Position numbers and translations under genes: made by a program. From contig CAXXVD010000002.1 in NCBI GenBank assembly GCA_963662335.2, positions 736,001-800,000 of the forward strand: a stretch of 64,000 nucleotides of DNA, in the 5' to 3' direction. Under the pieces are notes generated by a model. That model saw nothing but the letters and a program-made list of their open reading frames with translations. It was not told the origin of the DNA and made no database searches. The stretch comes from Chloroflexota bacterium. GTDB lineage: Bacteria > Chloroflexota > UBA11872 > VXOZ01. Below, one piece after another: positions 1-64,000 of the stretch. Every line of letters starts with the position of its first letter. The first letter of the stretch is position 1.

Positions 1-355
1 CCAGGAGCGTATCCACCGGGTCCGGCAGGAGCGAATCCGGGTCCGGCTGCACCTCCAGCTTGACCCAGTCCGAGCCGGTCAGTTCGCGGGCCAGTTGGGA
101 GGTGACGATCGCCTCGTCCGCGTCGCGGGCGCCGGCCGTGTTCGGCAGGATTGTATAGTGTTCCCAGTCGATGTGGTCCAGAATCGTCTTTTGGGTGGGG
201 TTGCTGAGGTCGAGCCGCCGTATCGCGACCGTGATGATCTCCGCGCCGGAAGCCGCGATCGCCTGGAGCATTTCGTCCGGCGTGCGGTACTTGCCGGTGC
301 CGATCATCAGCCGCGAGCGAAACTGCTTGCCCGCAATCACAAGCGTGTCTGCCAT
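1..355 (-). CDS. thiG: Thiazole synthase, 5' part (runs off window start)
   Basis: Not in ORF track; my translation from ATG at 355 gives MADTLVIAGKQFRSRLMIGTGKY...ILPNTAGARDADEA...WVKLEVQPDPDSLLPDPVDTLL, with ThiG motifs GTGKY, LPNTAG and WVKLEV. Confidence 0.93.
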   Translation of the reverse strand, partial: MADTLVIAGKQFRSRLMIGTGKYRTPDEMLQAIAASGAEIITVAIRRLDLSNPTQKTILDHIDWEHYTILPNTAGARDADEAIVTSQLARELTGSDWVKLEVQPDPDSLLPDPVDTLL

Positions 356-566
356 TGCCGTTGCCTTCCGCCAAGGCGCTTTACCGCGCCGCTCCCGTTG
401 AGGGTGGCACGGCGCAATAGAAGCCGGTGAGTCGCGTCCAGTATACCACGCCGCGCGGGGCACAGCGAGCGCGACCGGCGCGGCGGCGGCCGGTGGGCAG
501 CGGTGGCGGAGTGGAGTATGCTGAATTGAAGAATGTCTCAGCATCGCTGTCAGGGGAGCAACCATC

Positions 567-1178
567 ATGGAGAAACCGGCGGACACCGCGCATCCCATTC
601 ACGACCTGCTCCGGCGGCGGTGGAGTCCCCGCGCCTTTGGGGCGCGCGGCGTGACGGCGGCGCAATTGGCCAGCCTGTTCGAGGCGGCGCGTTGGGCGCC
701 GTCGTCGTTCAACGGCCAGCCCTGGCACTACATCGTCGCCACGCGGGACGACCGGGCGGCGTTCGCCCGGCTGCTCGACTGCTTGCGGCCGCAAAACATC
801 CGGTGGGCGCAGCACGCGCCGGTGCTCATCTTGGCGGTGGCGCAGTTGTCCATGTCGGCGGAGCGCGGGCTTAACCGCCACGCGCTGCACGACGTGGGCC
901 TGGCGAACGAGAATCTCGCGCTGCAAGCCGTGGCCCTCGGCCTGGTGGCGCACCAGATGGCCGGCTTCTTCCCGGACAAGGCGCGCGCGAACTACGGCAT
1001 CCCGGAGGGGTACGAGGCGATTACGGCGATTGCGGTGGGCTATCCGGGCGACCCGGAGGACTTGCCGCCGGAAATCAAGGCGCGGGAACTCCAACCCCGC
1101 GAGCGCCGGCCGCTCAGCGCGTTCGTGTTCTCAGACGCCTGGGGCCGGCAGTGGACGGCAGAGAGGGATGGGCGCTGA
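567..1178 (+). CDS. Nitroreductase family protein
   Basis: RRRWSPRAF, ARWAPSSFNGQPWHY, IAVGYP motifs; GGGGAG RBS upstream. Confidence 0.9.
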   Translation: MEKPADTAHPIHDLLRRRWSPRAFGARGVTAAQLASLFEAARWAPSSFNGQPWHYIVATRDDRAAFARLLDCLRPQNIRWAQHAPVLILAVAQLSMSAERGLNRHALHDVGLANENLALQAVALGLVAHQMAGFFPDKARANYGIPEGYEAITAIAVGYPGDPEDLPPEIKARELQPRERRPLSAFVFSDAWGRQWTAERDGR

Positions 1179-1288
1179 CAACGAGAATTGCCTGATTTGC
1201 TAAGCGCAATGCCCTTGGGCGCATTTGCCATTCGGGCCAAGAGGCGGGGGACGAGCCCCCGCGCTAGGATGCCGGCCGCGCGCCGCGC

Positions 1289-2470
1289 TCAATGGTGGAA
1301 CAGCCGCAGGTTGGCGAACGTCATCACCATGCCGTAGTCGTCGGCCGCCTGGATGACTTCGTCGTCGCGGTTGGAGCCGCCGGTTTGCGCCACGTAACGC
1401 ACCCCGCTGCGGGAGGCGCGGTCCACGCTGTCGCGGAACGGGAAGAAGGCGTCGGAACTCAGCGCCACGCCCTGGAGCGTATCCAGCCATTGGCGCTTCT
1501 CGCCGGCCGTCAGGCGCGTGGGCGGCGCGGTGAACGCTTCCAGCCACGCCCGCGTCTCCGCCGGCGTGAGTTCATCCAGCAGGAAGCGGTCGATGGCGTT
1601 GTTGCGCTCGGCGCGCGCTAGTTTTGGCCGCAGGGGCAGCCCCAACACGGCGGGATGTTGCCGCAGGTACCAGAGATCCGCCTTGGCCGCGGCCAGGCGC
1701 GTGCAGTGGATGCGGGATTGCTGGCCCGCGCCCAGGCCGATCACCTGTCCGTCGTAGGCCAGGCAGACGGAGTTCGACTGCGTATACTTGACCGCCAGCG
1801 TGGCCACCAGCAGGTCGCGCACGGCCGCGGCGGGCAATTCCGTATTGGTCGTGACGATGTCGGCAAAGAGTTCCGGGCCGGGCACGCGGTCGTTGCGGCG
1901 CTGCTCGAACGTGACGCCAAAGACCTCCCGCCGTTCCAGCAGCGGCGGCGCGTAGGCCGGATCGACCTGCAGCACCAGATAGGCGCCGCCCTTCTTGGGC
2001 CGCAGCATCGCCAGCGCCTCCGGTTCGTAGCCGGGGGCGATGACGCCGTCTGAGACTTCGCGGCGGAGCAGTCGCGCCGTCGGGGCGTCCACCACGTCGC
2101 TGAGCGCGGCCATGTCGCCGAACGACGAGACGCTGTCGCCGCCCCGCGCGCGCGCATAGGCCGCCGCCAGGGGCGAAAGCGCTACCGTGCCCACGGCGTA
2201 GGCCTGGTGCAAGGCGTCACTGAGCGGGACGCCCACCGCGGCCCCGGCCGGGCTGACGTGCTTAAACGAGGCCGCCGCCGGCAACTCCAGCGTCTCCTGA
2301 AGCTCTTTCACCAGTTGCCAGGCGTTGAGCGCGTCCAGCAGATTGACGTAGCCCGGCGCGCCGTTGAGCACGGTGAACGGCAGGGCGCCGCTGCCCTCCG
2401 CGCGCAGCGCGCGCGCCGGCGTCTGGTGCGGATTCACGCCGTACCGCAGGGGGAGATCGTAGCCGCTCAT
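1289..2470 (-). CDS. purH: AICAR transformylase (PurH lacking the N-terminal IMP cyclohydrolase domain)
   Basis: Starts MSGYDLPLRYGVNPHQ; FKHVSPAG, KYTQSNSV, GAGQQSRIHC, SSDAFFPFRD, C-terminal RLFHH; start moved from 2680 to ATG 2470 (GGAAGGA RBS). Confidence 0.9.
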   Translation of the reverse strand: MSGYDLPLRYGVNPHQTPARALRAEGSGALPFTVLNGAPGYVNLLDALNAWQLVKELQETLELPAAASFKHVSPAGAAVGVPLSDALHQAYAVGTVALSPLAAAYARARGGDSVSSFGDMAALSDVVDAPTARLLRREVSDGVIAPGYEPEALAMLRPKKGGAYLVLQVDPAYAPPLLERREVFGVTFEQRRNDRVPGPELFADIVTTNTELPAAAVRDLLVATLAVKYTQSNSVCLAYDGQVIGLGAGQQSRIHCTRLAAAKADLWYLRQHPAVLGLPLRPKLARAERNNAIDRFLLDELTPAETRAWLEAFTAPPTRLTAGEKRQWLDTLQGVALSSDAFFPFRDSVDRASRSGVRYVAQTGGSNRDDEVIQAADDYGMVMTFANLRLFHH

Positions 2471-2688
2471 CGCACTGTCGGTCCTTCCAGGGATGTGGGA
2501 TGTCTTTCCACTTTGCCGCCGGGCAGCCGTTGTAAAGGTGAACGGGATGCGGAACGGCGAGCGATTCTTGCGCGCTCCGCTATGCTTCCGCGCTGCCACA
2601 CGCCTGCGCTGAGCTTGCCGAATTGCCCGGCGCGAATGGAGAAGCTCCAATCTTCCCGCGCTTGCGCAAGACTCCCGCACACGTAAGC

Positions 2689-5571
2689 CTACTCGACGAC
2701 GGTCACGCTTATTTGCGGCGTGGTCGCCAGATTGTAGGTGCCGTCGTGGGCAACGGCCTTATCGTAGGCCACCACCAGGATCGTATGGACGCCGGTGGCG
2801 CCGAGCGGGTTCCATTCTACCTCGAACGGCGGCGTGCGGCGCTCGGCGATCTTCTTGCCGTCCACGTAGAACTCCACCCGATCGAGCATCTGGTCCGAGG
2901 CCAGCGCCTGGATGCGGACGATGCCCGGCGGCAGTTGCGCGCCCTCGCGCGGGGTGAGCAGCGTCACCTGCGGCGGCGTGTTGTCAACCGTCACGCGCGC
3001 CCGCGCTTCCTGCTGGCGTCCGTTGACGTCCTGGGCGACAACGCGCACGGTAAAGACGCCGTTCAAGTGTAGGGGGCTTGCCGTATCCCAGGGCATGATC
3101 ACGTCGTTCGCCACCGGTTGCGTGCGCTGCCCAATCAACTCCCAACTCGCCGGTTCCGGCCCAAACCCGTACTCGACCCGGAACCACGCCAGGCCCGGCA
3201 GCAGCACGTTGCCGCGGATTTCCAGGATGCTGCGCACCGGACGATCGGGTTGCGGCCAGGATAGCGCCACCGGCGCCACCGGCACGGGAATGTGCGCCTC
3301 GGTGGGCGGCTGCGGGATTTCCTCCTGCTGGAACCAGTCCTGCTCATCCGGCGGCGCGATGAAGTACACCCGCTCCTCCACCTGGTCGGGCGGCGTCTGC
3401 GGCGCGGCCAGCAAGCCGCTCTCCTTGTGTATCTGGAACGGCACGAAGAAGGTGTCCTCCTCCGTGGGCTCCGTGCCCGCAATGAACAATTCCATGTAGG
3501 TGCCGCCGCAGTAGGGGGTTGGCTGGTAGCCCGCCACCAGCCCGCAGAGCGTTGCCAGCGCCTCCTGCTCGCGGGTGTCGTCGCAGTAGGGCGTGGCCAA
3601 CATGCCGGTGGCGCGGCAGACCTCCACTTCCACCAGGCCGGCCGGCCGCGGGAACTCTTCCTCCGGCAAAGCCAGCAACGCCAACGCCGCTTCCATAAAG
3701 GAGTTCCAGATCGGCCCGGCGCCGCTCAGGCCGGTCGTGTCCTTCATGGGACGGCCGTCCGAGTTGCCCACCCACACGCCGGTCACCAGGTTGGGCGTAT
3801 AGCCCAGCGTCCAGTTGTCCTTGGAGTCGTCGGTGGTGCCGGTCTTCGCGGCGGCCGGACGTGAAAGCTTGAGATCGCTATCCGCCCCGAACATGGGGAT
3901 GCGGGCCTCGTTATCGGAGAGGATGCTGGTGATCTGGTAGGCGATCTGTGGGGAGAGCGCCTGTGTTCCCGGCGGCGGTTCATAGGCGTAGAGCACGTTG
4001 CCGGCGGAATCGGTGACGCGCAGGATGGCTTCCGGCGCGCGGTAGAGGCCATTGGTAGCAAAGACGCTGTAGGCGCTGGCCAGATCCAGCAGCCGCACCT
4101 CCGCGCCGCCCAGCACCACCGCGGGCCCGTAGTACGTCTCGTCGGCAAAGCTGGTGATGCCCAAGCGCCGGGCCATGGCGATGCCGTCGATCACGCCCAC
4201 GTGCTGCACCGTCTTGACCGCCGGGATATTGTAGGAGTTCGCCAGCGCCGCGCGCACCGGGGCCGGGCCGTGGAACTTCTCGTCATAGTTTTGCGGCGAA
4301 TAGACCGGCGAGCCGGGAATATGGACGTTGTGCGGCACGTCCCAGATGAGCGTGGCGGGCGTCCAGCCCCGCTCGAACGCGGCCGCGTAGAAGAGCGGTT
4401 TGATCGCCGACCCGGGCTGCCGCAGCGAGGTGGTGACGTTCACCTGCCCGTCGATCGAGCGATCGCCGTAGTCCACGCTGCCGAGCATGGCCAGGACCTC
4501 GCCGGTCTTGGGGTCGAGCGCGATGAGGGCGGCGTTGCTGGCGTCGTGGGCGGCCAGCCGCGTGATGTGTTCCCGCGCCACGCGCTCCGCCAGCGCCTGC
4601 AACTCGAGGTCGAGGGTGGTGGTGACGTGCAGGCCGCCGCGGAAGAGCGTGTCGGGGCCGTAGCGCTCCTCCAGCAGCGTGCGCACGTAGAAGACGAAGT
4701 GCGGCGCGCGCAAGGGCTGGCTCTGCTCGTTGTAGTCAAGTTCGGTCGCATAGGCGTCGGCGGCTTCCTGCTGCGAGATGAAGCCGTTTTCCACCATCTG
4801 GTTCAGCACGTAGCGTTGGCGGATCTTGGCGCCTTCCACGTTCACGAACGGGTTCAGGCGGCTCGGCCCCTGCACGATGCCGGCCAGCATCGCCGCTTCC
4901 GGCAGGGTAAGGTCCTGCGCCGGCTTGTCGAAGTAGACGACCGAGGCGGCTTCGATGCCGTACGCCAGGTTGCCAAAGGCGATCAGGTTCAAGTAGAGCG
5001 CCAGGATTTCGTCCTTGCTGAAACGCTCGGCGATCTGCACGGCCAGCAGCAGTTCTCTGAGCTTGCGCTCCACGCTGAATTCGGGCGTGAGAAAGACGGC
5101 GCGGGCGAGTTGCTGGGTGATCGTGCTGCCGCCGCCGGCAAAGTTGCCGGTCACCACGCCCAGCACGGCGCGGGCAATGCCGCGCACGTCGTAGCCCGGA
5201 TTCGTGTAGAAATTGCGGTCCTCGGCGGCGATGATGGCCTGCTTCATCACGGACGGGATCTGGTCGTAGGAGAGCACGGTGCGCTGCCCCTCGGTCGGGT
5301 CGTTGACGGTGTAGAGCAGCGCGCCGTTGCGGTCGTAGATCTTGCTGCTCTGGTGCACGGGCAAGGTCTGAAGCTGCGTGGGATCGGGCAGGTCCTGCGC
5401 CAGATAGAGGTAGACGCCGCCAACCGCGGCCCCCACCGCGGCGGTGGCAACGAACGCCAGACCGAAGAAGAGCCCGGCCAAGATGAGAAAGAAGCTGAAT
5501 ACGGAGAACGAGCGCCCGCGACTCTGCCGGCTCCTGCGCCGGCGCCGCCGGGCTAAGGTGGAGGTTGCCAA
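2689..5571 (-). CDS. Class A penicillin-binding protein (PBP1A type) with C-terminal Ig-like extension
   Basis: N-terminal Arg-rich tail plus TM; transglycosylase EDRNF and GGSTITQQL; transpeptidase SAIK, SYN, KTGT; C-terminal DNTPPQV...RVEFYVDG...AYDKA Ig-like domain. Confidence 0.92.
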   Translation of the reverse strand: MATSTLARRRRRRSRQSRGRSFSVFSFFLILAGLFFGLAFVATAAVGAAVGGVYLYLAQDLPDPTQLQTLPVHQSSKIYDRNGALLYTVNDPTEGQRTVLSYDQIPSVMKQAIIAAEDRNFYTNPGYDVRGIARAVLGVVTGNFAGGGSTITQQLARAVFLTPEFSVERKLRELLLAVQIAERFSKDEILALYLNLIAFGNLAYGIEAASVVYFDKPAQDLTLPEAAMLAGIVQGPSRLNPFVNVEGAKIRQRYVLNQMVENGFISQQEAADAYATELDYNEQSQPLRAPHFVFYVRTLLEERYGPDTLFRGGLHVTTTLDLELQALAERVAREHITRLAAHDASNAALIALDPKTGEVLAMLGSVDYGDRSIDGQVNVTTSLRQPGSAIKPLFYAAAFERGWTPATLIWDVPHNVHIPGSPVYSPQNYDEKFHGPAPVRAALANSYNIPAVKTVQHVGVIDGIAMARRLGITSFADETYYGPAVVLGGAEVRLLDLASAYSVFATNGLYRAPEAILRVTDSAGNVLYAYEPPPGTQALSPQIAYQITSILSDNEARIPMFGADSDLKLSRPAAAKTGTTDDSKDNWTLGYTPNLVTGVWVGNSDGRPMKDTTGLSGAGPIWNSFMEAALALLALPEEEFPRPAGLVEVEVCRATGMLATPYCDDTREQEALATLCGLVAGYQPTPYCGGTYMELFIAGTEPTEEDTFFVPFQIHKESGLLAAPQTPPDQVEERVYFIAPPDEQDWFQQEEIPQPPTEAHIPVPVAPVALSWPQPDRPVRSILEIRGNVLLPGLAWFRVEYGFGPEPASWELIGQRTQPVANDVIMPWDTASPLHLNGVFTVRVVAQDVNGRQQEARARVTVDNTPPQVTLLTPREGAQLPPGIVRIQALASDQMLDRVEFYVDGKKIAERRTPPFEVEWNPLGATGVHTILVVAYDKAVAHDGTYNLATTPQISVTVVE

Positions 5572-5757
5572 GAGCGCGAATCCTCGATGCGTGCGTGAGT
5601 TATGCTGCGTCCTTTTAACTGTACCACCACCTGCGCGTTGGCGCGGCGGACAGCGGCCGCCGGCATACGCAACAAAAAAAGTGCAGACTACGCGCGTAAC
5701 GTAGTATCATAGGCGGAAGAGCGCAGTCTCCGGTAGTTGGGGGAAGGCAGGCAGGCC

Positions 5758-6630
5758 ATGCGCAGCACACAGCGGCCTTGGTGGGACCCAAGCGGCTGGA
5801 CGCAGCCGCGGGCGCTCCGGCGCGAGGAGTGGGCGACCGGCACGGACCTGGAGAGCATGCTGCTGGTGGGCGACCGGCGCATCCCGCTCATTGCCGGCTT
5901 CATCGCCGGCGCGGGCGTCTTTGCCGGCCTCTTCGCCGTCATCATGATCCTGATCGCCATCTGGCCGCTCATGGTGATGATCTTTACGTTCAATCTCGTT
6001 GGGTTCGTCTCCCTCGTTCTCTCTCACACCTTCGGCTGGGTTTCCATTCTCATGGCGCTCTGGCCGGCCTTGTTCGTCGGCGGCCTCCTGGGCACGGCCA
6101 AGGCGCGCCTCAACGTGCGCCGCGCGGAACGCCGCCTGCTCCCCGTGCCCCTGCACTCCGTCTGGGACTCCCTGCCCGGCATATTGCTCAGCGTCATCGG
6201 CGTGCCGCTGCTCTTCCTGGGACTGGCGTTTTGGAAAGAGATGCCCTTCATGGTCGGGTACCTCTTGATACCCTGGCTGCTCTCCGGCCTGGTCTACGAC
6301 CAGTACTGGAACGGCTGGTTCGCCGGCATGATGCAGTCGTGGGTGGGCTCGGCGGTCTGGTTCCGCCGGACGCACAGTCTCTCCTACGTGCTGCACAGCG
6401 ATAGCGACCTCTTTGGCTGCATCTTCGGCGATCTGGCCGTGAGCGCGGACGGGCACACGGCCCACATACAGGGGTGGTTCCAGACGACCGAGCAGGTGAA
6501 GCGGGCGCGCCAGGTCGCGCGCCGCGTGGTCGGCATCCGCCGCGTTGAAGTCGAAACGCTGCCGTGGGAGATGCGCGATGACATCTGGGACGAATACACC
6601 GCAACCGTCGACCAGTCTCTCGTAGTCTAA
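5758..6630 (+). CDS. Multi-pass membrane protein with C-terminal BON-like domain (paralog 1)
   Basis: Several hydrophobic segments; C-terminus GHTAHIQGWFQTTEQVKRARQVARRVVGIRRVEV fits the BON pattern; similar to the next ORF. Confidence 0.65.
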   Translation: MRSTQRPWWDPSGWTQPRALRREEWATGTDLESMLLVGDRRIPLIAGFIAGAGVFAGLFAVIMILIAIWPLMVMIFTFNLVGFVSLVLSHTFGWVSILMALWPALFVGGLLGTAKARLNVRRAERRLLPVPLHSVWDSLPGILLSVIGVPLLFLGLAFWKEMPFMVGYLLIPWLLSGLVYDQYWNGWFAGMMQSWVGSAVWFRRTHSLSYVLHSDSDLFGCIFGDLAVSADGHTAHIQGWFQTTEQVKRARQVARRVVGIRRVEVETLPWEMRDDIWDEYTATVDQSLVV

Positions 6631-7652
6631 TGGCACAGCCAAACAGCTACGGAGGCGCCGGCGACGATAAGCGCTTCCTTTCGCGCCGCGAGATCATTTC
6701 CGCCACGGTAGCGGACGCCTTGGTGATGATCGCCGGCATCCGCGTCACGCTCCTGTCCGGCTTCATTGCCGGCGCGCTTGCGCCGATGGCGTTTATCATA
6801 CCGGTGGGGCTTGCCGTCGGCCTGTGGCCCATCTTCAATTCGTTCATGGTGGCGCTCATGGCCGGCGCGTTGCTCTTTGCGATCGTGCTCACGCCGCTGG
6901 TCATCGTCTCCGGCTTCTGGGAACGGCTGCGCGCGCTCAAGATCATCGAGATTGCCGCGGCGCTCATCATCCTCATCGTCGTCATCGTGGGCGTGCTTAC
7001 GGTCCGGACTGCCGACCCGCAAAACGCGATCACCCTCGGCACGCTCTTTTCCGGCCTACTCACGACCGTGGCGCTGACGCTCAATCTCATGCCCGTCATC
7101 ATCGCCGCGGGACTGCTGGGCGCGGTCATGGGACTCCTGCGCCGTCTCCAGGCCCACCGCGAAATCTATTGGCGCATCGTCATTGGGCCGATCGTCTCCG
7201 TCTACTTTGGCCCGCATCAAGTCCTGTCCGGCATTGCGGTGCCCGTGGGCATCGTTGCTGCGCTGGCCGCGGCCATCCCCAACGGCTATGCCTTCGCCTT
7301 GAGCGCGTTTCCCTTGTTGTTCTTCTCGGGCGTACTCTTTGGGATGTACTGGGATATCGTCCACAAGTTCGTCCTGGGCAAGATTACCGGGCGCGCGGCC
7401 TGGTTCCGCAAGAGCGTCGCGGTCGCCAAAGTGCTGGAAGATGACTCGTTCCTGTTTGGAATCCGCTTCGAGTCGGTGGCGGTTGACCCGGATACCGGCG
7501 TGGCGCAAATCCGCGCGGAGTTTCGCGACCCCGATCAGGTCTACCGCGCCCGCCAGGTCTGCCTGCGGGTTTCGGGCATTACCGAAGCCGAGGTAACGGA
7601 CACCAGCGATCCTGCGCAGCGCGCCGGCAAGGCCGGCGACTACTACTTTTGA
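6630..7652 (+). CDS. Multi-pass membrane protein with C-terminal BON-like domain (paralog 2)
   Basis: TAATG stop/start overlap with upstream gene; ~7-8 hydrophobic segments; C-terminus TGVAQIRAEFRDPDQVYRARQVCLRVSGITEAEV. Confidence 0.65.
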   Translation: MAQPNSYGGAGDDKRFLSRREIISATVADALVMIAGIRVTLLSGFIAGALAPMAFIIPVGLAVGLWPIFNSFMVALMAGALLFAIVLTPLVIVSGFWERLRALKIIEIAAALIILIVVIVGVLTVRTADPQNAITLGTLFSGLLTTVALTLNLMPVIIAAGLLGAVMGLLRRLQAHREIYWRIVIGPIVSVYFGPHQVLSGIAVPVGIVAALAAAIPNGYAFALSAFPLLFFSGVLFGMYWDIVHKFVLGKITGRAAWFRKSVAVAKVLEDDSFLFGIRFESVAVDPDTGVAQIRAEFRDPDQVYRARQVCLRVSGITEAEVTDTSDPAQRAGKAGDYYF

Positions 7653-7682
7653 GAGACGGAACGGCAGGCGGGAAGCAAACCC

Positions 7683-8519
7683 ATGCGCATCGACGCGCAC
7701 CAACACTACTGGAAGCTGAGCCGCGGCGACTACGGCTGGCTCACGCCGGACATGGGCGTGCTGTATCAAGACTATTTGCCCGCCGACCTGAAGCCCGCGC
7801 TCGACCGGCATTACATAGACAAGACGATTGTCGTGCAGGCCGCGCCGACCGTCGCTGAGACGGACTTCATGCTCTCGCTGGCCGCTGAAGACGAGACCGT
7901 GGGCGGCGTGGTCGGCTGGCTCGACATGGCCGACCCCGGCTTTCCGCGCCTGTTCGAGCGCTATCGCCGGAATCCCGCCTTCGTGGGCCTCCGCCCCATG
8001 CTGCACGACCTGGCCGACGACGCCTGGGTGACGCAACCGCTCGTGCTGGACAATCTCAGACTCCTGTCGGCGCACGACTTTCCCTTCGACTTCCTCGTGC
8101 GCCCCCAGCACCTGCCGCACGTGCTCCGGACGCTGGAACACGTGCCGCATATACGCGCGGTGATCGACCACATCGCCAAGCCGGAGATCGCGGCGAGGAA
8201 GTGGGAGCCGTGGGCGTCGTTGCTGGCGGAGATCGCGCGGCACGAGAACGTCTCCTGCAAGGTTTCAGGCATGGTGACCGAGGCCGACCACGCCCAGTGG
8301 ACGCCGGACGACCTGAAACCATATGTGGAACACACCCTTGCGTGCTTTGGGCCGGAGCGTCTGCTATACGGCAGCGACTGGCCGGTCTGCCTCCTGGCGG
8401 CGCGCTACGATGCCGTGATCGGCGCCTTGACGGAAATCCTCGCGCCGCTTCTGGATCAGGCGAACATGGCGCAGGTCTTCGGCGGCAACGCCGCGCGTTT
8501 CTACGGGATTAGCCCCTAG
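7683..8519 (+). CDS. Amidohydrolase_2 family (L-fuconolactonase-like)
   Basis: IDAHQHYW, VIDHIAKP, CKVSG, YGSDWPV, GGNAARFY. Confidence 0.88.
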   Translation: MRIDAHQHYWKLSRGDYGWLTPDMGVLYQDYLPADLKPALDRHYIDKTIVVQAAPTVAETDFMLSLAAEDETVGGVVGWLDMADPGFPRLFERYRRNPAFVGLRPMLHDLADDAWVTQPLVLDNLRLLSAHDFPFDFLVRPQHLPHVLRTLEHVPHIRAVIDHIAKPEIAARKWEPWASLLAEIARHENVSCKVSGMVTEADHAQWTPDDLKPYVEHTLACFGPERLLYGSDWPVCLLAARYDAVIGALTEILAPLLDQANMAQVFGGNAARFYGISP

Positions 8520-8552
8520 GCTGGGGACTGCCAGGCAAGCGGCGCGCCTTTC

Positions 8553-8750
8553 CGTCATTCCCGCGCACGCGGGAATCCATCTTGAGCGCCCACGGAGAGG
8601 ATGGATTCCCGCGTGCGCGGGAATGACGGTCAGCAGCCGTCTCTGCGGTAATGACGGTCAGCAGCCGCTTTTGCGGTAATGACGGTCAACAACCGCCTTT
8701 GCGGTAATGACGGTCAGCAGCCGCCTTTGCGGGAGTGACCGTCAGCCGGC
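8553..8750. repeat. CGTC-type REP inverted doublet followed by a 28-bp tandem array (~4.7 copies)
   Basis: CGTCATTCCCGCGCACGCGGGAATCCAT (8553-8580) with inverted copy 8601-8628; units GCGGKAATGACGGTCARCARCCGYYTYT start at 8617, 8645, 8673, 8701, 8729. Confidence 0.9.
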
Positions 8751-8844
8751 CTGCCAGCGGCGCTGGTAGCATAGCAAAAGCCCGCAACGATGAATTTCCG
8801 CACATCGTTACGGGCTTTGTAGAGCTTCCGGTCGAACGGTGCCT

Positions 8845-9504
8845 TTACGCCATCGGATGCATCGAGAGCGCCAGCGACGACTCGATGTTCCAGACCACTT
8901 GCGAGACCGCCTGGCCGATCAGGTCCAGCTTGCGCACCTGTTCGATGCGCGCGGCCGCTTGCCTCAATTCCTGTTTGGAGAGCAGCGTGCGGAAGATGCC
9001 GCAGGCGTCCGCCAGTCCGATGATGACGATGTCGCGCGGGCCGGGGATCACGTCGCTGAAGAGCACTTCCATAATCCGCAGCTTCACTTCCCGTTCGGCC
9101 TTGCCGTCGATCACCGGGTACCGCCGCGCCCGAAACACCCAGAGGAAGCGATCGGCGCGGCTCTCCAGAATGCCGTGCGTGATGAGCCGCTTCATGGCTT
9201 TGTCGCGGATGGCGTAGGCGTTCTCAGCCGTGTGCTCGATCCAATGGGCGATGTCGTGGACGTCAGTCGATTCCGCGATGGCGGCCAGCGTTGGATCCAG
9301 CAAGTCGTCACCGATGGGCGTCGGATCCAGCAGCATGAGCCGCTTGGGGTCGGTATCGACCCGGTTCTCCAACGCAATGTCCATCAACACGGCGCCGGCC
9401 AGGGCATACCGCAGCGACCACTCCGGGATGTGTGCGAACTCCCCACTCTCATCATCGAGCAAGAGGAGCATGATTTCTTCGGCGAAACGCAACATTTTCC
9501 TCAT
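8845..9504 (-). CDS. GPP34 / GOLPH3-Vps74 family protein
   Basis: MLRFAEEIMLLLLDDESG, LAGAVLMDIALENRV, PTPIGDDLLD, FLWVFRARRYP are typical of bacterial GPP34 proteins. Confidence 0.8.
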   Translation of the reverse strand: MRKMLRFAEEIMLLLLDDESGEFAHIPEWSLRYALAGAVLMDIALENRVDTDPKRLMLLDPTPIGDDLLDPTLAAIAESTDVHDIAHWIEHTAENAYAIRDKAMKRLITHGILESRADRFLWVFRARRYPVIDGKAEREVKLRIMEVLFSDVIPGPRDIVIIGLADACGIFRTLLSKQELRQAAARIEQVRKLDLIGQAVSQVVWNIESSLALSMHPMA

Positions 9505-9703
9505 CCTTACCGTTCAGCGAACTCTAGACCTATCGTATTCGGTGACACGCGCCTTGTCAACACACACTCGCACAGATTGTACCTTAAAGCGCGGCCGCAG
9601 CCAGGCAGCGGGCGCGCTGGCATTTCCGTTTGGCATTTGGGTGCGCTATACTTGCGTCGATAGCGGGCACATGCGGAGAAGGCGTACACAAGGAGTGACG
9701 CGC

Positions 9704-11062
9704 GTGAGTACATCACTGCAAGCCGGCGCGGCCACGGCGAACATCACGCCCTGGCTGGGCATCGAAGTGCCGGGGAGCCATCGCACACGCTACGCCGCGG
9801 ACGTAGACGACGAACTCCTGGCGAAGGCGCTGGTAATCGACAACGGCGAGACCCGGCTGGCGCTGGTCACGTGCGACCTGATCGTGATGCCCCAGGGCAT
9901 GGCGGACGCCGCCAAAGAGCGCATCGCCGAACGCTGCGGCATTCCGCCTGAAAACGTCATGATCAACGCCACCCATACGCATACCGCGGCCGGCATCGCC
10001 GACCTGCTCGGCACCAACGAGGACGCAGAGTACGTCGCCTGGGCGCCGCTGAAGATTGCCGACGCCGTGGCGGTGGCTACCCAGCGCATGGAGCCCGCCC
10101 GCGTCGGCTTTGCCACGGCCCACGAGGACCGCATCTCGTTCAATCGCCGCTGGCACATGCGCGACGGCACCGTGCGCATGAACCCGGGCGCGGACAATCC
10201 CGACAAGGTCAAGCCCACCTACCCGATCGACCCCGAAGTCACCATGCTCTACGTGGAAGGGGCCGGCGGCCGGCCCATCGCGGCCGTTTCCAATTTCGTG
10301 CTGCACTACGTGGGCACCGACAACGGCCTGGCCATCTCCGCGGACTACTTTGGGCATTTCCACCGGCTTATCCAACGCTACCTCGACCCCCAGTGCGTTG
10401 GCATGCTCTGGAACGGAACGTCGGGCGACATCAACAACCAAGACTACAGCGGCCAGCGCAAATGGACCGCCAGCGGCCATAAGCAAGCCATCAAGATGGC
10501 GAACGTGCTCGCCGGCCATCTCATCACCGAGATTCAACTGATGGAGATGCACGATACGCTCGAAATGGGCGCGGCGGTGGACACGTTCGACTTCCAACGC
10601 AAAGACATCACGGCGGAAGACCTGGCCATGGCGGAAAAGATCCTGGCCGTGCCGCCGGGCACCTACACCGATTACGATTCCGGGCCGTTTAGCTGGGTGG
10701 TCGGCCAAACGCTGCCGCATGGCCTTTCGGATGTCTATGCCGCCGAGTGCCAGCGCCTGGCGGAGATGCCGCTGACCCACACCGCGCCGGTGCAGGCGCT
10801 GCGGCTCGGCGACGCGGCGATCGTCGCGCTGCCCGGCGAGATCTTCGTGGAGTTCGGCCTGGACATTAAGGCGCAGTCGCCGGCCGCGCCGCAGTTCGTC
10901 GTAAGCCTGGCCAACGGCTACATCGGCTACGTCTGCACGGACAAAGCCCTGACCGAGCACGGCGGCTACGAGACCTGGGCCGGCTATTCGTCCCTGGGCG
11001 GCGTGGGCACCGGGCCGGCAATGCAGCAATGCGCGCTGGACGTGCTCGGCCGGCTGTTCTAA
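9704..11062 (+). CDS. Neutral/alkaline ceramidase-like amidohydrolase
   Basis: AGAATANITP, NATHTHTA, NRRW, NFVLHY, ISADYFG, GTSGDIN, LPGEIF, NGYIGY; GTG start 9704 after AGGAG. Confidence 0.8.
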   Translation: MSTSLQAGAATANITPWLGIEVPGSHRTRYAADVDDELLAKALVIDNGETRLALVTCDLIVMPQGMADAAKERIAERCGIPPENVMINATHTHTAAGIADLLGTNEDAEYVAWAPLKIADAVAVATQRMEPARVGFATAHEDRISFNRRWHMRDGTVRMNPGADNPDKVKPTYPIDPEVTMLYVEGAGGRPIAAVSNFVLHYVGTDNGLAISADYFGHFHRLIQRYLDPQCVGMLWNGTSGDINNQDYSGQRKWTASGHKQAIKMANVLAGHLITEIQLMEMHDTLEMGAAVDTFDFQRKDITAEDLAMAEKILAVPPGTYTDYDSGPFSWVVGQTLPHGLSDVYAAECQRLAEMPLTHTAPVQALRLGDAAIVALPGEIFVEFGLDIKAQSPAAPQFVVSLANGYIGYVCTDKALTEHGGYETWAGYSSLGGVGTGPAMQQCALDVLGRLF

Positions 11063-11121
11063 GCGTGCGGGTGCGCGCCTTCTGTCCCCTCTCCCCGACG
11101 GAGAGGGCGAGGGTGAAGGGT

Positions 11122-11551
11122 AATGCTGTCACATCGAACAGAGAGACGGCAAAACCAGCGTCCGAGACTTCTGGTAGCGCAGGTTTGTAACCTGCGAAGT
11201 TGTTAGGTCATTGCTTTGCAGGTTAGTACTAATGGCCTCGGCGGGGGACAAGCCCCATTGCTGTCGCATTAAACAGGGAGGCAGCAAAACCAGCGTCCGA
11301 GACTTCTGGTAGCGCAGGTTTGTAACCTGCGAAGTTGTTAGGTCAATCCTTTGCAGGTTAGTTCTAATGGCCTCGGCGGGGGAGAAGCCCCATTGCTGTC
11401 GCATTAAACAGGGAGGCAGCAAAACTCGCGACCAAGATCTCCGGTAGCGCAGGTTTGTAACCTGCGAAGTTGTTAGGTCAATCCTTTGCAGGTTAGTTCT
11501 AATGGCCTCGGCGGGGGACAAGCCCCCGCGCTACGTTAATGCGACAACATT
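11122..11551. mobile_element. MITE-like element A (AATGCTGTCGCA-type ends) with its left 135 bp triplicated, inserted into a REP
   Basis: 135-bp period (AAAAC at 11151, 11286, 11421); inverted ends AATGCTGTCACA / TGCGACAACATT; flanks AGGGTGAAGGGT and AGGGTGAGGGCC; inverted homolog at 14605-14765. Confidence 0.75.
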
Positions 11552-11602
11552 AGGGTGAGGGCCACACTCGCTGTCAAGCTAGGCAAAGAGGAGCACGCAA
11601 GC

Positions 11603-12691
11603 ATGAGCGAAAGCAAAATTCGCATCGCCGTCATTGGCTGCGGCGGCATCAGCACCGGCCACATCAACGCCTACGCCCGCATGAGCGAAGCCTGCGAGTT
11701 GGCCTACTGCGTGGACGTGGACGAGGAGAAAGCGAAGGCCGAGGCCGAGCGCACCGGCGCCAGGTGGGCCACGGACTATCTTTCGGTCCTCGATGAAGTG
11801 GACGCCGTGGACATCTGCACACCGCCCCATCTCCACGCCGAGATGAGCCTGGCCGCCATGCGCCGCGGCAAGCACGTGCTCACCGAAAAGGTCATGGCCA
11901 CCACGCTGGAAGACGCCGACGAGATGATCCGCGTGGCCGACGAGCAGAACGTCAAGCTCATGGTGGCCTACGTCACGCGCTACCAACCCATCTGGCAGAA
12001 GCTCAACCAACTGGTTGCCGGCGGCGACTACGGCCAGCCCTACATGGCGCAGGTGCGCACGGAAGACAACATGGCGAATCCCGCCGGCTGGCGCAAGTCG
12101 TGGAAGACCTTTCCCATGGGCTGCCTGCTCAGCCACGGCTGCCACTACGTCGACCAGATGATCTGGAACATGGGCGACGTCGTGCAAGCCACGTGCCTGA
12201 GCGACGACCGCTTTCGCAAGGAAACCCTGGGCCGCGAGGATACCGCCGTTTCCATCTACCGCTTTGCCAGCGGCGCGTTGGGCAACTACGTGGCGTCCTG
12301 GGGCACCAAGCACAGCGATTGCCACCTGCGCTTCGCGATCTACCTGGAGGGCGGGGAGCTAATTCTCAGCTACGACCCGGACGGCGTCCGCCGCCTGAAC
12401 CTCTGGCAAGCGGGCGATAAGGAAGGCACGCTGCTCGTGGAGGACGACCCCAGCAAGGCCGACCTGATGGACGCCTTCAGCGCCCGCAAGAACTTTGCCG
12501 GCGAGTGCGAGCACTTCATCGACTGCATCGTGAACGACAAGACGCCGCTTACCGACGGCGTGGAGTCCAAGAAGTCGATGGAAGCCATCATCGCCGCCTA
12601 CCACGGCGAGGACTACGGCATGATCGCCGACCTGCCCCTGGAAAACGTGCGGCCGCAGATGGTCTGGCGCAGGACGGACGAGGTCTGGTAG
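11603..12691 (+). CDS. Gfo/Idh/MocA family oxidoreductase
   Basis: IAVIGCGGIS Rossmann motif, DAVDICTPPHLH, GKHVLTEKV; GAGGAG RBS before ATG 11603. Confidence 0.9.
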   Translation: MSESKIRIAVIGCGGISTGHINAYARMSEACELAYCVDVDEEKAKAEAERTGARWATDYLSVLDEVDAVDICTPPHLHAEMSLAAMRRGKHVLTEKVMATTLEDADEMIRVADEQNVKLMVAYVTRYQPIWQKLNQLVAGGDYGQPYMAQVRTEDNMANPAGWRKSWKTFPMGCLLSHGCHYVDQMIWNMGDVVQATCLSDDRFRKETLGREDTAVSIYRFASGALGNYVASWGTKHSDCHLRFAIYLEGGELILSYDPDGVRRLNLWQAGDKEGTLLVEDDPSKADLMDAFSARKNFAGECEHFIDCIVNDKTPLTDGVESKKSMEAIIAAYHGEDYGMIADLPLENVRPQMVWRRTDEVW

Positions 12692-12750
12692 CCCACGAAG
12701 CGCGCTAGCGGCGGTTCGCGAGGCCCGCCGCCAAAGAGCATTGCCAACGG

Positions 12751-12778
12751 GTAGGGGCACGACATGTCGTGCCCCTAC
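12751..12778. repeat. GTAG-type REP palindrome GTAGGGGCACGACRYGTCGTGCCCCTAC (also 22676-22703, 46470-46497)
   Basis: Three near-identical palindromic copies, all extragenic and downstream of genes. Confidence 0.9.
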
Positions 12779-12930
12779 CCGTTTGACAATTCCAGGCCAA
12801 AGTGGACTTGAATGCCCAAAGAGATGCTATCTTGCCGTGCGGCGCGTGCCCGGTAACATTTGACAACCACCCCAAAGCAACAGCAGAATGACACGAGACG
12901 ATTAACGCTTGTGCGAGAAAGGGGCCACTT

Positions 12931-14493
12931 ATGGGTGAGATAGCGGGATTGAGCCTATGGTTCATCATCGTCTCGATCATCTACGTGCTTGTGCTGATCG
13001 GCATCGCCATCCACCGCTACAGTCAACGGCAAGAGATGGCGGATCACGTGCTCGGCGGCAGGCGGATGGGCCCCATTTCCTCGGGCATTAGCGCCGGTTC
13101 GTCATTGGAACGCGGGTGGGCGCTGTTCATCCTGCCCGCCGTCGCCTTCGAAGCCGGGTTCGCGGCGCTGGGTGTCGGGCTGGCCGTCGTGATTGGCATC
13201 TGGGGCGCTTGGAAAGTCATCGCCCCCCGGCTCTACCGTTTCACCATCGCGGCCCAAAACGCCCTCACCATCCCGGACTTCCTGGAGCAGCGCTTCAACG
13301 AGAAGACCGGTCTCCTGCGGTCGGCGGCGGCGCTCTTTACGGTCATCTTCGTTTCCTTCTACGTCAGCGCAGGTCTGATTGCCGGCGGCAATCTGCTCCA
13401 TTCCGTGCTTGGCCTCGACTTCCGCGTAGGAGGAACGATAACGCTCCTGGTTGTGCTGTCGTACATCTTCCTGGGCGGCTACGTCGTGGTTGTCAGGACA
13501 GACGTCTTCCAGGGCCTCCTGATGGTCGGCGGCGTCTTCATCATGTCGTTCGCGATGTTCTTCGCCGCGAATAACACCCTCGAAAGCCTGGGCGGCGCTT
13601 TCAGTGATGCCGTGGATCTGTTTACCGGCGGTGACAGTGCGGAAATTGGCCTGCCGGAGGCCGCGAGCATTCCGATTATCATCGTTTCCCTGCTGATGAT
13701 GGTCGCCTGGGCGCAGGGCGCGTTTGGCGCGCAGCGGCTGATGCAGCGCTTCATGGCGGTGGAGAGTGAGGCGGCGATGCCGGGCAGCCGCAGGATTAGC
13801 ACCGCGTGGATGTTCGTCCTCTTGGCTGCGAGCATCGTGCTTGGTCTGGTGGCCAACGCCGCCTTTGCGCAGGAGGGCATAGACGTCGACCTCGCCATGG
13901 ACGAGGGCCGGCACAAGGGCATTCACCTCTTCTTCCTGGCCGCCGACACCTTCTTGCCTCCGATTCTCGGCGCACTGGGTTTGAGCGCCGTTACCGCCGC
14001 CGTCATGAGCACCATGGACTCGCAGTTGCTCCTGGCTTCGGGTGTCGCCACCTCTGACTTGCCGCTCATTCGGGGCTTTGCCAACCGCAGGCGCTTCGAG
14101 TACGCGTGGGGCGCTTACGCCAGGGTCTGGATCGGCCGTTTCATGCTGGTCGTCATCGGCCTCATCTCATTGCTCCTGGCCTTGACGATCCCCAACTCCG
14201 TCTGGGATATGATCTCGTATGCCTGGCTGGGCATGGGCGGGACTTTCGGGCCGCTCATCGTGCTGGCGTTGTATTGGCGGCGGTTCAACGTCTGGGGCGC
14301 GTGGGCGGCGCTGCTCGCGGGCGGGGTTACGTCCATTGTCTTCGCGGCGTTGGACATGCCTGTCATATTGCTCGCCGTCGCCATGCTCGCCGTTGGGCCT
14401 CTTGCCGTCGTCGTGAGCCTGCTCACCGGCAAGCCCTCCGGCCAGGTCGTCGCGCTCTTCGACCGGTTGCTTGGCAAGTCTGAAGCCGGTTGA
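12931..14493 (+). CDS. Sodium:solute symporter (PutP-like), paralog 1
   Basis: VLGGRRMGP, LTIPDFLEQRF, GGYVVVVRTDVFQG, AAVMSTMDSQLL, LYWRRFN; ~13 TM segments. Confidence 0.88.
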   Translation: MGEIAGLSLWFIIVSIIYVLVLIGIAIHRYSQRQEMADHVLGGRRMGPISSGISAGSSLERGWALFILPAVAFEAGFAALGVGLAVVIGIWGAWKVIAPRLYRFTIAAQNALTIPDFLEQRFNEKTGLLRSAAALFTVIFVSFYVSAGLIAGGNLLHSVLGLDFRVGGTITLLVVLSYIFLGGYVVVVRTDVFQGLLMVGGVFIMSFAMFFAANNTLESLGGAFSDAVDLFTGGDSAEIGLPEAASIPIIIVSLLMMVAWAQGAFGAQRLMQRFMAVESEAAMPGSRRISTAWMFVLLAASIVLGLVANAAFAQEGIDVDLAMDEGRHKGIHLFFLAADTFLPPILGALGLSAVTAAVMSTMDSQLLLASGVATSDLPLIRGFANRRRFEYAWGAYARVWIGRFMLVVIGLISLLLALTIPNSVWDMISYAWLGMGGTFGPLIVLALYWRRFNVWGAWAALLAGGVTSIVFAALDMPVILLAVAMLAVGPLAVVVSLLTGKPSGQVVALFDRLLGKSEAG

Positions 14494-14604
14494 GACCCGA
14501 GACAATATCGCGGTCCGCCGCTGGCGCGCACCAGCGCGCTCTCGCGTAGCGGGTAGCCGGCCGCGCGCCGGCCGCTCCGGCGCGGTAGGGGCGGTTCGCG
14601 AACC

Positions 14605-14765
14605 ACAGTTGTCGCATTAGCGTAGCGCGGGGGCTTGTCCCCCGCCGGAGCCATTCAAACTGGCGCGACAAGGATTGACCTTACAGGTTCGCAGGTTACA
14701 AACCTGCGCTACCGGAGATGTGAGGCATGGTTCGCATCGCCATTTGAGTTTAGTGCGACAGCATT
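14605..14765. mobile_element. MITE-like element A, single copy in opposite orientation, inside a GTAGGGGCGGTTCGCGAACCGCCC REP
   Basis: Reverse complement aligns along its length with 11392-11551; flanked by GGTTCGCGAACC (14593-14604) and GGTTTGCGAACC (14766-14777). Confidence 0.78.
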
Positions 14766-14822
14766 GGTTTGCGAACCGCCCTTACACCGAGATTGAGGGA
14801 GCCTCCCTTGGGCGATAGCGCC

Positions 14823-16121
14823 TCATACGAGCGGGTCCAGAATACTCTCGTAGCCGGGCACGAAGAGCCGCTGGTACGTGCGTTCGGCTTGAAAGTCGGT
14901 CATGGTGGCGATATAGTCGCAGGCCACGCGCCGGCGCTCCGTATCATCACGCGCCGCGGCAAAGCGGTCTTGGAACTCCAGCGGGTACATCGCCGCGTTT
15001 TCTTCTGCCTGAAAGACGCCAAACAGCCGGTCCACCATGTGGTGGGCGCGGTGGGCGAGCGTCGTCACCCGCGGTTCCGCGAACACCAACACGAACGCCA
15101 CCTGCTTCAGCACTTCGCAGCGCCGCTCCTGGGCCTCGGGCACCATGAGGCCGTAGCGGTATCGTTCCGATTGGCTTGCCGTCCATCCCAGTCGCGGCGC
15201 GCCCTGGGCGCAGCGCACGAATTCATCGATGAGGCGCGAGGTCAAGTCCTTTAGCGCCGCCCGCGCGCGCCGCGGCGTCGGCAGGCCTTCCAGTGCAAGC
15301 AAACGCGCCGCCAACCAGTCGAGTTCGCCCACCACTTCATCAGCCGGCCAGGCGCGCCCGCGTTCTTCCGCCCCCTCCTGTACCCGCTGGATGACGGCCT
15401 CTTGATTCGCGGGCCGCCGCAAGTGTTGCACCGTGATCATCCCCACGTGAATGCCATCCTCCAAGTCGTGCGCCGAGTAGGCCACGTCGTCGGCCCAATT
15501 CATGATCTGGCATTCGAAAGACCGCTCCTCCGCCGAGCCGTATTCGCAGACCCACTCGAGGAGAGGCGCGTCGTCCGCATAGCAGGACTTGCTCGATGTG
15601 GGTCGTGAACCGTGAATAGCCTTGTACTTGAGCAGCCCATCCAGCACCCCTCGCGATAGATTGAGCCCCGCATAGCGGTCGGACTTGACCTCCAGCCGGG
15701 TCAAGACGCGCAGATTCTGGGCGTTGGCCTCGAAACTGCCGTGTTCCGCCATGCGCGCGCGCAAGACCTGTTCGCCGTAGTGGCCGAACGGCGGGTGGCC
15801 GATGTCGTGGGCCAGGCAAATCCCCTCAACCAACGTCGGATCGACGCCCAGCCGCAACGCCAGCGCCTTGCCGATCTGCGCCACTTCCAAAGAGTGTGTA
15901 AGCCGCGTGCGGAAGAAGTCGCCGTAGCGCACGCCGAACACCTGCGTCTTGCCCTGCAAGCGGCGAAAAGCGGCGCTGTGGACGATGCGCGCGCGGTCGC
16001 GCTCGAACTCCCCTCGTTCGTCATCGACCTTGGCAGCCTCAGGGTGGAGGCGCTCGCGGTCTTGCGGTGTATAGCGAATCACGTCATTTGACCACTCGCG
16101 GGCAGATGGCGCGCGCTGCAC
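14823..16121 (-). CDS. dgt: dGTP triphosphohydrolase (HD domain)
   Basis: RDRARIVHSAAFRRLQGKTQV, RTRLTHSLEV, LAHDIGHPPFGH, FEANAQ, WADDVAYSAHDLED, DYIATMTD; true start may be GTG 16082. Confidence 0.92.
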   Translation of the reverse strand: MQRAPSAREWSNDVIRYTPQDRERLHPEAAKVDDERGEFERDRARIVHSAAFRRLQGKTQVFGVRYGDFFRTRLTHSLEVAQIGKALALRLGVDPTLVEGICLAHDIGHPPFGHYGEQVLRARMAEHGSFEANAQNLRVLTRLEVKSDRYAGLNLSRGVLDGLLKYKAIHGSRPTSSKSCYADDAPLLEWVCEYGSAEERSFECQIMNWADDVAYSAHDLEDGIHVGMITVQHLRRPANQEAVIQRVQEGAEERGRAWPADEVVGELDWLAARLLALEGLPTPRRARAALKDLTSRLIDEFVRCAQGAPRLGWTASQSERYRYGLMVPEAQERRCEVLKQVAFVLVFAEPRVTTLAHRAHHMVDRLFGVFQAEENAAMYPLEFQDRFAAARDDTERRRVACDYIATMTDFQAERTYQRLFVPGYESILDPLV

Positions 16122-16275
16122 GCGCCATTGGCCCCGCCTCGCCTCATGCGTCTCTTGCTATTACGTCTACCATAGTCCGAAGACGCACCCCCCACAAGCG
16201 CCGCCGCCGGCCTCGCCACTTCACGCGCGCTCTCTGAAGAGAGTTGCCGTACGCCAATTGCGTTCGTCTCGCAGT

Positions 16276-16304
16276 TTGACAATTTCGTTGCCACCTTGTA
16301 GTCT
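16276..16304 (+). promoter_or_regulatory. Putative sigma70-type promoter of symporter paralog 2
   Basis: TTGACA-17 bp-TAGTCT, 50 bp before the start codon. Confidence 0.55.
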
Positions 16305-16353
16305 TTAGGCACGCTTTCGCGGTACACCGTAGTACACAGAGAGAAGGCCCGCC

Positions 16354-17898
16354 ATGTCACAGCTCGACCAGTCACTCCTCATCTTGTTCATCGTCTATGT
16401 CCTCGCGGTGATCGGCATATCGCTCTACCGCACCAACCGGGCGCAAGAGATGGCGGACCACGTGCTCGCGGGCCGGCGCGTGGGCGCAATTACCACCGGC
16501 CTGAGCGCCAGTTCCTCACTGGAGCGGGGTTGGGCGATTTTCGTCCTGCCCGCGCTCGCAATCGGGTTCCGCTTCATGGTCATAGGCATGGCGATCGCCA
16601 TAATCCTGGGCCTGTGGGCGTCTTGGAAGTTGCTCGGGCCCCGGCTGCGCCGCTTTACCTTCGCGGCCCAGAACTCGCTCACCCTGCCGGAATTCCTGGA
16701 GCGGCGCTTCGATGACCACACCGGCGTTTTGCGTCTGCTGGCAGCCGTTTTGACCCTCGTGTTCGTGCTCTTCTACGTGAGCGCCGGCATCATGGCCGGC
16801 GGCATTCTTTTCAATATCGCATTCGGCGTGAGCAATGCCGTTGGCGGCCTCATGACAATACTCGTGGTCCTGGCCTACATCTTCATTGGCGGCTACCTGG
16901 TGGTCGCGCGCACCGATGTCTTTCAGGGCATAGTCACAGTGCTTGGCGTGGCCATCCTGGCAGTTGCCGTCTATGTAGTTGCCGACAACCCGACTGCGGG
17001 AATCGCAGACTTCTCCGGCGATGCCCTGTTCGACATTACCGGGATAAACAACGCGGTCATCTTCTTGCTTCTCATTCCTTTCATGGTGGCCATGGCCCAA
17101 GGCGCATTTGGCGCGCAGAGGCTCTTGCAGCGCTTCATGGCGGCCGAAAGTGAAGGGATAATGGATACCAGCCGCAGGCTGAGCCTTGCCTGGATCTTCA
17201 TCATCTTTGCGTTCAGCATCATTCTCGGCCTCTTTGCCGGGAACGCCGTGGCCGAAGGGGGCGCCGACCTCGGTCTATCCGGTGAAGCGGCGCTTGAGAT
17301 GTCGCCTATGGATAGTGAGCGGGGCATTCAGTTCTTCTACTGGTTGGCAGAACTCATCGATAATCCCATCCTTGGCGCCATTGCCCTCACCGCCGTCATC
17401 GCCGCGGTGATGAGCACGATCGACTCGCAGGCGCTCATCGGCGCCAGTGTGGCCGCCTCCGACCTGCCGCTTGTGCGACAGTATGCGCAGCGCAAGCGTT
17501 TCGAGTTCGTGTTGGGCGCTTACATGCGCGTCTGGATCGGCCGCCTGATGTTGATTCTCATCTCGCTTGTCGCTTGGCTGCTGGCCATGCTCTCCCCCAA
17601 CTCAGTCGTCACCTTTCTCCTGTACGCTTGGCTGGGCATGGGCTGCACCTTCGGGCCGGTGGTCCTCCTGTCGCTCTATTGGCGCCGCTTCAACATCTAT
17701 GGCGCGATGACCGGGCTTATCGCAGGGGGACTGTTGACGATCGGTTGCGCACTCTTGGGATTTGGGTTCATCGATCTTGGCCTGTATTCGCTCGGCGTAT
17801 TGCCGCTTACCGTGCTGGTCACCCTGGTTACCAAGGCGCCGTCCGCCGCAGTGGAAGAGTTGTTCGACCAGGGCATAGCCAAGACCGAGGCTGCGTAG
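16354..17898 (+). CDS. Sodium:solute symporter (PutP-like), paralog 2
   Basis: Collinear with 12931-14493 (QEMADHVL, SSLERGWA, AQGAFGAQRL, AAVMSTIDSQ, RVWIGR). Confidence 0.88.
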   Translation: MSQLDQSLLILFIVYVLAVIGISLYRTNRAQEMADHVLAGRRVGAITTGLSASSSLERGWAIFVLPALAIGFRFMVIGMAIAIILGLWASWKLLGPRLRRFTFAAQNSLTLPEFLERRFDDHTGVLRLLAAVLTLVFVLFYVSAGIMAGGILFNIAFGVSNAVGGLMTILVVLAYIFIGGYLVVARTDVFQGIVTVLGVAILAVAVYVVADNPTAGIADFSGDALFDITGINNAVIFLLLIPFMVAMAQGAFGAQRLLQRFMAAESEGIMDTSRRLSLAWIFIIFAFSIILGLFAGNAVAEGGADLGLSGEAALEMSPMDSERGIQFFYWLAELIDNPILGAIALTAVIAAVMSTIDSQALIGASVAASDLPLVRQYAQRKRFEFVLGAYMRVWIGRLMLILISLVAWLLAMLSPNSVVTFLLYAWLGMGCTFGPVVLLSLYWRRFNIYGAMTGLIAGGLLTIGCALLGFGFIDLGLYSLGVLPLTVLVTLVTKAPSAAVEELFDQGIAKTEAA

Positions 17899-17981
17899 AC
17901 CCGCTCCGGGATCATGCCCCGCGAGCGCATGACGGTCTTCCTGAGCGAAGCGCACCCTTTCACAGCTAGCGGCTAGTATCG

Positions 17982-18012
17982 AGGGCGCTCCGGGTTCTAC
18001 CGGGAGCGCCCT
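17982..18012. terminator. GC-rich hairpin downstream of symporter 2
   Basis: AGGGCGCTCC...GGAGCGCCCT inverted repeat; weak U tail. Confidence 0.35.
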
Positions 18013-18165
18013 TCCCTATAGCCGGTTGCCAGTGGGCTGCGTGCTCGATAATCCCCGTCACGCTCTTTCTCTTGATCACAGAGGCTTCCATCTCGTCCGG
18101 TCTGCTATTGTATGCACAGTTAACCGGCGTCACGTGGAACTCAACACGCAGCAGCGAGAGAGCAC

Positions 18166-19086
18166 ATGCAAACCAATGCCGCAAGACCTACCGCGAACAT
18201 CTCGTGGAAGCAGGAAGTAGCGCAAGCGCCGTGGACGAAACGCGACTCCATGGGCGCGGCCGTCTTTCACGATAGGATGTGGCTCTTTGGCGGCTTCATT
18301 CCCACGCGGGTCAATGACGTCTGGACGTCTGCCGACGGCCTCGCCTGGGAAGAAGTCACGCCCGCCGCGCCGTGGCCCACGCGCAACCTGCCCTGCACGC
18401 TGGTCTACGACGACAAGGTCTGGCTCTTTGGCGGCGCGGAAAAGCCCGCCGTTGCCTACAATGACGTATGGTGTTCGGCGGACGGCCACGCCTGGACCGC
18501 CGCCACGCTGAGCGCCCCGTGGGCCGGGCGCGCCGCCGCTTCCGCGCTGGTCTACGACGGCAGGATGTGGCTCTTTGGCGGCTTCGACATTGGCACGTTC
18601 CACCACTTCAACGACGTGTGGACGTCTACCGACGGCGCGCATTGGGACCTGGTGACGGAATACGCGCCGTGGAGCGCCCGCTCCATGCAGACCTCGCTGG
18701 TCTTCGACGGCAAGATGTGGCTCATGGGCGGCGGCGTGTACAACGACAATTACCCCAGCAACACCGTGGTCGACCACGGCGACGTCTGGTGCTCCACCGA
18801 CGGCGCGTCGTGGGAAATGGTGACGCCGGCCGCCGCGTGGCCGGAGCGGCGCTTCCACGCCGCCGCGGTCTATGACGAGAAGATGTGGGTCATCGGCGGC
18901 TACCACGACGGCAACCGCAACGACGTCTGGTTCTCAGCCGACGGAGCCAACTGGATAGAGGCAATTGGCGACCCGATTTGGCCAATCCGCCACGCGCCGG
19001 TATGCCTCGCCTACCGCGGCAAGCTGTGGGTGATCGGCGGCTTTGGCGACACCCTCTATAACGACGTGTGGTCGTACCGGCGGTAG
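18166..19086 (+). CDS. Kelch-like beta-propeller repeat protein
   Basis: Six repeats of (F/Y)DxKMWLxGG...NDVWxSxDGxxW...APWxxR. Confidence 0.85.
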   Translation: MQTNAARPTANISWKQEVAQAPWTKRDSMGAAVFHDRMWLFGGFIPTRVNDVWTSADGLAWEEVTPAAPWPTRNLPCTLVYDDKVWLFGGAEKPAVAYNDVWCSADGHAWTAATLSAPWAGRAAASALVYDGRMWLFGGFDIGTFHHFNDVWTSTDGAHWDLVTEYAPWSARSMQTSLVFDGKMWLMGGGVYNDNYPSNTVVDHGDVWCSTDGASWEMVTPAAAWPERRFHAAAVYDEKMWVIGGYHDGNRNDVWFSADGANWIEAIGDPIWPIRHAPVCLAYRGKLWVIGGFGDTLYNDVWSYRR

Positions 19087-19091
19087 CGCGC

Positions 19092-20702
19092 ATGAAGATC
19101 ACCGCCGGTCCCTATCTGCAGAACGTTGCGCAAGACGCCGTCACCGTCATGTGGCACACCGGCGAACCCGCCACGTCGGTTGTGGAGTACGAACGGAGCG
19201 CGCGGCTCGGTTGGAGCGCCTACGAAGGCCGGCCGGAACCCACCTACCCCTGCCGCAGCGCAGACCGCGAACCGCGCACGCTCCACGCCGTGCGCCTCAC
19301 CGGCCTGGAGACGGAACAGGCCTACTTCTATCGGGTTAGCTCTTCCTCGCCTGGCGGAACGTCAGTTATGTCCGCGGGCGCGAGCTTTCGCACTGCCGTC
19401 CGCGAAAACTCGCCCTTCTCGTTTGCCACCTACGGCGACAGCCTGCGCGTCCATGAAGCGCATAGGCAAAATGCTGATCTTGCCCGCGCGTATCGCGCCG
19501 ACATCTGCGTCGGCGCGGGCGACCACGCGCAGGATGAGATTGCGAGATTTGAGGATTTCTTCAACTGCGCGGAGAACCTGCTGCCCTACACGCCGTGGTT
19601 CGCGGCCATGGGCAACCACGACTCGCCCAACGAGGGCTACTTCCGCTACTTCAACTATCCAGAACCCCACTACTGGTACTCGTTCAACTACGGCGCGGCG
19701 CACTTCACCGTGCTCAACAGCAACATGGACTACCGGCCCGGCTCGGAGCAATGGCGCTGGCTAGAACACGACCTCCAAACCTTTCAAAACGCACGCTGGA
19801 AGTTCGTCGTCTTCCATCATCCGCCCTATTGCTCGAACAACTGCGAGATTCCCGCCACCCGCGCGCTTTGCCCGCTGTTCGAACGCTACGGTGTGGACAT
19901 CGTCTACACCGCCCACGCCACCATCTACGAGCGCTTCCATCCGCTGCGCGGCGGGCAATACGACAGCGAAAACGGCGTAATCTACTTCGTCTCCGGCGGC
20001 GGCGGCTACGACATGCGCCTTGCGCCCAGCGAACTCTGGGACCACCTGCATCCCGTCTCCGCGTTGGCCAGACCCACGAACCACATTCTGCAGACGAGCG
20101 TAGCGCCGGACGAATGCGAGGTACACGCCATTGATTCAGAGGGCTACCGGTTCGACACCCTCAGGCTGCATAAACCGGCGGCCCCGCGCGTCCCGCTGCC
20201 CGCCGCCAGCCCCCAGTTGCCGTACCCCGCCCTGCCGCCTGACGGCACGGTGGTGGCCGGCCTGGCGGAGGGCGCATCGCGCTGGGTGCTGCCGCGCAGC
20301 CAGTTCGCGCGCGACACGGCGGTGGCGCGCGGCAGCCAGGAGAGCATCCGCTGGCGCAATCAGGGTGACCAACCGGTCGTCCCGGCCATTCGCCGCGTGC
20401 TCAAGGATGACGGCAAACTGCTGGCGGCAACCGCCGGCAGACGCTATGCGCTTGCGGCCTGGGTGCGCACGGCGGACGTGCGCGGCGGTATGACCGTATC
20501 TCTGGAATGGAGCGGCGACATGGGGTTCATCGGCCGCGTATGCTCAGACCCGGTTAGCGGAACGCAAGACTGGACGCGCCTTGAAGTCGCCACACCCGTC
20601 TTGCCTCCCTATGTCTACACTTGCCGGGTCGTGCTCTCCGCCTTGCCGGGAACGCGGGGAACCGCCTGGTTCGATGATGTCGCGGTGGCGGAGATTGGAT
20701 AG
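19092..20702 (+). CDS. Purple-acid-phosphatase-like metallophosphoesterase (N-terminal FN3-like, C-terminal CBM-like jelly-roll)
   Basis: GPYLQ..VTVMW, YGDS, GAGDH, MGNHD, FHHPPY, YERF, SGGGG; C-terminus YALAAWVRT...GTQDWTRLEV...GTAWFDDV. Confidence 0.8.
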   Translation: MKITAGPYLQNVAQDAVTVMWHTGEPATSVVEYERSARLGWSAYEGRPEPTYPCRSADREPRTLHAVRLTGLETEQAYFYRVSSSSPGGTSVMSAGASFRTAVRENSPFSFATYGDSLRVHEAHRQNADLARAYRADICVGAGDHAQDEIARFEDFFNCAENLLPYTPWFAAMGNHDSPNEGYFRYFNYPEPHYWYSFNYGAAHFTVLNSNMDYRPGSEQWRWLEHDLQTFQNARWKFVVFHHPPYCSNNCEIPATRALCPLFERYGVDIVYTAHATIYERFHPLRGGQYDSENGVIYFVSGGGGYDMRLAPSELWDHLHPVSALARPTNHILQTSVAPDECEVHAIDSEGYRFDTLRLHKPAAPRVPLPAASPQLPYPALPPDGTVVAGLAEGASRWVLPRSQFARDTAVARGSQESIRWRNQGDQPVVPAIRRVLKDDGKLLAATAGRRYALAAWVRTADVRGGMTVSLEWSGDMGFIGRVCSDPVSGTQDWTRLEVATPVLPPYVYTCRVVLSALPGTRGTAWFDDVAVAEIG

Positions 20703-20741
20703 CATCCCGTTAACGCCGGGTGTTTGGTCCTGTGCGCCAAG

Positions 20742-21031
20742 AGGGGGGGCAAGCCCCCGCGCTACGTCTATGCGACGGCTCTATGGCGATGCGAACCGCG
20801 CCTCGCACCTCCGGTAGCGCAGGTTTGCAACCTGCGAGGCTGTAGGGGAATTTCATGGCGTGCGATCTTTCCTCTTGCTCTGTCGGGGGACAAGCCCCCG
20901 CGCTACTTTGAACACCACTGGGGACAAGCCTTTGCGCCGTCCACCCCCGCGCGCGCTTCGACAGGCTCAGCGCGAACGGAGACTTGTCAGGCTCAGCGCG
21001 AACGGAGATTTGACAGGCTCAGCGCGAACGG
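20742..21031. repeat. REP cluster: GTAG-type A and H palindromes plus a 26-bp tandem triplication
   Basis: CAAGCCCCCGCGCTAC twice, GTAGCGCAGGTTTGCAACCTGCG once; CAGGCTCAGCGCGAACGG at 20962, 20988, 21014. Confidence 0.85.
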
Positions 21032-21078
21032 CAAGATGAAGCATCGAAACCGAGAGAGATGAGCCGAAACCCGCGATA

Positions 21079-21107
21079 TTGACGCTGAAATTGCCTTGTG
21101 CCATACT
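21079..21107 (+). promoter_or_regulatory. Putative promoter of the solute-binding protein gene
   Basis: TTGACG-17 bp-CATACT with TGn extension. Confidence 0.55.
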
Positions 21108-21238
21108 ACTGCTCAGCGAGCAAGAGCGATTAGAGGGGGAAAGGAGGCGATTCCGCCCCACGGGCGCGAGTACCCAAACAGTGTAGTCCAATTGCGCGCC
21201 ACTTCGCGGAGAAGTGGCCATTCTTAGGAGTAGAGACG

Positions 21239-22624
21239 ATGCAAGAGAAGCGACACGTCTTTTCCCGCCGCGGGTTCTTGGCGGGCGCGGGCGGCCTTGG
21301 CGGCGCGGTCTTCTTGGCGGCGTGCGGCGCGGTGCCGGTCGCGGATGGCGGCATGGCCGAAGAACAGCCGGAGCCGGAAGCCGAAGAACAGCCCGAGCCG
21401 GAAGTCAAGCTGATGCGGATCGACGAGACGTTCGTCGAATCCGACGGCCGCTATCAGGCTTTTCGCAACACCTTGGAGCAGGCCGAGGAAGCGCTGGGCA
21501 TCACGACCGAGATCGTGCCCGGCGAGTACAGCACGATCTGGGAACGGCGGCAGACGAACCACGCGGCCGGCCAGGCCGACGTGGACCTCTCCATCAACCA
21601 GATCAACTGGTACGGCTACGGCGGCTTGCGGGGCATCTTCCCGGACCACATCCCCTACTTCCAGCGCGATAAGATCCCGTTGGAAGACTACTTCCAGGCC
21701 GACCTGCGCTCGTGGACCTGGCAGAACAAGCTCTACGCCGTGCCTATGCAGTCCGGCGGCGAGGTGGTGCTCTTTAACAAGGAGTACTTCGACGAAGCCG
21801 GCCTGAACTACCCCGGCGGTGATTGGACCTACGACGACCTGCTCTCCATGGCCGAGCGGCTTCACAAGCCGGACGACGGCCGCTGGGCGCTGCAAGTGGG
21901 CCAGAATAGCCTCTGGTACATGGGCGGCACCTTCCTGCTCAACTTCGGCGGGTCCATCATGAACGAGAACGACACCAAGGCGCTCTACGGTGAGGACCCA
22001 TTGTCCCTGCGCGGCGCCCAGTTCAACGTGGATCTGCACATCAAGCACCAGTACACACCCTCCGGCGAAGACATCCAGAAGGTTACTGGCGGTAGGTCCG
22101 GTATCGGCATTCTCGAGGTGAGAGCCCTTGCCATGGAGTTCAACGGCATGTTCCGCTACAACGCCGCCAAGAAACACTTGGAGGACGCGCTGGACATTGC
22201 CATGCCGCCGCGGGACCAGCGCCAGACGGCTACCCTGGTTGGGAATGGCTACTCTCTGATGACCCTCTCGCCGAACCAGGAGACTGCTTGGAGCTTCCTC
22301 AAGTACATCCACAGCGATGAGGGCGCTGAGCAAACCGACTACTTCGGCTTCATCGCCTGGCCGCCGATTATCCGGCATGGCCTGTTCCCGAAGTGGGCTG
22401 CGCGCTATGAAGGCACGCAGGTAGAACAGGTTGTGAACGGTTGGGCCGCCGGCGGCCGCCCGTTCCCGCGCGTGCTGGAATTCAGCGAGGCCTTTGGCCC
22501 GTCCAATGCGCCCTGGTATGAGGCCCTGCGCGGTGAAATCACCGTGGCCGAGGGTCTGCGCCAGTCCGCCGACATCCTCAACGAGGTCCTGGATCGCCGC
22601 CCCGAGGAGTATCGGGAGGCGTAA
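21239..22624 (+). CDS. ABC transporter sugar-type solute-binding lipoprotein (Tat signal)
   Basis: SRRGFL twin-arginine motif, lipobox LAAC, NKLYAVP, FNKEYFDEAGL, WTYDDLL, AWSFLKY. Confidence 0.85.
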   Translation: MQEKRHVFSRRGFLAGAGGLGGAVFLAACGAVPVADGGMAEEQPEPEAEEQPEPEVKLMRIDETFVESDGRYQAFRNTLEQAEEALGITTEIVPGEYSTIWERRQTNHAAGQADVDLSINQINWYGYGGLRGIFPDHIPYFQRDKIPLEDYFQADLRSWTWQNKLYAVPMQSGGEVVLFNKEYFDEAGLNYPGGDWTYDDLLSMAERLHKPDDGRWALQVGQNSLWYMGGTFLLNFGGSIMNENDTKALYGEDPLSLRGAQFNVDLHIKHQYTPSGEDIQKVTGGRSGIGILEVRALAMEFNGMFRYNAAKKHLEDALDIAMPPRDQRQTATLVGNGYSLMTLSPNQETAWSFLKYIHSDEGAEQTDYFGFIAWPPIIRHGLFPKWAARYEGTQVEQVVNGWAAGGRPFPRVLEFSEAFGPSNAPWYEALRGEITVAEGLRQSADILNEVLDRRPEEYREA

Positions 22625-22883
22625 GCTCGACCTATTGGGAATGCGAGATTGATCTCCTTGCTTGGAGAAGTGAACGTAGGGGCACGACGTGTCGTGCCCC
22701 TACGGGCGTTAATGACTGGCGCGCGTACAGGGGCCGTGTCTGCCCGCGCGTTTCCGGTGCGCGCGTATTTCCAATGCGCCCGCGCCGGTATATAATCGCA
22801 GTGGCTGAACACGCCGGGCGCGGGGGCGCTGCCGCCGCGCGCCGGTGTGAAGGAAAATCGACTTCGTGAACGAGGAGCGCGCT

Positions 22884-23798
22884 ATGGCTGTATCGAACAA
22901 GGTCTACTTCTCCTATTTCGTCGATTGCGAGCCGCTGGCGGCCAAGTCGCCCCGCTGCGGCGGGCCGCAATCGTGGGCCGTGAGCGAGCGCACCGTGCGC
23001 GCCATCCGGCAGTCCTTCGAGGCGCACGGCTTGCTGCCCGCAGTCACCTTCAACCTCACGCCCGAAGCGGCCAAAGCCCACGCCGGCATGATGCGCGAGT
23101 GGCACGCCGAGGGCGTAAACATCGGCATCCAGCCCAACGTGCCCGGCTTTCGCTATCCCAAGTACGAGAACGACCTGGGCGAATACGACGAGGACACCCA
23201 GCGGCAGATCATTGCCGAGGCAACGGAGGATTTCGAGAACGCGCTGGGGTTCAGGACGGACACCTATTGCGCGTGTTGCGGCTCCAAGAGCCCCGTCACG
23301 CTGCGCCTGCTCTACGAGGCCGGCTACCGGCAGTACATCGCGCCCGCGCCGGGGCGTTACTTTCCCGACCGCCCGGACCGCACTACGGAAGGGGACTATC
23401 CCTTTCCCCATTGGGGCAGCACGCAGCACCACGTGCTGGGCGGCGCATTGCCGATCTGCGTCGTCTCGTGCAGCGGCGAGATGACCGGCGGCCGCGGCGC
23501 GCGCCCCCGCGACCTGCGCTCGGAAGAGCCGGTGAACGCGGCATCGCGCGAACTCTACCGCACGATCATAGACTGGAACCTGGAACTCTCCGGCCTCCTG
23601 CAAACGCCGGTGCGCGCCATCATCGGCGCTACCCACAACTCGGAAAAGGTCAACATCCCCAACGTGGATTACGTCTTGGACTACATCCAGGAAGCCACGG
23701 CGCGCGAGGGCCTGGAGCTAATTCCGGCCTCGTTCCCCATGATACGGTCGGCGCTGGCGGAGGCCTTGCCGCTCTCGCAAGCGACACTGCCGGCCTAG
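22884..23798 (+). CDS. Polysaccharide deacetylase-like (NodB-fold) protein
   Basis: YFSYFVDCE, VTFNLTPE, DTQRQIIAEATEDFENALG pattern; GAGGAG RBS before ATG 22884. Confidence 0.55.
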   Translation: MAVSNKVYFSYFVDCEPLAAKSPRCGGPQSWAVSERTVRAIRQSFEAHGLLPAVTFNLTPEAAKAHAGMMREWHAEGVNIGIQPNVPGFRYPKYENDLGEYDEDTQRQIIAEATEDFENALGFRTDTYCACCGSKSPVTLRLLYEAGYRQYIAPAPGRYFPDRPDRTTEGDYPFPHWGSTQHHVLGGALPICVVSCSGEMTGGRGARPRDLRSEEPVNAASRELYRTIIDWNLELSGLLQTPVRAIIGATHNSEKVNIPNVDYVLDYIQEATAREGLELIPASFPMIRSALAEALPLSQATLPA

Positions 23799-23864
23799 GG
23801 CAGATTCCAGATTGAGGTAGGGGAAATCAACGCTCCCAATACTTCCCCTTTCCACGGGAAGAGG

Positions 23865-24025
23865 CTGACAGGTGTAGGTATTCTATAATGGACTTCACGT
23901 GTCATTCCGAACGGAGCGTAGCGGAGTGTCGAACCCTGTTCGCGGAATCTAAAGCACAGCCCTGCAAAATCAGCATCTTTAGATTCCTCGCTACGCTCGG
24001 AATGACATTTGCCTACCCCTGTCAG
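23865..24025. mobile_element. MITE-like element B (CTGACAGGTGTAGG ... CCTACCCCTGTCAG) carrying a TGTCATTCCGA REP doublet
   Basis: 14-bp terminal inverted repeat with 1 mismatch, 161 bp long, flanked by ACGGGAAGAGG (23854-23864) and ATGGGGAGAGG (24026-24036). Confidence 0.65.
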
Positions 24026-24088
24026 ATGGGGAGAGGGCTAGGGTGAGGGTGAAGGCGTAGAATCGAAGCAGAAGCGGAGGCAGAACCC

Positions 24089-25252
24089 ATGGCAACCACC
24101 ATAGACCGGGCGACCGCAGCCGAACTCCAAGCGGAATCCACCGAGGCGGAAGCCATCGCGCCGGAGTTGCGCATCGTCGAATGGCAGAACGAGCAAATCG
24201 TGCGCGGCGCGTACCCGTTCCGCTACCAGGCGCCGGACGCCATGTTGAAAGAGTTGCGCGAACGCTACCGCCTGGACGACGTGATCGCATCCGGCCAGAC
24301 CGAGTTCGACCAGGTCTTGCTGCTGCGCGAGTGGGTGCACACCCGCTGGAAGCACGGCTGGTCGCGGGAGCCGGGACCCTACAACGCGCTTGACATCCTG
24401 GCCGCCGTGGAAGCGGGCCACGACTTCAACTGCGGCTACTTTGCCGTCACGCTCATGCAGTGCCTCTTGTCGCTCGGCTTCGTCGCCCGCAATCTGAGCA
24501 TCTGCAAGCCCGCCAGCGAGTGGATGGCTGAGGACGAGGGCAACATCGGCCACTCGCTCGTCGAGTACTGGTCGCACCAGTTCCACAAGTGGATTCTGCT
24601 CGACCCGGACCTGAACGTGCACTACGAGCGCGGCGGCGCGCCGCTCAGCATCCTGGAAATCCACGACGCCTGGGTCACCCGCCGCTGGGATGAAGTGACG
24701 ATGCTGACCGGGCCGACGCCGTTTCGGGTTACGGACAAGGCCATTTCCGGGGCCGCCACCACTTTCGCCAACCTGGATAACCAGAATGCCGAAATGCAGA
24801 TCTTCGGCTGGCACAACGTGGGCGACTACTACAGCCACGTCACGCTGCCCATGCGCAATACCACGCACTCCAGCCGGGAGCACGCGCCCACGCTGCACTG
24901 GGTGGACGCCCACACGCCGCCGCGCCTGGTGTCGTATAACGGCGTGACCGGCGGGACGTTTACGAGCAACGTGAACGATCTCTACTGGTCGGTGGACCAG
25001 GTGCAGATCGACCTGGCGGTCGACGCGGCGGCCTGGGAGCGGCGGGAGGCCCACTTGTCCGTCTCGCTCGACCACAGCATGCCGAATCTCGACCGGCTGC
25101 TGGTGCGCCTGGACGATGAAGAGTGGCGCGCGAGCGCCCCGGAATTCACCTGGCGTTTGCGCCCAGGCAAGAACCAGATCATGGCCAAGGGCGTGAACCG
25201 CTTCGGGCGGGAAGGCCACGTGAGCCGCATATTGCTGCGCTTCAATCCGTAA
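24089..25252 (+). CDS. Transglutaminase-like (Cys-His-Asp) domain protein
   Basis: FNCGYFA, GHSLVEYWS, WILLDPD triad motifs. Confidence 0.8.
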   Translation: MATTIDRATAAELQAESTEAEAIAPELRIVEWQNEQIVRGAYPFRYQAPDAMLKELRERYRLDDVIASGQTEFDQVLLLREWVHTRWKHGWSREPGPYNALDILAAVEAGHDFNCGYFAVTLMQCLLSLGFVARNLSICKPASEWMAEDEGNIGHSLVEYWSHQFHKWILLDPDLNVHYERGGAPLSILEIHDAWVTRRWDEVTMLTGPTPFRVTDKAISGAATTFANLDNQNAEMQIFGWHNVGDYYSHVTLPMRNTTHSSREHAPTLHWVDAHTPPRLVSYNGVTGGTFTSNVNDLYWSVDQVQIDLAVDAAAWERREAHLSVSLDHSMPNLDRLLVRLDDEEWRASAPEFTWRLRPGKNQIMAKGVNRFGREGHVSRILLRFNP

Positions 25253-25284
25253 CCCCTACTACACGTAACGAACAGGAGATGCCC

Positions 25285-26796
25285 GTGAACGTATCGGCAG
25301 CCCAGGGAAACTTGCTCGAACATGACGCGGACCTCGTCGTCGTCAACCTCTTCGAAGGTGTCACCGCGCCCGGCGGGGCCACCGGGGCCGTAGACCGCGC
25401 TCTGAGCGGTCAGATCAGCGACGCAATCGCCGCCGGCGACTTCGAGGGCAAGTTGCACGAAACCCTCTATCTCTATACCGGCGGTGCGCTCGCGGCGCGG
25501 CGCGCGCTGCTCATCGGCCTGGGCAAGCAGGAAGACTTCACGCTTGACCGCGCCCGCCAGGTGGCGGGCAAGGCGGCGCGGACGGCGCGGGACATGGGGG
25601 CGAAGCGGGTAGCCAGCATCGTGCACGGGGCCGGCGTCGGCGGCCTGGAACCGCTGGCCGCCGCCCGCGCCGCCGCCGAGGGCGCCACGCTTGGCCTCTA
25701 CCGCTACACGCGCTACTCGTCAGATGAAGACGCGAAGGAACTGGACGCTGTTACGTATGTCGAAGCGGACGCCGCCAAGATCGACGCCATCGCCGCCGGC
25801 GTCAGCGAGGGCGTCGCCATTGGCGAAGCGCAGAACTACGTGCGCGATCTGGCCACCACGCCCGGCAGCGACCTGCCGCCGGCCGCGCTGGCCGAGTCCG
25901 CCGCCGCCATGGCGCAGGAGTTTGGCTTGCGGTGCACAATTCTCGGGCCGGAGGAGATCGCCGCCGAAAACATGAACGTCATCTTGGGCGTCTCCCGGGG
26001 CAGCGACCAACCCTGCCGTTTCATCATCCTGGAATACACGCCGGCGGAGGAGACCGACCAGACCGTCGTGCTGGCGGGCAAGGGCATTACGTTCGACACC
26101 GGCGGCCTGAACCTCAAGCCCGGCGATTCCATGCGCCACATGGAGAGCGACATGGCCGGCGGCGCCGGCGTGCTCGGCGCGATGCGGCTGGTGGGGCATT
26201 TCAAACCGCCGGTGCGCGTGGTTGGCTTGGTGCCCGCGTCGGAGAACATGCCCGGCGGCAATGCTTTCAAGCCCGGCGACATCCTGCGCGCCGCCAACGG
26301 CAAGACCATCGAAATCGACAACACCGACGCCGAGGGCCGGCTGGTGCTGGCGGACGCGCTCTGCTACGCCCAGCGCTACAATCCCTCGGCCATCATCGAC
26401 ATTGCCACGCTCACCGGCGCGGTCATCATTGCCCTGGGCCAGCACGCCGCGGGCCTGATGGCGAACCATGCCGGCCTGGCGCAACGGGTCATTGCGGCGG
26501 GTGAAACGACCGGCGAGCGCGTCTGGGAACTGCCGCTGTGGCCGGAGTACGAAGAACAGGTGAAGAGCGACCTGGCCGACGTCAAGAACACCGGCGGCCG
26601 CGCGGCCGGCAGCATCACCGGCGCGGCGCTGCTCAAGAAGTTTGTTGACGAAAAGCCCTGGGTGCACCTGGACGTGGCCGGCGTAGACTACACCGACCTG
26701 GACCGGCCGTACATCCCCAAAGGCAGCAGCGGCTTCGGCGCGCGGTTGCTCTTCCAGGTGGTGCGCGACTGGGGCGAGGGGCTCGAATCGGACTAG
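25285..26796 (+). CDS. pepA: Leucyl aminopeptidase (M17)
   Basis: GKGITFDTGG, DMAGGA, NTDAEGRLVLAD, IDIATLTGA, WVHLDVAG; AGGAG RBS before GTG 25285 (or ATG 25279). Confidence 0.95.
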   Translation: MNVSAAQGNLLEHDADLVVVNLFEGVTAPGGATGAVDRALSGQISDAIAAGDFEGKLHETLYLYTGGALAARRALLIGLGKQEDFTLDRARQVAGKAARTARDMGAKRVASIVHGAGVGGLEPLAAARAAAEGATLGLYRYTRYSSDEDAKELDAVTYVEADAAKIDAIAAGVSEGVAIGEAQNYVRDLATTPGSDLPPAALAESAAAMAQEFGLRCTILGPEEIAAENMNVILGVSRGSDQPCRFIILEYTPAEETDQTVVLAGKGITFDTGGLNLKPGDSMRHMESDMAGGAGVLGAMRLVGHFKPPVRVVGLVPASENMPGGNAFKPGDILRAANGKTIEIDNTDAEGRLVLADALCYAQRYNPSAIIDIATLTGAVIIALGQHAAGLMANHAGLAQRVIAAGETTGERVWELPLWPEYEEQVKSDLADVKNTGGRAAGSITGAALLKKFVDEKPWVHLDVAGVDYTDLDRPYIPKGSSGFGARLLFQVVRDWGEGLESD

Positions 26797-26822
26797 GCGC
26801 GATTGCCAAGCGCAGCGGCCTC

Positions 26823-26922
26823 CGTCATTCCCGCGAACGCGGGAATCCATCTTTGCGGGCCTACCGGTGGATTCTGGCTGTGGCGGGCATCCCGAAAGAC
26901 TCCCGCGTTTGCGGGAATGACG
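26823..26922. repeat. CGTC-type REP inverted doublet
   Basis: CGTCATTCCCGCGAACGCGGGAATCCAT ... CTCCCGCGTTTGCGGGAATGACG. Confidence 0.85.
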
Positions 26923-26974
26923 GTCAGGCAGCGCGCCGCGCCAGGATTACGGCTCAGGCCGTCGCGCCGCCCTA

Positions 26975-26983
26975 TGCTATAAT
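26975..26983 (+). promoter_or_regulatory. Extended -10 promoter upstream of clpC
   Basis: Perfect TGCTATAAT ~50 bp upstream of GTG start. Confidence 0.6.
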
Positions 26984-27034
26984 GCCCTCGTAGCGGAAAC
27001 CCGATTCCCTCCCAGTTCCAGAAGAAATCCGGTT

Positions 27035-29482
27035 GTGGATGTCGATCGTCTAACGGACATGGCCAGGCAGGCGCTGGCCTTGGCGCGCAACGAGGCGCTC
27101 TTCTTCCAACACGAACAGGTGCGGCCCGAGCACATCCTGCTCGCGCTCGTGGCCCTGCCCGAGTGTCTCGCGGCGCGGCTGCTGCGTGAGCTTGGGCTCG
27201 ACCTGCACGTGATCGTGCGCGAGATTGTGGCGGCGATCGACTTCGGCAAGACCCGTGAAACGTCCGCCAACCCCCGGTTCTCCGCCGCGGTCGCGCGCGT
27301 GCTGGAACTCGCCGAGGCCGAGTCCAAGGCGCTCTCCGCGGAATATACCGGCACCGAGCACGTGCTCCTCGGCCTGCTCATCGAAGAAGAAGGGCTGGCC
27401 TCCCACATCCTCATCAACCGTCTGGGCGTGCAGGTGGACGTGATCCGGCAGGTGGCCGCCCGCTGGGCGCGCAAGAGTCCGGAAATCGGCCGGCAGCGCG
27501 GCCGGGAGCGTTCGCGGCGCCAGGAACGCTCCTCCATACTGACGCAGTATGGGCGGGACCTCACCCAACTGGCCCGCCAGCAGGAACTCGACCCGGTCAT
27601 CGGCCGCCACCAGGAGACCGAGCGCATGTGCGAGGTCCTGCTGCGCCGCCGCAAGAACAACCCGGTGCTCGTCGGGCCGGCCGGTGTCGGCAAGACCGCG
27701 GTCGTCGAGGGTCTGGCCGAACGCATCGTCTCCAAGGAAGCGCCCACCATCATGCACGAGGCGCGCGTCGTGCAACTGGACCTGGCCGGTCTCATTGCCG
27801 GCACCAAGTTTCGCGGCGAGTTCGAGGAACGCCTGAAGCGGCTGCTCGAAGAGGTCCGGAAGAGCGAAAACCTGATCCTCTTCGTTGACGAAGTGCACAT
27901 GATGCTGGGCGCCGGGTCCGCGGCCGGCGCGATGGACGCCGCCAACATGCTCAAGCCCGCGCTCGCCCGCGGCGACCTGCGCCTGATCGGCGCGACCACG
28001 TGGGAAGAATACCGCCGCTACATCGAGCGCGACGGCGGCCTGGTGCGGCGCTTTCAACCGGTGCCGGTCGAAGAGCCGGCCTTCGAGGAAACGGTGGCCA
28101 TCCTGTCCGGCATTCGCCGCGTCTACGAGACCTACCACGGCGTGACCGTGACCGACGAAGCGCTGGTAAGCTCGGTGCGGCTCGCCCAGCGCTACTTGCC
28201 CGCGCGCTTCTTCCCCGATAAGTCGATCGACCTCATCGACGAGGCCGCCGCCCGCGTCAAAGTGGCGCGCCTGACGCCGCCGTCCGAGACGCGTAAGCTC
28301 AAGCACCGGCTGGAGTTGCTGCAAAAGGAAGCAAAAGCGGCCCGGGAAGAGGGCAACTACGATTGGATAACGCGCGTTAACAGCGAAATAGAGAGCCTGC
28401 ACATGCAGTTGCGCGACATCGAGACCGGCTGGCGGCGCAAACTGGCGGAGCAGAAGGCCGAAATCGGCGAGAAGGAGATCGCCGCCGTTATCGCCCAGTG
28501 GACGGGGATTCCCAGCAGCACGGTCGATACGGACGAAGCGCGGCGCCTCCTGCGGATGGAAGCGGCGATCGCCGAGCGCATCGTGGGACAGCCGGAGCCA
28601 ACGCGCGAAGTGGCGCAGGCGCTCAGACGGGCGCTCGCCGGCGTCAAGGACCCCACTCGTCCCATTGGCTCCTTCCTCTTCGTCGGCGGCCCCGGCGTGG
28701 GCAAGACGGAACTGGCCAAGGCCATTGCCGAGTTCGCGCTCGGCGATGAGAAGCAGATCGTCCGCATCGACATGTCGGAGTACGATGAGTACCACACCGT
28801 CTCGCGCCTCATCGGCTCGCCGCCGGGCTACGTGGGCTACGATGAAGCGGGACAGCTTACGGAGGCGGTGCGGCGGCGGGCGTACGCCGTCATCTTGCTC
28901 GACGACATCGACAAAGCGCATCCCGCCGTGCTCGACGCCCTCTTGCAGGTCCTCGACCACGGCCAACTCACCGACGGCCAGGGACGCGCCGTGAGCTTCC
29001 GCAACGCAATCTTGATCTTCACGTCCAACTTCTTCGACGATGATCCGGAGCGCGCCGGCATCGGCTTCAACGCCCATGACACGGTGGTAGACTACCAGCG
29101 CATCAAGCAGGCCGCGCTCAAGACGCTCGAGCGCAACCTGCGGCCTGAGTTCCTGAACCGCGTGGACACCGTCTGCGCGTTCCGTCCGCTGGAACCGGAC
29201 GACATTCACGCGATCGCCGAGCGACTGGTGGCGGAGTGCGCGGCGCGCCTGGCGGATGAGGGCGTTACCCTGGCGGTGGCTGACGACGTCGTCGCACACC
29301 TGGCAAAGCGCTGCGGCGCGGCGCAGGGCGCGCGGCCCTTGCGCCGCCTCGTCACCGCGCTGCTGGAAGACCCGCTCACCGATCTGCGCCTCCGGCACGA
29401 TGGGCAAACACACTGGCTGGTGGCGCTCAACGCGGCCGGCGACGACGTCGTGATCGAGCCGGCTGAGGTCGCGATTGGCTGA
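27035..29482 (+). CDS. clpC: ClpC-type ATP-dependent Clp protease ATPase subunit
   Basis: Two Clp_N repeats, [14 protein letters not shown] (D1), short coiled-coil M domain, GVGKTELA (D2), [12 protein letters not shown] loop, GARPLRR. Confidence 0.9.
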
Positions 29483-29490
29483 CCGGCTCT

Positions 29491-29612
29491 GCCGTTCGCC
29501 CTGAGCCTGTCGCAGGGCGAGACTGCACGGACCGGCGAGCCACGTTGTGCTTCGACAAGCTCAGCACGAACTGCCATGTGGCTGTTCCGTTCGCCCTGAG
29601 CCTGTCGAAGGG
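29491..29612. repeat. Cluster of CCGTTCGCCCTGAGCCTGTCGAAGGG-family palindromic repeats (direct-inverted-direct)
   Basis: Copies at ~29492, ~29547 (inverted) and ~29587; same family at 20957-21031, 41596-41700, 60820. Confidence 0.8.
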
Positions 29613-29652
29613 CGAGCCTGCGCAGCGCGAAGTGTGCGTGAGAAGAAGTCTA

Positions 29653-30348
29653 GTGCGGGATCTGATCCACCGCCTGTTCGATCTGCTGCTGCCGCAGCGG
29701 TGCGTGAGTTGCGGCGTCCTGGGCGAGAACTTCTGCCCGCCGTGCATTGCGCAAATCACCGCCTCGCCGGCCCTGCACTGCGCGCTCTGCACGGCCGCCG
29801 TGGCCCGCCCCTTCACGCTTTGCCAAGGCTGCCGGCGCACCTATCCCCGGCTGCGGGGCATCGTCTCCGTAGGCGCGTTTGGCGGCCCGCTGCGTCACGC
29901 AATACACCACTTCAAGTACCGCAGCCGCACCAGCTTGGCGCAGGAGCTAGGCACGTTGCTGAGCCAAACCGTCATCGAGGCGGAGATGCCTCCGTGCGCC
30001 ACGATCGTGCCGGTGCCGCTCCATCCCAAACGAGAGACGGCGCGCGGCTTCAATCAAGCGGCGCTGGTGGCGGGGGAAGTAAGCCGGCGGCTGCACGCGT
30101 CCCTGGACCGCGAAGGCATTGCGCGCGTTGTCGATACACCGCCGCAGGTGGGATTGTCGCGGGCGCAACGCCTGCGCAACGTCGCCAATGCGTTCGCGGC
30201 GCGGCCCGGCGCCTACAGCAACGGCGGCGTGCTGCTCATCGACGACGTCGCGACCACCGGGGCGACTCTGGTAACGTGCGCCCGGCAGATCACGCGTGAG
30301 GGCGGCGCGCCCTGGGTATGGGGCGCGGTGCTGGCGCGGGACCGCTGA
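29653..30348 (+). CDS. comF: ComF family protein (double zinc ribbon plus phosphoribosyltransferase domain)
   Basis: LLPQRCVSC, CPPC, CALC, CQGC, VPVPLHPKR, RGFNQA, LLIDDVATTGATL; start trimmed to GTG 29653 because the upstream extension is REP sequence. Confidence 0.9.
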   Translation: MRDLIHRLFDLLLPQRCVSCGVLGENFCPPCIAQITASPALHCALCTAAVARPFTLCQGCRRTYPRLRGIVSVGAFGGPLRHAIHHFKYRSRTSLAQELGTLLSQTVIEAEMPPCATIVPVPLHPKRETARGFNQAALVAGEVSRRLHASLDREGIARVVDTPPQVGLSRAQRLRNVANAFAARPGAYSNGGVLLIDDVATTGATLVTCARQITREGGAPWVWGAVLARDR

Positions 30349-30388
30349 GCGTTTGCAGGCGATTAAGTTTGCAGTCTTGGCTAGGAGG

Positions 30389-30500
30389 TGGGGGACAAGC
30401 CCCCGCGCTACGGCTACATCCGTCATTCCCGCGCACGCGGGAATCCATCCGCGCCGCAGCGAGATTAGCCGTACGCGTTGAGGAACAAGCCACCGCGCTA
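30389..30500. repeat. Mixed REP cluster between convergent genes
   Basis: GGGGACAAGCCCCCGCGCTAC, then CGTCATTCCCGCGCACGCGGGAATCCAT (30421-30448), then degenerate ACAAGCCACCGCGCTA. Confidence 0.8.
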
Positions 30501-30911
30501 TAGAAAACGGGCGCTTCCCGCCCTGGGCTGCGCGCGTTGCCAGCGGCGCAGCGCGCGGTCGGCGATGTCAGCCACCGCGGCGGGCAGCCTGAGAATCTCG
30601 TCCACGCCGTTCCAGTCCCAGCGGGTGCGCGTGCGCGGTTCCACGAGCAGCACGATTGTCAAAGACACGCGGGCCATGGCCTTGATGCGCGCACACTCCT
30701 CGTACACGTGGGGATAGATAAACGCTTCGTCGAGCGCCAGCACGTACCCACTCCCCGGCGCGCCTTCCGCCTCCGCTGAGAGGAAGCGCGTCAAGTCTTC
30801 CAGGCCGCGGACCGTATGAACGACCGCGCCGCGCGTTTGCAGTTCCACTGCCAGCCTCATGCGTAGCTGTGGATTTGCGATTGCCACGATGATGTCAACT
30901 TGCCCCACCAT
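30498..30911 (-). CDS. Receiver-fold (pseudo-receiver) small protein
   Basis: Alternating beta/alpha pattern IIVAI...VLALD...IVLLV...GVDEILRLP; acidic pocket and Lys absent. Confidence 0.5.
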   Translation of the reverse strand: MVGQVDIIVAIANPQLRMRLAVELQTRGAVVHTVRGLEDLTRFLSAEAEGAPGSGYVLALDEAFIYPHVYEECARIKAMARVSLTIVLLVEPRTRTRWDWNGVDEILRLPAAVADIADRALRRWQRAQPRAGSARFL

Positions 30912-30942
30912 TCTCTTGCGCTCACCCTGTTAGCAATACCTG

Positions 30943-33684
30943 CTATAGCCGTCTCGGCGCGCCGCGCCGCAAAGGCCGCAACCGCCGCAGCCGCGCGAGC
31001 CGGCGGGCGCGAGCAAGCAGGTCCACCGGCCGGCGAGCCTGAAGCGCCGCCGGCATTCGCAGCCGCGGCAGGCGCGCCGCGCGCACGAACGAGCCGAAGA
31101 TGCTGAGTTCGTACCACGTGAAGCGCAGGCGGCGCACGCCCACGTCGGCCACGAAGAGCAGCAGCGCGAACACCACGAGCGGCTGCCAGAACGGGCGGTA
31201 ATATCCTTCCGGCGGCGGCCGGTCGTGGCGAAAGGCCTCGTCCGCGCTCGTAAGCGCCTGTCCGCCGGTGGCCGCCGCAAGCCGCCGCAGCAGCCGGTAG
31301 TTGGTCTCGAAGCTCAAGAATTCGGCCGCCACCGGCACCACCGCGCCGGTAATCTGCTCCACCACGGGCGTATCGCCGTCGTACTGCGTAATGCGCAGCG
31401 CGTACACGCCGGCCTTGTCCGTCGTAAGCGTGCCTCCGTACCGTCCCGGCGCCGTCTGGGGCAACACCAAAGAGAACGCCCGTTGTTCCGGCCCGGCCAC
31501 CTCTACCTGCGTGGTGAGCAAGTTGCGCGCGTTGCCCTGCTCGTCCACCGAGTCCACCGCCACCGTTACGTCGCTGCCGTCCACGCGCACCTGCGTCGCC
31601 AGCCGCGGGTTGAGCGGACTCGGCATCGTCCAGCGCACCATTTGCGCCCAGAAGCGTTGATTCTGGGGCCACTCGCCCCAGTCCGCCGCCCAGTCCTGCC
31701 CCGCGTCGCTGGTCCAGGCCACGGCGCGGCCCAGGCCGTACTGCCACTGCGCCAGAATGACCTCGCTGGTATCGGAAAGCAGCGGCGTTTCGGCGGCCGG
31801 TTTCGCCTCCGTGCGCACAAACGCGGAGAGATTGGGCAAGGAAGCCGGCAGGATTGCGCGCAGGATGGGGCTGGCGGTTACCACCCGCGGCTGGAAGAGC
31901 CGGCTCATGACGAGCGAGCGGCTGGCGCGTTGGCTCTCTTTCGTCACCACTTGCGGGATGTTTTCCGGCACGTCGGCGTAGTAGTAGCGGCCGTCGCCCT
32001 GCCGCACCAGGCGCTGCAAGAGGTTCTGGTCGGCGTCAGCGCCCACCGCCACCGCCGAGAGCGTAATGTGGTCGCGCCTCATGCGGGACATCAACGTTTC
32101 CCAGAGGCCGGGCGCGGAGGTTGACTGGCCGTCCGTCACCAGGATGATGTGCTTCACCTGGGCCGGCGTGCGCCGCAGCGTGTCGTAGGCCAGTTGCAGG
32201 GCATTGTAGATGTCGGTGCCGCCGCCGGCCTCGATGGTGGAGACGCGCCGCACCACGTTGCGGGCGTCCTCGGCGTCGTTCACCGGCGCGGGGCGCACCA
32301 CCCACTGGGGCGAATACTCGAAAGCCAGCACGCCGAGCACGTCGCCGGCTTGCAAGATCTCCACCGCTTGCGCCGCCGCCTCCCGCGCCATGGCGATCTT
32401 CGATACCGGCGAGCCTTCGTTCATGCTGCCCGACTTGTCGATGAGCAGCGCCAACGCCAAGGTGGGCAATTCCTCGTGGTCCGGCGGCTGCGAGATGACG
32501 GGCAGCGCGTGTTCCAAGGGCGTGCCGCCGTAATCGCCCATGCCGAAGGCCGCGGCCCCGCCCAGCGCCACCAGACCGCCGCCAAAGCGCTGCACGTACG
32601 CGCGCAGCGTTTCCATTTGCTGCTCGGTGAGCAGCGAAGCCGGCACGTTCACGAGCACGACACTGGAGACGTCGTCCAACTCTTCCGGGCGCGCCGGAAG
32701 CTGGGCCGGCGTGACGTTCTGGGCGTGGATGCCGGCCGCCTGGAGCGCCTGGGTCAGAATCAACGCGTCCCCAACCATGCTTTCCACCACCAGCACCACG
32801 CCTTTCGGTCCCACTTGCGCGTAGCCGTAGGCGTCGTTGTTCTGTGGACGCCGGTCGTCCGGCGCTACCACCTGGGCGCGAAAGGAGTAGAATCCTTCTG
32901 CCACACCGGGCTGCTGGATCGTGAAGGCGTTTTGCCCGTATTCCAGCGTCACCGGCCCTTCGCTAACCAGCGTTTCGTTCATGAAGAGGCGCAGCACCGC
33001 CTCGCCGCGCAGGGTGGCAGTCACCGACACCCGCACCTCGAAGCTCTCCTCTTCGCGCAGAGCCTGGGGCGGGGCCACCTCGGTAACGGCCGCGTCCACC
33101 CCCGGTTCGGCCAAGAGCGGCACCACGTCCACCTGCACGCCCTGGGCCGCGACCACCTCCGCCGCGCGCATCACGTCGCCGGCCGTCTGGTTGCCGTCGG
33201 AGAGCAGCACGATGCGTTTCGGCGCGTCCGGCGGGAAGAACGACGCGGCCATCTCCAGCGCGTTGGCGATGTTCGTGCGCTCGTCCGGCGGCTGCGTCGC
33301 TTCGCTTTCGTCCGGCGCGCCGCGGCCGAACGGCTGCTCGATGCGCGTCTCCGCGCCAAACGTCAAGAGGGCAAAGCTGTCGTCCGGCGCGCGCGCCGCG
33401 GCCGCCCTTTCGATCCATTGGCGCGCGGCGGACTGGGTTGCCGGTAGCACACTGGCCGACGTATCCAGCAGGAAGATCGTATTGACCGGCCCGCCCGGTA
33501 CCGGCAACCGCAACCCGGCCAGCGCCGCAATGAGCAGCGTAACCGCCAGCAGCCGCAGCGCCGTAGCCAGAACCAGCGTGCGCCGCGAAAGCTGCGTCAC
33601 GCCCTGCCTGGCAACCACGACGACAAGCGCCCAAACGAGCGGGATAAGCAGCAACAGCCACGGCTGTGTAAAGTAGTCAAGCAT
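30943..33684 (-). CDS. Membrane-anchored double-VWA domain protein with glutamine-amidotransferase-like region
   Basis: MIDAS motifs DTSAS and DKSGS, LLSDG and LVTDG, GGGLVALGG..FGMGDY, WQYGLGR; start trimmed to ATG 33684. Confidence 0.85.
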   Translation of the reverse strand: MLDYFTQPWLLLLIPLVWALVVVVARQGVTQLSRRTLVLATALRLLAVTLLIAALAGLRLPVPGGPVNTIFLLDTSASVLPATQSAARQWIERAAAARAPDDSFALLTFGAETRIEQPFGRGAPDESEATQPPDERTNIANALEMAASFFPPDAPKRIVLLSDGNQTAGDVMRAAEVVAAQGVQVDVVPLLAEPGVDAAVTEVAPPQALREEESFEVRVSVTATLRGEAVLRLFMNETLVSEGPVTLEYGQNAFTIQQPGVAEGFYSFRAQVVAPDDRRPQNNDAYGYAQVGPKGVVLVVESMVGDALILTQALQAAGIHAQNVTPAQLPARPEELDDVSSVVLVNVPASLLTEQQMETLRAYVQRFGGGLVALGGAAAFGMGDYGGTPLEHALPVISQPPDHEELPTLALALLIDKSGSMNEGSPVSKIAMAREAAAQAVEILQAGDVLGVLAFEYSPQWVVRPAPVNDAEDARNVVRRVSTIEAGGGTDIYNALQLAYDTLRRTPAQVKHIILVTDGQSTSAPGLWETLMSRMRRDHITLSAVAVGADADQNLLQRLVRQGDGRYYYADVPENIPQVVTKESQRASRSLVMSRLFQPRVVTASPILRAILPASLPNLSAFVRTEAKPAAETPLLSDTSEVILAQWQYGLGRAVAWTSDAGQDWAADWGEWPQNQRFWAQMVRWTMPSPLNPRLATQVRVDGSDVTVAVDSVDEQGNARNLLTTQVEVAGPEQRAFSLVLPQTAPGRYGGTLTTDKAGVYALRITQYDGDTPVVEQITGAVVPVAAEFLSFETNYRLLRRLAAATGGQALTSADEAFRHDRPPPEGYYRPFWQPLVVFALLLFVADVGVRRLRFTWYELSIFGSFVRAARLPRLRMPAALQARRPVDLLARARRLARLRRLRPLRRGAPRRL

Positions 33685-33686
33685 CG

Positions 33687-35552
33687 TTACGTGCGCACCC
33701 GGTGGTACCAGACCCACTCACAGAGCAAGAGCGCGAGCGCGAGCAACGCCAGGTACCGCCAGATTTCTTGGAAGACGGGCAATTCGACCGGCGGCACGGA
33801 CGCCGCGCCGCCCGCGAGCGCGGGCAACTGCGCTCCAACGTTCGCTTCCGCGCCCGCGGCGGAGCCGGCCGGCTCCTGAAGGCTAACGATGAAGATCTCG
33901 CGGTAGATTTCTTGCTCGCCCGCATAGTGCGCCACCCGGTAGACGCCCAGTTCCGCCGTGGCGGAGAAGGGGATGCGCTGCCTGCCCGCGAACGAGACGC
34001 GCCCGCCGCCCGGCTGCTCCACCACCAGGCGGTCGGCGTGAGGATGCAGGCCGAGTTCGATCACGTCCTGCGGCTGCACGTGGGTAACCGCCTCTTGCAT
34101 GCGGTAGGGGTTGAGCCACTGGTAGACGTTCCCCATCAGCACCGGAAAGGCCGTGCGCAGCGGCAGGTTGCTCTCCATGAGCGAGAACGTGAAGACCACC
34201 ATGCGCCGCCCGTCGTAGGCGCCGCTGAAGAGCAGCGGCCCGCGATTGCTGCCAATGAGTTCGTCGGCCCAGGCGGGCAGTTCCAGCCGCTGCGCGCGGG
34301 AGACACGCAGATCGCGGACGTCCACGAACCGCATGAGGTCGTGCTCCGGCGCCACGAATGCCACCGGCGGTTCCAGTATCTCGCCGGTCACCGCCAGCAA
34401 CGGCGCGCCGGCCGGCGGATCGAAGATCAACCAGTTGCCGGGCGGCAGCGCGGCCGGCAGCCAGCCGTCGAAGATGTAGAGGTCGTAGACGTCCGCGGGC
34501 CGAAACTCCACCGGACGCACGTGGTCCAGCGCGAGATGCGGAAACGAGCCGAACACGGTGCTGAGAAAGAAGGGCGTATCCGAGACCAGGAGCGCGCGCA
34601 GCACGGGCGGCGGATTGAGCATAGCCGCCGCGCGGTCGTCCGCCGCCAGCGCGTCCTCGTGATCCAGCACCGCGTCCACGCGCGCGGTTTCGGCCGGAAA
34701 ATCGCCAAAGACGACGTCCAGCGAGGAACCCGCCTGCGGGTAGGGAGCCAACGTGATCTCGCGCCGCTCCAGCGGCTGCCCGTCCGCCAGAATTGCCAGC
34801 GGCACGGTGGCGGCCTGCGGGCTGTAGTTCTGCACCTGCACGAACGCCTGGAGGCTGTCCGCGCGCCGGCGGACGGCGAAGGCGCTTATGCCTTGGTTGG
34901 CCGCCGGCGCGCCCACCCGTACGAAATAGACCGTCGCGTTGAGCGACTCGGGCATGACCGGCGCGCCAAAGCTGCCGTCGGTGTAGAGGTAAACCTCGCT
35001 GCCGGGCAGGGAATCGGCCAGCGAAACCGCCAGTTGCAGAGTGCGTTCCGTAGCGCCGACAGTCGCCGTCTGCGTAATGCTCTCGATGGCGGCGCGCGCG
35101 GCCTCCCTATCCGGTGTCTGGTACGCAAGCACCGCGGGCTGATTGTCGAAACTCACCACGGTGAGCCGATCGCCCGGTTCGCTGATTGCAATCTGTTCCA
35201 GCGCGGCGGCTTGCGCCGCTTCCAACCGCGTTGCGTCGCCGTATGCCACGCTCATGCTGGCGGAGGCGTCGATGAGGTGCACCACGTGCCGCTGCGGCAG
35301 GGTATTCGCCGTGCGCTCTGGCCGCGCCAGCACCAAAGCCAGCAAGAGGATCGCCAGCAGTTGCAAGAGCAGCAGGAGGTGACGCCGCAGCCGTTGCCAG
35401 AGCGTGAGCGCCTGCTCGCGCTGCACCAGGTCGCGCCAGAGGAAGACGCTGGGCACCTCCACGCGCAGGCTGCGCGGCCGCAAGATGTAGAAGAGCAGCA
35501 CCAGCCCCGCGAGCGCCGCCCACGCCAGCGCCAATGGAACCAGCAAACTCAT
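33687..35552 (-). CDS. BatA/VWA domain membrane protein
   Basis: N-terminal BatA-like LLFYILRPR..VPSVFLW..LLLLQLL..LARP, DASASM, YTDG, C-terminal TM LLLCEW; start trimmed to ATG 35552. Confidence 0.85.
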   Translation of the reverse strand: MSLLVPLALAWAALAGLVLLFYILRPRSLRVEVPSVFLWRDLVQREQALTLWQRLRRHLLLLLQLLAILLLALVLARPERTANTLPQRHVVHLIDASASMSVAYGDATRLEAAQAAALEQIAISEPGDRLTVVSFDNQPAVLAYQTPDREAARAAIESITQTATVGATERTLQLAVSLADSLPGSEVYLYTDGSFGAPVMPESLNATVYFVRVGAPAANQGISAFAVRRRADSLQAFVQVQNYSPQAATVPLAILADGQPLERREITLAPYPQAGSSLDVVFGDFPAETARVDAVLDHEDALAADDRAAAMLNPPPVLRALLVSDTPFFLSTVFGSFPHLALDHVRPVEFRPADVYDLYIFDGWLPAALPPGNWLIFDPPAGAPLLAVTGEILEPPVAFVAPEHDLMRFVDVRDLRVSRAQRLELPAWADELIGSNRGPLLFSGAYDGRRMVVFTFSLMESNLPLRTAFPVLMGNVYQWLNPYRMQEAVTHVQPQDVIELGLHPHADRLVVEQPGGGRVSFAGRQRIPFSATAELGVYRVAHYAGEQEIYREIFIVSLQEPAGSAAGAEANVGAQLPALAGGAASVPPVELPVFQEIWRYLALLALALLLCEWVWYHRVRT

Positions 35553-36432
35553 AGTACGACTCTCCGCAACAGCCGCTGGAACACCACCTCTTCCAGCGGC
35601 CAGGAGGTTTCCAGCCGCACGTAGCGCGCGTTGCGCCGGCCGCAGAACGTCTCGAGCTGGTCGGCCCAGGCCAGGGCGTGCTCCCGGTACTGGTTGAGGG
35701 TTTCCGCGTCCGCCGCCACGTTGATCGTCCGGCCCGTTTCCCGGTCCACCAGGCTCAACTCGCCGTTCAGTTGCGGATCGATCTCCGCCCAATCGAGCAC
35801 GTGCAGCACCACGAGTTCGTGTCCGCCCTCTTGAATCGCCGTAATGCCCCGGTAGGCGTCCTCGGTCATCATGTCGGAAATCAGAATCACCAGGCCGCGC
35901 TGGGCGTTGCGGGCCGTGTAGTTGCGCATGGCCGCCACCAGGGACGTGGCGCCGCTCACCGGCTCCGCCTGCTCCAGAAAGTCGAAGTAGCGCAGGATGA
36001 AGGCTCTCCCCTGGGCCGGCGCGAAATACTGGGTGATCGACTCGCTGAATACCGCCGCGGCGAGCACGTCGTCCCGGTTCAGCGCAATGTAGCCCAGGCT
36101 GCCGGCCAGCGACTTGGCGTAGGCAAATTTGTTCTGCCGGCCCCAATCCATCGAGCGGCTGCCGTCCACCAGCACGTGCACGGCCAGGTGCTCTTCGGCT
36201 TCGCGCAGCTTGATGTACAGGCGGTTCGAGCGTCCGAAGACGTTCCAGTCCACGTGGCGAAAGTCGTCGCCGGGGCTGTAGTTGCGGTAGTCGGCGAACT
36301 CGATCGAGGAGCCGAACTGCCGGCTGCGCCGCCCGCCGCCGCTCACCACGCCGTAGCCGCGCCGGCTGAGCAGTTGCAGCCGGTCCAGCCGCCGCAGAAA
36401 GGCGTGGTCGATCAGGGCCGCGGGACTCGCCT

Positions 36433-36436
<4 letters not shown>
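35549..36436 (-). CDS. DUF58 domain protein
   Basis: GSSIEFADYRNYSPGDDFRHVDWN, DGSRSM, LISD. Confidence 0.92.
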
Positions 36437-37430
<994 letters not shown>

Positions 37431-37434
<4 letters not shown>

Positions 37435-39128
37435 GGCGCTTGCTCCAGGGCGTTTGAGAGGGCGTTGAAGTACTGTTGGACGTAGTCGGCGACCGTCCAG
37501 GGCACGAAGTGGCTCGCGCCGCCGGTGGAGACGATGGCGTTGCCGGCGTCGGTCACGCCGTACTGCGCCGGCGCCGTGCCCGGACCGGGTACCGCCACCG
37601 GCGCGCGCTGCGGCGACCAGCGCGAGGGGCCGACGCCTCTATCCGCCAGCACGACCGACGGCTTCTGCGCGATCTGCAAGCGCGGCGCTTCCGGCCCCGG
37701 TTGGAAGGATTCCTCGCCTTGGTTACCGCCGCCCTGGCTGGGGCCGCCGCCGGGGGCGGATTGAAGTTGCCACGAATCTTGCTGCTGTGACTGCCCGGCC
37801 TCCTCCGTCACACCGGCCGTATTGAAGGCCTGTTGCGCCTGCGCTTGCTGCTGCTCCCCGCCCGGCTGCGCGCCCGCTTCCTCGCCGCCGGCGCCGGCGC
37901 GCAGTTGCTCCGCCTGCGCCTCCAACTGCTGCTGCGCCCGGATGCGCTGTCCCCGCTCCTCGATGGCATCGCCAAGCTCCTGGAGTTCGCGCTCCGTTGC
38001 CCGGTCGTTGTAGGAAGCGACCTCCCGGCTCACGTCCGCCAACTCCTGGGCCAGCCGCGGATCGACCGGCTCGGCGCGCTCGGCGGCCTTGGCAAAGGCG
38101 TCGGTCATGTCGTTACGATCCTCGCGCGAGAGATCGCGCACGTTGCGCGCCAAATCCTCCAGGGCTTGCGCCGCCTGCTCGAAGTTGCCTTGCTCGAGAC
38201 TCTGCCCGGCGCTCCGTGACGGCTGCGCCTGTGCGAGTTCCCGTCCGACCTCCGCCAGGGCGGTCTGCTGCTCGTTGACGTGGGGATTGCGTGATTCCTC
38301 CAACTGCTGGGCAAGGTCGCTGAGACTCGCCTCACCCTCTCCACGCTCCCCGGCCGCTCCCTCTTCCGTCGCCTCGCCTTGCTGTCCGGCGTTCTGTTGT
38401 TGGGCATTGTCAGCCTGCGTCAGCAGCGGCTGCAATTGCTCGGGTTGCGCCGCTTGCTCCGCATCCGGTTCCACGAGTTCCCCGGCGCCGCCGCTTTGGG
38501 ATTCTTCAGCCACCACCAGCGCATCGGGCGCGGCGGGTTCAGCCAGCGTGCCCTCGCGCGCGGCGGCTACCTGGTGCGCCAGGGGCGCGAGCGGCGCAAG
38601 CTGGCCGCCCATGTAGGGAAAGACCTCCCAGAAGAAGAGCGCCGCCAGACCCACGACCAGCAGGAGCGCGTCCACGCGCGGGATGCGCAGGGGAAACACC
38701 CGCCGGGGTTGGATCTCCTGCGCGTGGCGCCAGGCGTCTTCGAGTTGCACGCCGCGGAACGGGTTGGCGCTGGCGCTTTCCGATAACTCTACCGCCGTGG
38801 CCAGGCGCGCGGACAACGCCAGGCGCGCGTCGTAGGCCCGGGCAACGTCCAGCGCGGTGCGCCGCCGCGCGAGAACCGGGACCACCATCGCCGCAAAGAG
38901 GCCGGCCGCCAGCACAAGACTGAGCGTAAAGACGGGAAACTGCGGCGTGAACACCGAACCGCCAAAGGAAAGCGCCACGTAGAGCAAGGCCGCCAACCAC
39001 AACGCCCGCGCGCCCCGCCGCACCACGGCGCGCAACCGCAGCCTACGGCCAATCTGCCGCAGGCGCTGGCCGTAGGCCGCCGCGGCGGCCACGCCGGAGC
39101 CGGAGAATTCAGCAGTTGATGTTGCCAA
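37431..39128 (-). CDS. Membrane-anchored coiled-coil, Gln/Gly-rich protein (first gene of moxR operon)
   Basis: Three TM segments, LALSARLATAVE motif, long Q/E-rich helical region, C-terminal VPWTVADYVQQYF; ATGA overlap with moxR. Confidence 0.7.
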
Positions 39129-39429
39129 GATTGCCGCTTCCTAGACCCCAGTGACGGCTCGAATGCGGGCGGCGGCGTGAACGCGGGCGGCTGCGGGGAT
39201 TCACCGCGCCGCGGCGCAACCCCGGCGCGGCATCGCCCTGCCTGCGCGCGGCTCGCGGGCGCGTTGGGCAATCTGCCCCGGCACTGCCCGCTGCCTCAAT
39301 CTTACCCTAGTGCCAAGTGCGCGTAAACGCAGCCGTGATTGAAGCGCCGCAATCGCTGTGCTACCATGACAGCCAAATATGCCCCACCGTAACGAGCACT
39401 TTTCGCTGTGTTGATTGCAGGAGGACACG

Positions 39430-41391
39430 ATGGCAGCAGAATCCGGCAGCACGATCGAAGCCCTATTGGAAGAGCAGCGCCTCTTTTCTCCACCGGAAGA
39501 GTTCGCCAAGAACGCCTACGTCAATGACGATGCCGTATTCGCGCAAGCCGCCGCCGATCCGGAAGCCTTCTGGGCCTCTATCGCGTCGGAGTTGCACTGG
39601 TTCAAGAAGTGGGACCAGGTGCTGGATGAATCCGATCCGCCGTTCTTCAAGTGGTTCGTCGGCGGCAAGCTCAACATCACCTACAACTGCATCGATCGCC
39701 ACCTGAACTCCTGGCGGCGCAACAAAGCCGCCATCATCTGGGAGGGCGAGCCGGGCGACCAGGTTGTCCTCACCTACTACGACCTCTGGCGCGAAGTCAG
39801 CAAGTTCGCCAACGCCCTCAAGGGCCTGGGCGTGAAGAAGGGCGACCGGGTGACGCTCTACATGGGCATGGTGCCGGAACTGGCAATCGCCATGCTTGCC
39901 TGCGCCCGCATCGGCGCGCCGCACAGCATCGTCTTCGGCGGCTTCAGCGCGGAAGCCCTGGCCGACCGCATCAATGACGCCCAGGGGAACGTGCTTGTCA
40001 CGTGCGACGGCGGCTGGCGGCGGGGCGGCATCGTGCCCCTGAAGCAGATGGCCGACGAGGCCGTGGAACGCTGCCCCACCATCGAAAACGTAGTCGTCGT
40101 GAAGCGCATCGGCGATGAAGCCGGTATCGAAATGAAAGAGGGCCGCGACCACTGGTGGCACGAACTGATGGCGGATGCTGATCTTCGCTGCGAGCCGGAA
40201 GAGATGGACGCCGAGGACATGCTCTACATCCTCTACACCAGCGGCACCACCGGCAAGCCCAAGGGCATCGTGCACACCACCGGCGGCTACTCCACGCAGA
40301 CCTACCTCACCACCAAGTGGGTCTTCGACATGAAAGACGACGACGTCTACTGGTGCACGGCGGACATCGGCTGGGTCACCGGCCACTCCTACATCATCTA
40401 CGGCCCGCTGCAGAACGGCGCAACGACGGTCATGTACGAGGGCGCGCCGGACTTTCCGGGCCGCGACCGCTTCTGGGACGTGGTGGAGAAGTACGGCGTC
40501 ACCATTCTCTACACCGCGCCGACCGCCATCCGCGCCTTCATGCGCTGGGGCGAGGAGTATCCGGCAATGCACGATATGTCGAGCCTGCGCCTGCTCGGCT
40601 CGGTGGGCGAACCGATCAACCCGGAAGCCTGGATTTGGTACCACGAGAACATCGGCGGCGAACGCTGTCCGATCGTGGACACCTGGTGGCAGACCGAAAC
40701 CGGCGCGATTCTGATCACGCCGTTGCCCGGCTACACCACCACCAAGCCCGGCTCAGCCACCCGCACGTTCCCCGGCATCCAGGCGGCCATCTTGGACGAG
40801 GCCGGCAACGAGGTGCCGGAGGGCGGCGGCTACCTGGTCATTCAACGTCCGTGGCCCTCGATGCTGCGCACGATCTACGGCGACCCGGAACGCTTCAAGG
40901 ACCAGTACTGGAGCCGCTACCCCGGCATCTACTTCACCGGCGACGGCGCTAAGGTCGATTCAGACGGCTATTACTGGGTGCTGGGCCGGGTGGACGACGT
41001 GATGAACGTGGCCGGGCACCGCCTCTCGACGATGGAAATCGAGAGCGCGCTGGTGGACCACCAGTCGGTGGCGGAAGCGGCCGTGATCGGCAAGACCCAC
41101 GAACTGAAAGGCCAGGCGGTCTCGGCGTTCGTGCTCCTGAAAGAGGGCATCGACCCGGGCGATACGCTGCTGGACGAACTGAAGAAGCACGTGGCGCAGA
41201 AGATTGGGCCGATTGCGCGCCCCGACGACATCTTCTTCACTGCCGACCTGCCCAAGACCCGCAGCGGCAAGATCATGCGCCGCCTCCTGCGCGACGTGGC
41301 CGAAGGCCGCGCCCTGGGCGATACGACGACGCTGCTGGACGCCAACGTGGTGGAGAACCTGCGCGGGCAGTACGAGGATTCCGAGGGCTAA
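39430..41391 (+). CDS. acs: Acetyl-CoA synthetase (acetate--CoA ligase)
   Basis: [56 protein letters not shown]; GGAGG RBS before ATG 39430. Confidence 0.97.
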
Positions 41392-41443
41392 CGACGAGCG
41401 GGCTGCCGATATTACATTTAGGCGCGAGTTGAAGTGCAACGGC

Positions 41444-41482
41444 AACAACGGGCTTCGCGAAAACGTCGTGGAGCCCGTTGTT
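41444..41482 (+). terminator. Probable intrinsic terminator after acs
   Basis: AACAACGGGCT...AGCCCGTTGTT stem followed by TCGTCTT. Confidence 0.45.
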
Positions 41483-41505
41483 TCGTCTTACCGTGCTCAC
41501 GCTTC

Positions 41506-41700
41506 ATGTCATTCCGAGCGTAGCGAGGAATCTAGAGCGCAGCGAGGGATTCATAGCGTAGCGCGGGGGCTTGTCCCCCGCAAACGCGCAAATCTCCGTT
41601 CGTGCTGAGCTTGTCGAAGCATGAACGGAGCCTTGCCCGTTCTGAGTCTCTGCGCGCGCAACCCGCCGTTCACCCTTCGACGCCGCTCAGGGCGAACGGC
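41506..41700. repeat. Mixed REP cluster (three families)
   Basis: TGTCATTCCGAGCGTAGCGAGGAATCT, GTAGCGCGGGGGCTTGTCCCCCGC (41558-41581), CCGTTCGTGCTGAGCTTGTCGAAGCATGAACGG and an inverted relative. Confidence 0.85.
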
Positions 41701-41843
41701 TTGGTGGACGACTATCCTCGGTTGGCAACTCTCTTGGTATAAAAAAACTCCGCTGCCCAGGCAACGGAGGATCATCCAAGCGAGAAAATGTCCTGCGAGA
41801 GCGACCTGCGAAAATGTCGGCGCGGAGAGCACTCGCGCGGCCT

Positions 41844-42221
41844 CTACTTCACGGCAACGCCGCCGCCGGACGCCACGGCATCTTCGACAACCGGATTGAG
41901 CCACCGTTCGCCGTACGCGCGCATCACTTCCAGCACCGGCACCAGGGCGGCGCCTTTTTCGGTCAGGGCGTACTCCACGCGCGGCGGAATTTCGGCGTAG
42001 GCGCGGCGGGTGATGATCTGCTCTTCTTCCAGCGTACGGAGGCGTTCGACGAGGGTATTGGGGCTAATGCCCTCGAGGGAGCGTTCCAGGGTGCAGAAGC
42101 GCTGGGGGCAGGCGGCGAGGTCGCGCAGGATGAGGAGCGTCCAGCGCCCGCAAATCAAAGACGCGGTGCGCGCAATGGCGCATTCGGCATCCCTGTCGGA
42201 ACAGCGCGTGGACATGGCCAT
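41844..42221 (-). CDS. HxlR-family winged-helix transcriptional regulator
   Basis: CAIARTASLICGRWTLLILRDL..RF..L..GIS..L..RLR.LE, PPRVEYALTEKG. Confidence 0.9.
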   Translation of the reverse strand: MAMSTRCSDRDAECAIARTASLICGRWTLLILRDLAACPQRFCTLERSLEGISPNTLVERLRTLEEEQIITRRAYAEIPPRVEYALTEKGAALVPVLEVMRAYGERWLNPVVEDAVASGGGVAVK

Positions 42222-42328
42222 GCTTGCACTCCACTGTGGGCGGACTGCCCGCCCGTGCGTTCGCGCCACTTCGATTCGATTGTAGCGCAGTTTTGGCATG
42301 ACGGTCAAACGACCGGCCGCTTGCACTG

Positions 42329-42624
42329 CGCGACAGCATTGGGGCTTGTTTGCCAAGAGGCGGGGGACAAGCCCCCGCGCTACGTTAGTGATTGACAGTC
42401 CATGTCACTCCGAGCGCAGCGAGGAGTCTCGTGCCGTGCTCTAGGCAGTCTGCAGCTCCAGCACACGAGATTCCTCACTGCGCTGCGCTCCGTTCGGAAT
42501 GACAGGAATGCCGCGCTCCGTTCGGAATGACAAGAAAGCCGCGTTCCGTTCGGAAGGACAGGAGTGTTGCGCTTCGTTCGGAGTGACAAAAGTGTTGCGC
42601 TCCGTTCGGAATGACAAAAGTGCC
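42329..42624. repeat. REP cluster: MITE-A end remnant, REP A, TGTCA-type doublet and a 28-bp tandem array (5 copies)
   Basis: GCGCTCCGTTCGGAATGACA+8 nt units at 42485, 42513, 42541, 42569, 42597. Confidence 0.88.
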
Positions 42625-42714
42625 AATACAACAAAACGGTCAAGCCTAAAGCCACCGAGGCCGAAGCAAGTTGCAGTTGACGACTCTACCCGCCATGCGC
42701 TATAAGAAATCGGG

Positions 42715-43209
42715 GTGGCACAGAAGTGTAGGTGCGCTTTGGCAATACGGCTTGGCATACGAATACTTGTCCTCCTTGTAATCTGCCTGGTACCGGCAAC
42801 ACCGGCTGCGGCCTTCTCATTCGTTGTCGAGCAAGAAGACGGCACGTTGACGAACCTGACGCGCTTCCGGCCGCCGGCCTTCCGGCGCGATCTTTCGGAA
42901 TATACCGTAATCCAGGTGGAGTACGGCAACGCCACGTACTACCATCCGTCGCTGCACGGCGGCACCATGGCCAACGGCGAAATCTACAGCCGTTACGACC
43001 CCATCATTGCCGCCAGCCCGTTCTTCCCGCTGGGATCCGTGGTGCGCGTCACCCGGCTTGCGACCGGGGCGAGCATCGTCGTCATCGTGAAAGACCGCGC
43101 GCCGTCGCCGGGCTTCATGTGGATCGACCTGAGCGAAGCGGCGTTCATCCAGTTGGCGCCCTTCATCACCGGCCGCTTCGACGTGCAAATCGAAATCCTG
43201 AGCAAGTGA
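42715..43209 (+). CDS. rlpA: RlpA-like double-psi beta-barrel protein (septal ring lytic transglycosylase family)
   Basis: Signal peptide; GNATYY..LHGGTMANGE, PLGSVVRVT, VKDRAP, IDLSEAAF. Confidence 0.78.
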   Translation: MAQKCRCALAIRLGIRILVLLVICLVPATPAAAFSFVVEQEDGTLTNLTRFRPPAFRRDLSEYTVIQVEYGNATYYHPSLHGGTMANGEIYSRYDPIIAASPFFPLGSVVRVTRLATGASIVVIVKDRAPSPGFMWIDLSEAAFIQLAPFITGRFDVQIEILSK

Positions 43210-43243
43210 CCGCAGCCTACGTTTCGCGCCACCTCGCACTGTC

Positions 43244-44212
43244 ATGAAAACTACCGCGCACGCCATCGAACCGCTTACGCCCGTGCCTGAGCACGTGCTC
43301 GGCGTCCGCGAAGAGCTAAACCTGCTCACGTACGGCCCCAGCGAGATTCTGCTTGCCACGGCCGGCGGCGAGATTGCCGGCGCGGTGCGCCTGGCGCTGC
43401 GGGAGGACCCGCGCCGCCGCCACGGCCTCATCGCCGACCTGGCCGCGCACGAGGACTACGACCGCAAGGCGATTGCCGCAGACCTCATCGCCGCCGCCGA
43501 GGAGCGCCTGAAGGCGCGGGGCGTGACCAAGATCGACGCGATCGTGCGCGATGGCGAGGGCGCCACCGTGCCTTTCTACGAGCGCGGCTACTGGGCCGCC
43601 CGCAAGATGGTGCTGCTGACGTGGGACCTCGGCGGACTCGAAGCGCTTGAGTCGAGCGACGAATTTTCGATTGAAGAGCACGCCGCGCCCGACCCGGCGT
43701 TCCTCACGGACTTCGCGCTCGAAAGCTACCAACCCTACTGGCGCTGGTGGAAAGAGTATAAAGAGGACACGCGCTGGCACCGGGTGGAATACCCGGCTGA
43801 GCCGGAAGCGCCGCCGAGCGCGGAACTCGCCCAGGAGATGCGTGACCGCGTGGCGGCGCGTGTTGCTGCGTTCGGCGGGGCCGCGCCGCAGACGCTTTTT
43901 ACCGCGCGGCTGGACGGCGAGGTAGTGGCTCTCTGCGACGCCAAAGCCGCGGCGGACGACGTCACGTTCGATTGGGGCCTCCTCGTGCGCCGGGACTATG
44001 GCGGACGCCGCATCGGCTCGGCCCTGCTCGGGCACGCGCTCCACTGGCTCAAGGCGCGGGGCCTGGAGACCGCGCGCATCGTCACCACCTCCGGCCTGGA
44101 CGACTATGATCCGACGGTCTATCTCTACGCCGCCGCCCACGGCGGCGCGATTAGGGCAGAATACCTGAACCTGGTGAAGAGACGGCTGCACAGCGGCAGC
44201 AGGCCGGGGTGA
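43244..44212 (+). CDS. Tandem GNAT-family N-acetyltransferase
   Basis: Two acetyl-CoA-binding-like motifs (DYDRKAIAADL...FYERGY and DYGGRRIGSALL...LY). Confidence 0.75.
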   Translation: MKTTAHAIEPLTPVPEHVLGVREELNLLTYGPSEILLATAGGEIAGAVRLALREDPRRRHGLIADLAAHEDYDRKAIAADLIAAAEERLKARGVTKIDAIVRDGEGATVPFYERGYWAARKMVLLTWDLGGLEALESSDEFSIEEHAAPDPAFLTDFALESYQPYWRWWKEYKEDTRWHRVEYPAEPEAPPSAELAQEMRDRVAARVAAFGGAAPQTLFTARLDGEVVALCDAKAAADDVTFDWGLLVRRDYGGRRIGSALLGHALHWLKARGLETARIVTTSGLDDYDPTVYLYAAAHGGAIRAEYLNLVKRRLHSGSRPG

Positions 44213-44258
44213 GCGCTGCGGCTACGCGGCAAACACCGTTTCGGCCTTCATCGAAAAC

Positions 44259-44286
44259 TTGACGGGTGTGGCGAAGCGTGTACACT
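44259..44286 (+). promoter_or_regulatory. Putative promoter of the peptide ABC operon
   Basis: TTGACG-16 bp-TACACT. Confidence 0.5.
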
Positions 44287-44395
44287 AAGGGCGTGACGCG
44301 CGTTGCCGCGGCGGTTCTCACGCTGAGGGATCAGCGGCAAGGCGCAAGGCAGGGGTGTTGCGGGAAGAATTTAGTCAGGAGAAGGAGGAGTTGCG

Positions 44396-46375
44396 GTGTT
44401 TAGGTCAATGTGGATGAGAGCGGCCGTCTTCGTGGTCGCCGTCTTGGCGGCGGCGGCGCTGGCGGCCTGCGCGCAGGAACCGGCGGCCATGCCGGAGGCC
44501 GCGCCGGAGCAAGAAGCGGAAGCGGCCGCGGAACCGGCCGCGCCGCAGGTCTACCGCATGGGCATCTTCGAGGAGCCCATTACGCGGAACTTCTGGAACT
44601 ACTACGGCGGCCCCGGCGGCTCGGTGTGGACGCAATACGTCCTGAGCGGCTGGGCCGGCGGCCTCTACGGCTACTCCGACCAGAACTTCGAGTGGGTGCC
44701 GAGTCTGGCGGCGGACTTCCCCACCGATCTGCAAAAAGAGACCGTTGACGGCACGGAATACTGGACCACCGAGGTGCCCCTTCGCCAGGGCATCATGTGG
44801 AGCGACGGCGAGGAACTGACGGCGGACGACGTCATCTTCACCGCGCACACCGTGCTGGAGATGGGCATTAGCGGCAACTTTGGCGCGGCGGTGGACCCGG
44901 CCTTCGTCGAACGCATCGAGGCCCTGGACAGCCATCGCATCAAGATCTTCTTCAAGGCGGCCGACGCTGACGGGAACCCGCAGACGCCCGGCCTGAGCGT
45001 GTGGCAGTTCGGCCTGGCTTTCATGCCGATTCTGCCGGAGCACTACTGGGCGCCGGTGGTCGCTGAGGCCAAGAAAGCCGGCGAAGCCGAGGCGCAGATT
45101 GAAGCGCTGATGGCCCACGTGCCCGAGAACGACCCCACCCTGGGCGGCTTCATGTTTGGCAGGTGGGAGCCCGGCGCGTTCATCGAGAACGCCAAGGTTG
45201 AGAACTACTACGCCACCGGCTCGGTCATCACGCGGTACGCCAGCGGCACGCTGCAAGAGGTGAACGAGCGGCTGGGCTACACCGCTACCTACTTCGGCGA
45301 GCCCGGCGGCGACAAGGAACTGGAGTACACGGTCGGCCCCCACGTGGATTCGGCCCTCTTCAGCATCTACGGCAACCAGGACGCGGCCATTCTGGCCCTG
45401 ACCAAGGGCGACATCGACTACGTCTTCAATCCCTTGGGCCTGGAGAAGGGTTTCCGCGAGCGCATCCAGGCGGCGGGCGACCTGGAAATCGTCACCAACC
45501 TGGATAACGGCATGTTCTACCTGGGCTTCAACGTGCGCAAGGAGCCCATGAGCATCCGCGAGTTCCGGCAAGCGGTGGCGGTCATGATCGACAAGGAGTT
45601 CGTGACCCAGACCGTGCTGCAGGGCGCGGCCATCCCGGCGTACTCCATGGTGCCGCCCGGCAACGCGGCCTGGTTCAACGCCGATACGGCCAAATTGGGC
45701 GCGGGCATGAGCAGAGGCGAACGGCTGGCGGAGGCGGTTGCGTTGCTCAAGAGCGCCGGCTTCACCTTTGAGGAAGAGCCGGAGATCAGTGAGGACGGCA
45801 ACTTCGTGGCCAAGGCCGGCAAGGGCCTGAAGATGCCCGACGGCTCCGACGTGCCGGCGCTGACCATCATCGCGCCCAGCGCGGGCTACGACCCGCTGCG
45901 CGCCACGTTCGCCATCTGGATCGAGCGCTGGTTGAACGACGTGGGCATCCCGGTGCGGGCCAACCTCACCGGTTTCAACGTCATCGTGGGCGTGCTCTTC
46001 AGCGATACGGTGCAAGAAGACCTGGACATGTGGATCCTGGGCTGGAGCCTGAGCCTCTTCCCGGACTACCTGGAGGTCTTCTTCAATAGCCGCCGCGCGC
46101 CGGAGAACGAGGGCGGCTACAACTGGGGCGGCTATGCCAATCCTGAGTTCGACACCATCTCGTTCAGCCTGCTCTCCGAGACAACCATCGAGGGCGCGCG
46201 CGACAAGGTCTTCCAGTTGCAGGAATTCCTGGCCGAAGACCTGCCGTACGTGACGCTCTTCACCGTGCCCAAGCTGGATTCCTACCGGCCGGGCAGCGTC
46301 GAGTACCCGTACACTGAGGTCCTCGGCGGACTGGAAGGCGTGGGCGGCATGCAGACGGCGGTGCAGGTGAAGTAG
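44396..46375 (+). CDS. Opp/Dpp-type ABC transporter substrate-binding lipoprotein
   Basis: Lipobox LAAC, WVPSLA, LRQGIMWSDGEELTADDVIFT, YLGFN, FRQAVA, EDLPYVTLF. Confidence 0.9.
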   Translation: MFRSMWMRAAVFVVAVLAAAALAACAQEPAAMPEAAPEQEAEAAAEPAAPQVYRMGIFEEPITRNFWNYYGGPGGSVWTQYVLSGWAGGLYGYSDQNFEWVPSLAADFPTDLQKETVDGTEYWTTEVPLRQGIMWSDGEELTADDVIFTAHTVLEMGISGNFGAAVDPAFVERIEALDSHRIKIFFKAADADGNPQTPGLSVWQFGLAFMPILPEHYWAPVVAEAKKAGEAEAQIEALMAHVPENDPTLGGFMFGRWEPGAFIENAKVENYYATGSVITRYASGTLQEVNERLGYTATYFGEPGGDKELEYTVGPHVDSALFSIYGNQDAAILALTKGDIDYVFNPLGLEKGFRERIQAAGDLEIVTNLDNGMFYLGFNVRKEPMSIREFRQAVAVMIDKEFVTQTVLQGAAIPAYSMVPPGNAAWFNADTAKLGAGMSRGERLAEAVALLKSAGFTFEEEPEISEDGNFVAKAGKGLKMPDGSDVPALTIIAPSAGYDPLRATFAIWIERWLNDVGIPVRANLTGFNVIVGVLFSDTVQEDLDMWILGWSLSLFPDYLEVFFNSRRAPENEGGYNWGGYANPEFDTISFSLLSETTIEGARDKVFQLQEFLAEDLPYVTLFTVPKLDSYRPGSVEYPYTEVLGGLEGVGGMQTAVQVK

Positions 46376-46594
46376 CAACGGCGAGAATCCGCAAAGGCGT
46401 TTGACGCCCGTTGAGGAATCTGACGCCTGCGCAGAATCTGACCCGCTGCGATTGCGCGGTTTACGACGGGTAGGGGCACGACGTGTCGTGCCCCTACCCG
46501 TTTAAGGCTGTGGCGCGTCGGTTTGACTACGGCGCCGCAACCGTCAATAATGGGGCGCAATACATATCCACGCGCTTGACCGGGGAATTGGCGG

Positions 46595-47743
46595 ATGGCT
46601 GCCTATCTAATTAGCAGAACCCTGCAGATACTATTGACGCTCTTCGCGTTCATCTGCATCGTCTTCTTCCTCGTCAACGCGCAGCCGGGCGACATCAGCA
46701 ACGTCTACGCCATGAACCCCGAGTTGCCGCCGGATGCCCGCGAGCGGCTGCAAAACCAGTTTGGGCTCAACCAGCCGTTGTGGCAGCAATTCCTGGTGTA
46801 CGTCAAGAACATCCTCACCGGCAGTCTGGGCGTCTCGTTCACCCACTATCCCCGCAGCGTCATGGACGTGATTGCCGAGCGCCTGCCGCGCACGGTGGCG
46901 CTCTTCATGACGGCCACGATCTTCTCCTTCTACCTGGGTTTCCTGCTGGGCAAGATCATCGCCTGGAAGCGCGGCGGCTGGACCGAATACGCCACCACCC
47001 TGGGCGGCGTGACGCTCTACACGGTCTTTACGCCCTGGTTCGCCCTGATGATGATCTGGCTCTTCGCCTTCAAGGCCGGCTGGTTCCCCATCGGCAAGTT
47101 TCTGGACCCGGTCTTGTGGCGGGACGCGCCGCTGGCGGCGAACACGTTGTTTGGCCGCATGATGCTGACGGCGTTGGCGCTCTCCATCGTCGTCTTCGCC
47201 GTCTTTCTGGTCACCACGCGGCGGCGCATGGCCGGCGCGCGCTTCATTCAACTCGGCAGCCTCATCGCCGCCGTCGGCGTGATGCTCGGCGCGTGGTGGC
47301 TGACCGGTGTCGGCCATTTGGCCTGGGACATCGTGAAGCACATGATCTTGCCCGTGTTCACGCTCACCCTCATCAGCTTTGCCGGCACCATGCTGCTCAC
47401 GCGCAACAGCATGTTGGAGACCATGCGCGAGGACTTCGTGCTGGCGGCCCGCGCCAAGGGCCTGCCGGATAAAGCCGTGCGCGACCGGCACGTGGCGCGC
47501 AACGCCCTGCTGCCGGTGGTCACCAGCCTGGTTTTCAGCCTGGCGTTCGCCGTGGACGGCGGCGTGATTATCGAATCGGTATTCTCCTGGCCCGGCATGG
47601 GGCAGACGCTGGTGGCGGCGGCGATTTCGGAAGACCTGCCGCTGGCGGTGGGCGCGTTCGTCTTCGTCGGCATCTTCGTCCTGCTGGCCCACCTGGCCGT
47701 GGACGTGCTCTACGTCTACCTTGACCCAAGGATTCGCTACTAA
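46595..47743 (+). CDS. Opp/Dpp ABC permease (OppB-like)
   Basis: FGLNQPLWQQF, ERLPRT, EDFVLAARAKGL, RHVARNALLP, ESVFSWPGMG. Confidence 0.92.
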   Translation: MAAYLISRTLQILLTLFAFICIVFFLVNAQPGDISNVYAMNPELPPDARERLQNQFGLNQPLWQQFLVYVKNILTGSLGVSFTHYPRSVMDVIAERLPRTVALFMTATIFSFYLGFLLGKIIAWKRGGWTEYATTLGGVTLYTVFTPWFALMMIWLFAFKAGWFPIGKFLDPVLWRDAPLAANTLFGRMMLTALALSIVVFAVFLVTTRRRMAGARFIQLGSLIAAVGVMLGAWWLTGVGHLAWDIVKHMILPVFTLTLISFAGTMLLTRNSMLETMREDFVLAARAKGLPDKAVRDRHVARNALLPVVTSLVFSLAFAVDGGVIIESVFSWPGMGQTLVAAAISEDLPLAVGAFVFVGIFVLLAHLAVDVLYVYLDPRIRY

Positions 47744-48693
47744 TGGCCGTGGAAGCAACACCGCAACCGGCCGCGCCGTCGCTGCGCAAAGTGCGGCTCG
47801 GCCTGGCGGCGCGCAGCCTGCGCGAAAACTGGTCGCTCTTCGTCAGCACGCGCATCGGGCTGATCGGGTTGACCGTGATCCTCTTCTATATGTTGCTCGC
47901 GCTGGCGCATCCCATTCTGATGAACACCGTGTGGGACGAGCGCATCTACGACCCGGTGGTGGGCTACGCCTTCGATGAGACCCGCCAACCGGCGCCGCCC
48001 AGCCGCAGCCACCTGCTGGGCACGGACCCCCTGGGCCGTGACATCCTGAGCCAACTGATGTACAGCACCCGCACGGAATTCCTGCTGGGGCTGCTGGCCG
48101 CCATCGTCACCGTCGTGATCGGCACCACCGTCGGCGCGATCGCCGCCTACTACGGCGGTGTGATCGATACCCTCCTGATGCGCTTTGCAGACATCATGGT
48201 GATGATGCCGGGCATCAGCATCCTCATCGTCTTGAGCGCGCTGATTGGCGTGGAACACCTGGAGTTGGCGCTCATCATCGGCATCTTATCGGGTTTTGGC
48301 GGCGCGAGCATTCTCTTGAAGTCACAGGCGCTTTCCGTGGTTGTCAAGCCGTATATCGAAGCGGCACGCGCGGCCGGCGGCGGCCCGGCGCACATCATCT
48401 TCATCCACATCGTGCCCAACCTGCTGCCGCTTTCGTTCCTCTACATGATGTTCACCGTCACCGGCGCGATCTTCTCGGAAGCGGTCTTGAGTTTTCTCGG
48501 CCTGCTGGACGTGCGCATGAGTTGGGGCCTGATGATCCACACCACCGAGGCCGCCGGCTACCTGCTGCAAGTCGGCGCGTACTGGTGGCTCATCTTCCCG
48601 GCCAGCCTCTCCATTACGCTGCTCTGCTCCTCGTTCTACCTGGTGGGGCGCGCCATGGATGAGGTGATCAACCCCAGATTGCGGCGCTTATGA
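47743..48693 (+). CDS. Opp/Dpp ABC permease (OppC-like)
   Basis: HLLGTDPLGRDI, YIEAARAAG, HIVPN, EAVLSFLGL, NPRLR. Confidence 0.92.
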   Translation: MAVEATPQPAAPSLRKVRLGLAARSLRENWSLFVSTRIGLIGLTVILFYMLLALAHPILMNTVWDERIYDPVVGYAFDETRQPAPPSRSHLLGTDPLGRDILSQLMYSTRTEFLLGLLAAIVTVVIGTTVGAIAAYYGGVIDTLLMRFADIMVMMPGISILIVLSALIGVEHLELALIIGILSGFGGASILLKSQALSVVVKPYIEAARAAGGGPAHIIFIHIVPNLLPLSFLYMMFTVTGAIFSEAVLSFLGLLDVRMSWGLMIHTTEAAGYLLQVGAYWWLIFPASLSITLLCSSFYLVGRAMDEVINPRLRRL

Positions 48694-49655
48694 GCGGCGC
48701 TCCCCTGCTGGCCGTGGAAGACCTCACCCTGCACTACAACACGCGGGCCGGTGAAGTCTGCGCCGTGGACGGCGTTTCGCTCGCGCTGCACCGGGGCCAG
48801 TCGCTGGGACTGGTGGGGGAATCCGGCTGCGGCAAGTCGTCCCTGGCGCTGGCGCTGCTGCGGCTGCAGCCGGATAACGCGCGCATACTCGGCGGCAAGA
48901 TCCTGTTGGACGGCATAGACCTGGTCGCGCTTTCCGAGGATAAGATGCGTTCCTACCGCTGGGACCGTATCGCCATGGTCTTCCAATCGGCCATGAACGC
49001 CTTGGACCCGGTGTACCGCGTGGGCGACCAGATCATCGAGGCGCTGGAGGAGCACGTCAATGCGTCGCGGCCGGAAATGATCGAGCGCGTGCACGCGCTC
49101 TACGACCTGGTGAACCTTTCGCACAACTTCATTCCGCGCTATCCCCACGAGTACAGTGGCGGCATGAAGCAGCGCGCCATCATCGCCATGGCCCTGGCCT
49201 GCGAACCGGACCTCATCATCGCCGACGAGCCCACCACGGCCCTGGACGTGATCGTGCAAGACCACATTCTGCGCGAATTGCAGAATATCCGCGCGGAATT
49301 GAACATGAGCATGCTCTACATTTCGCACGACATGGCGGTGATTGCCGAGGTGAGCGACGTGGTGGCGGTGATGTACGCCGGCAAGATCGTGGAATACGGC
49401 ACGGCGGAAGAAGTCTTTGCCCGGCCCATTCACCCCTACACCCGCGCGTTGATGTCGGCCTTTCCCAGCGTGACCGGCGAGAAGCAGGAACTGGCGACCC
49501 TGGGCGGCGAGCCGCCAAACCCGCTGGAATTGCCGTCCGGCTGCCGCTTCCATCCGCGCTGCCCGCACGCGACCGAGAAGTGCGCCGAGCAGGAACCGCC
49601 CACCGTGCGCCGCGGCGCGCACTGGGCCGACTGCTGGCACCCACCGGAGGACTAG
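48690..49655 (+). CDS. Opp/Dpp ABC ATP-binding protein (OppD-like)
   Basis: GESGCGKS, YPHEYSGGMKQR, ADEPTTALD, HPYT, GCRFHPRC. Confidence 0.93.
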   Translation: MSGAPLLAVEDLTLHYNTRAGEVCAVDGVSLALHRGQSLGLVGESGCGKSSLALALLRLQPDNARILGGKILLDGIDLVALSEDKMRSYRWDRIAMVFQSAMNALDPVYRVGDQIIEALEEHVNASRPEMIERVHALYDLVNLSHNFIPRYPHEYSGGMKQRAIIAMALACEPDLIIADEPTTALDVIVQDHILRELQNIRAELNMSMLYISHDMAVIAEVSDVVAVMYAGKIVEYGTAEEVFARPIHPYTRALMSAFPSVTGEKQELATLGGEPPNPLELPSGCRFHPRCPHATEKCAEQEPPTVRRGAHWADCWHPPED

Positions 49656-49682
49656 AACCGATTTCAGATAACTCCGTTTAGA

Positions 49683-49720
49683 CCCCCTCTCCCTGAGGGA
49701 GAGGGCCGGGGCGAGGGTGA
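49683..49720. repeat. CCCCTCTCCC...GGGAGAGGG..GGGTGAGGG-type REP inside the ABC operon (family also at 11086-11120 and split around 23865-24025)
   Basis: CCCCTCTCCCTGAGGGAGAGGGCCGGGGCGAGGGTGA. Confidence 0.75.
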
Positions 49721-49759
49721 AGACGTAGAGCAAGTTTGCGTTGAAGAGGAATAGCGCCG

Positions 49760-50779
49760 ATGACCGATTCGGCAAACACAACAGCCGCCGAAGACCGCCC
49801 CCTGCTGCGGGTAGAGGGCTTGCGCAAGCATTTTCCCGCCGCCACCTCCCGCTTCCGGCGCAACCGGCGCTTCATCCACGCCGTGGACGACGTCAACTTC
49901 ACCCTGGGCCGGGGCGAAAGCCTGGGATTGGTGGGCGAATCCGGCTGCGGCAAGACCACGACCGGCAAGATGCTCGTGCGGCTAATAGACCCCACTGAAG
50001 GCCGCGTGCTCTTCGACGACGGCGCCGGCGAGCCGACGGACATCGCCACCCTGCGCGGCAAGCCCCTGAAGGAATTCCGGCGGCGCGCGCAGATGATCTT
50101 CCAAGACCCGTACGAGTCCATGAACCCCCGGCGCACGATCTACGACACCATCGCCGAGCCGCTCCAGGTGCAGCAGATCGGCACGCTGGTGGAGCGCATC
50201 GACCGCGTGACGGAAATGCTGGCGCTGGTGGGCCTGACGCCGCCGCGCGCCTTCCTCTTCCGCTACCCCCACGAACTCTCCGGCGGCCAGCGGCAGCGCG
50301 TGGCGATCGCGCGGGCGCTGGTGGTGGAGCCGTCGTTTGTGGTGGCCGACGAACCGACCTCCATGTTGGACGTCTCCGTGCGCACCGGCGTGATGCGGCT
50401 GATGGCGGACCTGGCCGAGGGCCTGGGCATCGGCTATCTCTACATCACCCACGACCTGGCGGTGGCGCGCTACATGTGCACCCGCATCGCGGTGATGTAT
50501 CTCGGCAAGATCGTGGAAATCGGCGATACGGAGGAAATCCTGCGCCGCCCGCAACACCCCTATACCCAGGCCCTGCTGTCCGCGGTGCCCGTCCCCGACC
50601 CCACCGTCACCCGCGCCCCGGTCAACATCAAAGGCGGCGTCACGACCCTCATCAACCCCCCGCCCCAATGCCGCTTCTACCCCCGCTGCCCCCAAGCCGA
50701 CAACTTCTGCCGCGACAACGACCACCCACCCCTGGAACGCAAAGGCCAGGAGCAAGAAGTGGCTTGCTACAAGGCGTAG
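49760..50779 (+). CDS. Opp/Dpp ABC ATP-binding protein (OppF-like)
   Basis: GESGCGKTT, FQDPY, YPHELSGGQRQR, ADEPTSMLD, CRFYPRC. Confidence 0.93.
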   Translation: MTDSANTTAAEDRPLLRVEGLRKHFPAATSRFRRNRRFIHAVDDVNFTLGRGESLGLVGESGCGKTTTGKMLVRLIDPTEGRVLFDDGAGEPTDIATLRGKPLKEFRRRAQMIFQDPYESMNPRRTIYDTIAEPLQVQQIGTLVERIDRVTEMLALVGLTPPRAFLFRYPHELSGGQRQRVAIARALVVEPSFVVADEPTSMLDVSVRTGVMRLMADLAEGLGIGYLYITHDLAVARYMCTRIAVMYLGKIVEIGDTEEILRRPQHPYTQALLSAVPVPDPTVTRAPVNIKGGVTTLINPPPQCRFYPRCPQADNFCRDNDHPPLERKGQEQEVACYKA

Positions 50780-50928
50780 CCAGCGGCGCAGTTGTTCAGC
50801 GACACTTTCGTTGCTAAAGTATGATGAGCGGGTCGAATGCACTCGCAGAAAGACATTACGTCATCGGATCGACTACAGCAACGAGAGCACTGGCATGAGA
50901 CGAGCGATCCAATGAACAAAGCACTTCT

Positions 50929-51798
50929 ATGCTAACGAAAACCGGAACTGTGACCTACCGTGCTCTCAGCCTGGGTGCAGGCGTGCAGAGTTCTGTGTTG
51001 GCACTTCTTCTGTCCCGATCCGACCCCGGCTTGCTCGAACTTGGCTACCCCAAACCAAATGTCGCCGTGTTTGCCGACACTGGTTGGGAACCAGAGTATG
51101 TTTACCGCCACCTTGACTGGCTTGAAGAGCAACTTGACTATCCGCTAATCCGCGTATCTGATGGCGACATAAAGACAAACCTGAAGCAGGGGCGCACGGT
51201 TTCGGGACACCGGTTTGTGGATGTACCGTTGTTTATGGTGAACCCGGATGGTAAGAAAGGCATGTTGCGGCGGCAGTGTACAAGCCATTATAAGGTTAGA
51301 CCCATCTATCGTGAGATTAGACAGCTTGCAGGTGGACAACGCGGGCGGCCATTCCCAAAAGACACGTACGCTGAAATGTGGCTTGGGATATCTCGGGACG
51401 AGGTGGCGCGTATCAAGCCCAGCCGAGAACCATGGGTTGAACACCGCTGGCCGCTTGTGGAACTTGGTATGTCGCGCCAGGACTGCCTAGAGTGGTTCGC
51501 TTCTGAATACCCGGGCCGTCACCTTCCCCGGTCAGCTTGCGTCATTTGTCCCTATCGCTCGGATGAACACTGGCTGGAACTAAAGCGGTCTGAGCCTGAC
51601 AGTTACAACGAGGCCGTGAAGTTCGATGTATGGCTGCGAAATAGCGCAACGAACCCCGTGAGGGAGATCCTCAACGGCCGTCCGTACCTTCATGCTGCGC
51701 GCCGACCTCTTGCTAGCGTCATCGCTGAACGGGAATCTGATGATTCAGACGCGAACGACTACTTTGTCGAGGAGTGCGAGGGCGTCTGCGGTGTATGA
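50929..51798 (+). CDS. PP-loop / PAPS-reductase-like (adenine nucleotide alpha hydrolase) protein with conserved-looking cysteines
   Basis: SLGAGVQSS PP-loop variant, FADTGWE, RQCT..YK..PI, GISRDE..R, WPLVE, PRSACVICPY, C-terminal CEGVCGV. Confidence 0.75.
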   Translation: MLTKTGTVTYRALSLGAGVQSSVLALLLSRSDPGLLELGYPKPNVAVFADTGWEPEYVYRHLDWLEEQLDYPLIRVSDGDIKTNLKQGRTVSGHRFVDVPLFMVNPDGKKGMLRRQCTSHYKVRPIYREIRQLAGGQRGRPFPKDTYAEMWLGISRDEVARIKPSREPWVEHRWPLVELGMSRQDCLEWFASEYPGRHLPRSACVICPYRSDEHWLELKRSEPDSYNEAVKFDVWLRNSATNPVREILNGRPYLHAARRPLASVIAERESDDSDANDYFVEECEGVCGV

Positions 51799-53053
51799 GG
51801 CGCACACGGAGACGGTTAGCCCCAAGTATTCGCTTCATCCGTACCAGCGGCAGGTGCTGACTGACATCTTGCAGGCCCTGTCATCGCCTGAGCGTCGGGT
51901 CGTTGCGCACTTGCCAACCGGCGCTGGCAAGACGAGAATTGCCGCCCATGCTGCGTGCCGGCTGCTCAACGAGAATGACAACTACGACAAGCGAAGTGAG
52001 GAGCCCCTTGTAATCTGGTCGGCGTCTACAGAGGAGCTTTGCGAACAGGCGGCAGACCAACTTTCAGAGGCGTGGTCGTATCTGGGTTTGCGGGATGCTT
52101 CCATTCACCGCTATTGGGGCAACCGGTCGCTAGACCTGCGGCGACTGTCTTCTGGGTTCTTGGTAACCGGTCTTGCTAAACTGCATTCCGTTGCGTCCCG
52201 AGATAACACACTACTTGCGCACCTGGCCCATTGTACGGCAGGTGTGATCTTTGACGAGGCCCACCAGGCAGTTGCCGAGACCTACGCTTTTGTCACTGAG
52301 CAGCTATGCAGCACGCGGCCGCCTCTCCTCGGCTTGACCGCAACACCGGGGCGCACCGCGAACCTTACGGATGCTGACCATCAGCTTGCCGCTATGTTCG
52401 ATTACAAGAAAGTGTCAATAGACCCTAGAGGACATGAGAGCGCCGTTGCCTACCTCATTCAGAATCGCTACCTGGCTGACACGCGCTTTGTGCCGGTGGA
52501 CTTTGACTCTGATTTTGCAGTCGCAGACCCTCGCCCCGGCCTGGACTATAGTCGGCATGACCTAGCTGAACTGGGCCGCGACGAGCGCCGGACACGTGTG
52601 ATCGCTGAACACGCTATGGGTGCCGTTAGACGGCATCAGCGCACTATTGTGTTCTGCCCCTCGGTGGAGAGCGCACATATGTGCAACCGGCTTCTCTTGG
52701 CTGAGGGCATGGCTACTCACGTGATTACTGCGAAAACGTCCAGCGAGGAACGCCAGGACATCATAGCCACTTTCAAGAGCGACAGTAGGGAGCACATGGT
52801 GTTGTTCAACTACGGCGTGCTTACCGCCGGTTTCGACGCTCCGCGAACTCGTTGTGTCATTATCGCTCGCCCTACCACTTCATTGGTGCTCTATTCGCAA
52901 ATGGCGGGGCGCGCAATGCGCGGCCCTAGAGCCGGCGGCAACCCAAGAGCCGAAATACTCACTGTTGTCGACACGAACCTTCCAGGGTTCGGGTCAGTGA
53001 CCGAGGCGTTCACAAACTGGGAGGAACTATGGAAGACCAACTCGCCGAACTAA
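51791..53053 (+). CDS. SF2 DEAH-box helicase (ResIII/Helicase_C type)
   Basis: LHPYQ, LPTGAGKT, FDEAHQ, GLTATPGR, VFCPSV, VLTAGFDAP, QMAGRAMR; start placed at GTG 51791, overlapping the upstream stop. Confidence 0.9.
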   Translation: MYEAHTETVSPKYSLHPYQRQVLTDILQALSSPERRVVAHLPTGAGKTRIAAHAACRLLNENDNYDKRSEEPLVIWSASTEELCEQAADQLSEAWSYLGLRDASIHRYWGNRSLDLRRLSSGFLVTGLAKLHSVASRDNTLLAHLAHCTAGVIFDEAHQAVAETYAFVTEQLCSTRPPLLGLTATPGRTANLTDADHQLAAMFDYKKVSIDPRGHESAVAYLIQNRYLADTRFVPVDFDSDFAVADPRPGLDYSRHDLAELGRDERRTRVIAEHAMGAVRRHQRTIVFCPSVESAHMCNRLLLAEGMATHVITAKTSSEERQDIIATFKSDSREHMVLFNYGVLTAGFDAPRTRCVIIARPTTSLVLYSQMAGRAMRGPRAGGNPRAEILTVVDTNLPGFGSVTEAFTNWEELWKTNSPN

Positions 53054-54891
53054 GAGATGCAGACCGCAGCCTGTTTCCAGGTAGTTTTACAATACGCGCC
53101 ATTAGGGACAGCCGATACCATAGTACCGCATATGCAATTGCCGAGCTTATTGACAACTCAGTCGAAGCAGGGGCGCCTTTAGTCGAACTCTTGTGCATGG
53201 AAGATTCTCAGTTGGCGGAGGTGCGGACTCGGCGACGAGTATCCGAAATTGCAGTCCTAGATAACGGTGAAGGCATGAGCGCAAGAACGTTACTCGACGC
53301 CCTCAAGTTTGGTGGAGGCACTCGGCACGACTCTAATACGGGAATCGGCAAGTACGGCATGGGACTTCCTACTTCTTCAATGTCTCAATGCAAGAAAGTG
53401 GATGTTTGGACTTGGCAGAACGGACTGGATTCTGCATTGCATTCTAGCATTGACGCCGACGAGATTGAGAAAGGAAACCACGAGGTACCTATTCCTAACC
53501 GAGATACTCCAATTCCCGATACATGGAGAAGCGCCGGCAGCGATGAGATATATCGCAGCCGCTCAGGGACCCTTGTCGTATGGAGTAATCTGGACAAGAT
53601 TCAGTGGAAGACTTCTAAGGCAATTATCGAGAACTTGTCCAGGGAGGTTGGGCGCATCCATCGGCATTACATCAATCAAGAAATACATAGGATTCAGGCT
53701 GCATCATTCCTAAAGGATCGGGCTAGCGAACTCAAAAACAGAATACGGATTGTGGCAAACGATCCTCTCTACTTGATGACGCCTTCATCTACTCCAGAGG
53801 GGTGGGATACCAAGGCGATGTTTCGGGAGTGGGGTCCCACTAAAGACTATACGGTCTGGGTGGATGACCGGGAAGCGGTTATTCAGGTGAAATACTCGAT
53901 TGTGAAAGCCGAAGCTTTGAAGACTGATAGTATTTCGCAGCTTCCTGGCAACACTGAACGTGGCAGGCATGCAAGACATAACATTGGCGTGTCGGTCGTG
54001 CGCGAGGATAGAGAGCTAGTGCTTGAAGACGCGTTTCTGAGAGAGGGTGGCAGCACTGAGAACCCGCAAAATCGTTGGTGGGGGTGTGAAGTTCTTTTCT
54101 TTCGCAATTGTGATGAGCTGTTTGGCGTAGACCACAATAAACAGATGGTTGCAAACTTCACGCAAGCGGCAAAGGCTCTCGCTCGAGATGACCGCCCTCA
54201 ACATCGCATACTTGAAGAGATCGGGATCGACGAAAATGACCCGCTATATGCATTGGTGGGTGACATTCGGAACCAGACACGTGCCATGATGCGTGAAATC
54301 GGACAGATGTTTACACAGCGACGAGGGACCCAAGGACCGCGCGGTCGCAGGGGAAGTCCCGAAAAAAAGGCCGCAAGGACGGCTACCGATGCAGACCGAG
54401 ATGCTATGGCTAGCGGTGAAGAAAAGCCGACCGAGACTGACAGAGAACGAATGCAAAAGCCGGCCAATCAGCGAGAAGATGGTCTCAAGGCACAGTTCAT
54501 CTCGTATGGTCAGGCAGAGCAAGATGCCCAGGATCTCGCAAGGATGCTGGTACAGGAGGATCTCTCGTACCAGTTCACCTCAAGAAACCTTCCCGGTTAC
54601 CAGATTTTCAATGTGGAACGAAAGGAGGGTGTCCTTCTAATCGAACTCAATACTGACCATCCAGTCTACGACTTGCTGAGGCATGTTGAAGGTCGACTCG
54701 ACGAGGAAGGTGACGAGAGCGATCCTGCATTCCAATCAATCGTCGCTATCAGACTCTTGTTGTCTTCTTGGGCCCGGATGGAAGACCAGACCGAGTCCGA
54801 TCCCGATCGAAGACACATTCAACACATTGCAATGGATTGGGGACGTCAGGTAGACAAGTTCATTAGTCAACTCCGTGAAAGAGATGGTTAG
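53029..54891 (+). CDS. MORC-type GHKL (HATPase_c_3) ATPase
   Basis: AIAELIDNS, DNGEGM, GIGKYGMGL..SS.S, GTLVVW; S5-like GVSVVREDREL; C-terminal IELNTDHPVY. Confidence 0.85.
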   Translation: MEDQLAELRDADRSLFPGSFTIRAIRDSRYHSTAYAIAELIDNSVEAGAPLVELLCMEDSQLAEVRTRRRVSEIAVLDNGEGMSARTLLDALKFGGGTRHDSNTGIGKYGMGLPTSSMSQCKKVDVWTWQNGLDSALHSSIDADEIEKGNHEVPIPNRDTPIPDTWRSAGSDEIYRSRSGTLVVWSNLDKIQWKTSKAIIENLSREVGRIHRHYINQEIHRIQAASFLKDRASELKNRIRIVANDPLYLMTPSSTPEGWDTKAMFREWGPTKDYTVWVDDREAVIQVKYSIVKAEALKTDSISQLPGNTERGRHARHNIGVSVVREDRELVLEDAFLREGGSTENPQNRWWGCEVLFFRNCDELFGVDHNKQMVANFTQAAKALARDDRPQHRILEEIGIDENDPLYALVGDIRNQTRAMMREIGQMFTQRRGTQGPRGRRGSPEKKAARTATDADRDAMASGEEKPTETDRERMQKPANQREDGLKAQFISYGQAEQDAQDLARMLVQEDLSYQFTSRNLPGYQIFNVERKEGVLLIELNTDHPVYDLLRHVEGRLDEEGDESDPAFQSIVAIRLLLSSWARMEDQTESDPDRRHIQHIAMDWGRQVDKFISQLRERDG

Positions 54892-54893
54892 TC

Positions 54894-55748
54894 GTGTCGT
54901 ATACCCACGGCGACTTGCTGGGAAGCCTTTGTGCCGGCGCGCAGCGCTTGATCATTGCAGCACCTTACATCAAGACTTATGCACTTGCTAGACTATTGGC
55001 AGAACTTGACCCACTGGCAACCCTAATTTGCGTTACGCGGTGGAACCCACACGACCTTGCCGTCGGTGCTTCCGATGCAGACTGTCGCGCTATAGTCTTG
55101 CGGCGGGGTGGATCCTTCAGACTGCATCCCTCCCTGCACGCCAAGTACTACCGTATTGATGACGTGGTTCTCATTGGCTCCGCGAATCTCACGGCTTCTG
55201 CATTAGGCTGGTCCGCACAACCAAACTTGGAGATTCTTTGCCGTGCCGTTGACAACTTTGACGCAAGCGCATTCCAGCAAGAATTGATGGACGGCTCGCG
55301 AGAGATTACTGACGAAGAATTCGCGTATTGGGAGTCGATTTCAAAGATCACGGCCCCAACTAACCAGCCAATTGCTGGCGGTCAGCCTGTGCTTGAAACG
55401 TGGAGACCTTCAACACGCGACCCGAGAAACGTAGAACTTGCCTATCAAGGCAGAGAAGACGACATAGCCTCACTTGATGAACAGAGTGCGGCGCAAAGGG
55501 ACATCCAAGCCCTTTTGATACCGCCGGGTCTGAACGATGAGCAGGTTCGTGCATGGGCATCGGGCTGCTTGCTCGCCGCCCCTTTTGCCAACTCCGTGAT
55601 GCGGCTGCATGGTATAGATACGCCAACCGCCTCCCGCATACTCGCCGAGAACTATAGCATCAACATTACCGAGGCGAGAAGAGACATGGAAACCGTGCAG
55701 AACTGGCTGGCGTTTCTCGCCCCGGAGGCCACCTCAAAGCTCCCTTGA
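54894..55748 (+). CDS. Phospholipase-D-family (single HKD) nuclease-like protein
   Basis: IAAPYI, LHAKYYRIDD (HxKxxxxD), IGSANLT, NLE; unrecognised helical C-terminal half. Confidence 0.82.
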   Translation: MSYTHGDLLGSLCAGAQRLIIAAPYIKTYALARLLAELDPLATLICVTRWNPHDLAVGASDADCRAIVLRRGGSFRLHPSLHAKYYRIDDVVLIGSANLTASALGWSAQPNLEILCRAVDNFDASAFQQELMDGSREITDEEFAYWESISKITAPTNQPIAGGQPVLETWRPSTRDPRNVELAYQGREDDIASLDEQSAAQRDIQALLIPPGLNDEQVRAWASGCLLAAPFANSVMRLHGIDTPTASRILAENYSINITEARRDMETVQNWLAFLAPEATSKLP

Positions 55749-55794
55749 GATGCGGTGAGCTTGTCTCTTACGCACCCAACAAGCTATTCCACTG

Positions 55795-56940
55795 TCAAAT
55801 GTCCATCACCGCCCCCGTATCGTCCCGCAGGTTCTTGAAGTAGGAAAAACTGCGCGGCGGGTTGGCGGCGATGACTTCCTCGTTCAGGTCTACGCCCAGG
55901 CCGGGCGAGTCGGGGACGTGGAGGTAGCCGTTCTGAATGGGCCAGGGCTGTTTCAGCACCCGGTCGCGGTAGGGTTGGCTGGGCACGTATTCCAACAGGT
56001 GGAAGTTGGGGACGCTCATGCCGATGTGGGCCGCGGCGGCGGTGGAGACCGGCCCCATGGGGTTGTGGGGCGCTACGAGCACGTGATGCACCTCGGCGAG
56101 CGCCGCGATCTTCTTCACCTCGGTAATGCCGCCGGCGTGGCAGAGGTCCGGCTGGATCACGTCCACGTACTGGCCCGCCAGCAGGGGCGCGAACTGCCAC
56201 TTGGTGAAGTAGCGTTCGCCGGTGGCCAGGTCGATGCCCAGTTCGCGGGCAGTCTCGGTCACAGGCCGAAAGGCTTCGATATTGTCCGGCGGCACCGGCT
56301 CCTCGAAGAACGTGATGCGGCTATCCCGCACGGCGTGCAGTTGGCGCACGGCCTGGGCCGGACGGCTCTTGCCGTGGTTGTCGAGCATGATGTCCACGTC
56401 CCGCCCGACGGCCTGGCGCAGGATGGCGATGCGTTCCCCCAAGAGCGCGGCGGCCTGATGGTCGCCCATGGGCGCGTCGGTAGCCCACGCGCCGGTCTTG
56501 AGCGCGGTGAAACCGGCGCCCACGAGTTGCGCCGCTTCCCGCGCGATGCGGTCGGCTTCGTAGATGCCGACGTGGGTGTAGAGGCGAATGCGGTCGCGGG
56601 CGGGCCCGCCGAGCAGATGGTAGACCGGCGCGCCGTAATGCTTGCCCTTGATGTCCCACAAGGCCTGGTCGATGCCCGCAATGGCGGTGCTGATGACCAC
56701 GCCGCCCTTCCAGAAGCCGTCCCGGTAGAGCGACTGCCAGAGACGCTCGGTCTCCAACGGGTCCTTGCCAATGAGCGCCTCGCCAAGCTGCCCAACCGCC
56801 GCCCGCACCGTGGCGTCCTTGCCTTCCAAGGTGGCCTCGCCCCAGCCGTAAAGCTCCGGCTCGTCGGTGGAAATCTTGACAAACACCCAATTGCGCGGGT
56901 CGCCCCACATGATGAAGGTGTCTACTGCGGTGATGCGCAC
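55795..56940 (-). CDS. dgoD: Galactonate dehydratase-like mandelate racemase/enolase-superfamily enzyme
   Basis: GWGEATLEG, AGIDQALWDIKGK, LDNHG, FFEEP, ATGER, QPDLCHAGG, APHNPMGP, PGLGVD; substrate not certain. Confidence 0.75.
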   Translation of the reverse strand: MRITAVDTFIMWGDPRNWVFVKISTDEPELYGWGEATLEGKDATVRAAVGQLGEALIGKDPLETERLWQSLYRDGFWKGGVVISTAIAGIDQALWDIKGKHYGAPVYHLLGGPARDRIRLYTHVGIYEADRIAREAAQLVGAGFTALKTGAWATDAPMGDHQAAALLGERIAILRQAVGRDVDIMLDNHGKSRPAQAVRQLHAVRDSRITFFEEPVPPDNIEAFRPVTETARELGIDLATGERYFTKWQFAPLLAGQYVDVIQPDLCHAGGITEVKKIAALAEVHHVLVAPHNPMGPVSTAAAAHIGMSVPNFHLLEYVPSQPYRDRVLKQPWPIQNGYLHVPDSPGLGVDLNEEVIAANPPRSFSYFKNLRDDTGAVMDI

Positions 56941-57030
56941 GAGCCATTCTCCTTCTCTCAATTGTTTGGCTTCGGGATGTACTTCTAGCGCAATCGTCAG
57001 CCTGTTCTTGTAGTGACTCTAGGTTAGAGC

Positions 57031-59283
57031 TTACTTGAATCGCTGGCCGATGTATTCTAAGGCCATCTTGAGCGGTAGTTCAGTTGTAGAAGGGCCGGTA
57101 CGAACGTAGAACCGTTCGTCGTTGCCATCCGTTACGTAAACAGGGGCCCGGGATGCCTCGCAGCGAACGACCAAGACACGCCCCCCTTCGAAGTCGTCAA
57201 AATTGGCGTGCATGAACGCCCAGACACTCGCTCCCATTCTCTCATTCACGATGTTGACCAGATGCAGACCCATGCGGTCCTCATTTGAAAAGCCGTCATC
57301 CTTCAAGCCAAGAGGCGAGCCGTCGTCAGCGACGCCAATGAGCAGCGTGCCGCCGCTCTTGTTTAGGAACCCGGCTAAAGTCTTGAGCGCCGACAGTTCA
57401 ATTCGGCTATCCCGCTTGCCTGTGTGGAGATTGACGCGGAGCGTCGACTTGAATTCGACTAAGTCGGATTCCCCGCCTGCTATCAGACTCTCCAGGTCGA
57501 TTGCATCAGTCTCGTCCTCAACGCCTATCGGTGTTGCAAGTTGCTGATACCCTTCTCGCATTATTTGCGCGATCAACTCCCGGCGTTTTCCTAAGAAAGC
57601 CCAATAATCCATGCTTTCCCAGCCGTCGGGCAGCCCATGGCGCACGTACATGTGTGCTAACGCCTCTTCGCAGAATCGTTCCCGCATAGGCGGCAGGTAC
57701 TCCTGCGGGGATTGAGCGGACATCCTTGCGTTATCCGTCCACTCCACGTAAGCATAATTGGCAATCTGATTGACGTCTCTTGTCGCTGTTATGCCGTTTT
57801 GCGCCAGATGGCCCCTTGGAAACAGATGGTGTCGCTCTATACTTCTGTGGCCGCCCCGCCAAGCAGGATCCAGCATTTCCGATATAGAAAATTCGGAGAA
57901 GAGAACTGGAGCATCCAGCAGGACCAGTGAAGCTTCGAACGCAAAGAGCGATGGACTGCGGGCAGAAGAGGTCGCGAGTTCACTTGGCAGCGTCACTTCC
58001 CAGAAGTCAGTGGTAAGTGTCACGTTGCATGTTTGATGAAGCTTGGCTGCGAACTCGTCAGCCGACTTAACTCCCCGCAACATTGCCAGATCGGACTCCA
58101 TCCGAGACTCCGGTGAGCCTGTGTAGCGGCCGGTCACGGCGGACATGAAGAACCACTGGGCGATGACCTGCCGGAGCGCGTGTTCTTCCATGCCAAGTTC
58201 TGTTTTACCAATCAAGTAAAGGATGTACGAATAGAGTAGCGCGGTCTGAGAGCTTATCATTCGGCGCGAACGGTAGCCGGCCCTTCTCAGACAGTGCATG
58301 AAGTCGTGCCAGTTCTGCAGGTTCAGCACTTTCGATTGGGCGTCTCTCAGCCGCTCGAACTGGTCGTCCCGCCGCTCTTCGCTGAACTCTCCAGATTCCA
58401 AGTCCTTCCCGCGCAATATCGAGTACACGTGTTCCAGCCTGGCTCGTTTGAATGCCAGCCCTACCCCCACACGAAGCATCTGATCAGGAGAGGGTTCAAT
58501 GAAGTGATTGTGCGGCGACGGCTCGCCGGTTGTTGGCGTACGGGCCTCTCTGCAGAAGCGTTCTAACTCAGTTCTCCCCTCATCCCAAAAGACTGACATA
58601 AGCGTGAGGATAAAGTCCGCCTGGTTGAGCGTCTTGCCCTGGCTATTGATCCTGACAAAGACTTCCGCAACCGCTTCCTCCGACGTTTCAGCGGATAGTT
58701 GGAGTGCGGTGAAGGGAAACCCGACCAGGCCTTGGAGCTTCGTGATGGCCGCTCGGATCGACCTGACCTCTTGGCTGGACAGTTCCCGCGCGGAGCGAAG
58801 CCCACTGAGATAGTCGTCTGCAACCTGGAACAGATCGGTCTCGTCGCTCCATAGCCGTGAAATGTCCGGGATGAATGACCTGTCGCGTTCAATCGCAGCG
58901 CTGGTCACCTCGAACACCTCTTCCATGGGGTTGAAGGCGATGCGGATGCGCTCGCTTCGGTAATTACTGCGAACGACGGTGGCTCCTTTGATTACGGCGA
59001 AGAGTGAGGTCAATCTCTGCTGACCATCGACGATGACCAAGCTAGGCGCGAGTTGTTTGGCATCCGAACCGATTGCCCTGTGCCCGGAGAGCAGCCCGTT
59101 TTGCCAGAAGAGCAGATACCCCACCGGATATCCCCGGTACATGGAGTCGAATAAGTCGCGGACTTTCGTGTTAGGCCAGACGAACGGCCGCTGAATGTCC
59201 GGCAGCCCAATCTGTCCCATGTCGATGTCATTGACGAGCTTCTCTAATGGAAATGTCACTTGTGCGAAGGCCGTCTTGCTCAT
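57031..59283 (-). CDS. GmrSD-like DUF262 + HNH(DUF1524-like) protein fused to a C-terminal Schlafen/AlbA_2 domain
   Basis: PDIQRPFVW, VDGQQRLTSL, FVRINSQG (DUF262); ERHHLFPR...NQIANY...DN (HNH-like); GESDLVEFKSTLR...AGFLNKSGGTLLIGVADDG...FYVRTGPST (AlbA_2); start at ATG 59283. Confidence 0.85.
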   Translation of the reverse strand: MSKTAFAQVTFPLEKLVNDIDMGQIGLPDIQRPFVWPNTKVRDLFDSMYRGYPVGYLLFWQNGLLSGHRAIGSDAKQLAPSLVIVDGQQRLTSLFAVIKGATVVRSNYRSERIRIAFNPMEEVFEVTSAAIERDRSFIPDISRLWSDETDLFQVADDYLSGLRSARELSSQEVRSIRAAITKLQGLVGFPFTALQLSAETSEEAVAEVFVRINSQGKTLNQADFILTLMSVFWDEGRTELERFCREARTPTTGEPSPHNHFIEPSPDQMLRVGVGLAFKRARLEHVYSILRGKDLESGEFSEERRDDQFERLRDAQSKVLNLQNWHDFMHCLRRAGYRSRRMISSQTALLYSYILYLIGKTELGMEEHALRQVIAQWFFMSAVTGRYTGSPESRMESDLAMLRGVKSADEFAAKLHQTCNVTLTTDFWEVTLPSELATSSARSPSLFAFEASLVLLDAPVLFSEFSISEMLDPAWRGGHRSIERHHLFPRGHLAQNGITATRDVNQIANYAYVEWTDNARMSAQSPQEYLPPMRERFCEEALAHMYVRHGLPDGWESMDYWAFLGKRRELIAQIMREGYQQLATPIGVEDETDAIDLESLIAGGESDLVEFKSTLRVNLHTGKRDSRIELSALKTLAGFLNKSGGTLLIGVADDGSPLGLKDDGFSNEDRMGLHLVNIVNERMGASVWAFMHANFDDFEGGRVLVVRCEASRAPVYVTDGNDERFYVRTGPSTTELPLKMALEYIGQRFK

Positions 59284-59595
59284 TGCAATTGCTCTCCGTG
59301 GCTTGCAGGACAATGATAGTCAAGGAAGTCGCAAGCACGCATGGGCCTTTCACCCGCCAATCCAAGCACTTGATGCCTGCCCATTCTCGTGACCTTCCTG
59401 CTTGCTCAATCCTATGTACGGGTACTTTGGCAGTCCTGGGATCCACTCCGGGAACTGAAACCAAAGCGGCGTGCACCCCGCAGTGAAATCCAGGTACTAT
59501 TGCCACGCACACTCCAGACTACTCGCTTGCGCGCGGCCTGGTCTAGCAGCGTTGCGTGACCTTGCAAAGACTCATGTCGAGCGGCAATCGAACTC

Positions 59596-60621
59596 CTATT
59601 TGGCCGGTATGTTCACCCACTCGCCGCTCTCAGCCGCGGCTTTGGCGTGCAGGGTCACCGCCATGGTGCGCAGCACCTCGTCGGCGCCGGCGTAGGGTTC
59701 GCGCTCGGCGGTCAGGGCTTCCAGGAAGTCGCTGCTGGGCGTGTGGCTCAGGGGCGGGACATCCAGGTCGAACGGTTCCTTGTCGTTCAGCACCACGCGC
59801 ACGCCGCCCTGCTTGTTGGGGCCGGAGGGTTCCAGGGTGCCGGCGGTGGCGATTTCGGCGGTACCCTGCGTGCCGGTCAGGTAGACCCGGTAGTCGCCGT
59901 GATAGGGCGCGGCGTCGGGCGTGAGCCAGTCGGCCACCACCAGGCCTTTCATGCCGCCGTCGAACTCCAGCAGAGCGTGGGCGTGGTCGTAGAGTTGCGG
60001 CAGTTCGGGAAAGCGCGTATTGCCCTGGGCGGCGGCCACGCGCACCGGCTCCTGGCCGGAGAACCAGCGCAGCGAATCGAAGTAGTGCACGCCCAGGTCT
60101 ACCAGCACGCCGCCGTTCTGCGCCGCGTCCAGTTCCCAGAGATTGCGCGTGTGGGGGCGCAGCTTGTGGGGGCCGAAGCCGTACACGTGCACGATTTCGC
60201 CAAAGTCGCCCGCGTCCACGCGCTCTTTCAAGGCCCGGTGCGGCGCGGAGTAACGCTGGCTGAGCATCATGCCCAGGCGCGCCCGGCCCAGGGCGTGGGC
60301 CGCCCGCACCTGCTCGAGCTGCGCCATCTCGGTGAGCAGCGGCTTGTCGGCAATGACGTGGATGCCGCGCTCCAGGCAGGCGATGAGCGCCAGGTACTTG
60401 GTGGCGTTCGTGCGGGCCACGCCGACGACGTCCGGCCGCTCCTTGTCGAGCAATTCGTCGAAGTCCGCATAGACCGGCACGCTGTGCTCGGCGGAAATTC
60501 TGGCGCGAACCGTTGGCTCGTCTTCCGCGATGCCGACGAGGGTGGTTGACGGGTTATCCGCCACGGCCCCCACGAATTCGCTGATGTGCCCGTGCCTCAT
60601 GCCCATTACCGCTGCGCGCAT
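59596..60621 (-). CDS. Gfo/Idh/MocA family oxidoreductase
   Basis: AAVMGMRHGH, GIHVIADKPL, GGVLVDLGVHYFD; AAGGAG RBS before ATG 60621. Confidence 0.88.
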   Translation of the reverse strand: MRAAVMGMRHGHISEFVGAVADNPSTTLVGIAEDEPTVRARISAEHSVPVYADFDELLDKERPDVVGVARTNATKYLALIACLERGIHVIADKPLLTEMAQLEQVRAAHALGRARLGMMLSQRYSAPHRALKERVDAGDFGEIVHVYGFGPHKLRPHTRNLWELDAAQNGGVLVDLGVHYFDSLRWFSGQEPVRVAAAQGNTRFPELPQLYDHAHALLEFDGGMKGLVVADWLTPDAAPYHGDYRVYLTGTQGTAEIATAGTLEPSGPNKQGGVRVVLNDKEPFDLDVPPLSHTPSSDFLEALTAEREPYAGADEVLRTMAVTLHAKAAAESGEWVNIPAK

Positions 60622-60712
60622 GATTGTGGTTTCTCCTTTGGTTCTGTGATTCTCACGGTTCGATTGTACGCATTCTTGGATGGGTGCGTTCGCCCGCCCG
60701 CATCCGCAAGAG

Positions 60713-60855
60713 GCGGGGGACAAGCCCCCGCGCTACGGGTATGACCTTCCCTTAGTTCCCGGGCCTGGCGGCGAGTCGGTTACCCACCCGATTTACTGAT
60801 TCTTCTCCGGTAGCGCAGGCCCTTCGACAAGCTCAGGACAGGTTTGCAACCTGCG
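60713..60855. repeat. REP A plus REP H interrupted by a 23-bp insert of another family
   Basis: GCGGGGGACAAGCCCCCGCGCTAC (60713-60736); GTAGCG-CAGG-CCCTTCGACAAGCTCAGGA-CAGG-TTTGCAACCTGCG. Confidence 0.8.
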
Positions 60856-60868
60856 GCCTGCGTCTATT

Positions 60869-62056
60869 CTACTGTGCCGCATCGCCCTTTGCAGCGGACA
60901 CGCCTGCCAGTACCTGCTCCGGCTCCAGCTTCTCCATGCACTCCACCGTGCCGAAGCGGCAGGTGGCCGGTTGGCCGGTTTCCGGCCGGTAGCAGGGACT
61001 GCAGAAGATGGGGTGGCGGCGCACGGCGTCCGGCTGGCCGTGCGGGCCGTAGCGCACCCAGCTTGTAGGGCCGTAGAGGCCGACCACGCGCGTGCCCAGC
61101 GCCGCGGCCAGGTGCAGCGGGCCGCTATCGCTGCCGACCATGAGCGCGCAGTGGGCGAGCACGGCGGCCAGTTGGCCCAGCGTGGTCGCGCCGGTGAGTA
61201 CGAGCGGCGACTCCGCGCAGCGCGCGGCGATTTCGCCTGCCGCGCCGGCTTCGTCCGGCCCGCCGACCAGCACGGCGCGATAGCCGGTCCGCTGGAGTTG
61301 GTCGATGAGCGCGACCCAGTGGCGCCGCGGCCACAGCTTGGCATAGCCGTTGCGCGCGCCGTGACCGCAGGCCACCCAAAGCGTCTCCGGTTTGGCCGCC
61401 GCCGCAAACGTTTCTTGCGCCCAGGCGCGGTCGTCCGCGCTCACCCAGGCTTCCATGCGGTCGGGCGTGGCGGCGGCCCCGGCCGCTTGCGCCACCGCCA
61501 GGGCGCAATGCGCCTCATGGCGGTCCTGCGGCAGGCGGCTGCCGGCCGCGTGGAGCGTGAAGGCGCCTATTGGCGCTTCGCCGGCGAAGCCCGCCCGCTG
61601 CGGCGCGCCGGTCAATAGGCCAAGCGTAGCCGCGGGCGCGCCGTAGAGACTCAGGCTGAGGTCGTACCGCTGCGCGCGCAGGGTTTGGATGAGCCGCCAG
61701 ACCCGCCGCCACCGCTTTAGCGAGAGAAAGCCGGGCAGATGGGTCAGCGCGTCCGCGTCGAGCGTATAGACGTGATCGACGTACGGGCATTCGGCCAGCA
61801 GCGGCGCGGTGTTGGGCGTCACCAGCGCGTCCAGGCGGGCCTCGGGAAACCGCCGCCGGGTGTTGCGGACGGCCGGGATAGAGAAGAGGAGATCGCCGAT
61901 GAGATCGAGGCGGATTATGAGGATTCTTTCGACAGCTTCCGGGCTATAGAGTTGCCGCCCGCGCCGGAGTCGGGCAACCAAGGCCAGGGCGGCGCAGAAG
62001 AGCCACAAGACGACTCCGGCGGCGCGGCGCGCGATGCGCTTGAGTGCGGAAATCAT
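60869..62056 (-). CDS. Glycosyltransferase family 9 (heptosyltransferase-like)
   Basis: ILIIRLDLIGDLL, AKLWP, GATTL, GSDSGPLHLAAALG..VVGLYGPT; start at ATG 62056 (ATGA overlap). Confidence 0.9.
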   Translation of the reverse strand: MISALKRIARRAAGVVLWLFCAALALVARLRRGRQLYSPEAVERILIIRLDLIGDLLFSIPAVRNTRRRFPEARLDALVTPNTAPLLAECPYVDHVYTLDADALTHLPGFLSLKRWRRVWRLIQTLRAQRYDLSLSLYGAPAATLGLLTGAPQRAGFAGEAPIGAFTLHAAGSRLPQDRHEAHCALAVAQAAGAAATPDRMEAWVSADDRAWAQETFAAAAKPETLWVACGHGARNGYAKLWPRRHWVALIDQLQRTGYRAVLVGGPDEAGAAGEIAARCAESPLVLTGATTLGQLAAVLAHCALMVGSDSGPLHLAAALGTRVVGLYGPTSWVRYGPHGQPDAVRRHPIFCSPCYRPETGQPATCRFGTVECMEKLEPEQVLAGVSAAKGDAAQ

Positions 62057-63297
62057 GCGGTGGCGCTCGCTAGCGTGTTTTCCAGCAATGCCCGGGCCTC
62101 CTCGATGGCGGCGGCCGGCGCGATAAACTGCATGCATGGGTGGCGCGGCAAATCCGCCTCCGGCAGCGCCAGGTACCCGCAGTGGCGGCACGGGATCGAA
62201 GAGACTACCGTGCGGTGCCGCGCGGCAGGCCCCCACGGCCCAAAACGCGCGGGATCGCTGGCGCCGTAGAGTGTAACGCTGGGCGTGCCCACCGCCACCG
62301 CCAGGTGCAGCGGGCCGGAATCGGGTCCCATCACCAGCGCGCAGCGGGCGTAGAGCGCCGCCAACACGCCGAGAGTGGTATCACCGGCCAGGCGGGTGCG
62401 CGCCTGCGGCAGGCCGGCGGCGACTTCCTGCGCGAGTTGCTGTTCGGCAGGCCCGGCGGTTACGAGAAAGTACACGTGCTCACTCTGTGCTAAGGCTTTG
62501 CCTACCGTGTGCCAGCCGGCGGCGGGCCAGTTCTTGATCGGCGCGCCGGAGCCGGGGTGAATGGCGACGAGCGCGCTTTCGGCGGGTATGCCAATGTTCT
62601 GAAGCAGCGCTTCGGCCTGGGCCTCCTCATCGCGGGTGTAGTCGAAGCGCAGGCGCGTGCTTACGTCCTCGACCTCCACGCCAACCGCCGCCGCGGCCCG
62701 CGCCAAGCGCAGGTTGCTCGCCGCCTGATGCTCGCCGCGCCGCTCCGGCAGCGCGTGGCTCAGGAACGGCGCGCATTCCGGTACGTCAAATCCCCAAACG
62801 TACGGAATCCCGCCGAAGGCTGCCAGCGCCGCGCCCCACCAGAAGTCGGGACGCAGGTTCAGGGCAAGCTGATACTCTTCACCGCGCAGCCGCGCCGCTT
62901 CCCGCCACAACTGCCGGTAGGCCCGCGCGCCCGCTTGCGGCTGATTACGCTCGAAACCGGGAAAGCGGCAGGTCTCAATGCGGTCTATATACGGATTGTG
63001 CGCCAGCGCCGCCGCCGACCACGGCCCGACCAGCGCAGTTATTTCACTCTCCGGAAAGGCCTGGCGCAAGAGCCGCAGCGCGGGCGTGATGAGCAGCACG
63101 TCGCCTATGTGGTCGGGGCGAATAACCAGAATGCGGTCAACGTGGGGCGTAGGAAACCGGTACGGCCGCAGGAAGCCCAGCGCTCGCAAGAGCGCGCGCC
63201 GCGCTAACCGCCTGGCGGCAGACTGGCGAGGCAACAGCGTGCTAGGCAACGGATGAGGAACGGCGCGCGGCGCTTCCGAACGGTCTTCCCTAGCCAT
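62053..63297 (-). CDS. Glycosyltransferase family 9 (heptosyltransferase-like)
   Basis: ILVIRPDHIGDVLL, IHPGSG..KNWP, GPDSGPLHLAVAVG..LYG. Confidence 0.9.
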   Translation of the reverse strand: MAREDRSEAPRAVPHPLPSTLLPRQSAARRLARRALLRALGFLRPYRFPTPHVDRILVIRPDHIGDVLLITPALRLLRQAFPESEITALVGPWSAAALAHNPYIDRIETCRFPGFERNQPQAGARAYRQLWREAARLRGEEYQLALNLRPDFWWGAALAAFGGIPYVWGFDVPECAPFLSHALPERRGEHQAASNLRLARAAAAVGVEVEDVSTRLRFDYTRDEEAQAEALLQNIGIPAESALVAIHPGSGAPIKNWPAAGWHTVGKALAQSEHVYFLVTAGPAEQQLAQEVAAGLPQARTRLAGDTTLGVLAALYARCALVMGPDSGPLHLAVAVGTPSVTLYGASDPARFGPWGPAARHRTVVSSIPCRHCGYLALPEADLPRHPCMQFIAPAAAIEEARALLENTLASATA

Positions 63298-63310
63298 GAC
63301 TTAGCCTCTG

Positions 63311-63937
63311 TCACAGCGCCTGCAGGAATCTTTTCAGCGGATCATAGACCGGCGATTCTAGGCACCAGTGCCCGGCTTCAGTTGCTTCTCCAACGCGTAG
63401 CTCAGGTTTAGATCGGGAAGCCAAGAAGGCATACGCCCGTGCCTTGTCAGAAATGCAATGTGACACTCCTGCGGTCTCTTTTAAGCATTGCACGTATTGC
63501 TTCACACACTGTATGGCAGGATCACACGCTACTGCCGAAAGACAAAGCGTCTCGAGTGTCCCTGGACTCGCGCAGTCCGGCAGGACATAGACCCCAACTC
63601 GCGGCCTGCCCTGCGTCACAACCATTGGAGCATTCGGTGCGCCCAAGCCAGCATTCTTAAGCAAGCCGCGTACCGACTGAAATGCCTGTGATGAAGATTT
63701 GTCCGCGTCGCGCGTAACCCCAATTGATTCTAAAGTAGGGTACTCCGGCCTGACAGGCAACGCACGCAAAACTCTCTTGAGGTTGCCTATTCCCTTGAAA
63801 TTGGCGACTTGAACGGGATCTGAAGTGTCCAACTCATCAAGGAGAAATCGAAAGAATCGATACTCACTCTCTCCTTCCACCAAAAGCAACTTTGGCAGTA
63901 CGATTTCGATATGGTCTTCGCTACCTTGTACGGACAT
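63311..63937 (-). CDS. DUF3226-like TOPRIM-fold protein
   Basis: LLLVEGESE, IGVTRDAD (DxD), PDC..PGTLETLC, KARAYAFLA; lower GC. Confidence 0.7.
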   Translation of the reverse strand: MSVQGSEDHIEIVLPKLLLVEGESEYRFFRFLLDELDTSDPVQVANFKGIGNLKRVLRALPVRPEYPTLESIGVTRDADKSSSQAFQSVRGLLKNAGLGAPNAPMVVTQGRPRVGVYVLPDCASPGTLETLCLSAVACDPAIQCVKQYVQCLKETAGVSHCISDKARAYAFLASRSKPELRVGEATEAGHWCLESPVYDPLKRFLQAL

Positions 63938-63942
63938 TGCCA

Positions 63943-64000
63943 CTAGCGCACCTCGAAGTTGAATTCTATGGAAGTTTCCAGTTGCTCTTGGTCGTATGTT
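63943..64000 (-). CDS. 3' end of a probable AAA/ABC-type ATPase, partner of the DUF3226 gene (partial)
   Basis: Reads ...TYDQEQLETSIEFNFEVR*; a C-terminal EVR right before a DUF3226 gene matches my recollection of these ATPases; only 18 codons visible. Confidence 0.5.
   Translation of the reverse strand, partial: TYDQEQLETSIEFNFEVR

Follow-up and report, generated by a model that had tools for sequence, protein, structure and literature searches.

A divergent SspD-like enzyme at the head of a foreign four-gene operon in a Chloroflexota bacterium: most likely a new variant of an anti-phage modification–restriction system

The locus described here raises the question of what an enzyme of the PAPS-reductase/PP-loop fold does when its gene heads an operon whose remaining genes encode a helicase, a GHKL ATPase and a nuclease. 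The locus lies in a Chloroflexota bacterium (GCA_963662335.2, contig CAXXVD010000002.1, positions 736,001–800,000, forward strand); this whole stretch of 64,000 nt is called the window, and coordinates are counted from its first nucleotide. We analysed the enzyme, its fold and its relatives together with the three downstream genes, and weighed the roles that the enzyme could have.

The enzyme, its motifs and its fold

The enzyme gene and its conserved motifs are as follows.

50929..51798, + strand: PAPS-reductase/PP-loop-fold protein P0001, cassette gene 1, ATG start, 289 aa
50968..50994, + strand: loop S14-LGAGVQS-S22 at the place of the PP-loop; G16, G18, Q20 and S21 in 85/85 family rows
51070..51093, + strand: F48-ADTGWEP-55 motif; F48, D50, T51 and E54 invariant in alignment A1
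51268..51282, + strand: RRQCT, including the candidate Fe-S ligand C117; C117 in 85/85 family rows
51484..51486, + strand: C186 in RQDC, a sixth conserved cysteine; Cys in 52/85 rows
51532..51555, + strand: SACVICPY with C204 and C207 (CxxC), in 85/85 family rows
51751..51795, + strand: C-terminal tail 275–289, acidic, predicted to be disordered (pLDDT <50), ending in ECEGVCGV (C283, C287)

The strand opposite the ORF is riddled with stop codons. A sequence-only reading of this gene had described the ORF, the SLGAGVQSS loop, RQCT, SACVICPY and the terminal CEGVCGV, all of which are present as described. In alignment A1 (41 sequences, 36–81% identity to the query), G16, G18, Q20, S21, D50, C117, C186, C204, C207, C283 and C287 were invariant. 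Across 85 family rows, D50 was as constant as the loop residues and C117, C204 and C207, while C283 and C287 were found in 83 rows, the exceptions being L077 and the annotated pTiC58 CDS. This invariance of the loop and the cysteines indicates conservation beyond chance, and the five cysteines named in the earlier reading are retained in 83–85 of the 85 rows. Its list was incomplete, as C186 had been missed. This cysteine was present in all 28 rows of the clade of the window enzyme and was retained in forms without DUF6339, while 33 of 37 PDC-M33-linked rows had Leu, Ile or Val instead.

The AlphaFold2 model of the enzyme had a mean pLDDT of 91.7, with residues 275–289 as the sole stretch below 50, for which a mobile C-terminal tail would fit. 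Judged from the conserved residues, the enzyme probably holds an iron–sulfur cluster on C117, C204 and C207, and C186 is a possible further ligand. The earlier idea of a predicted Fe-S cluster plus a mobile thiol agrees with the conserved Cys…CxxC and the predicted disorder of the Cys-bearing tail. The C-terminal Cys pair itself is not a special feature, since true SspD proteins also end in CxxC.

The enzyme has the PAPS-reductase/PP-loop fold and is a divergent relative of SspD. Based on the AlphaFold2 model and Foldseek, it falls within the PP-loop/adenine-nucleotide alpha-hydrolase fold superfamily, whose Rossmann-like alpha/beta fold also occurs in PAPS reductase, TtuA, LarE and GMP synthetase: 40 PDB matches were obtained at E ≤0.001, and those listed all belong to the PP-loop superfamily (TM ~0.33–0.41), with NcsA, the Fe-S sulfur transferases TtuA and LarE, CysH and APS reductase at the top (E ~1e-4); the CysH/APS reductase structures 1sur, 6vpu and 7lhr were among the matches. 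The same search against BFVD gave nothing beyond general 'PAPS reductase' and QueC matches. The Pfam model PAPS_reduct (PF01507) scored 19.6 bits, under its gathering cut-off of 22.5, and no NCBIfam model matched. SspD, a component of the single-strand DNA phosphorothioation system SspABCD, was the sole PADLOC defence model matched (E 1.5e-12, 45.8 bits), at a score that falls short of the 394.7 and 303 bits reached by true SspD proteins of ssp clusters. By hhalign, the profile of the enzyme family matched SspD with 98.7% probability over 199 columns, while the two proteins share 23% identity. The motifs in common are F-x-DT, the Cys of RxCT, CxxC and the C-terminal Cys pair; FCDTHKELPE of SspD aligns with F48-ADTGWEP-55, RWCT with RRQCT, and SGCFFC with SACVICPY. 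The two differ in the tail, which is CxxC in SspD and CxxxC in the enzyme, and at position 186, where SspD has Ile in place of the extra cysteine.

The Lys and Asp of the SGGKDS loop in PP-loop enzymes serve in ATP–Mg binding, with Mg-ATP bound by the Asp. SGGKDS of the Trichormus SspD aligns with GAGVQS of the enzyme, which therefore lacks both residues and does not have the SGGxDS signature of PP-loop ATP pyrophosphatases, position 20 being Gln throughout the family. The earlier proposal of a nucleic-acid thiolating or adenylating enzyme was weakened by this loss in its 'adenylating' half. The loop had also been called atypical, which is correct in that it differs from SGGKDS; however, it is no oddity of its own, as it aligns residue for residue with E. 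coli CysH. In this hhalign comparison, with an overall probability of 15.7% over 61 columns, SSFGIQAAV of CysH aligned with SLGAGVQSSV, and LTDTGYLFPE with the ADTGWEP motif; the enzyme thus carries a CysH-type loop (G-[IV]-Q) and a DTG motif despite the low probability. The CysH tail RECGLHEG resembles ECEGVCGV by eye, in a region that no alignment covers. E. coli CysH has 244 aa, and the enzyme is about 45 residues longer, with an added helical C-terminal part.

DndC and BrxP, from the phosphorothioation systems Dnd and type 4 BREX, are members of the same superfamily and have the same presumed role, sulfur insertion in a defence system. The enzyme did not match the PADLOC models of either at E ≤0.01, whereas true SspD proteins do match them. 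It is also much shorter than DndC, as stated earlier (289 aa against profiles of 468 and 481 positions), and no DndB, DndD, DndE or BREX gene was found near it. In the available text of PMC12839542, SspD, BrxP and DndC are given as names of the PAPS reductase. Searched as a single sequence against the PDB, the enzyme matched WhiB7 alone, a chance-level match that we rejected as a sign of relationship. The family profile gave one weak match, chain C of 21fy, 'PptA' (E 0.0055), spanning the GIS.DE, R.DC and C..C region of the family; our literature search found no paper on a PptA of the 21fy type.

The four-gene cassette and its island

The enzyme gene is followed by a helicase–GHKL–PLD trio, and the four genes together occupy an island of low GC content.

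50850..55790, no strand: low-GC island with the four genes, borders approximate; GC 0.50–0.58 against 0.64–0.68 in the flanks
51692..53053, + strand: SF2 helicase/translocase; Pfam ResIII 1.8e-18, Helicase_C 6.5e-16, DEAD 1.7e-15
53029..54891, + strand: GHKL (MORC-type, HATPase_c_3) ATPase, 620 aa; Pfam HATPase_c_3 3e-21
54894..55748, + strand: HKD/PLD nuclease, 284 aa, with an all-helical C-terminal domain; Pfam PLDc_2 27.0 bits, at the cut-off

Neighbouring genes of the cassette overlap or abut: the helicase ORF overlaps the end of the enzyme gene, and the GHKL ATPase gene overlaps the helicase gene by 25 nt. The true start of the helicase is probably later than 51692, since conservation begins at about residue 26. 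Its GxGKT and DEAH columns were invariant in alignment A3, and H82, K84, G95, S96 and N98 of the nuclease were invariant in alignment A4. The GHKL ATPase was MzaB-like at a low score. The AlphaFold2 model of the nuclease had a pLDDT of 92.2, and Foldseek matched it to SauUSI (4.9e-6), the NgoAVII R-protein (2.4e-4), NucT, Nuc and BfiI.

The cassette is a horizontally acquired foreign operon. Its GC3 is 0.51–0.65, compared with 0.79–0.90 in neighbouring host genes, and the island is flanked on one side by an oligopeptide ABC transporter operon and on the other by a gene of the mandelate-racemase family. We found no direct or inverted repeats flanking the island, and promoter-like and terminator-like sites were not commoner than in shuffled sequences. 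In agreement with the earlier statement that no cys genes lie nearby, a Pfam scan of the 48 ORFs of the window detected no sulfate-assimilation gene, and likewise no cysteine desulfurase or DNA methyltransferase. Genuine SspD is encoded together with SspB (DUF4007) and SspC, and frequently with SspA. Neither SspA, SspB and SspC nor PDC-M33A/B was present among these 48 ORFs, and none of them was found within 7 kb of the enzyme gene in the 27 loci described below (L001–L027). The operon is the main clue at this locus, and it had been overlooked in the sequence-only reading.

Relatives of the enzyme and of the trio

The order enzyme–helicase–GHKL–PLD was found in 27 of 80 kept loci (L001–L027), in metagenome-assembled genomes from several phyla. 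A contig end cuts the cassette in three of these loci, and one trio gene is damaged in five. The enzyme was intact at 25 checked residues in all 27 loci, with S14A as the single deviation, and was the best conserved of the four genes in every one of them. We rejected the asymmetry of decay as evidence: damage to the trio in 5 of the 24 loci with enough sequence, against 0 of 27 for the enzyme, is expected from target size alone with p ~0.38 and is not significant. In the tree, the 28 trio-linked enzymes formed one clade (SH-aLRT 99) on a long stem, within which Chloroflexota, Latescibacterota, Rhodothermaceae, Gemmatimonadetes, Binatia and Alphaproteobacteria are intermixed; this single well-supported clade indicates co-inheritance of the enzyme with the trio.

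The branch to which the enzyme belongs, for which neither Pfam, NCBIfam nor PADLOC offers a dedicated model, comprises 5437 proteins at E ≤0.001 in one search and 4107 clusters at 50% identity in another. Relatives were present in 51 records of phages, which bears out the similar phage proteins mentioned in the sequence-only reading, and in 188 plasmid records; most of the nearest ESM Atlas clusters are viral. Members include proteins of Thermus phage P23-77, Pelagibacter phage HTVC034P, Geobacillus phage PK5.1 and M. abscessus prophages, and ATU_RS23540 of pTiC58. These 'PAPS reductase-like' proteins belong to the same branch, with 31–43% identity over most of their length, and the four copies that were aligned keep the loop and the cysteines including C186, except for the last Cys pair, which is missing from the annotated pTiC58 CDS. 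The phage copies are solitary amid early and replication genes, the copy on the Ti plasmid pTiC58 directly follows ArdC, and a Mesorhizobium plasmid relative is fused to a C5-methyltransferase-like N-terminus. In contrast to these solitary or ArdC-side copies, the clade of the window enzyme is tied to the trio. Our literature search found no experiment on any member of the branch, and the available part of PMC11437467 describes the function of phage PAPS reductase-like proteins as not known.

The closest cellular relatives are fusions with DUF6339, which is component C of PDC-M33, a PADLOC candidate system with components A, B and C; they share 42–51% identity with the enzyme. Of 424 longer enzyme relatives, the best 120 all carried PF19866, and genes for M33A (1.7e-84) and M33B (1.6e-32) precede the DUF6339-fused relatives, beside which alone they were found. 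The window enzyme lacks the DUF6339 domain, its ORF beginning at the PAPS-reductase domain, and has no M33A or M33B neighbour. The fused relatives were joined to DndB (18 loci), GmrSD-like proteins (7), PbeA/PbeC (5) and the same trio (3). For PDC-M33A, PDC-M33B and one fused enzyme, no PDB relative was found by sequence. GHKL-like motifs of M33A were seen by eye in the A6 consensus; its assignment as GHKL was rejected, since hhalign with the window GHKL gave 0.4% probability and Pfam gave SACS alone (3 of 29 members, E 0.079). M33B was likewise rejected as DUF4007/SspB and as PLD, the likeness being undetectable. We found no paper mentioning DUF6339.

The trio of the window is homologous to a trio that accompanies SspD-type genes on plasmids, and belongs to the unnamed helicase–GHKL–PLD module linked to ssp genes. 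Eleven plasmid trio loci (the best 12 matches minus a second Trichormus strain) were analysed; of the 11 fetched stretches, 9 contained an SspD-type gene, 7 a gene annotated as DUF4007 (SspB) and 7 one annotated as cysteine desulfurase. On Trichormus plasmid A, where SspB (5e-125), SspC (E 0), SspD (6.6e-119) and SspA (3.7e-133) were all identified, the trio is located between SspD and SspA; the window proteins share 41% (helicase, 423 aa), 35% (GHKL, 620 aa) and 33% (PLD) identity with this trio. On Pannonibacter p.BB_2, DUF4007, an SspC-sized ATPase, the PAPS reductase, helicase, GHKL and PLD stand in one row, so that sspD is directly upstream of the trio, as is the enzyme gene here. A different trio, SspFGH, includes a Walker A protein and an FtsK-like protein, and SspE or SspFGH is reported to accompany ~16% of 2678 sspBCD modules (available text of PMC8092258). 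Nothing linking SspD or SspBCD to GHKL, MORC or phospholipase D was found in the literature, and PMC10853773 makes no mention of MORC, GHKL, PLD, phospholipase D or HATPase.

Resemblance to restriction systems was found as well. The accessible part of PMC2292703 describes the combination of a MORC-type GHKL ATPase, an SF2 helicase and an HKD domain as a theme of R-M operons, and CglI/NgoAVII are given as methyltransferase, PLD nuclease and helicase in that of PMC4267653. NgoAVII/CglI and SauUSI are ATP-dependent and combine a PLD nuclease with a helicase, and the modelled window nuclease matches SauUSI and the NgoAVII R-protein; together with the GHKL–helicase–HKD theme, these matches give the trio the look of a restriction machine. 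In NgoAVII/CglI, SauUSI and the MORC R-M operons, a methyltransferase marks the DNA or methylation is read, whereas the cassette has a PAPS-reductase-like enzyme instead, and the three activities of the cassette are, unlike theirs, three separate proteins.

Proposed function and alternatives

We consider the cassette most likely to be a new variant form of a known type of anti-phage modification–restriction system. Kinship with SspD and the presence of partners resembling a DNA-cutting machine make the self-marking half the most likely role of the enzyme, and we put at about even the chance that it marks host DNA while the trio restricts unmarked DNA in an R-M-like defence. As the 'modification' half, the enzyme would label host DNA covalently; the likeliest form of this label is a backbone modification of the phosphorothioate type that contains sulfur, which would be supplied by a housekeeping cysteine desulfurase or another donor. 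The helicase, GHKL ATPase and HKD nuclease would form an ATP-driven restriction machine that either spares marked DNA or reads the mark. By analogy, the position of the enzyme gene, at the methyltransferase's place in a CglI/NgoAVII-like layout, would support a modification role. The swapping of partners by the enzyme (DndB, GmrSD-like proteins, PbeA/PbeC and the trio) resembles the behaviour of modification genes, and the solitary phage, ArdC-side and methyltransferase-fused copies stand in places typical of orphan protective DNA modifiers.

The chemistry may differ from that of SspD, since no SspA, SspB or SspC lies nearby and the Lys and Asp of the loop are lost; ATP-dependent adenylation of the backbone is doubtful because of the loss of this Asp. 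Dnd and Ssp use ATP adenylation and a cysteine desulfurase, and we know of no demonstrated case of DNA modification by a lone SspD-like protein. We regard as quite unlikely the more specific proposal that the enzyme is a self-sufficient single-protein marker, placing a sulfur mark on DNA by CysH-like chemistry with neither ATP adenylation nor a cysteine desulfurase. Sulfur would then come from APS/PAPS, or be carried as a persulfide or thiosulfonate on the C-terminal Cys pair.

The same features allow a role other than DNA marking, in which the enzyme would serve the trio as a sensor, as a regulator or by processing a small molecule; CysH-like thiol chemistry on a sulfonucleotide or adenylated compound could, for example, make or destroy a signal or cofactor that switches on the nuclease machine. 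The loop and DTG motif that align with CysH, the loss of the ATP-binding Lys and Asp, and the resemblance by eye of the tail to the catalytic tail of CysH would all suit such a role, as would the absence of the DNA-targeting SspB or SspC (from the 64-kb window and from 7 kb around the enzyme gene in the 27 loci) and the gene overlap, which suggests tight co-expression with the helicase. A precedent is the QueC-like QatC and Cap9, PP-loop enzymes in defence systems that to our knowledge are not DNA modifiers. However, the solitary phage copies and ArdC-side plasmid copies stand where there is no trio to be regulated, SspD as the nearest named model is a DNA-modification enzyme, a DNA-methyltransferase-like segment forms part of one relative, and the enzyme is exchanged among quite different partner modules; we therefore consider this role unlikely, though with a real share of the probability. 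The mobile relatives instead raise the possibility of a counter-defence or selfish gene that shields the DNA of its carrier and travels with the trio in the absence of a functional tie. The phage and plasmid records, the mostly viral ESM Atlas clusters and the pTiC58 copy after ArdC are consistent with it, as are a vibriophage fusion protein of Dam and a PAPS-reductase domain, which in the available text of 10.1101/2021.05.05.442762 is reported to give escape from Dnd, and the PAPS reductases contained in Aca-regulated anti-defence regions of phages (available text of PMC13551039). The Dnd-escape experiment concerns another branch, as that protein is absent from the matches to the enzyme family. 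The fixed order of overlapping genes at 27 loci in several phyla, the single well-supported clade of 28 trio-linked enzymes, which points to co-inheritance, and the linkage of SspD-type genes to the homologous trio at 9 of 11 plasmid loci make a purely selfish gene decidedly unlikely.

Thiolation of RNA, in the manner of the tRNA enzymes TtcA, TtuA and NcsA and with an effect such as altered translation during infection, appears very improbable. It is suggested by TtuA and NcsA, with Fe-S clusters, among the best Foldseek matches and by the three conserved cysteines in the arrangement C…CxxC; but these matches are weak (TM ~0.4, E ~1e-4) and no better than that of CysH, the canonical PP-loop of those thiolases is lost in the enzyme, and its partners are DNA enzymes. 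Were the enzyme a routine APS/PAPS reductase serving sulfate assimilation, its Cys-bearing tail, CysH-like loop and DTG motif would be expected features, and yet the probability of this reading is next to negligible: the Pfam score lies under the cut-off and NCBIfam is without a match, the 48 scanned ORFs hold no cys genes, the composition is foreign, and the likeness to CysH is weak (hhalign 15.7%, 61 columns). The sequence-only reading had also set sulfate assimilation aside, a judgement that holds in view of the low-GC foreign island, the helicase, GHKL and HKD neighbours and SspD as the nearest named model.

Several proteins, DndA/C/D/E or SspA/B/C/D, are regarded as necessary for DNA phosphorothioation, and 'PAPS reductase' or 'cysH' genes on phages and plasmids are often counted as auxiliary genes of sulfur metabolism. 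The enzyme described here represents a large, strongly conserved branch that stands alone before a restriction-like trio at this locus, has lost the ATP-binding residues of its loop, and recurs in phages and in anti-restriction regions of plasmids. If it marks DNA alone, it would be a minimal DNA modification enzyme of the sulfur type, or one of an entirely new type; a class of viral genes that is common but misnamed would be explained, and the helicase–GHKL–PLD trio, a companion of many ssp clusters, would gain a function. Should the CysH-like single-protein marking hold, the phage and plasmid genes labelled 'PAPS reductase' or 'cysH', which number in the thousands, would encode DNA modifiers that counter restriction, and sulfur-marked DNA would have in the trio its third restriction partner, one that has yet to be named. 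If the enzyme makes no DNA mark, it would still belong, as a conserved part, to a defence cassette that is widely exchanged.

The enzyme gene, its motifs and its fold

The gene for the PP-loop enzyme is the first of four genes on one strand, each overlapping or abutting the next, of which the last three are here called the trio and all four together the cassette:

50929–51798, + strand: enzyme ORF, 289 residues, ATG start
51692–53053 (ORF), + strand: SF2 helicase (ResIII, DEAD, Helicase_C)
53029–54891, + strand: GHKL ATPase, MORC type (HATPase_c_3, 3e-21)
54894–55748, + strand: HKD/PLD protein

The strand opposite the enzyme ORF is closed by stops. The loop (S14-LGAGVQS-S22) and the five cysteines named in the sequence-only reading (C117 in RRQCT, C204 and C207 in SACVICPY, C283 and C287 in the terminal CEGVCGV) are all present, together with a sixth, C186 in RQDC, which had been overlooked. 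In an alignment of 41 sequences (36–81% identical to the query), G16, G18, Q20, S21, D50 and all six cysteines were invariant. The loop, D50, C117, C204 and C207 are kept in all 85 family rows, a set covering cellular loci, phages and plasmids, and the terminal pair in 83 of them; these features are therefore not due to chance. C186 is retained in 52 of the 85, and 33 of the 37 rows adjoining genes of the PADLOC candidate system PDC-M33 have Leu, Ile or Val at this position.

With Pfam, the enzyme matched PAPS_reduct alone, at 19.6 bits, under the 22.5-bit cut-off, and NCBIfam gave no match at E up to 0.01. PADLOC returned SspD only (E 1.5e-12), with a weak score of 45.8 bits, compared with 303 and 394.7 bits for true SspD proteins of ssp (DNA phosphorothioation) clusters, which matched the BrxP and DndC models too. 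The AlphaFold2 model, built from the 41-sequence alignment (pLDDT 91.7, pTM 0.86; disorder in the last 15 residues only), showed a PP-loop fold by Foldseek against the PDB, the top matches being TtuA, [4Fe-4S] LarE, CysH and APS reductase; since each had an E of about 1e-4 and a TM of about 0.4, no close relative has been solved. In the ESM Atlas the nearest clusters were mostly viral. The family profile weakly matched one PDB chain, 21fy_C 'PptA' (270 aa, E 0.0055), across the GIS.DE, R.DC and C..C region; PptA was not among the Foldseek PDB matches listed (library released up to April 2026), and a literature search found no paper on it.

To the SspD of Trichormus variabilis plasmid A, the enzyme was aligned both pairwise and profile-wise (98.7% probability, 199 columns). 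SspD SGGKDS lay opposite enzyme GAGVQS in both cases, and thus the Lys and Asp of the ATP-pyrophosphatase loop are gone from the enzyme. This loss weakens the adenylating part of the earlier interpretation, which as a whole was partly supported. Alignment of the family with E. coli K-12 CysH by hhalign covered 61 columns only, at 15.7% probability, and paired CysH SSFGIQAAV with enzyme SLGAGVQSSV and LTDTGYLFPETY with FADTGWEPEYVY, indicating that the enzyme loop is of the reductase type and not a new one; the SLGAGVQSS sequence reported earlier stands, but its supposed peculiarity does not. Comparison of the C-terminal ends by eye (RECGLHEG in CysH, ECEGVCGV in the enzyme, CxxC in nine plasmid SspD proteins) suggests that a Cys-bearing tail may be common to all three. 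SspD has C117 and a CxxC in common with the enzyme, but lacks C186.

A search of proteins of 158–506 residues gave 5437 matches at E up to 0.001, and 4107 clusters at 50% identity were matched, 1185 of them at E up to 1e-30; with E up to 1e-10 as the limit, a further search detected 424 longer relatives. Among the proteins of 158–506 residues, the 120 close homologues listed all lacked a precomputed Pfam domain, and the sole name given was 'hypothetical protein'. The enzyme branch is large, without a name of its own in Pfam, NCBIfam or PADLOC.

The cassette in the window and in other genomes

In alignments of trio relatives, the Walker A and DEAH motifs of the helicase and H-x-K...GSxN of the PLD protein were invariant. 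The structure model of the PLD protein (pLDDT 92.2) matched the nuclease domains of two restriction enzymes that depend on ATP, SauUSI and NgoAVII, followed by NucT, Nuc and BfiI. MORC-type ATPases and SF2 helicases are described in R-M operons (PMC2292703), and CglI and NgoAVII as methyltransferase/PLD nuclease/helicase systems (PMC4267653); by analogy, the trio would be an ATP-dependent nuclease module of this kind. PADLOC 2.0.0 holds no model of its own for any of the three proteins.

The four cassette genes (GC 0.50–0.58, GC3 0.51–0.65) differ in composition from their flanks (GC 0.64–0.68, GC3 0.79–0.90), an oligopeptide-type ABC transporter operon and a mandelate-racemase-family gene. 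No cysteine desulfurase, DNA methyltransferase or sulfate-assimilation gene was found among the 48 window ORFs, in agreement with the earlier remark that no cys genes lie nearby.

Three other window genes were noted. Beyond the mandelate-racemase-family gene, 57031–59313 (−) encodes a 760-aa protein with N-terminal GmrSD_N (DUF262-type) and C-terminal Schlafen/AlbA_2 domains (PADLOC HEC-05, 3.1e-36) in a low-GC patch of its own (GC3 0.66), with no counterpart across the corresponding 3.8 kb of L001, the related locus with the same cassette flanks; this gene probably represents another insertion, of type IV restriction-like character. Near the window edge, the DUF3226 gene at 63311–63943 (−; 3.4e-30; GC3 0.52 vs 0.79–0.86 in its neighbours) may belong to another foreign, possibly defence, gene set extending past the window. 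The HD + HD_assoc protein at 14823–16121 (−), of dGTP-triphosphohydrolase-like architecture, has a native GC3 (0.80) and appears ordinary; this HD family is sometimes antiviral.

Scanning one genome for each species gave 571 matching stretches; confirmation upheld 551, and the 80 best were retained. The cassette occurred in the same order in 27 of these 80 loci (64–87% identical), with a contig end inside it in three. The enzyme was whole in all 27, its 25 key residues kept except for one S14A. Of the 24 loci with sufficient sequence, 5 had a trio gene damaged by an IS element (L017), a deletion (L021), frame changes (L003 and L024) or an in-frame stop (L013). This asymmetry in decay was rejected as evidence, not being significant given the target sizes (p about 0.38). 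In L021, where the deletion in the trio follows a 174-aa helicase stub, a fragment at about 8740–9100, 46% identical to 120 residues of the canonical Trichormus SspD, immediately precedes the window-type enzyme gene and extends over its start.

A quick maximum-likelihood tree, with taxon names from record titles, placed the 28 trio-linked enzymes in a single long-stemmed clade (SH-aLRT 99). Its members from Chloroflexota, Latescibacterota, Rhodothermaceae, Gemmatimonadetes, Binatia and Alphaproteobacteria are intermingled, some as near-identical sisters, indicating that the cassette moves between phyla.

Partners of the trio and of the enzyme branch

A tblastn search with the GHKL protein detected 47 plasmid records, of which 11 loci were examined (the best 12 less a second Trichormus strain). 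Within the stretches fetched, nine contained an SspD-type gene (44–100% identical to the Trichormus SspD query), absent from those of Agrobacterium pAtCFBP7129b and Cyanobacterium HL-69, the gene table of the latter being incomplete; DUF4007 (SspB) and cysteine desulfurase genes were each annotated in 7 of the 11. On Trichormus plasmid A, PADLOC identified SspB (5e-125), SspC (E 0), SspD (6.6e-119) and SspA (3.7e-133), with the trio between SspD and SspA; the window helicase, GHKL and PLD proteins are 41%, 35% and 33% identical to those of this trio. Pannonibacter p.BB_2 has the order DUF4007, SspC-sized ATPase, PAPS reductase, helicase, GHKL, PLD, that is, the gene order of the window with two extra genes in front. 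These observations identify the trio on plasmids as a partner of phosphorothioation genes. The Ssp partners that have been described, SspE and SspFGH, are proteins different from the trio and accompany only 196, 199 and 36 of the 2678 sspBCD modules counted in PMC8092258; our literature search found no paper linking SspD or SspBCD to GHKL, MORC or phospholipase D.

Two plasmid loci, Agrobacterium pAtCFBP7129b and Aminobacter pUSP2 (L096), carry a 359-aa hypothetical protein after GHKL and no annotated PLD; the former also has a DUF1612/HTH_13 'RHE_PE00001 family' protein before the trio and an FtsK/SpoIIIE giant after it. Trio variants without a PAPS-reductase gene therefore exist.

A PDC-M33A or M33B gene was present in 37 loci, and in most of these the enzyme carries DUF6339 (PADLOC PDC-M33C) as a fused N-terminal domain and is encoded after the PDC-M33A (1.7e-84) and PDC-M33B (1.6e-32) genes. 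Of the 424 longer relatives, the best 120 all had DUF6339. Partners of the M33 modules were DndB-like (18 loci), a small GIY-YIG gene (10), GmrSD-like (7) and PbeA/PbeC (5), and three modules (L033, L038 and L042) were joined to the trio. In the tree, 11 unfused enzymes, mostly beside DndB, formed a separate clade. The PDC-M33A consensus (A6; L028:5452–7368 and 28 relatives) contains GHKL-like QNSLDA, DxGTTGL and GGSFGIGKNA stretches; hhalign against the window GHKL protein gave a probability of 0.4%, and Pfam matched SACS only, in 3 of 29 members (E 0.079).

Phage relatives, mentioned in the sequence-only reading, were found in 51 phage records (31–43% identity), 28 of them Mycobacterium prophages or phages, and include those of Pelagibacter phage HTVC034P, Geobacillus phage PK5.1, Thermus phage P23-77 and Salisaeta phage SSIP-1; they sit among replication and early genes. 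Plasmid records with relatives numbered 188, including 109 from Agrobacterium. On pTiC58 (NC_003065.3, 132286–133200) the relative directly follows an ArdC anti-restriction gene; its annotated CDS stops before the terminal Cys pair, and the tblastn match continues past this end to residue 289. On several Agrobacterium plasmids (H3–H8, H14–H16) the match is split in two and no gene is annotated there, which suggests decayed copies. A Mesorhizobium sp. L-2-11 plasmid encodes a 439-aa protein annotated as a DNA cytosine methyltransferase (Dcm; L084:4503–5822), in which a full enzyme copy comes after some 165 N-terminal residues that include C5-methyltransferase motif I and IV-like stretches; the gene is located in a replication region of phage-like character, with a P4-type primase and Bro-N.

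Role of the enzyme in the cassette

In the window, a single divergent SspD-like enzyme would take the place that phosphorothioation genes hold beside the trio on plasmids. This substitution argues for the enzyme as the putative marking half of an R-M-like defence cassette, a proposal whose chances we judge to be evenly balanced. The association of the branch with other restriction-like partners, and its occurrence as lone copies in phages and within an anti-restriction region of a plasmid, point the same way, the placement of these copies resembling that of protective DNA modifiers. Against a marking role stand the absence of SspA, SspB, SspC, M33A and M33B from the 48 window ORFs, the lost ATP-binding residues and the weak SspD score. 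Supporting experiments in print come from other branches only: a vibriophage PAPS-domain–Dam fusion is described as defeating Dnd (preprint 10.1101/2021.05.05.442762), but this phage was not among the phage matches to the enzyme family.

With its CysH-like loop, the enzyme might instead work by another chemistry, drawing sulfur from a sulfonucleotide or from its own Cys pair, which we regard as unlikely; the loop would also be compatible with a non-marking sensor or regulator, which is conceivable if doubtful. Other readings are less likely. A free-riding anti-defence gene is improbable, given the constant gene order in the 27 loci and the single clade of trio-linked enzymes. An RNA thiolase is highly improbable, the partners being DNA enzymes and the canonical PP-loop being lost, and an ordinary CysH, to which the reductase-type loop and, by eye, the Cys-bearing tail would point, is scarcely credible in view of the sub-threshold Pfam score, the lack of cys genes among the 48 window ORFs and the defence-type neighbours.

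If the GHKL-like resemblance of PDC-M33A is real, the enzyme branch would be tied to GHKL ATPases in two architectures. Judged from sequence comparison, the cassette of the putative marking enzyme and the trio would represent an unnamed variant within phosphorothioation-type defence systems.

Follow-up and report, generated by a model that had tools for sequence, protein, structure and literature searches.

We suggest that four co-oriented genes in a 64,000-nt stretch of DNA (the window) probably form a mobile restriction-modification system of the phosphorothioate (PT) type, in which a helicase-GHKL-PLD trio would add to the restriction modules associated with Ssp, and a single small SspD-like enzyme, whose family is common among phages and plasmids, would stand in for SspABCD. 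The cassette resembles a stripped-down sulfur-based phage defence, because relatives of the trio elsewhere adjoin full sets of Ssp sulfur-marking genes. By ORF call, the block occupies positions 50929-55748 of the window, all on the forward strand and with overlapping open reading frames, among the following features:

49760-50779, flanking the block: ABC ATPase gene (Pfam scan)
50929-51798, forward strand: g1, PAPS-reductase-like PP-loop protein, 289 aa
51791-53053 (420 aa, GTG start) or 51692-53053 (453 aa, ATG start), forward strand: g2, SF2 helicase
53029-54891, forward strand: g3, GHKL ATPase, 620 aa
54894-55748, forward strand: g4, PLD nuclease, 284 aa
55795-56961, reverse strand: MR_MLE enolase-type dehydratase (Pfam scan)
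57031-59313, 1.3 kb from the cassette: defence-type GmrSD_N-Schlafen gene (Pfam and PADLOC)

An earlier, sequence-only reading of this DNA had described four tightly coupled, co-oriented genes between an ABC gene and a dehydratase, and both the neighbours and the coupling were recovered, including the 25-bp overlap of g2 and g3 and the 2-bp gap between g3 and g4. Its 8-bp overlap of g1 and g2 holds if GTG 51791 is the start of g2; homologues of g2 begin 8-32 nt ahead of the g1 stop (TGA, 51796-51798), but the start is unproven because ATG 51692 is equally open. The hand counts behind its claim of lower GC (30/60 and 46/60) were reproduced, and GC is 0.544 in the block vs. 0.65-0.66 in the flanks (0.648 at 44000-50779 and 0.664 in the dehydratase gene). 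The block had also been called REP-free, and the palindrome GCGGGGGACAAGCCCCCGC, with four copies in 30000-64000, has none inside it, although this is weak support, as only about 0.6 copies are expected per 4.8 kb. Likewise, the reported absence of a methyltransferase stands: none of the four proteins contains FxGxG, [DNS]PP[YFW], PC[QA] or ENV motifs or a methyltransferase Pfam domain, and a single PADLOC MTase_II match, on g3, is at chance level (E 0.0099). The GmrSD_N gene, which matches the SspE model at E ~1e-3 only (PADLOC), is an insertion separate from the cassette.

The cassette is accessory and horizontally mobile, and has spread over at least six bacterial phyla. It is found in 18 other genomes, and the four genes keep an identical order in 13/13 loci from six phyla (one contig stops within g3), with no further flanking gene conserved among the 13; the co-occurrence of g1 with the other three genes, central to the earlier claim of a single system, is therefore borne out. 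Within the same genus, one genome (G003) carries the cassette between the same two flanking genes, and in another (G001) a PQQ beta-propeller gene takes its place, which marks the block as a true insertion. G082 has the cassette too, parts of it were seen in G020, G032 and G040, g1 is present in 9 of 41 relatives, and the integration site is variable. In a tree of the GHKL proteins, the g1-linked rows form one group (100/100) with phyla mixed, indicating that the shared gene order reflects one evolutionary event rather than many independent ones; this clade is nested within the Ssp-linked trios only under a midpoint root.

The product of g1 carries a PP-loop (SLGAGVQS), a CVIC motif and a C-terminal CEGVC. 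It matches phrog_424 'PAPS reductase' at E 1.3e-42 and Pfam PAPS_reduct at E 1e-3 (19.6 bits, under the 22.5 cut-off), and the sole PADLOC family that it matches is SspD (E 1.5e-12, 45.8 bits, vs. 364-384 bits for bona fide SspDs). When the g1 family was compared with six SspD by hhalign (99.3%, E 1.2e-20, 210 columns), the PP-loop, R-x-C-T and S-x-C-x-x-C lined up, five cysteine positions were common, and both families were seen to possess a terminal di-Cys motif (CEGxCGV in g1, CxxC in SspD). Invariant across 49 g1-family members are G16, G18, Q20, S21, D50, E54, R115, C117, E158, R161, C204, C207, C283, G285 and C287; going by the five invariant cysteines only, the earlier label 'Fe-S-like' may apply. 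The AF2 model (pLDDT 92.6) has its best fold matches among PAPS/APS reductases (CysH, Met16, APS reductases; Z 10.7-11.8), and the nearest solved folds also include tRNA thiolases and no DNA enzymes, while the g1 profile retrieved no solved structure except a weak match to 21fy_C 'PptA'. The C-terminal Cys motif of PAPS/APS reductases is ECG(L/I)H, which CEGxCGV recalls yet differs from, and the gene context of g1, unlike that of the CysH family, is not sulfate assimilation. By these alignments, the homology of g1 to SspD is distant but clear, spans the entire catalytic domain, cysteines included, and leaves g1 outside the SspD family proper; it is a predicted writer of DNA PT or a related mark. 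It is the only SspD-model match in its own genome (96% complete), in which the DndC model PDLC02662 and the SspC model PDLC02781 had 0 matches (the SspC control matched in 1/14 genomes), SspB was not matched in a genome-wide search whose control matched nowhere, and three cysteine desulfurase genes are present.

The second product has Pfam ResIII (1.8e-18) and Helicase_C (6.5e-16) domains with GAGKT, DEAH and TAT motifs. RadD is its best match both in NCBIfam (E 3.8e-31, 108 bits, far under the cut-off of 720) and among PDB sequences (1.7e-18, with the SauUSI helicase at 1.5e-7), and it also matches the PADLOC Type IV REase (mREase_IV) models (5.7e-12), TIGR04095 dnd_restrict_1 (34 bits, cut-off 600) and, over the helicase core only, PbeA (E 7e-20, profile positions 237-421 of 672). 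Its sequence thus places g2 as an SF2 helicase or translocase of ResIII/RadD/SauUSI-like type. In g3, HATPase_c_3 (3e-21, residues 33-150) and the Bergerat-fold motifs ELIDNSVE (N-box), DNGEG and GKYGMG predict a GHKL ATPase of MORC/paraMORC/MutL type with a long uncharacterised C-terminal part. The earlier 'MORC' label was right as to the GHKL ATPase, but no Morc6_S5 domain was detected in g3 by Pfam at E <= 0.01; in the Atlas, it neighbours HATPase_c_3 'ATP-binding protein' clusters only, in one of which 20% of members have Morc6_S5, and no PDB sequence matched.

Residues 1-150 of g4 are a predicted single-HKD PLD-family nuclease domain. Pfam PLDc_2 is matched at its cut-off of 27 bits (4.6e-6), 17 homologues all keep the HKD residues H82, K84, D89, G95, S96 and N98, and the D-to-G spacing is 5, whereas the canonical one is 6. 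The folds nearest to the PLD domain of the AF2 model (pLDDT 91.7) are those of the restriction enzymes SauUSI (nuclease domain, Z 15.7, rmsd 2.3, 140 aligned), BfiI (13.0) and NgoAVII, and of Nuc (12.8). The helical C-terminal domain (166-284), with weak fold matches only (BrxA Z 5.5, SspB 6juf Z 4.8, FokI Z 4.6), is possibly a tandem-HTH DNA binder in this model.

A pointer to sulfur-based marking also comes from relatives of the trio. A full-length g3 homologue is present in 10 genomes from two samples of 401 genomes each; four of these have g1 (G000, G003, G082 and G418), and in the other six (G064, G292, G468, G431, G487 and G763) SspB/C/D, PADLOC-confirmed or blast-matched, adjoin the g3 homologue, accompanied in five of the six by helicase and PLD genes. 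A second query recovered the same five genomes. In 7/7 plasmid records examined (Pannonibacter, Agrobacterium, Trichormus, Aminobacter, Roseobacter, Planktothrix and Mesorhizobium), genes for a helicase, an 'ATP-binding protein' and a PLD or hypothetical protein lie within 10 kb of those for DUF4007, a ~1100-aa ATP-binding protein and a PAPS reductase. All 13 g3 relatives examined that lack g1 have a canonical SspB-SspC-SspD cluster no more than 10 kb away, usually accompanied by a cysteine desulfurase, with a helicase gene in 12/13. The earlier reading had placed the PP-loop enzyme in the modification slot, with sulfur chemistry, and the helicase, GHKL and PLD proteins in a restriction arm; the SspD homology and the 13/13 linkage speak for this arrangement, of which the function itself stays a prediction.

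In the mechanism that we favor, g1, probably an Fe-S enzyme, would activate a DNA backbone phosphate with ATP and then insert sulfur supplied by a housekeeping cysteine desulfurase, thereby labelling the host's own DNA. The g2 translocase, the g3 GHKL ATPase as a clamp and the g4 PLD nuclease with its possible DNA-binding tail would make up the restriction arm, presumably as one complex, which would scan DNA and nick or cleave that without the proper mark, much as a SauUSI-type enzyme might if divided into separate proteins and supplemented with a MutL-like ATPase, and would so act against phages. The trio would then be the module attached elsewhere to a full SspABCD writer, with SspA-D reduced here to the single g1. 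In Ssp and Dnd, however, the PAPS-reductase protein depends on two partners, an NTPase (SspC or DndD) and a protein that recognises DNA. The absence of both beside g1 speaks against the PT reading, unless g2 or g3 substitute for them, and an excerpt of PMC12914056 describes isolates that had a PAPS reductase, lacked a dndD-type partner and were without PT. Also against it count the scores of g1, far short of bona fide SspDs and under the Pfam cut-off, and the single-clade origin of the g1-linked cassettes. The wider g1 family stands alone in phages and plasmids, and a g1-type domain is fused to DUF6339 in PDC-M33; therefore the chemistry of g1 could differ from PT. More tentatively, and at less than even chances, a single 289-aa SspD-like enzyme without the SspB nickase and SspC ATPase might suffice to write PT or a related backbone mark read by a hitherto undescribed helicase-GHKL-PLD complex, which would join DndFGH/SspFGH, SspE and Pbe as another restriction branch of PT immunity, and the thousands of stand-alone g1-family genes in phages and plasmid leading regions might be 'orphan PT writers' that disguise mobile-element DNA from PT-based defences.

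The linkage to SspBCD does not discriminate between attack on unmarked DNA and SspE-like stimulation by PT. Thus g1 might write PT on host DNA while the trio is activated by PT and then damages invading DNA, rather than being blocked by the mark as a classical enzyme. SspE, the best-studied Ssp partner, acts by PT sensing (PMC8092258, in part), and an SspE-like gene lies alongside the GHKL gene or the trio at two loci (L058 and L069) and on Trichormus plasmid A, a coexistence that suggests compatible layers on one mark. We nevertheless consider PT sensing by the trio rather unlikely, as no PT-binding domain is recognisable in g2-g4, SspE-type DUF262 is absent from them, and SauUSI and BfiI, the solved proteins to which g2 and g4 are most closely related, are restriction nucleases of the ordinary sort.

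It is improbable that g1 modifies no DNA and instead has another substrate (nucleotide, tRNA, small molecule or the C-terminus of a partner protein) or is a regulator, leaving the trio to restrict modified phage DNA by itself, as a Type IV-like (SauUSI-like) system. The reductase and thiolase folds nearest to g1 and the metabolic 'PAPS reductase' annotation of its phage homologues would fit such a role, as would the match of g2 to Type IV REase models, and SauUSI is a modification-dependent enzyme. However, SspD is the nearest characterised sequence family and its Cys motifs agree with those of g1, the adjacency of 13/13 trio relatives to complete PT writers would be hard to explain for a modification-dependent enzyme, and the phage and plasmid homologues have genes for replication and anti-restriction (ArdC, primase, SSB) as neighbours rather than those of sulfur metabolism. 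That the block is not for defence, but a mobile repair or recombination module (RadD-like helicase, MutL-like ATPase and nuclease) with an unrelated passenger gene, is barely credible, since against RadD as the best match of g2 and the fact that GHKL, nuclease and helicase also follow the logic of mismatch repair (PMC2292703, in part) stand the RadD score far below cut-off, the patchy distribution and horizontal transfer of the cassette, the constant linkage to SspBCD, SspE-like, SspFGH-like and AbiE genes, and the second, GmrSD_N-Schlafen defence-type gene nearby.

PT-based immunity currently has three described restriction branches, namely DndFGH/SspFGH, SspE and Pbe. As given in an excerpt of PMC8092258, 83.9% of 2,678 sspBCD clusters are without a known partner; a PT-type reading of this locus would point to one such missing partner, the helicase-GHKL-PLD trio, and to a minimal cassette in which one small protein is swapped in for the whole SspABCD writer. 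Should g1 need no partner, it would be a portable enzyme of compact size for marking the DNA backbone, and a function would be suggested for the 'PAPS reductase' proteins of phages and plasmids, a very large family at present classed with auxiliary metabolism. The cassette would also be a clear case of a single predicted defence cassette crossing at least six bacterial phyla. Even on named plasmids, among them those of Agrobacterium, Roseobacter and Trichormus, the trio genes have generic annotations.

No name for the four-gene system was found in PADLOC, NCBIfam or the literature searched, and profile scans placed the trio in none of SspE, SspFGH, Pbe, Dnd, DISARM and Mza. Dnd was rejected, since g1 has no DndC match at E <= 0.01 and the cassette has no DndD-H matches, as was BREX type 4, for which no BrxP, PglZ, BrxC or BrxL match was found among the four proteins. 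In BREX type 4 (BrxP) and Dnd (DndC), a PAPS-reductase-domain protein takes the methyltransferase's place (PMC12839542 and PMC12914056, each in part), and g1 likewise stands where a methyltransferase would, but PglZ, BrxC, BrxL, DndD and DndE are missing here. DISARM was rejected on a weak DrmC match of g4 (28.5 bits in PADLOC; 20.5 bits in NCBIfam, cut-off 133) with no DrmA/DrmB (DUF1998) matches and no methylase; Pbe (PbeABCD), because g2 is like the PbeA helicase core only and g3 and g4 match no Pbe model; and Mza (MzaABCDE), because g3 matches MzaB in its N-terminal GHKL part only (47 bits in PADLOC; 62.4 bits in NCBIfam, cut-off 850).

Other likenesses are partial. A precedent for a single PAPS-reductase-domain protein that suffices for PT synthesis is TdpC (PMC12914056, in part). 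TdpABC shares, by description, the concept of a one-gene PT writer. To our knowledge, its restriction partners TdpA and TdpB are not helicase, GHKL or PLD proteins. The g4 PLD domain and the g2 helicase resemble the PLD nuclease and SF2 helicase of SauUSI, which are joined in one chain there, whereas here they are separate proteins with a GHKL ATPase between them and a linked writer gene. Prokaryotic MORC/paraMORC operons also combine a GHKL ATPase, an SF2 helicase and a nuclease (HKD in few) and are laterally mobile (Iyer, Abhiman & Aravind 2008; PMC2292703), but they have DNA methylases, and in the available portion of that source PAPS reductase, phosphoadenosine, PP-loop and phosphorothioation go unmentioned; no methylase was detected in the cassette, and no MORC-specific S5 module in g3. 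The nearest relatives of g1 outside the cassette, in the same genus and at 48-49% identity, form the C-terminal half of PDC-M33C (DUF6339) fusions encoded with PDC-M33A and PDC-M33B, suggesting that a second candidate defence system has taken up the g1-type domain as a module, with other partners and without helicase, GHKL or PLD; PDC-M33 is an uncharacterised PADLOC candidate, and no literature on it or DUF6339 was found.

The earlier reading had set the block apart from Dnd, Ssp, Pbe and DISARM alike, which profile scans uphold except for Ssp. The cassette fails canonical Ssp membership because it is without SspB, SspC, SspE and SspFGH: SspB (DUF4007) and SspC (~1100-aa ATPase, DUF6079) had no match among the four proteins (Pfam, PADLOC), and a linked SspA is lacking. 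The trio is not SspE, since DUF262 (SspE being DUF262-DUF1524) is absent from g2-g4 and no SspE match was found. Nor is it SspFGH, in which SspF is a Walker-A protein and SspH is FtsK-like by description (PMC8092258, in part), since the SspF model PDLC02793 and the SspF/G/H models were unmatched by g2-g4 and by their Ssp-linked relatives at one locus (L057). Nevertheless, g1 would be the counterpart of SspD, with homology that takes in the PP-loop as well as the R-x-C-T, CxxC and terminal di-Cys motifs, and the predicted logic of a writer with a restriction module is the same, so that by its sequences the cassette is best seen as a derivative or variant of Ssp.

We lean towards reading the four-gene cassette as a restriction-modification system of the DNA phosphorothioate (PT) type, in which a helicase, a GHKL ATPase and a PLD nuclease (the trio) would form a further Ssp-associated restriction module, and in which one SspD-like protein would have replaced SspABCD, the canonical PT writer set. 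The four genes are:

50929-51798, forward strand: g1, ORF of 289 aa, PAPS-reductase-like by profile scans
51791 (GTG) or 51692 (ATG) to 53053, forward strand: g2, ORF of 420 or 453 aa, ResIII/Helicase_C SF2 helicase
53029-54891, forward strand: g3, ORF of 620 aa, HATPase_c_3 GHKL ATPase
54894-55748, forward strand: g4, ORF of 284 aa, PLDc_2

The co-orientation and tight coupling described in the sequence-only reading are confirmed by the ORF coordinates and junctions: the g1 stop TGA (51796-51798) gives an 8 bp overlap with the GTG at 51791, g2 shares 25 bp with g3, and 2 bp separate g3 from g4. Its two hand counts of GC were reproduced exactly, and the whole block has a GC of 0.544, vs. 0.648 upstream and 0.664 in the downstream dehydratase gene. 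The lack of a methyltransferase also held, with no motif in g1-g4 and no domain in profile scans. That the block is REP-free is true and carries little weight, as there are four REP-like palindromes in 34 kb, none inside the block. The palindrome, GCGGGGGACAAGCCCCCGCGCTACG, has intergenic copies at 30377, 41554, 42349, and 60702, and a 28-nt tandem unit is repeated about five times at 42484-42624. Promoter and terminator scans of 50700-55900 gave chance-level results (3 and 4 sites vs. 3.2 and 4.7 in shuffles), and no sequencing run (4 holders, 2 studies) was recorded as RNA.

The cassette is an inserted, mobile element. In G003, a genome of the same genus, the same four genes lie between the same ABC and MR_MLE genes (87/84/67/76% identity), while in G001, also of this genus, a PQQ beta-propeller gene occupies the site, and three more genomes have 29-122 kb between the ABC and MR_MLE genes. 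Of 41 relatives, 9 have a g1 match, as do 3 of the 16 other genomes within the genus. With one genome scanned per species, 13 cassette loci came up, in Latescibacterota, Chloroflexota (Dehalococcoidia, Caldilineaceae), Binatota, Acidobacteriota, Pseudomonadota, and Gemmatimonadota. The search for conserved synteny proposed earlier recovered the order g1-g2-g3(-g4) in all 13, at 46-80% identity, with one contig ending inside g3; clustering of every flanking ORF ≥ 100 aa gave no fifth conserved gene, and flanks were in common only between the two Latescibacterota loci. A full but more divergent cassette is present in G082 (68/58/49/49% identity), and G020, G032, and G040 show g1, g2 and the beginning of g3 within 1.5-kb flanks. 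In one Latescibacterota locus (L001, 6043-6397), fragment copies of g1 (residues 70-107, 71%) and g2 (residues 1-80, 76%) about 1.6 kb upstream of the intact cassette appear to be what is left of an earlier or second copy.

A second low-GC insertion lies nearby:

57031-59313, reverse strand: GmrSD_N-Schlafen gene, 760 aa, with GmrSD_N/DUF262 (4.4e-31) and a C-terminal Schlafen AlbA_2 domain (7e-16)

This gene (GC 0.557; best PADLOC match HEC-05, 3e-36) is missing from G001 and G003, where MR_MLE is directly followed by a GFO/IDH/MocA gene, and its position beside the cassette is not conserved in the 13 cassette loci. It is probably an independent Type IV-like defense gene.

Profile scans of g1 gave Pfam matches below cut-off, SspD in PADLOC (1.5e-12), and phrog_424 (1.3e-42). 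Of 6,984 candidates, 5,437 belong to its family at E ≤ 1e-3 (4,107 representatives of 50%-identity clusters). In this family, cassette-type g1 proteins are at least 67% identical to g1 of the window and everything else at most 58%. Invariant in a 49-sequence alignment are the PP-loop S-L-G-A-G-V-Q-S-S, D50, E54, R115-x-C117, E158, R161, C204-x-x-C207-P, W215, and the C-terminal C283-E-G-x-C287-G-V. Six PADLOC-confirmed SspDs, when aligned, have the same layout (SGGKDS, R-W-C-T, S-G-C-x-F-C, and a terminal CxxC), and hhalign matched the two alignments with 99.3% probability (E 1.2e-20, 210 columns). It follows from this shared layout and match that g1 is an SspD homolog with an equivalent cysteine set. 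However, it scores only 45.8 bits with the SspD model, vs. 364-384 bits for bona fide SspDs, and by sequence it appears to fall outside the SspD family proper. The AlphaFold model (pLDDT 92.6) has PAPS/APS reductases as its nearest folds (Z 10.7-11.8, with 164-187 residues aligned), and next come NcsA and TtuA, which are [4Fe-4S] tRNA thiolases (Z about 10); structure searches (Foldseek, fold comparison) returned generic PP-loop enzymes only, with no DndC, SspD or TdpC among the matches listed, which does not exclude these families. Among solved structures, PDB 21fy chain C ("PptA", 270 aa) is the best sequence relative of the g1 family (E 0.003) and of SspD (E 3.4e-10) alike, and no other chain has detectable sequence similarity to the two; the entry is more recent than the fold library searched, and we found no relevant paper on it.

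The helicase g2 carries GAGKT, DEAH and TAT motifs and best matches RadD, the SauUSI helicase, Type I R subunits, and XPB. For g3, the earlier label of MORC stands as far as a GHKL ATPase, with all three GHKL motifs and HATPase_c_3 present, but not as to MORC identity, since the S5 domain was not detected in the profile scan. No PDB sequence matched at E ≤ 0.01, and g3 is better described, from its motifs, as a MORC/paraMORC-like GHKL ATPase. The AlphaFold model of g4 (pLDDT 91.7) has an N-terminal single-HKD nuclease domain nearest to SauUSI (Z 15.7), BfiI (13.0), and Nuc (12.8), and a helical C-terminal domain with weak matches to the tandem-HTH DNA binders BrxA (5.5), SspB (4.8), and FokI (4.6); that this domain may be a tandem-HTH-like DNA binder is a lead rather than a finding. 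As a pair, g2 and g4 resemble a SauUSI-type enzyme divided over two proteins, with a MutL-like ATPase placed between the parts.

The relatives of g3 link the trio to PT writer genes. Among 401 genomes of the phylum of the window, nine matched g3 at E ≤ 1e-10, five of them full-length, and g1 is present in three of these five (G000, G003, and G082). In the fourth, G064, SspA-SspB-SspC-SspD (PADLOC E between 1e-111 and 0) come directly after helicase-GHKL-PLD and share their strand; in the fifth, G292, the order is SspB-SspC-SspD-SspE-GHKL, without helicase or PLD. A second sample, 401 genomes of the phylum of cassette locus L009, yielded five genomes with a full-length homolog, recovered again with the GHKL protein of G431 as query. 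One of them (G418) has g1, and in the other four (G468, G431, G487, and G763) the trio adjoins SspB/C/D plus SspA, joined by SspE in one of them. Weaker N-terminal or partial matches (G061, G095, G170, G363, G558, and G679) were not counted as family members; a blast of the G061, G095, G558 and G679 regions with Ssp proteins from loci L057 and L058 found SspA-D absent and a weak SspE-like match in G558 only.

On plasmids, 14 records matched, eight covering at least 80% of the query; contexts were examined for seven of these eight, leaving out H53 (same species as H54) and the six partial matches. All seven encode, in order, a "DEAD/DEAH box helicase" or helicase-like protein, an "ATP-binding protein", and a "phospholipase D family" or hypothetical protein; these product names are generic, and therefore the trio has no name in annotation pipelines. 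In all seven it lies within 10 kb of genes for DUF4007, an "ATP-binding protein" or "hypothetical protein" of about 1000-1170 aa, and a "PAPS reductase family protein", and in five a cysteine desulfurase gene is annotated nearby. Thus, all 13 examined g3 relatives without g1 (6 genomes, 7 plasmids) are linked to a canonical PT writer. On Agrobacterium tumefaciens pAtCFBP7129b, the trio is separated from the Ssp writer genes by an SspFGH-like set (two hypothetical proteins and an FtsK/SpoIIIE protein). The island (353848-375149; L080/L082) holds SspABCD, this set, and a helicase-GHKL-hypothetical trio, which suggests that one PT writer serves two stacked restriction modules. AbiEii and DUF3883 genes adjoin this island.

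The earlier proposal of a PP-loop modifier with a restriction arm is thus largely borne out by the homology of g1 to SspD and the position of the trio beside PT writers, although not as something apart from the PT/Ssp world. We infer each biochemical step, including whether the mark blocks or activates the trio. The PP-loop of g1 would use ATP to activate the backbone phosphate and its cysteine/Fe-S site would deliver sulfur, marking host DNA. The genome carries three cysteine desulfurases, one of which would be the sulfur source; genome-wide searches returned nothing for SspB (whose control was also negative), SspC or DndC, and g1 is its sole SspD-model match. Other single-HKD nucleases are dimers, and g4, probably also a dimer, would nick or cut DNA without the mark. 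The helicase g2 would translocate, and g3 may be an ATP-gated clamp coupling recognition to cutting, for which PMC2292703 offers an analogy in MutL with MutH and UvrD. A complex prediction for g2 with g1 from our own alignments (score 0.00, mark 0.32) gave "no answer" and is neutral as evidence.

A maximum-likelihood tree was built from 21 GHKL proteins. Its 15 g1-linked rows cluster as one group (100/100) in which phyla are mixed (Gemmatimonadota with Chloroflexota, Binatota with Latescibacterota). Under midpoint rooting, the six Ssp-linked rows form two deep groups flanking it, with long branches flagged. The pattern is consistent with one replacement of SspABCD by g1 and then rapid horizontal spread; the direction hinges on where the tree is rooted. 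Helicases linked to Ssp have 545-557 aa, vs. about 412-423 aa for g1-linked ones where the start is constrained; those of L057 and L068-L071, all Ssp-linked loci, have an N-terminal extension of about 130 aa that is missing from g1-linked helicases.

Outside the cassette, the g1 family occurs at 30-43% identity in 47 phage records, including Pelagibacter, Thermus P23-77, Geobacillus, and Mycobacterium abscessus prophages, and in 188 plasmid records (109 from Agrobacterium). The analysis covered three of these contexts, one of them amid replication genes in a Geobacillus phage. On Mesorhizobium sp. L-2-11 plasmid MesoLjLa5 (L044, 5503-6822), which is phage-like, a g1-type domain (42% identity) makes up the C-terminal two thirds of a 439-aa "DNA cytosine methyltransferase" CDS, with a sigma-like HTH gene on one side and P4-type primase genes on the other. 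On the Agrobacterium fabrum C58 Ti plasmid (L045, 5956-6870), a family member annotated as hypothetical (39% identity) starts at the ardC stop; ParB-N, zeta toxin and HEPN genes are also in this region. We infer that such positions are typical of orphan DNA-modifying or anti-restriction genes. Two genomes of the genus of the window encode PDC-M33 (A, B, C; L022, 9718-14043, reverse strand, and L023, 634-6828, forward strand), whose PDC-M33C (DUF6339) carries a fused PAPS-reductase domain of the g1 type, 48-49% identical to g1; we found no literature on "DUF6339" or "PDC-M33". In L023, a full GmrSD (N and C domains) directly follows.

Among named systems, SspFGH, in PMC8092258 a Walker-A protein, a second protein, and one with an FtsK-like C-terminus, was rejected as the trio, as neither g2-g4 nor their Ssp-linked relatives matched an SspF, SspG or SspH model (PADLOC includes an SspF model); DndF/G/H and PbeB-D models did not match them either. 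Dnd, BREX-4, DISARM, Pbe, and Mza were rejected on profile scores. The sequence-only reading had not recognized the cassette as Dnd, Ssp, Pbe or DISARM; of these, Ssp is the one to which it is related, through the g1-SspD homology and the linkage of the trio to SspBCD. Our literature search, outside which lay supplements and most subscription journals, found nothing joining SspBCD to a helicase/GHKL/PLD set, and an earlier description is possible. Helicase, HATPase, phospholipase and GHKL are unmentioned in PMC12914056 and PMC8569181, as are "PAPS" and "PP-loop" in the available text of the 2008 MORC paper (PMC2292703) and in the 2017 polyvalent-protein paper. Three PT restriction branches, dndFGH/sspFGH, sspE, and pbeABCD, are given in a 2025 review (PMC12707154), and in PMC8092258 83.9% of 2,678 sspBCD clusters are without a known partner and further partners are suggested. 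Two points are of interest here: a probable further Ssp-associated restriction module and a putative one-protein writer.
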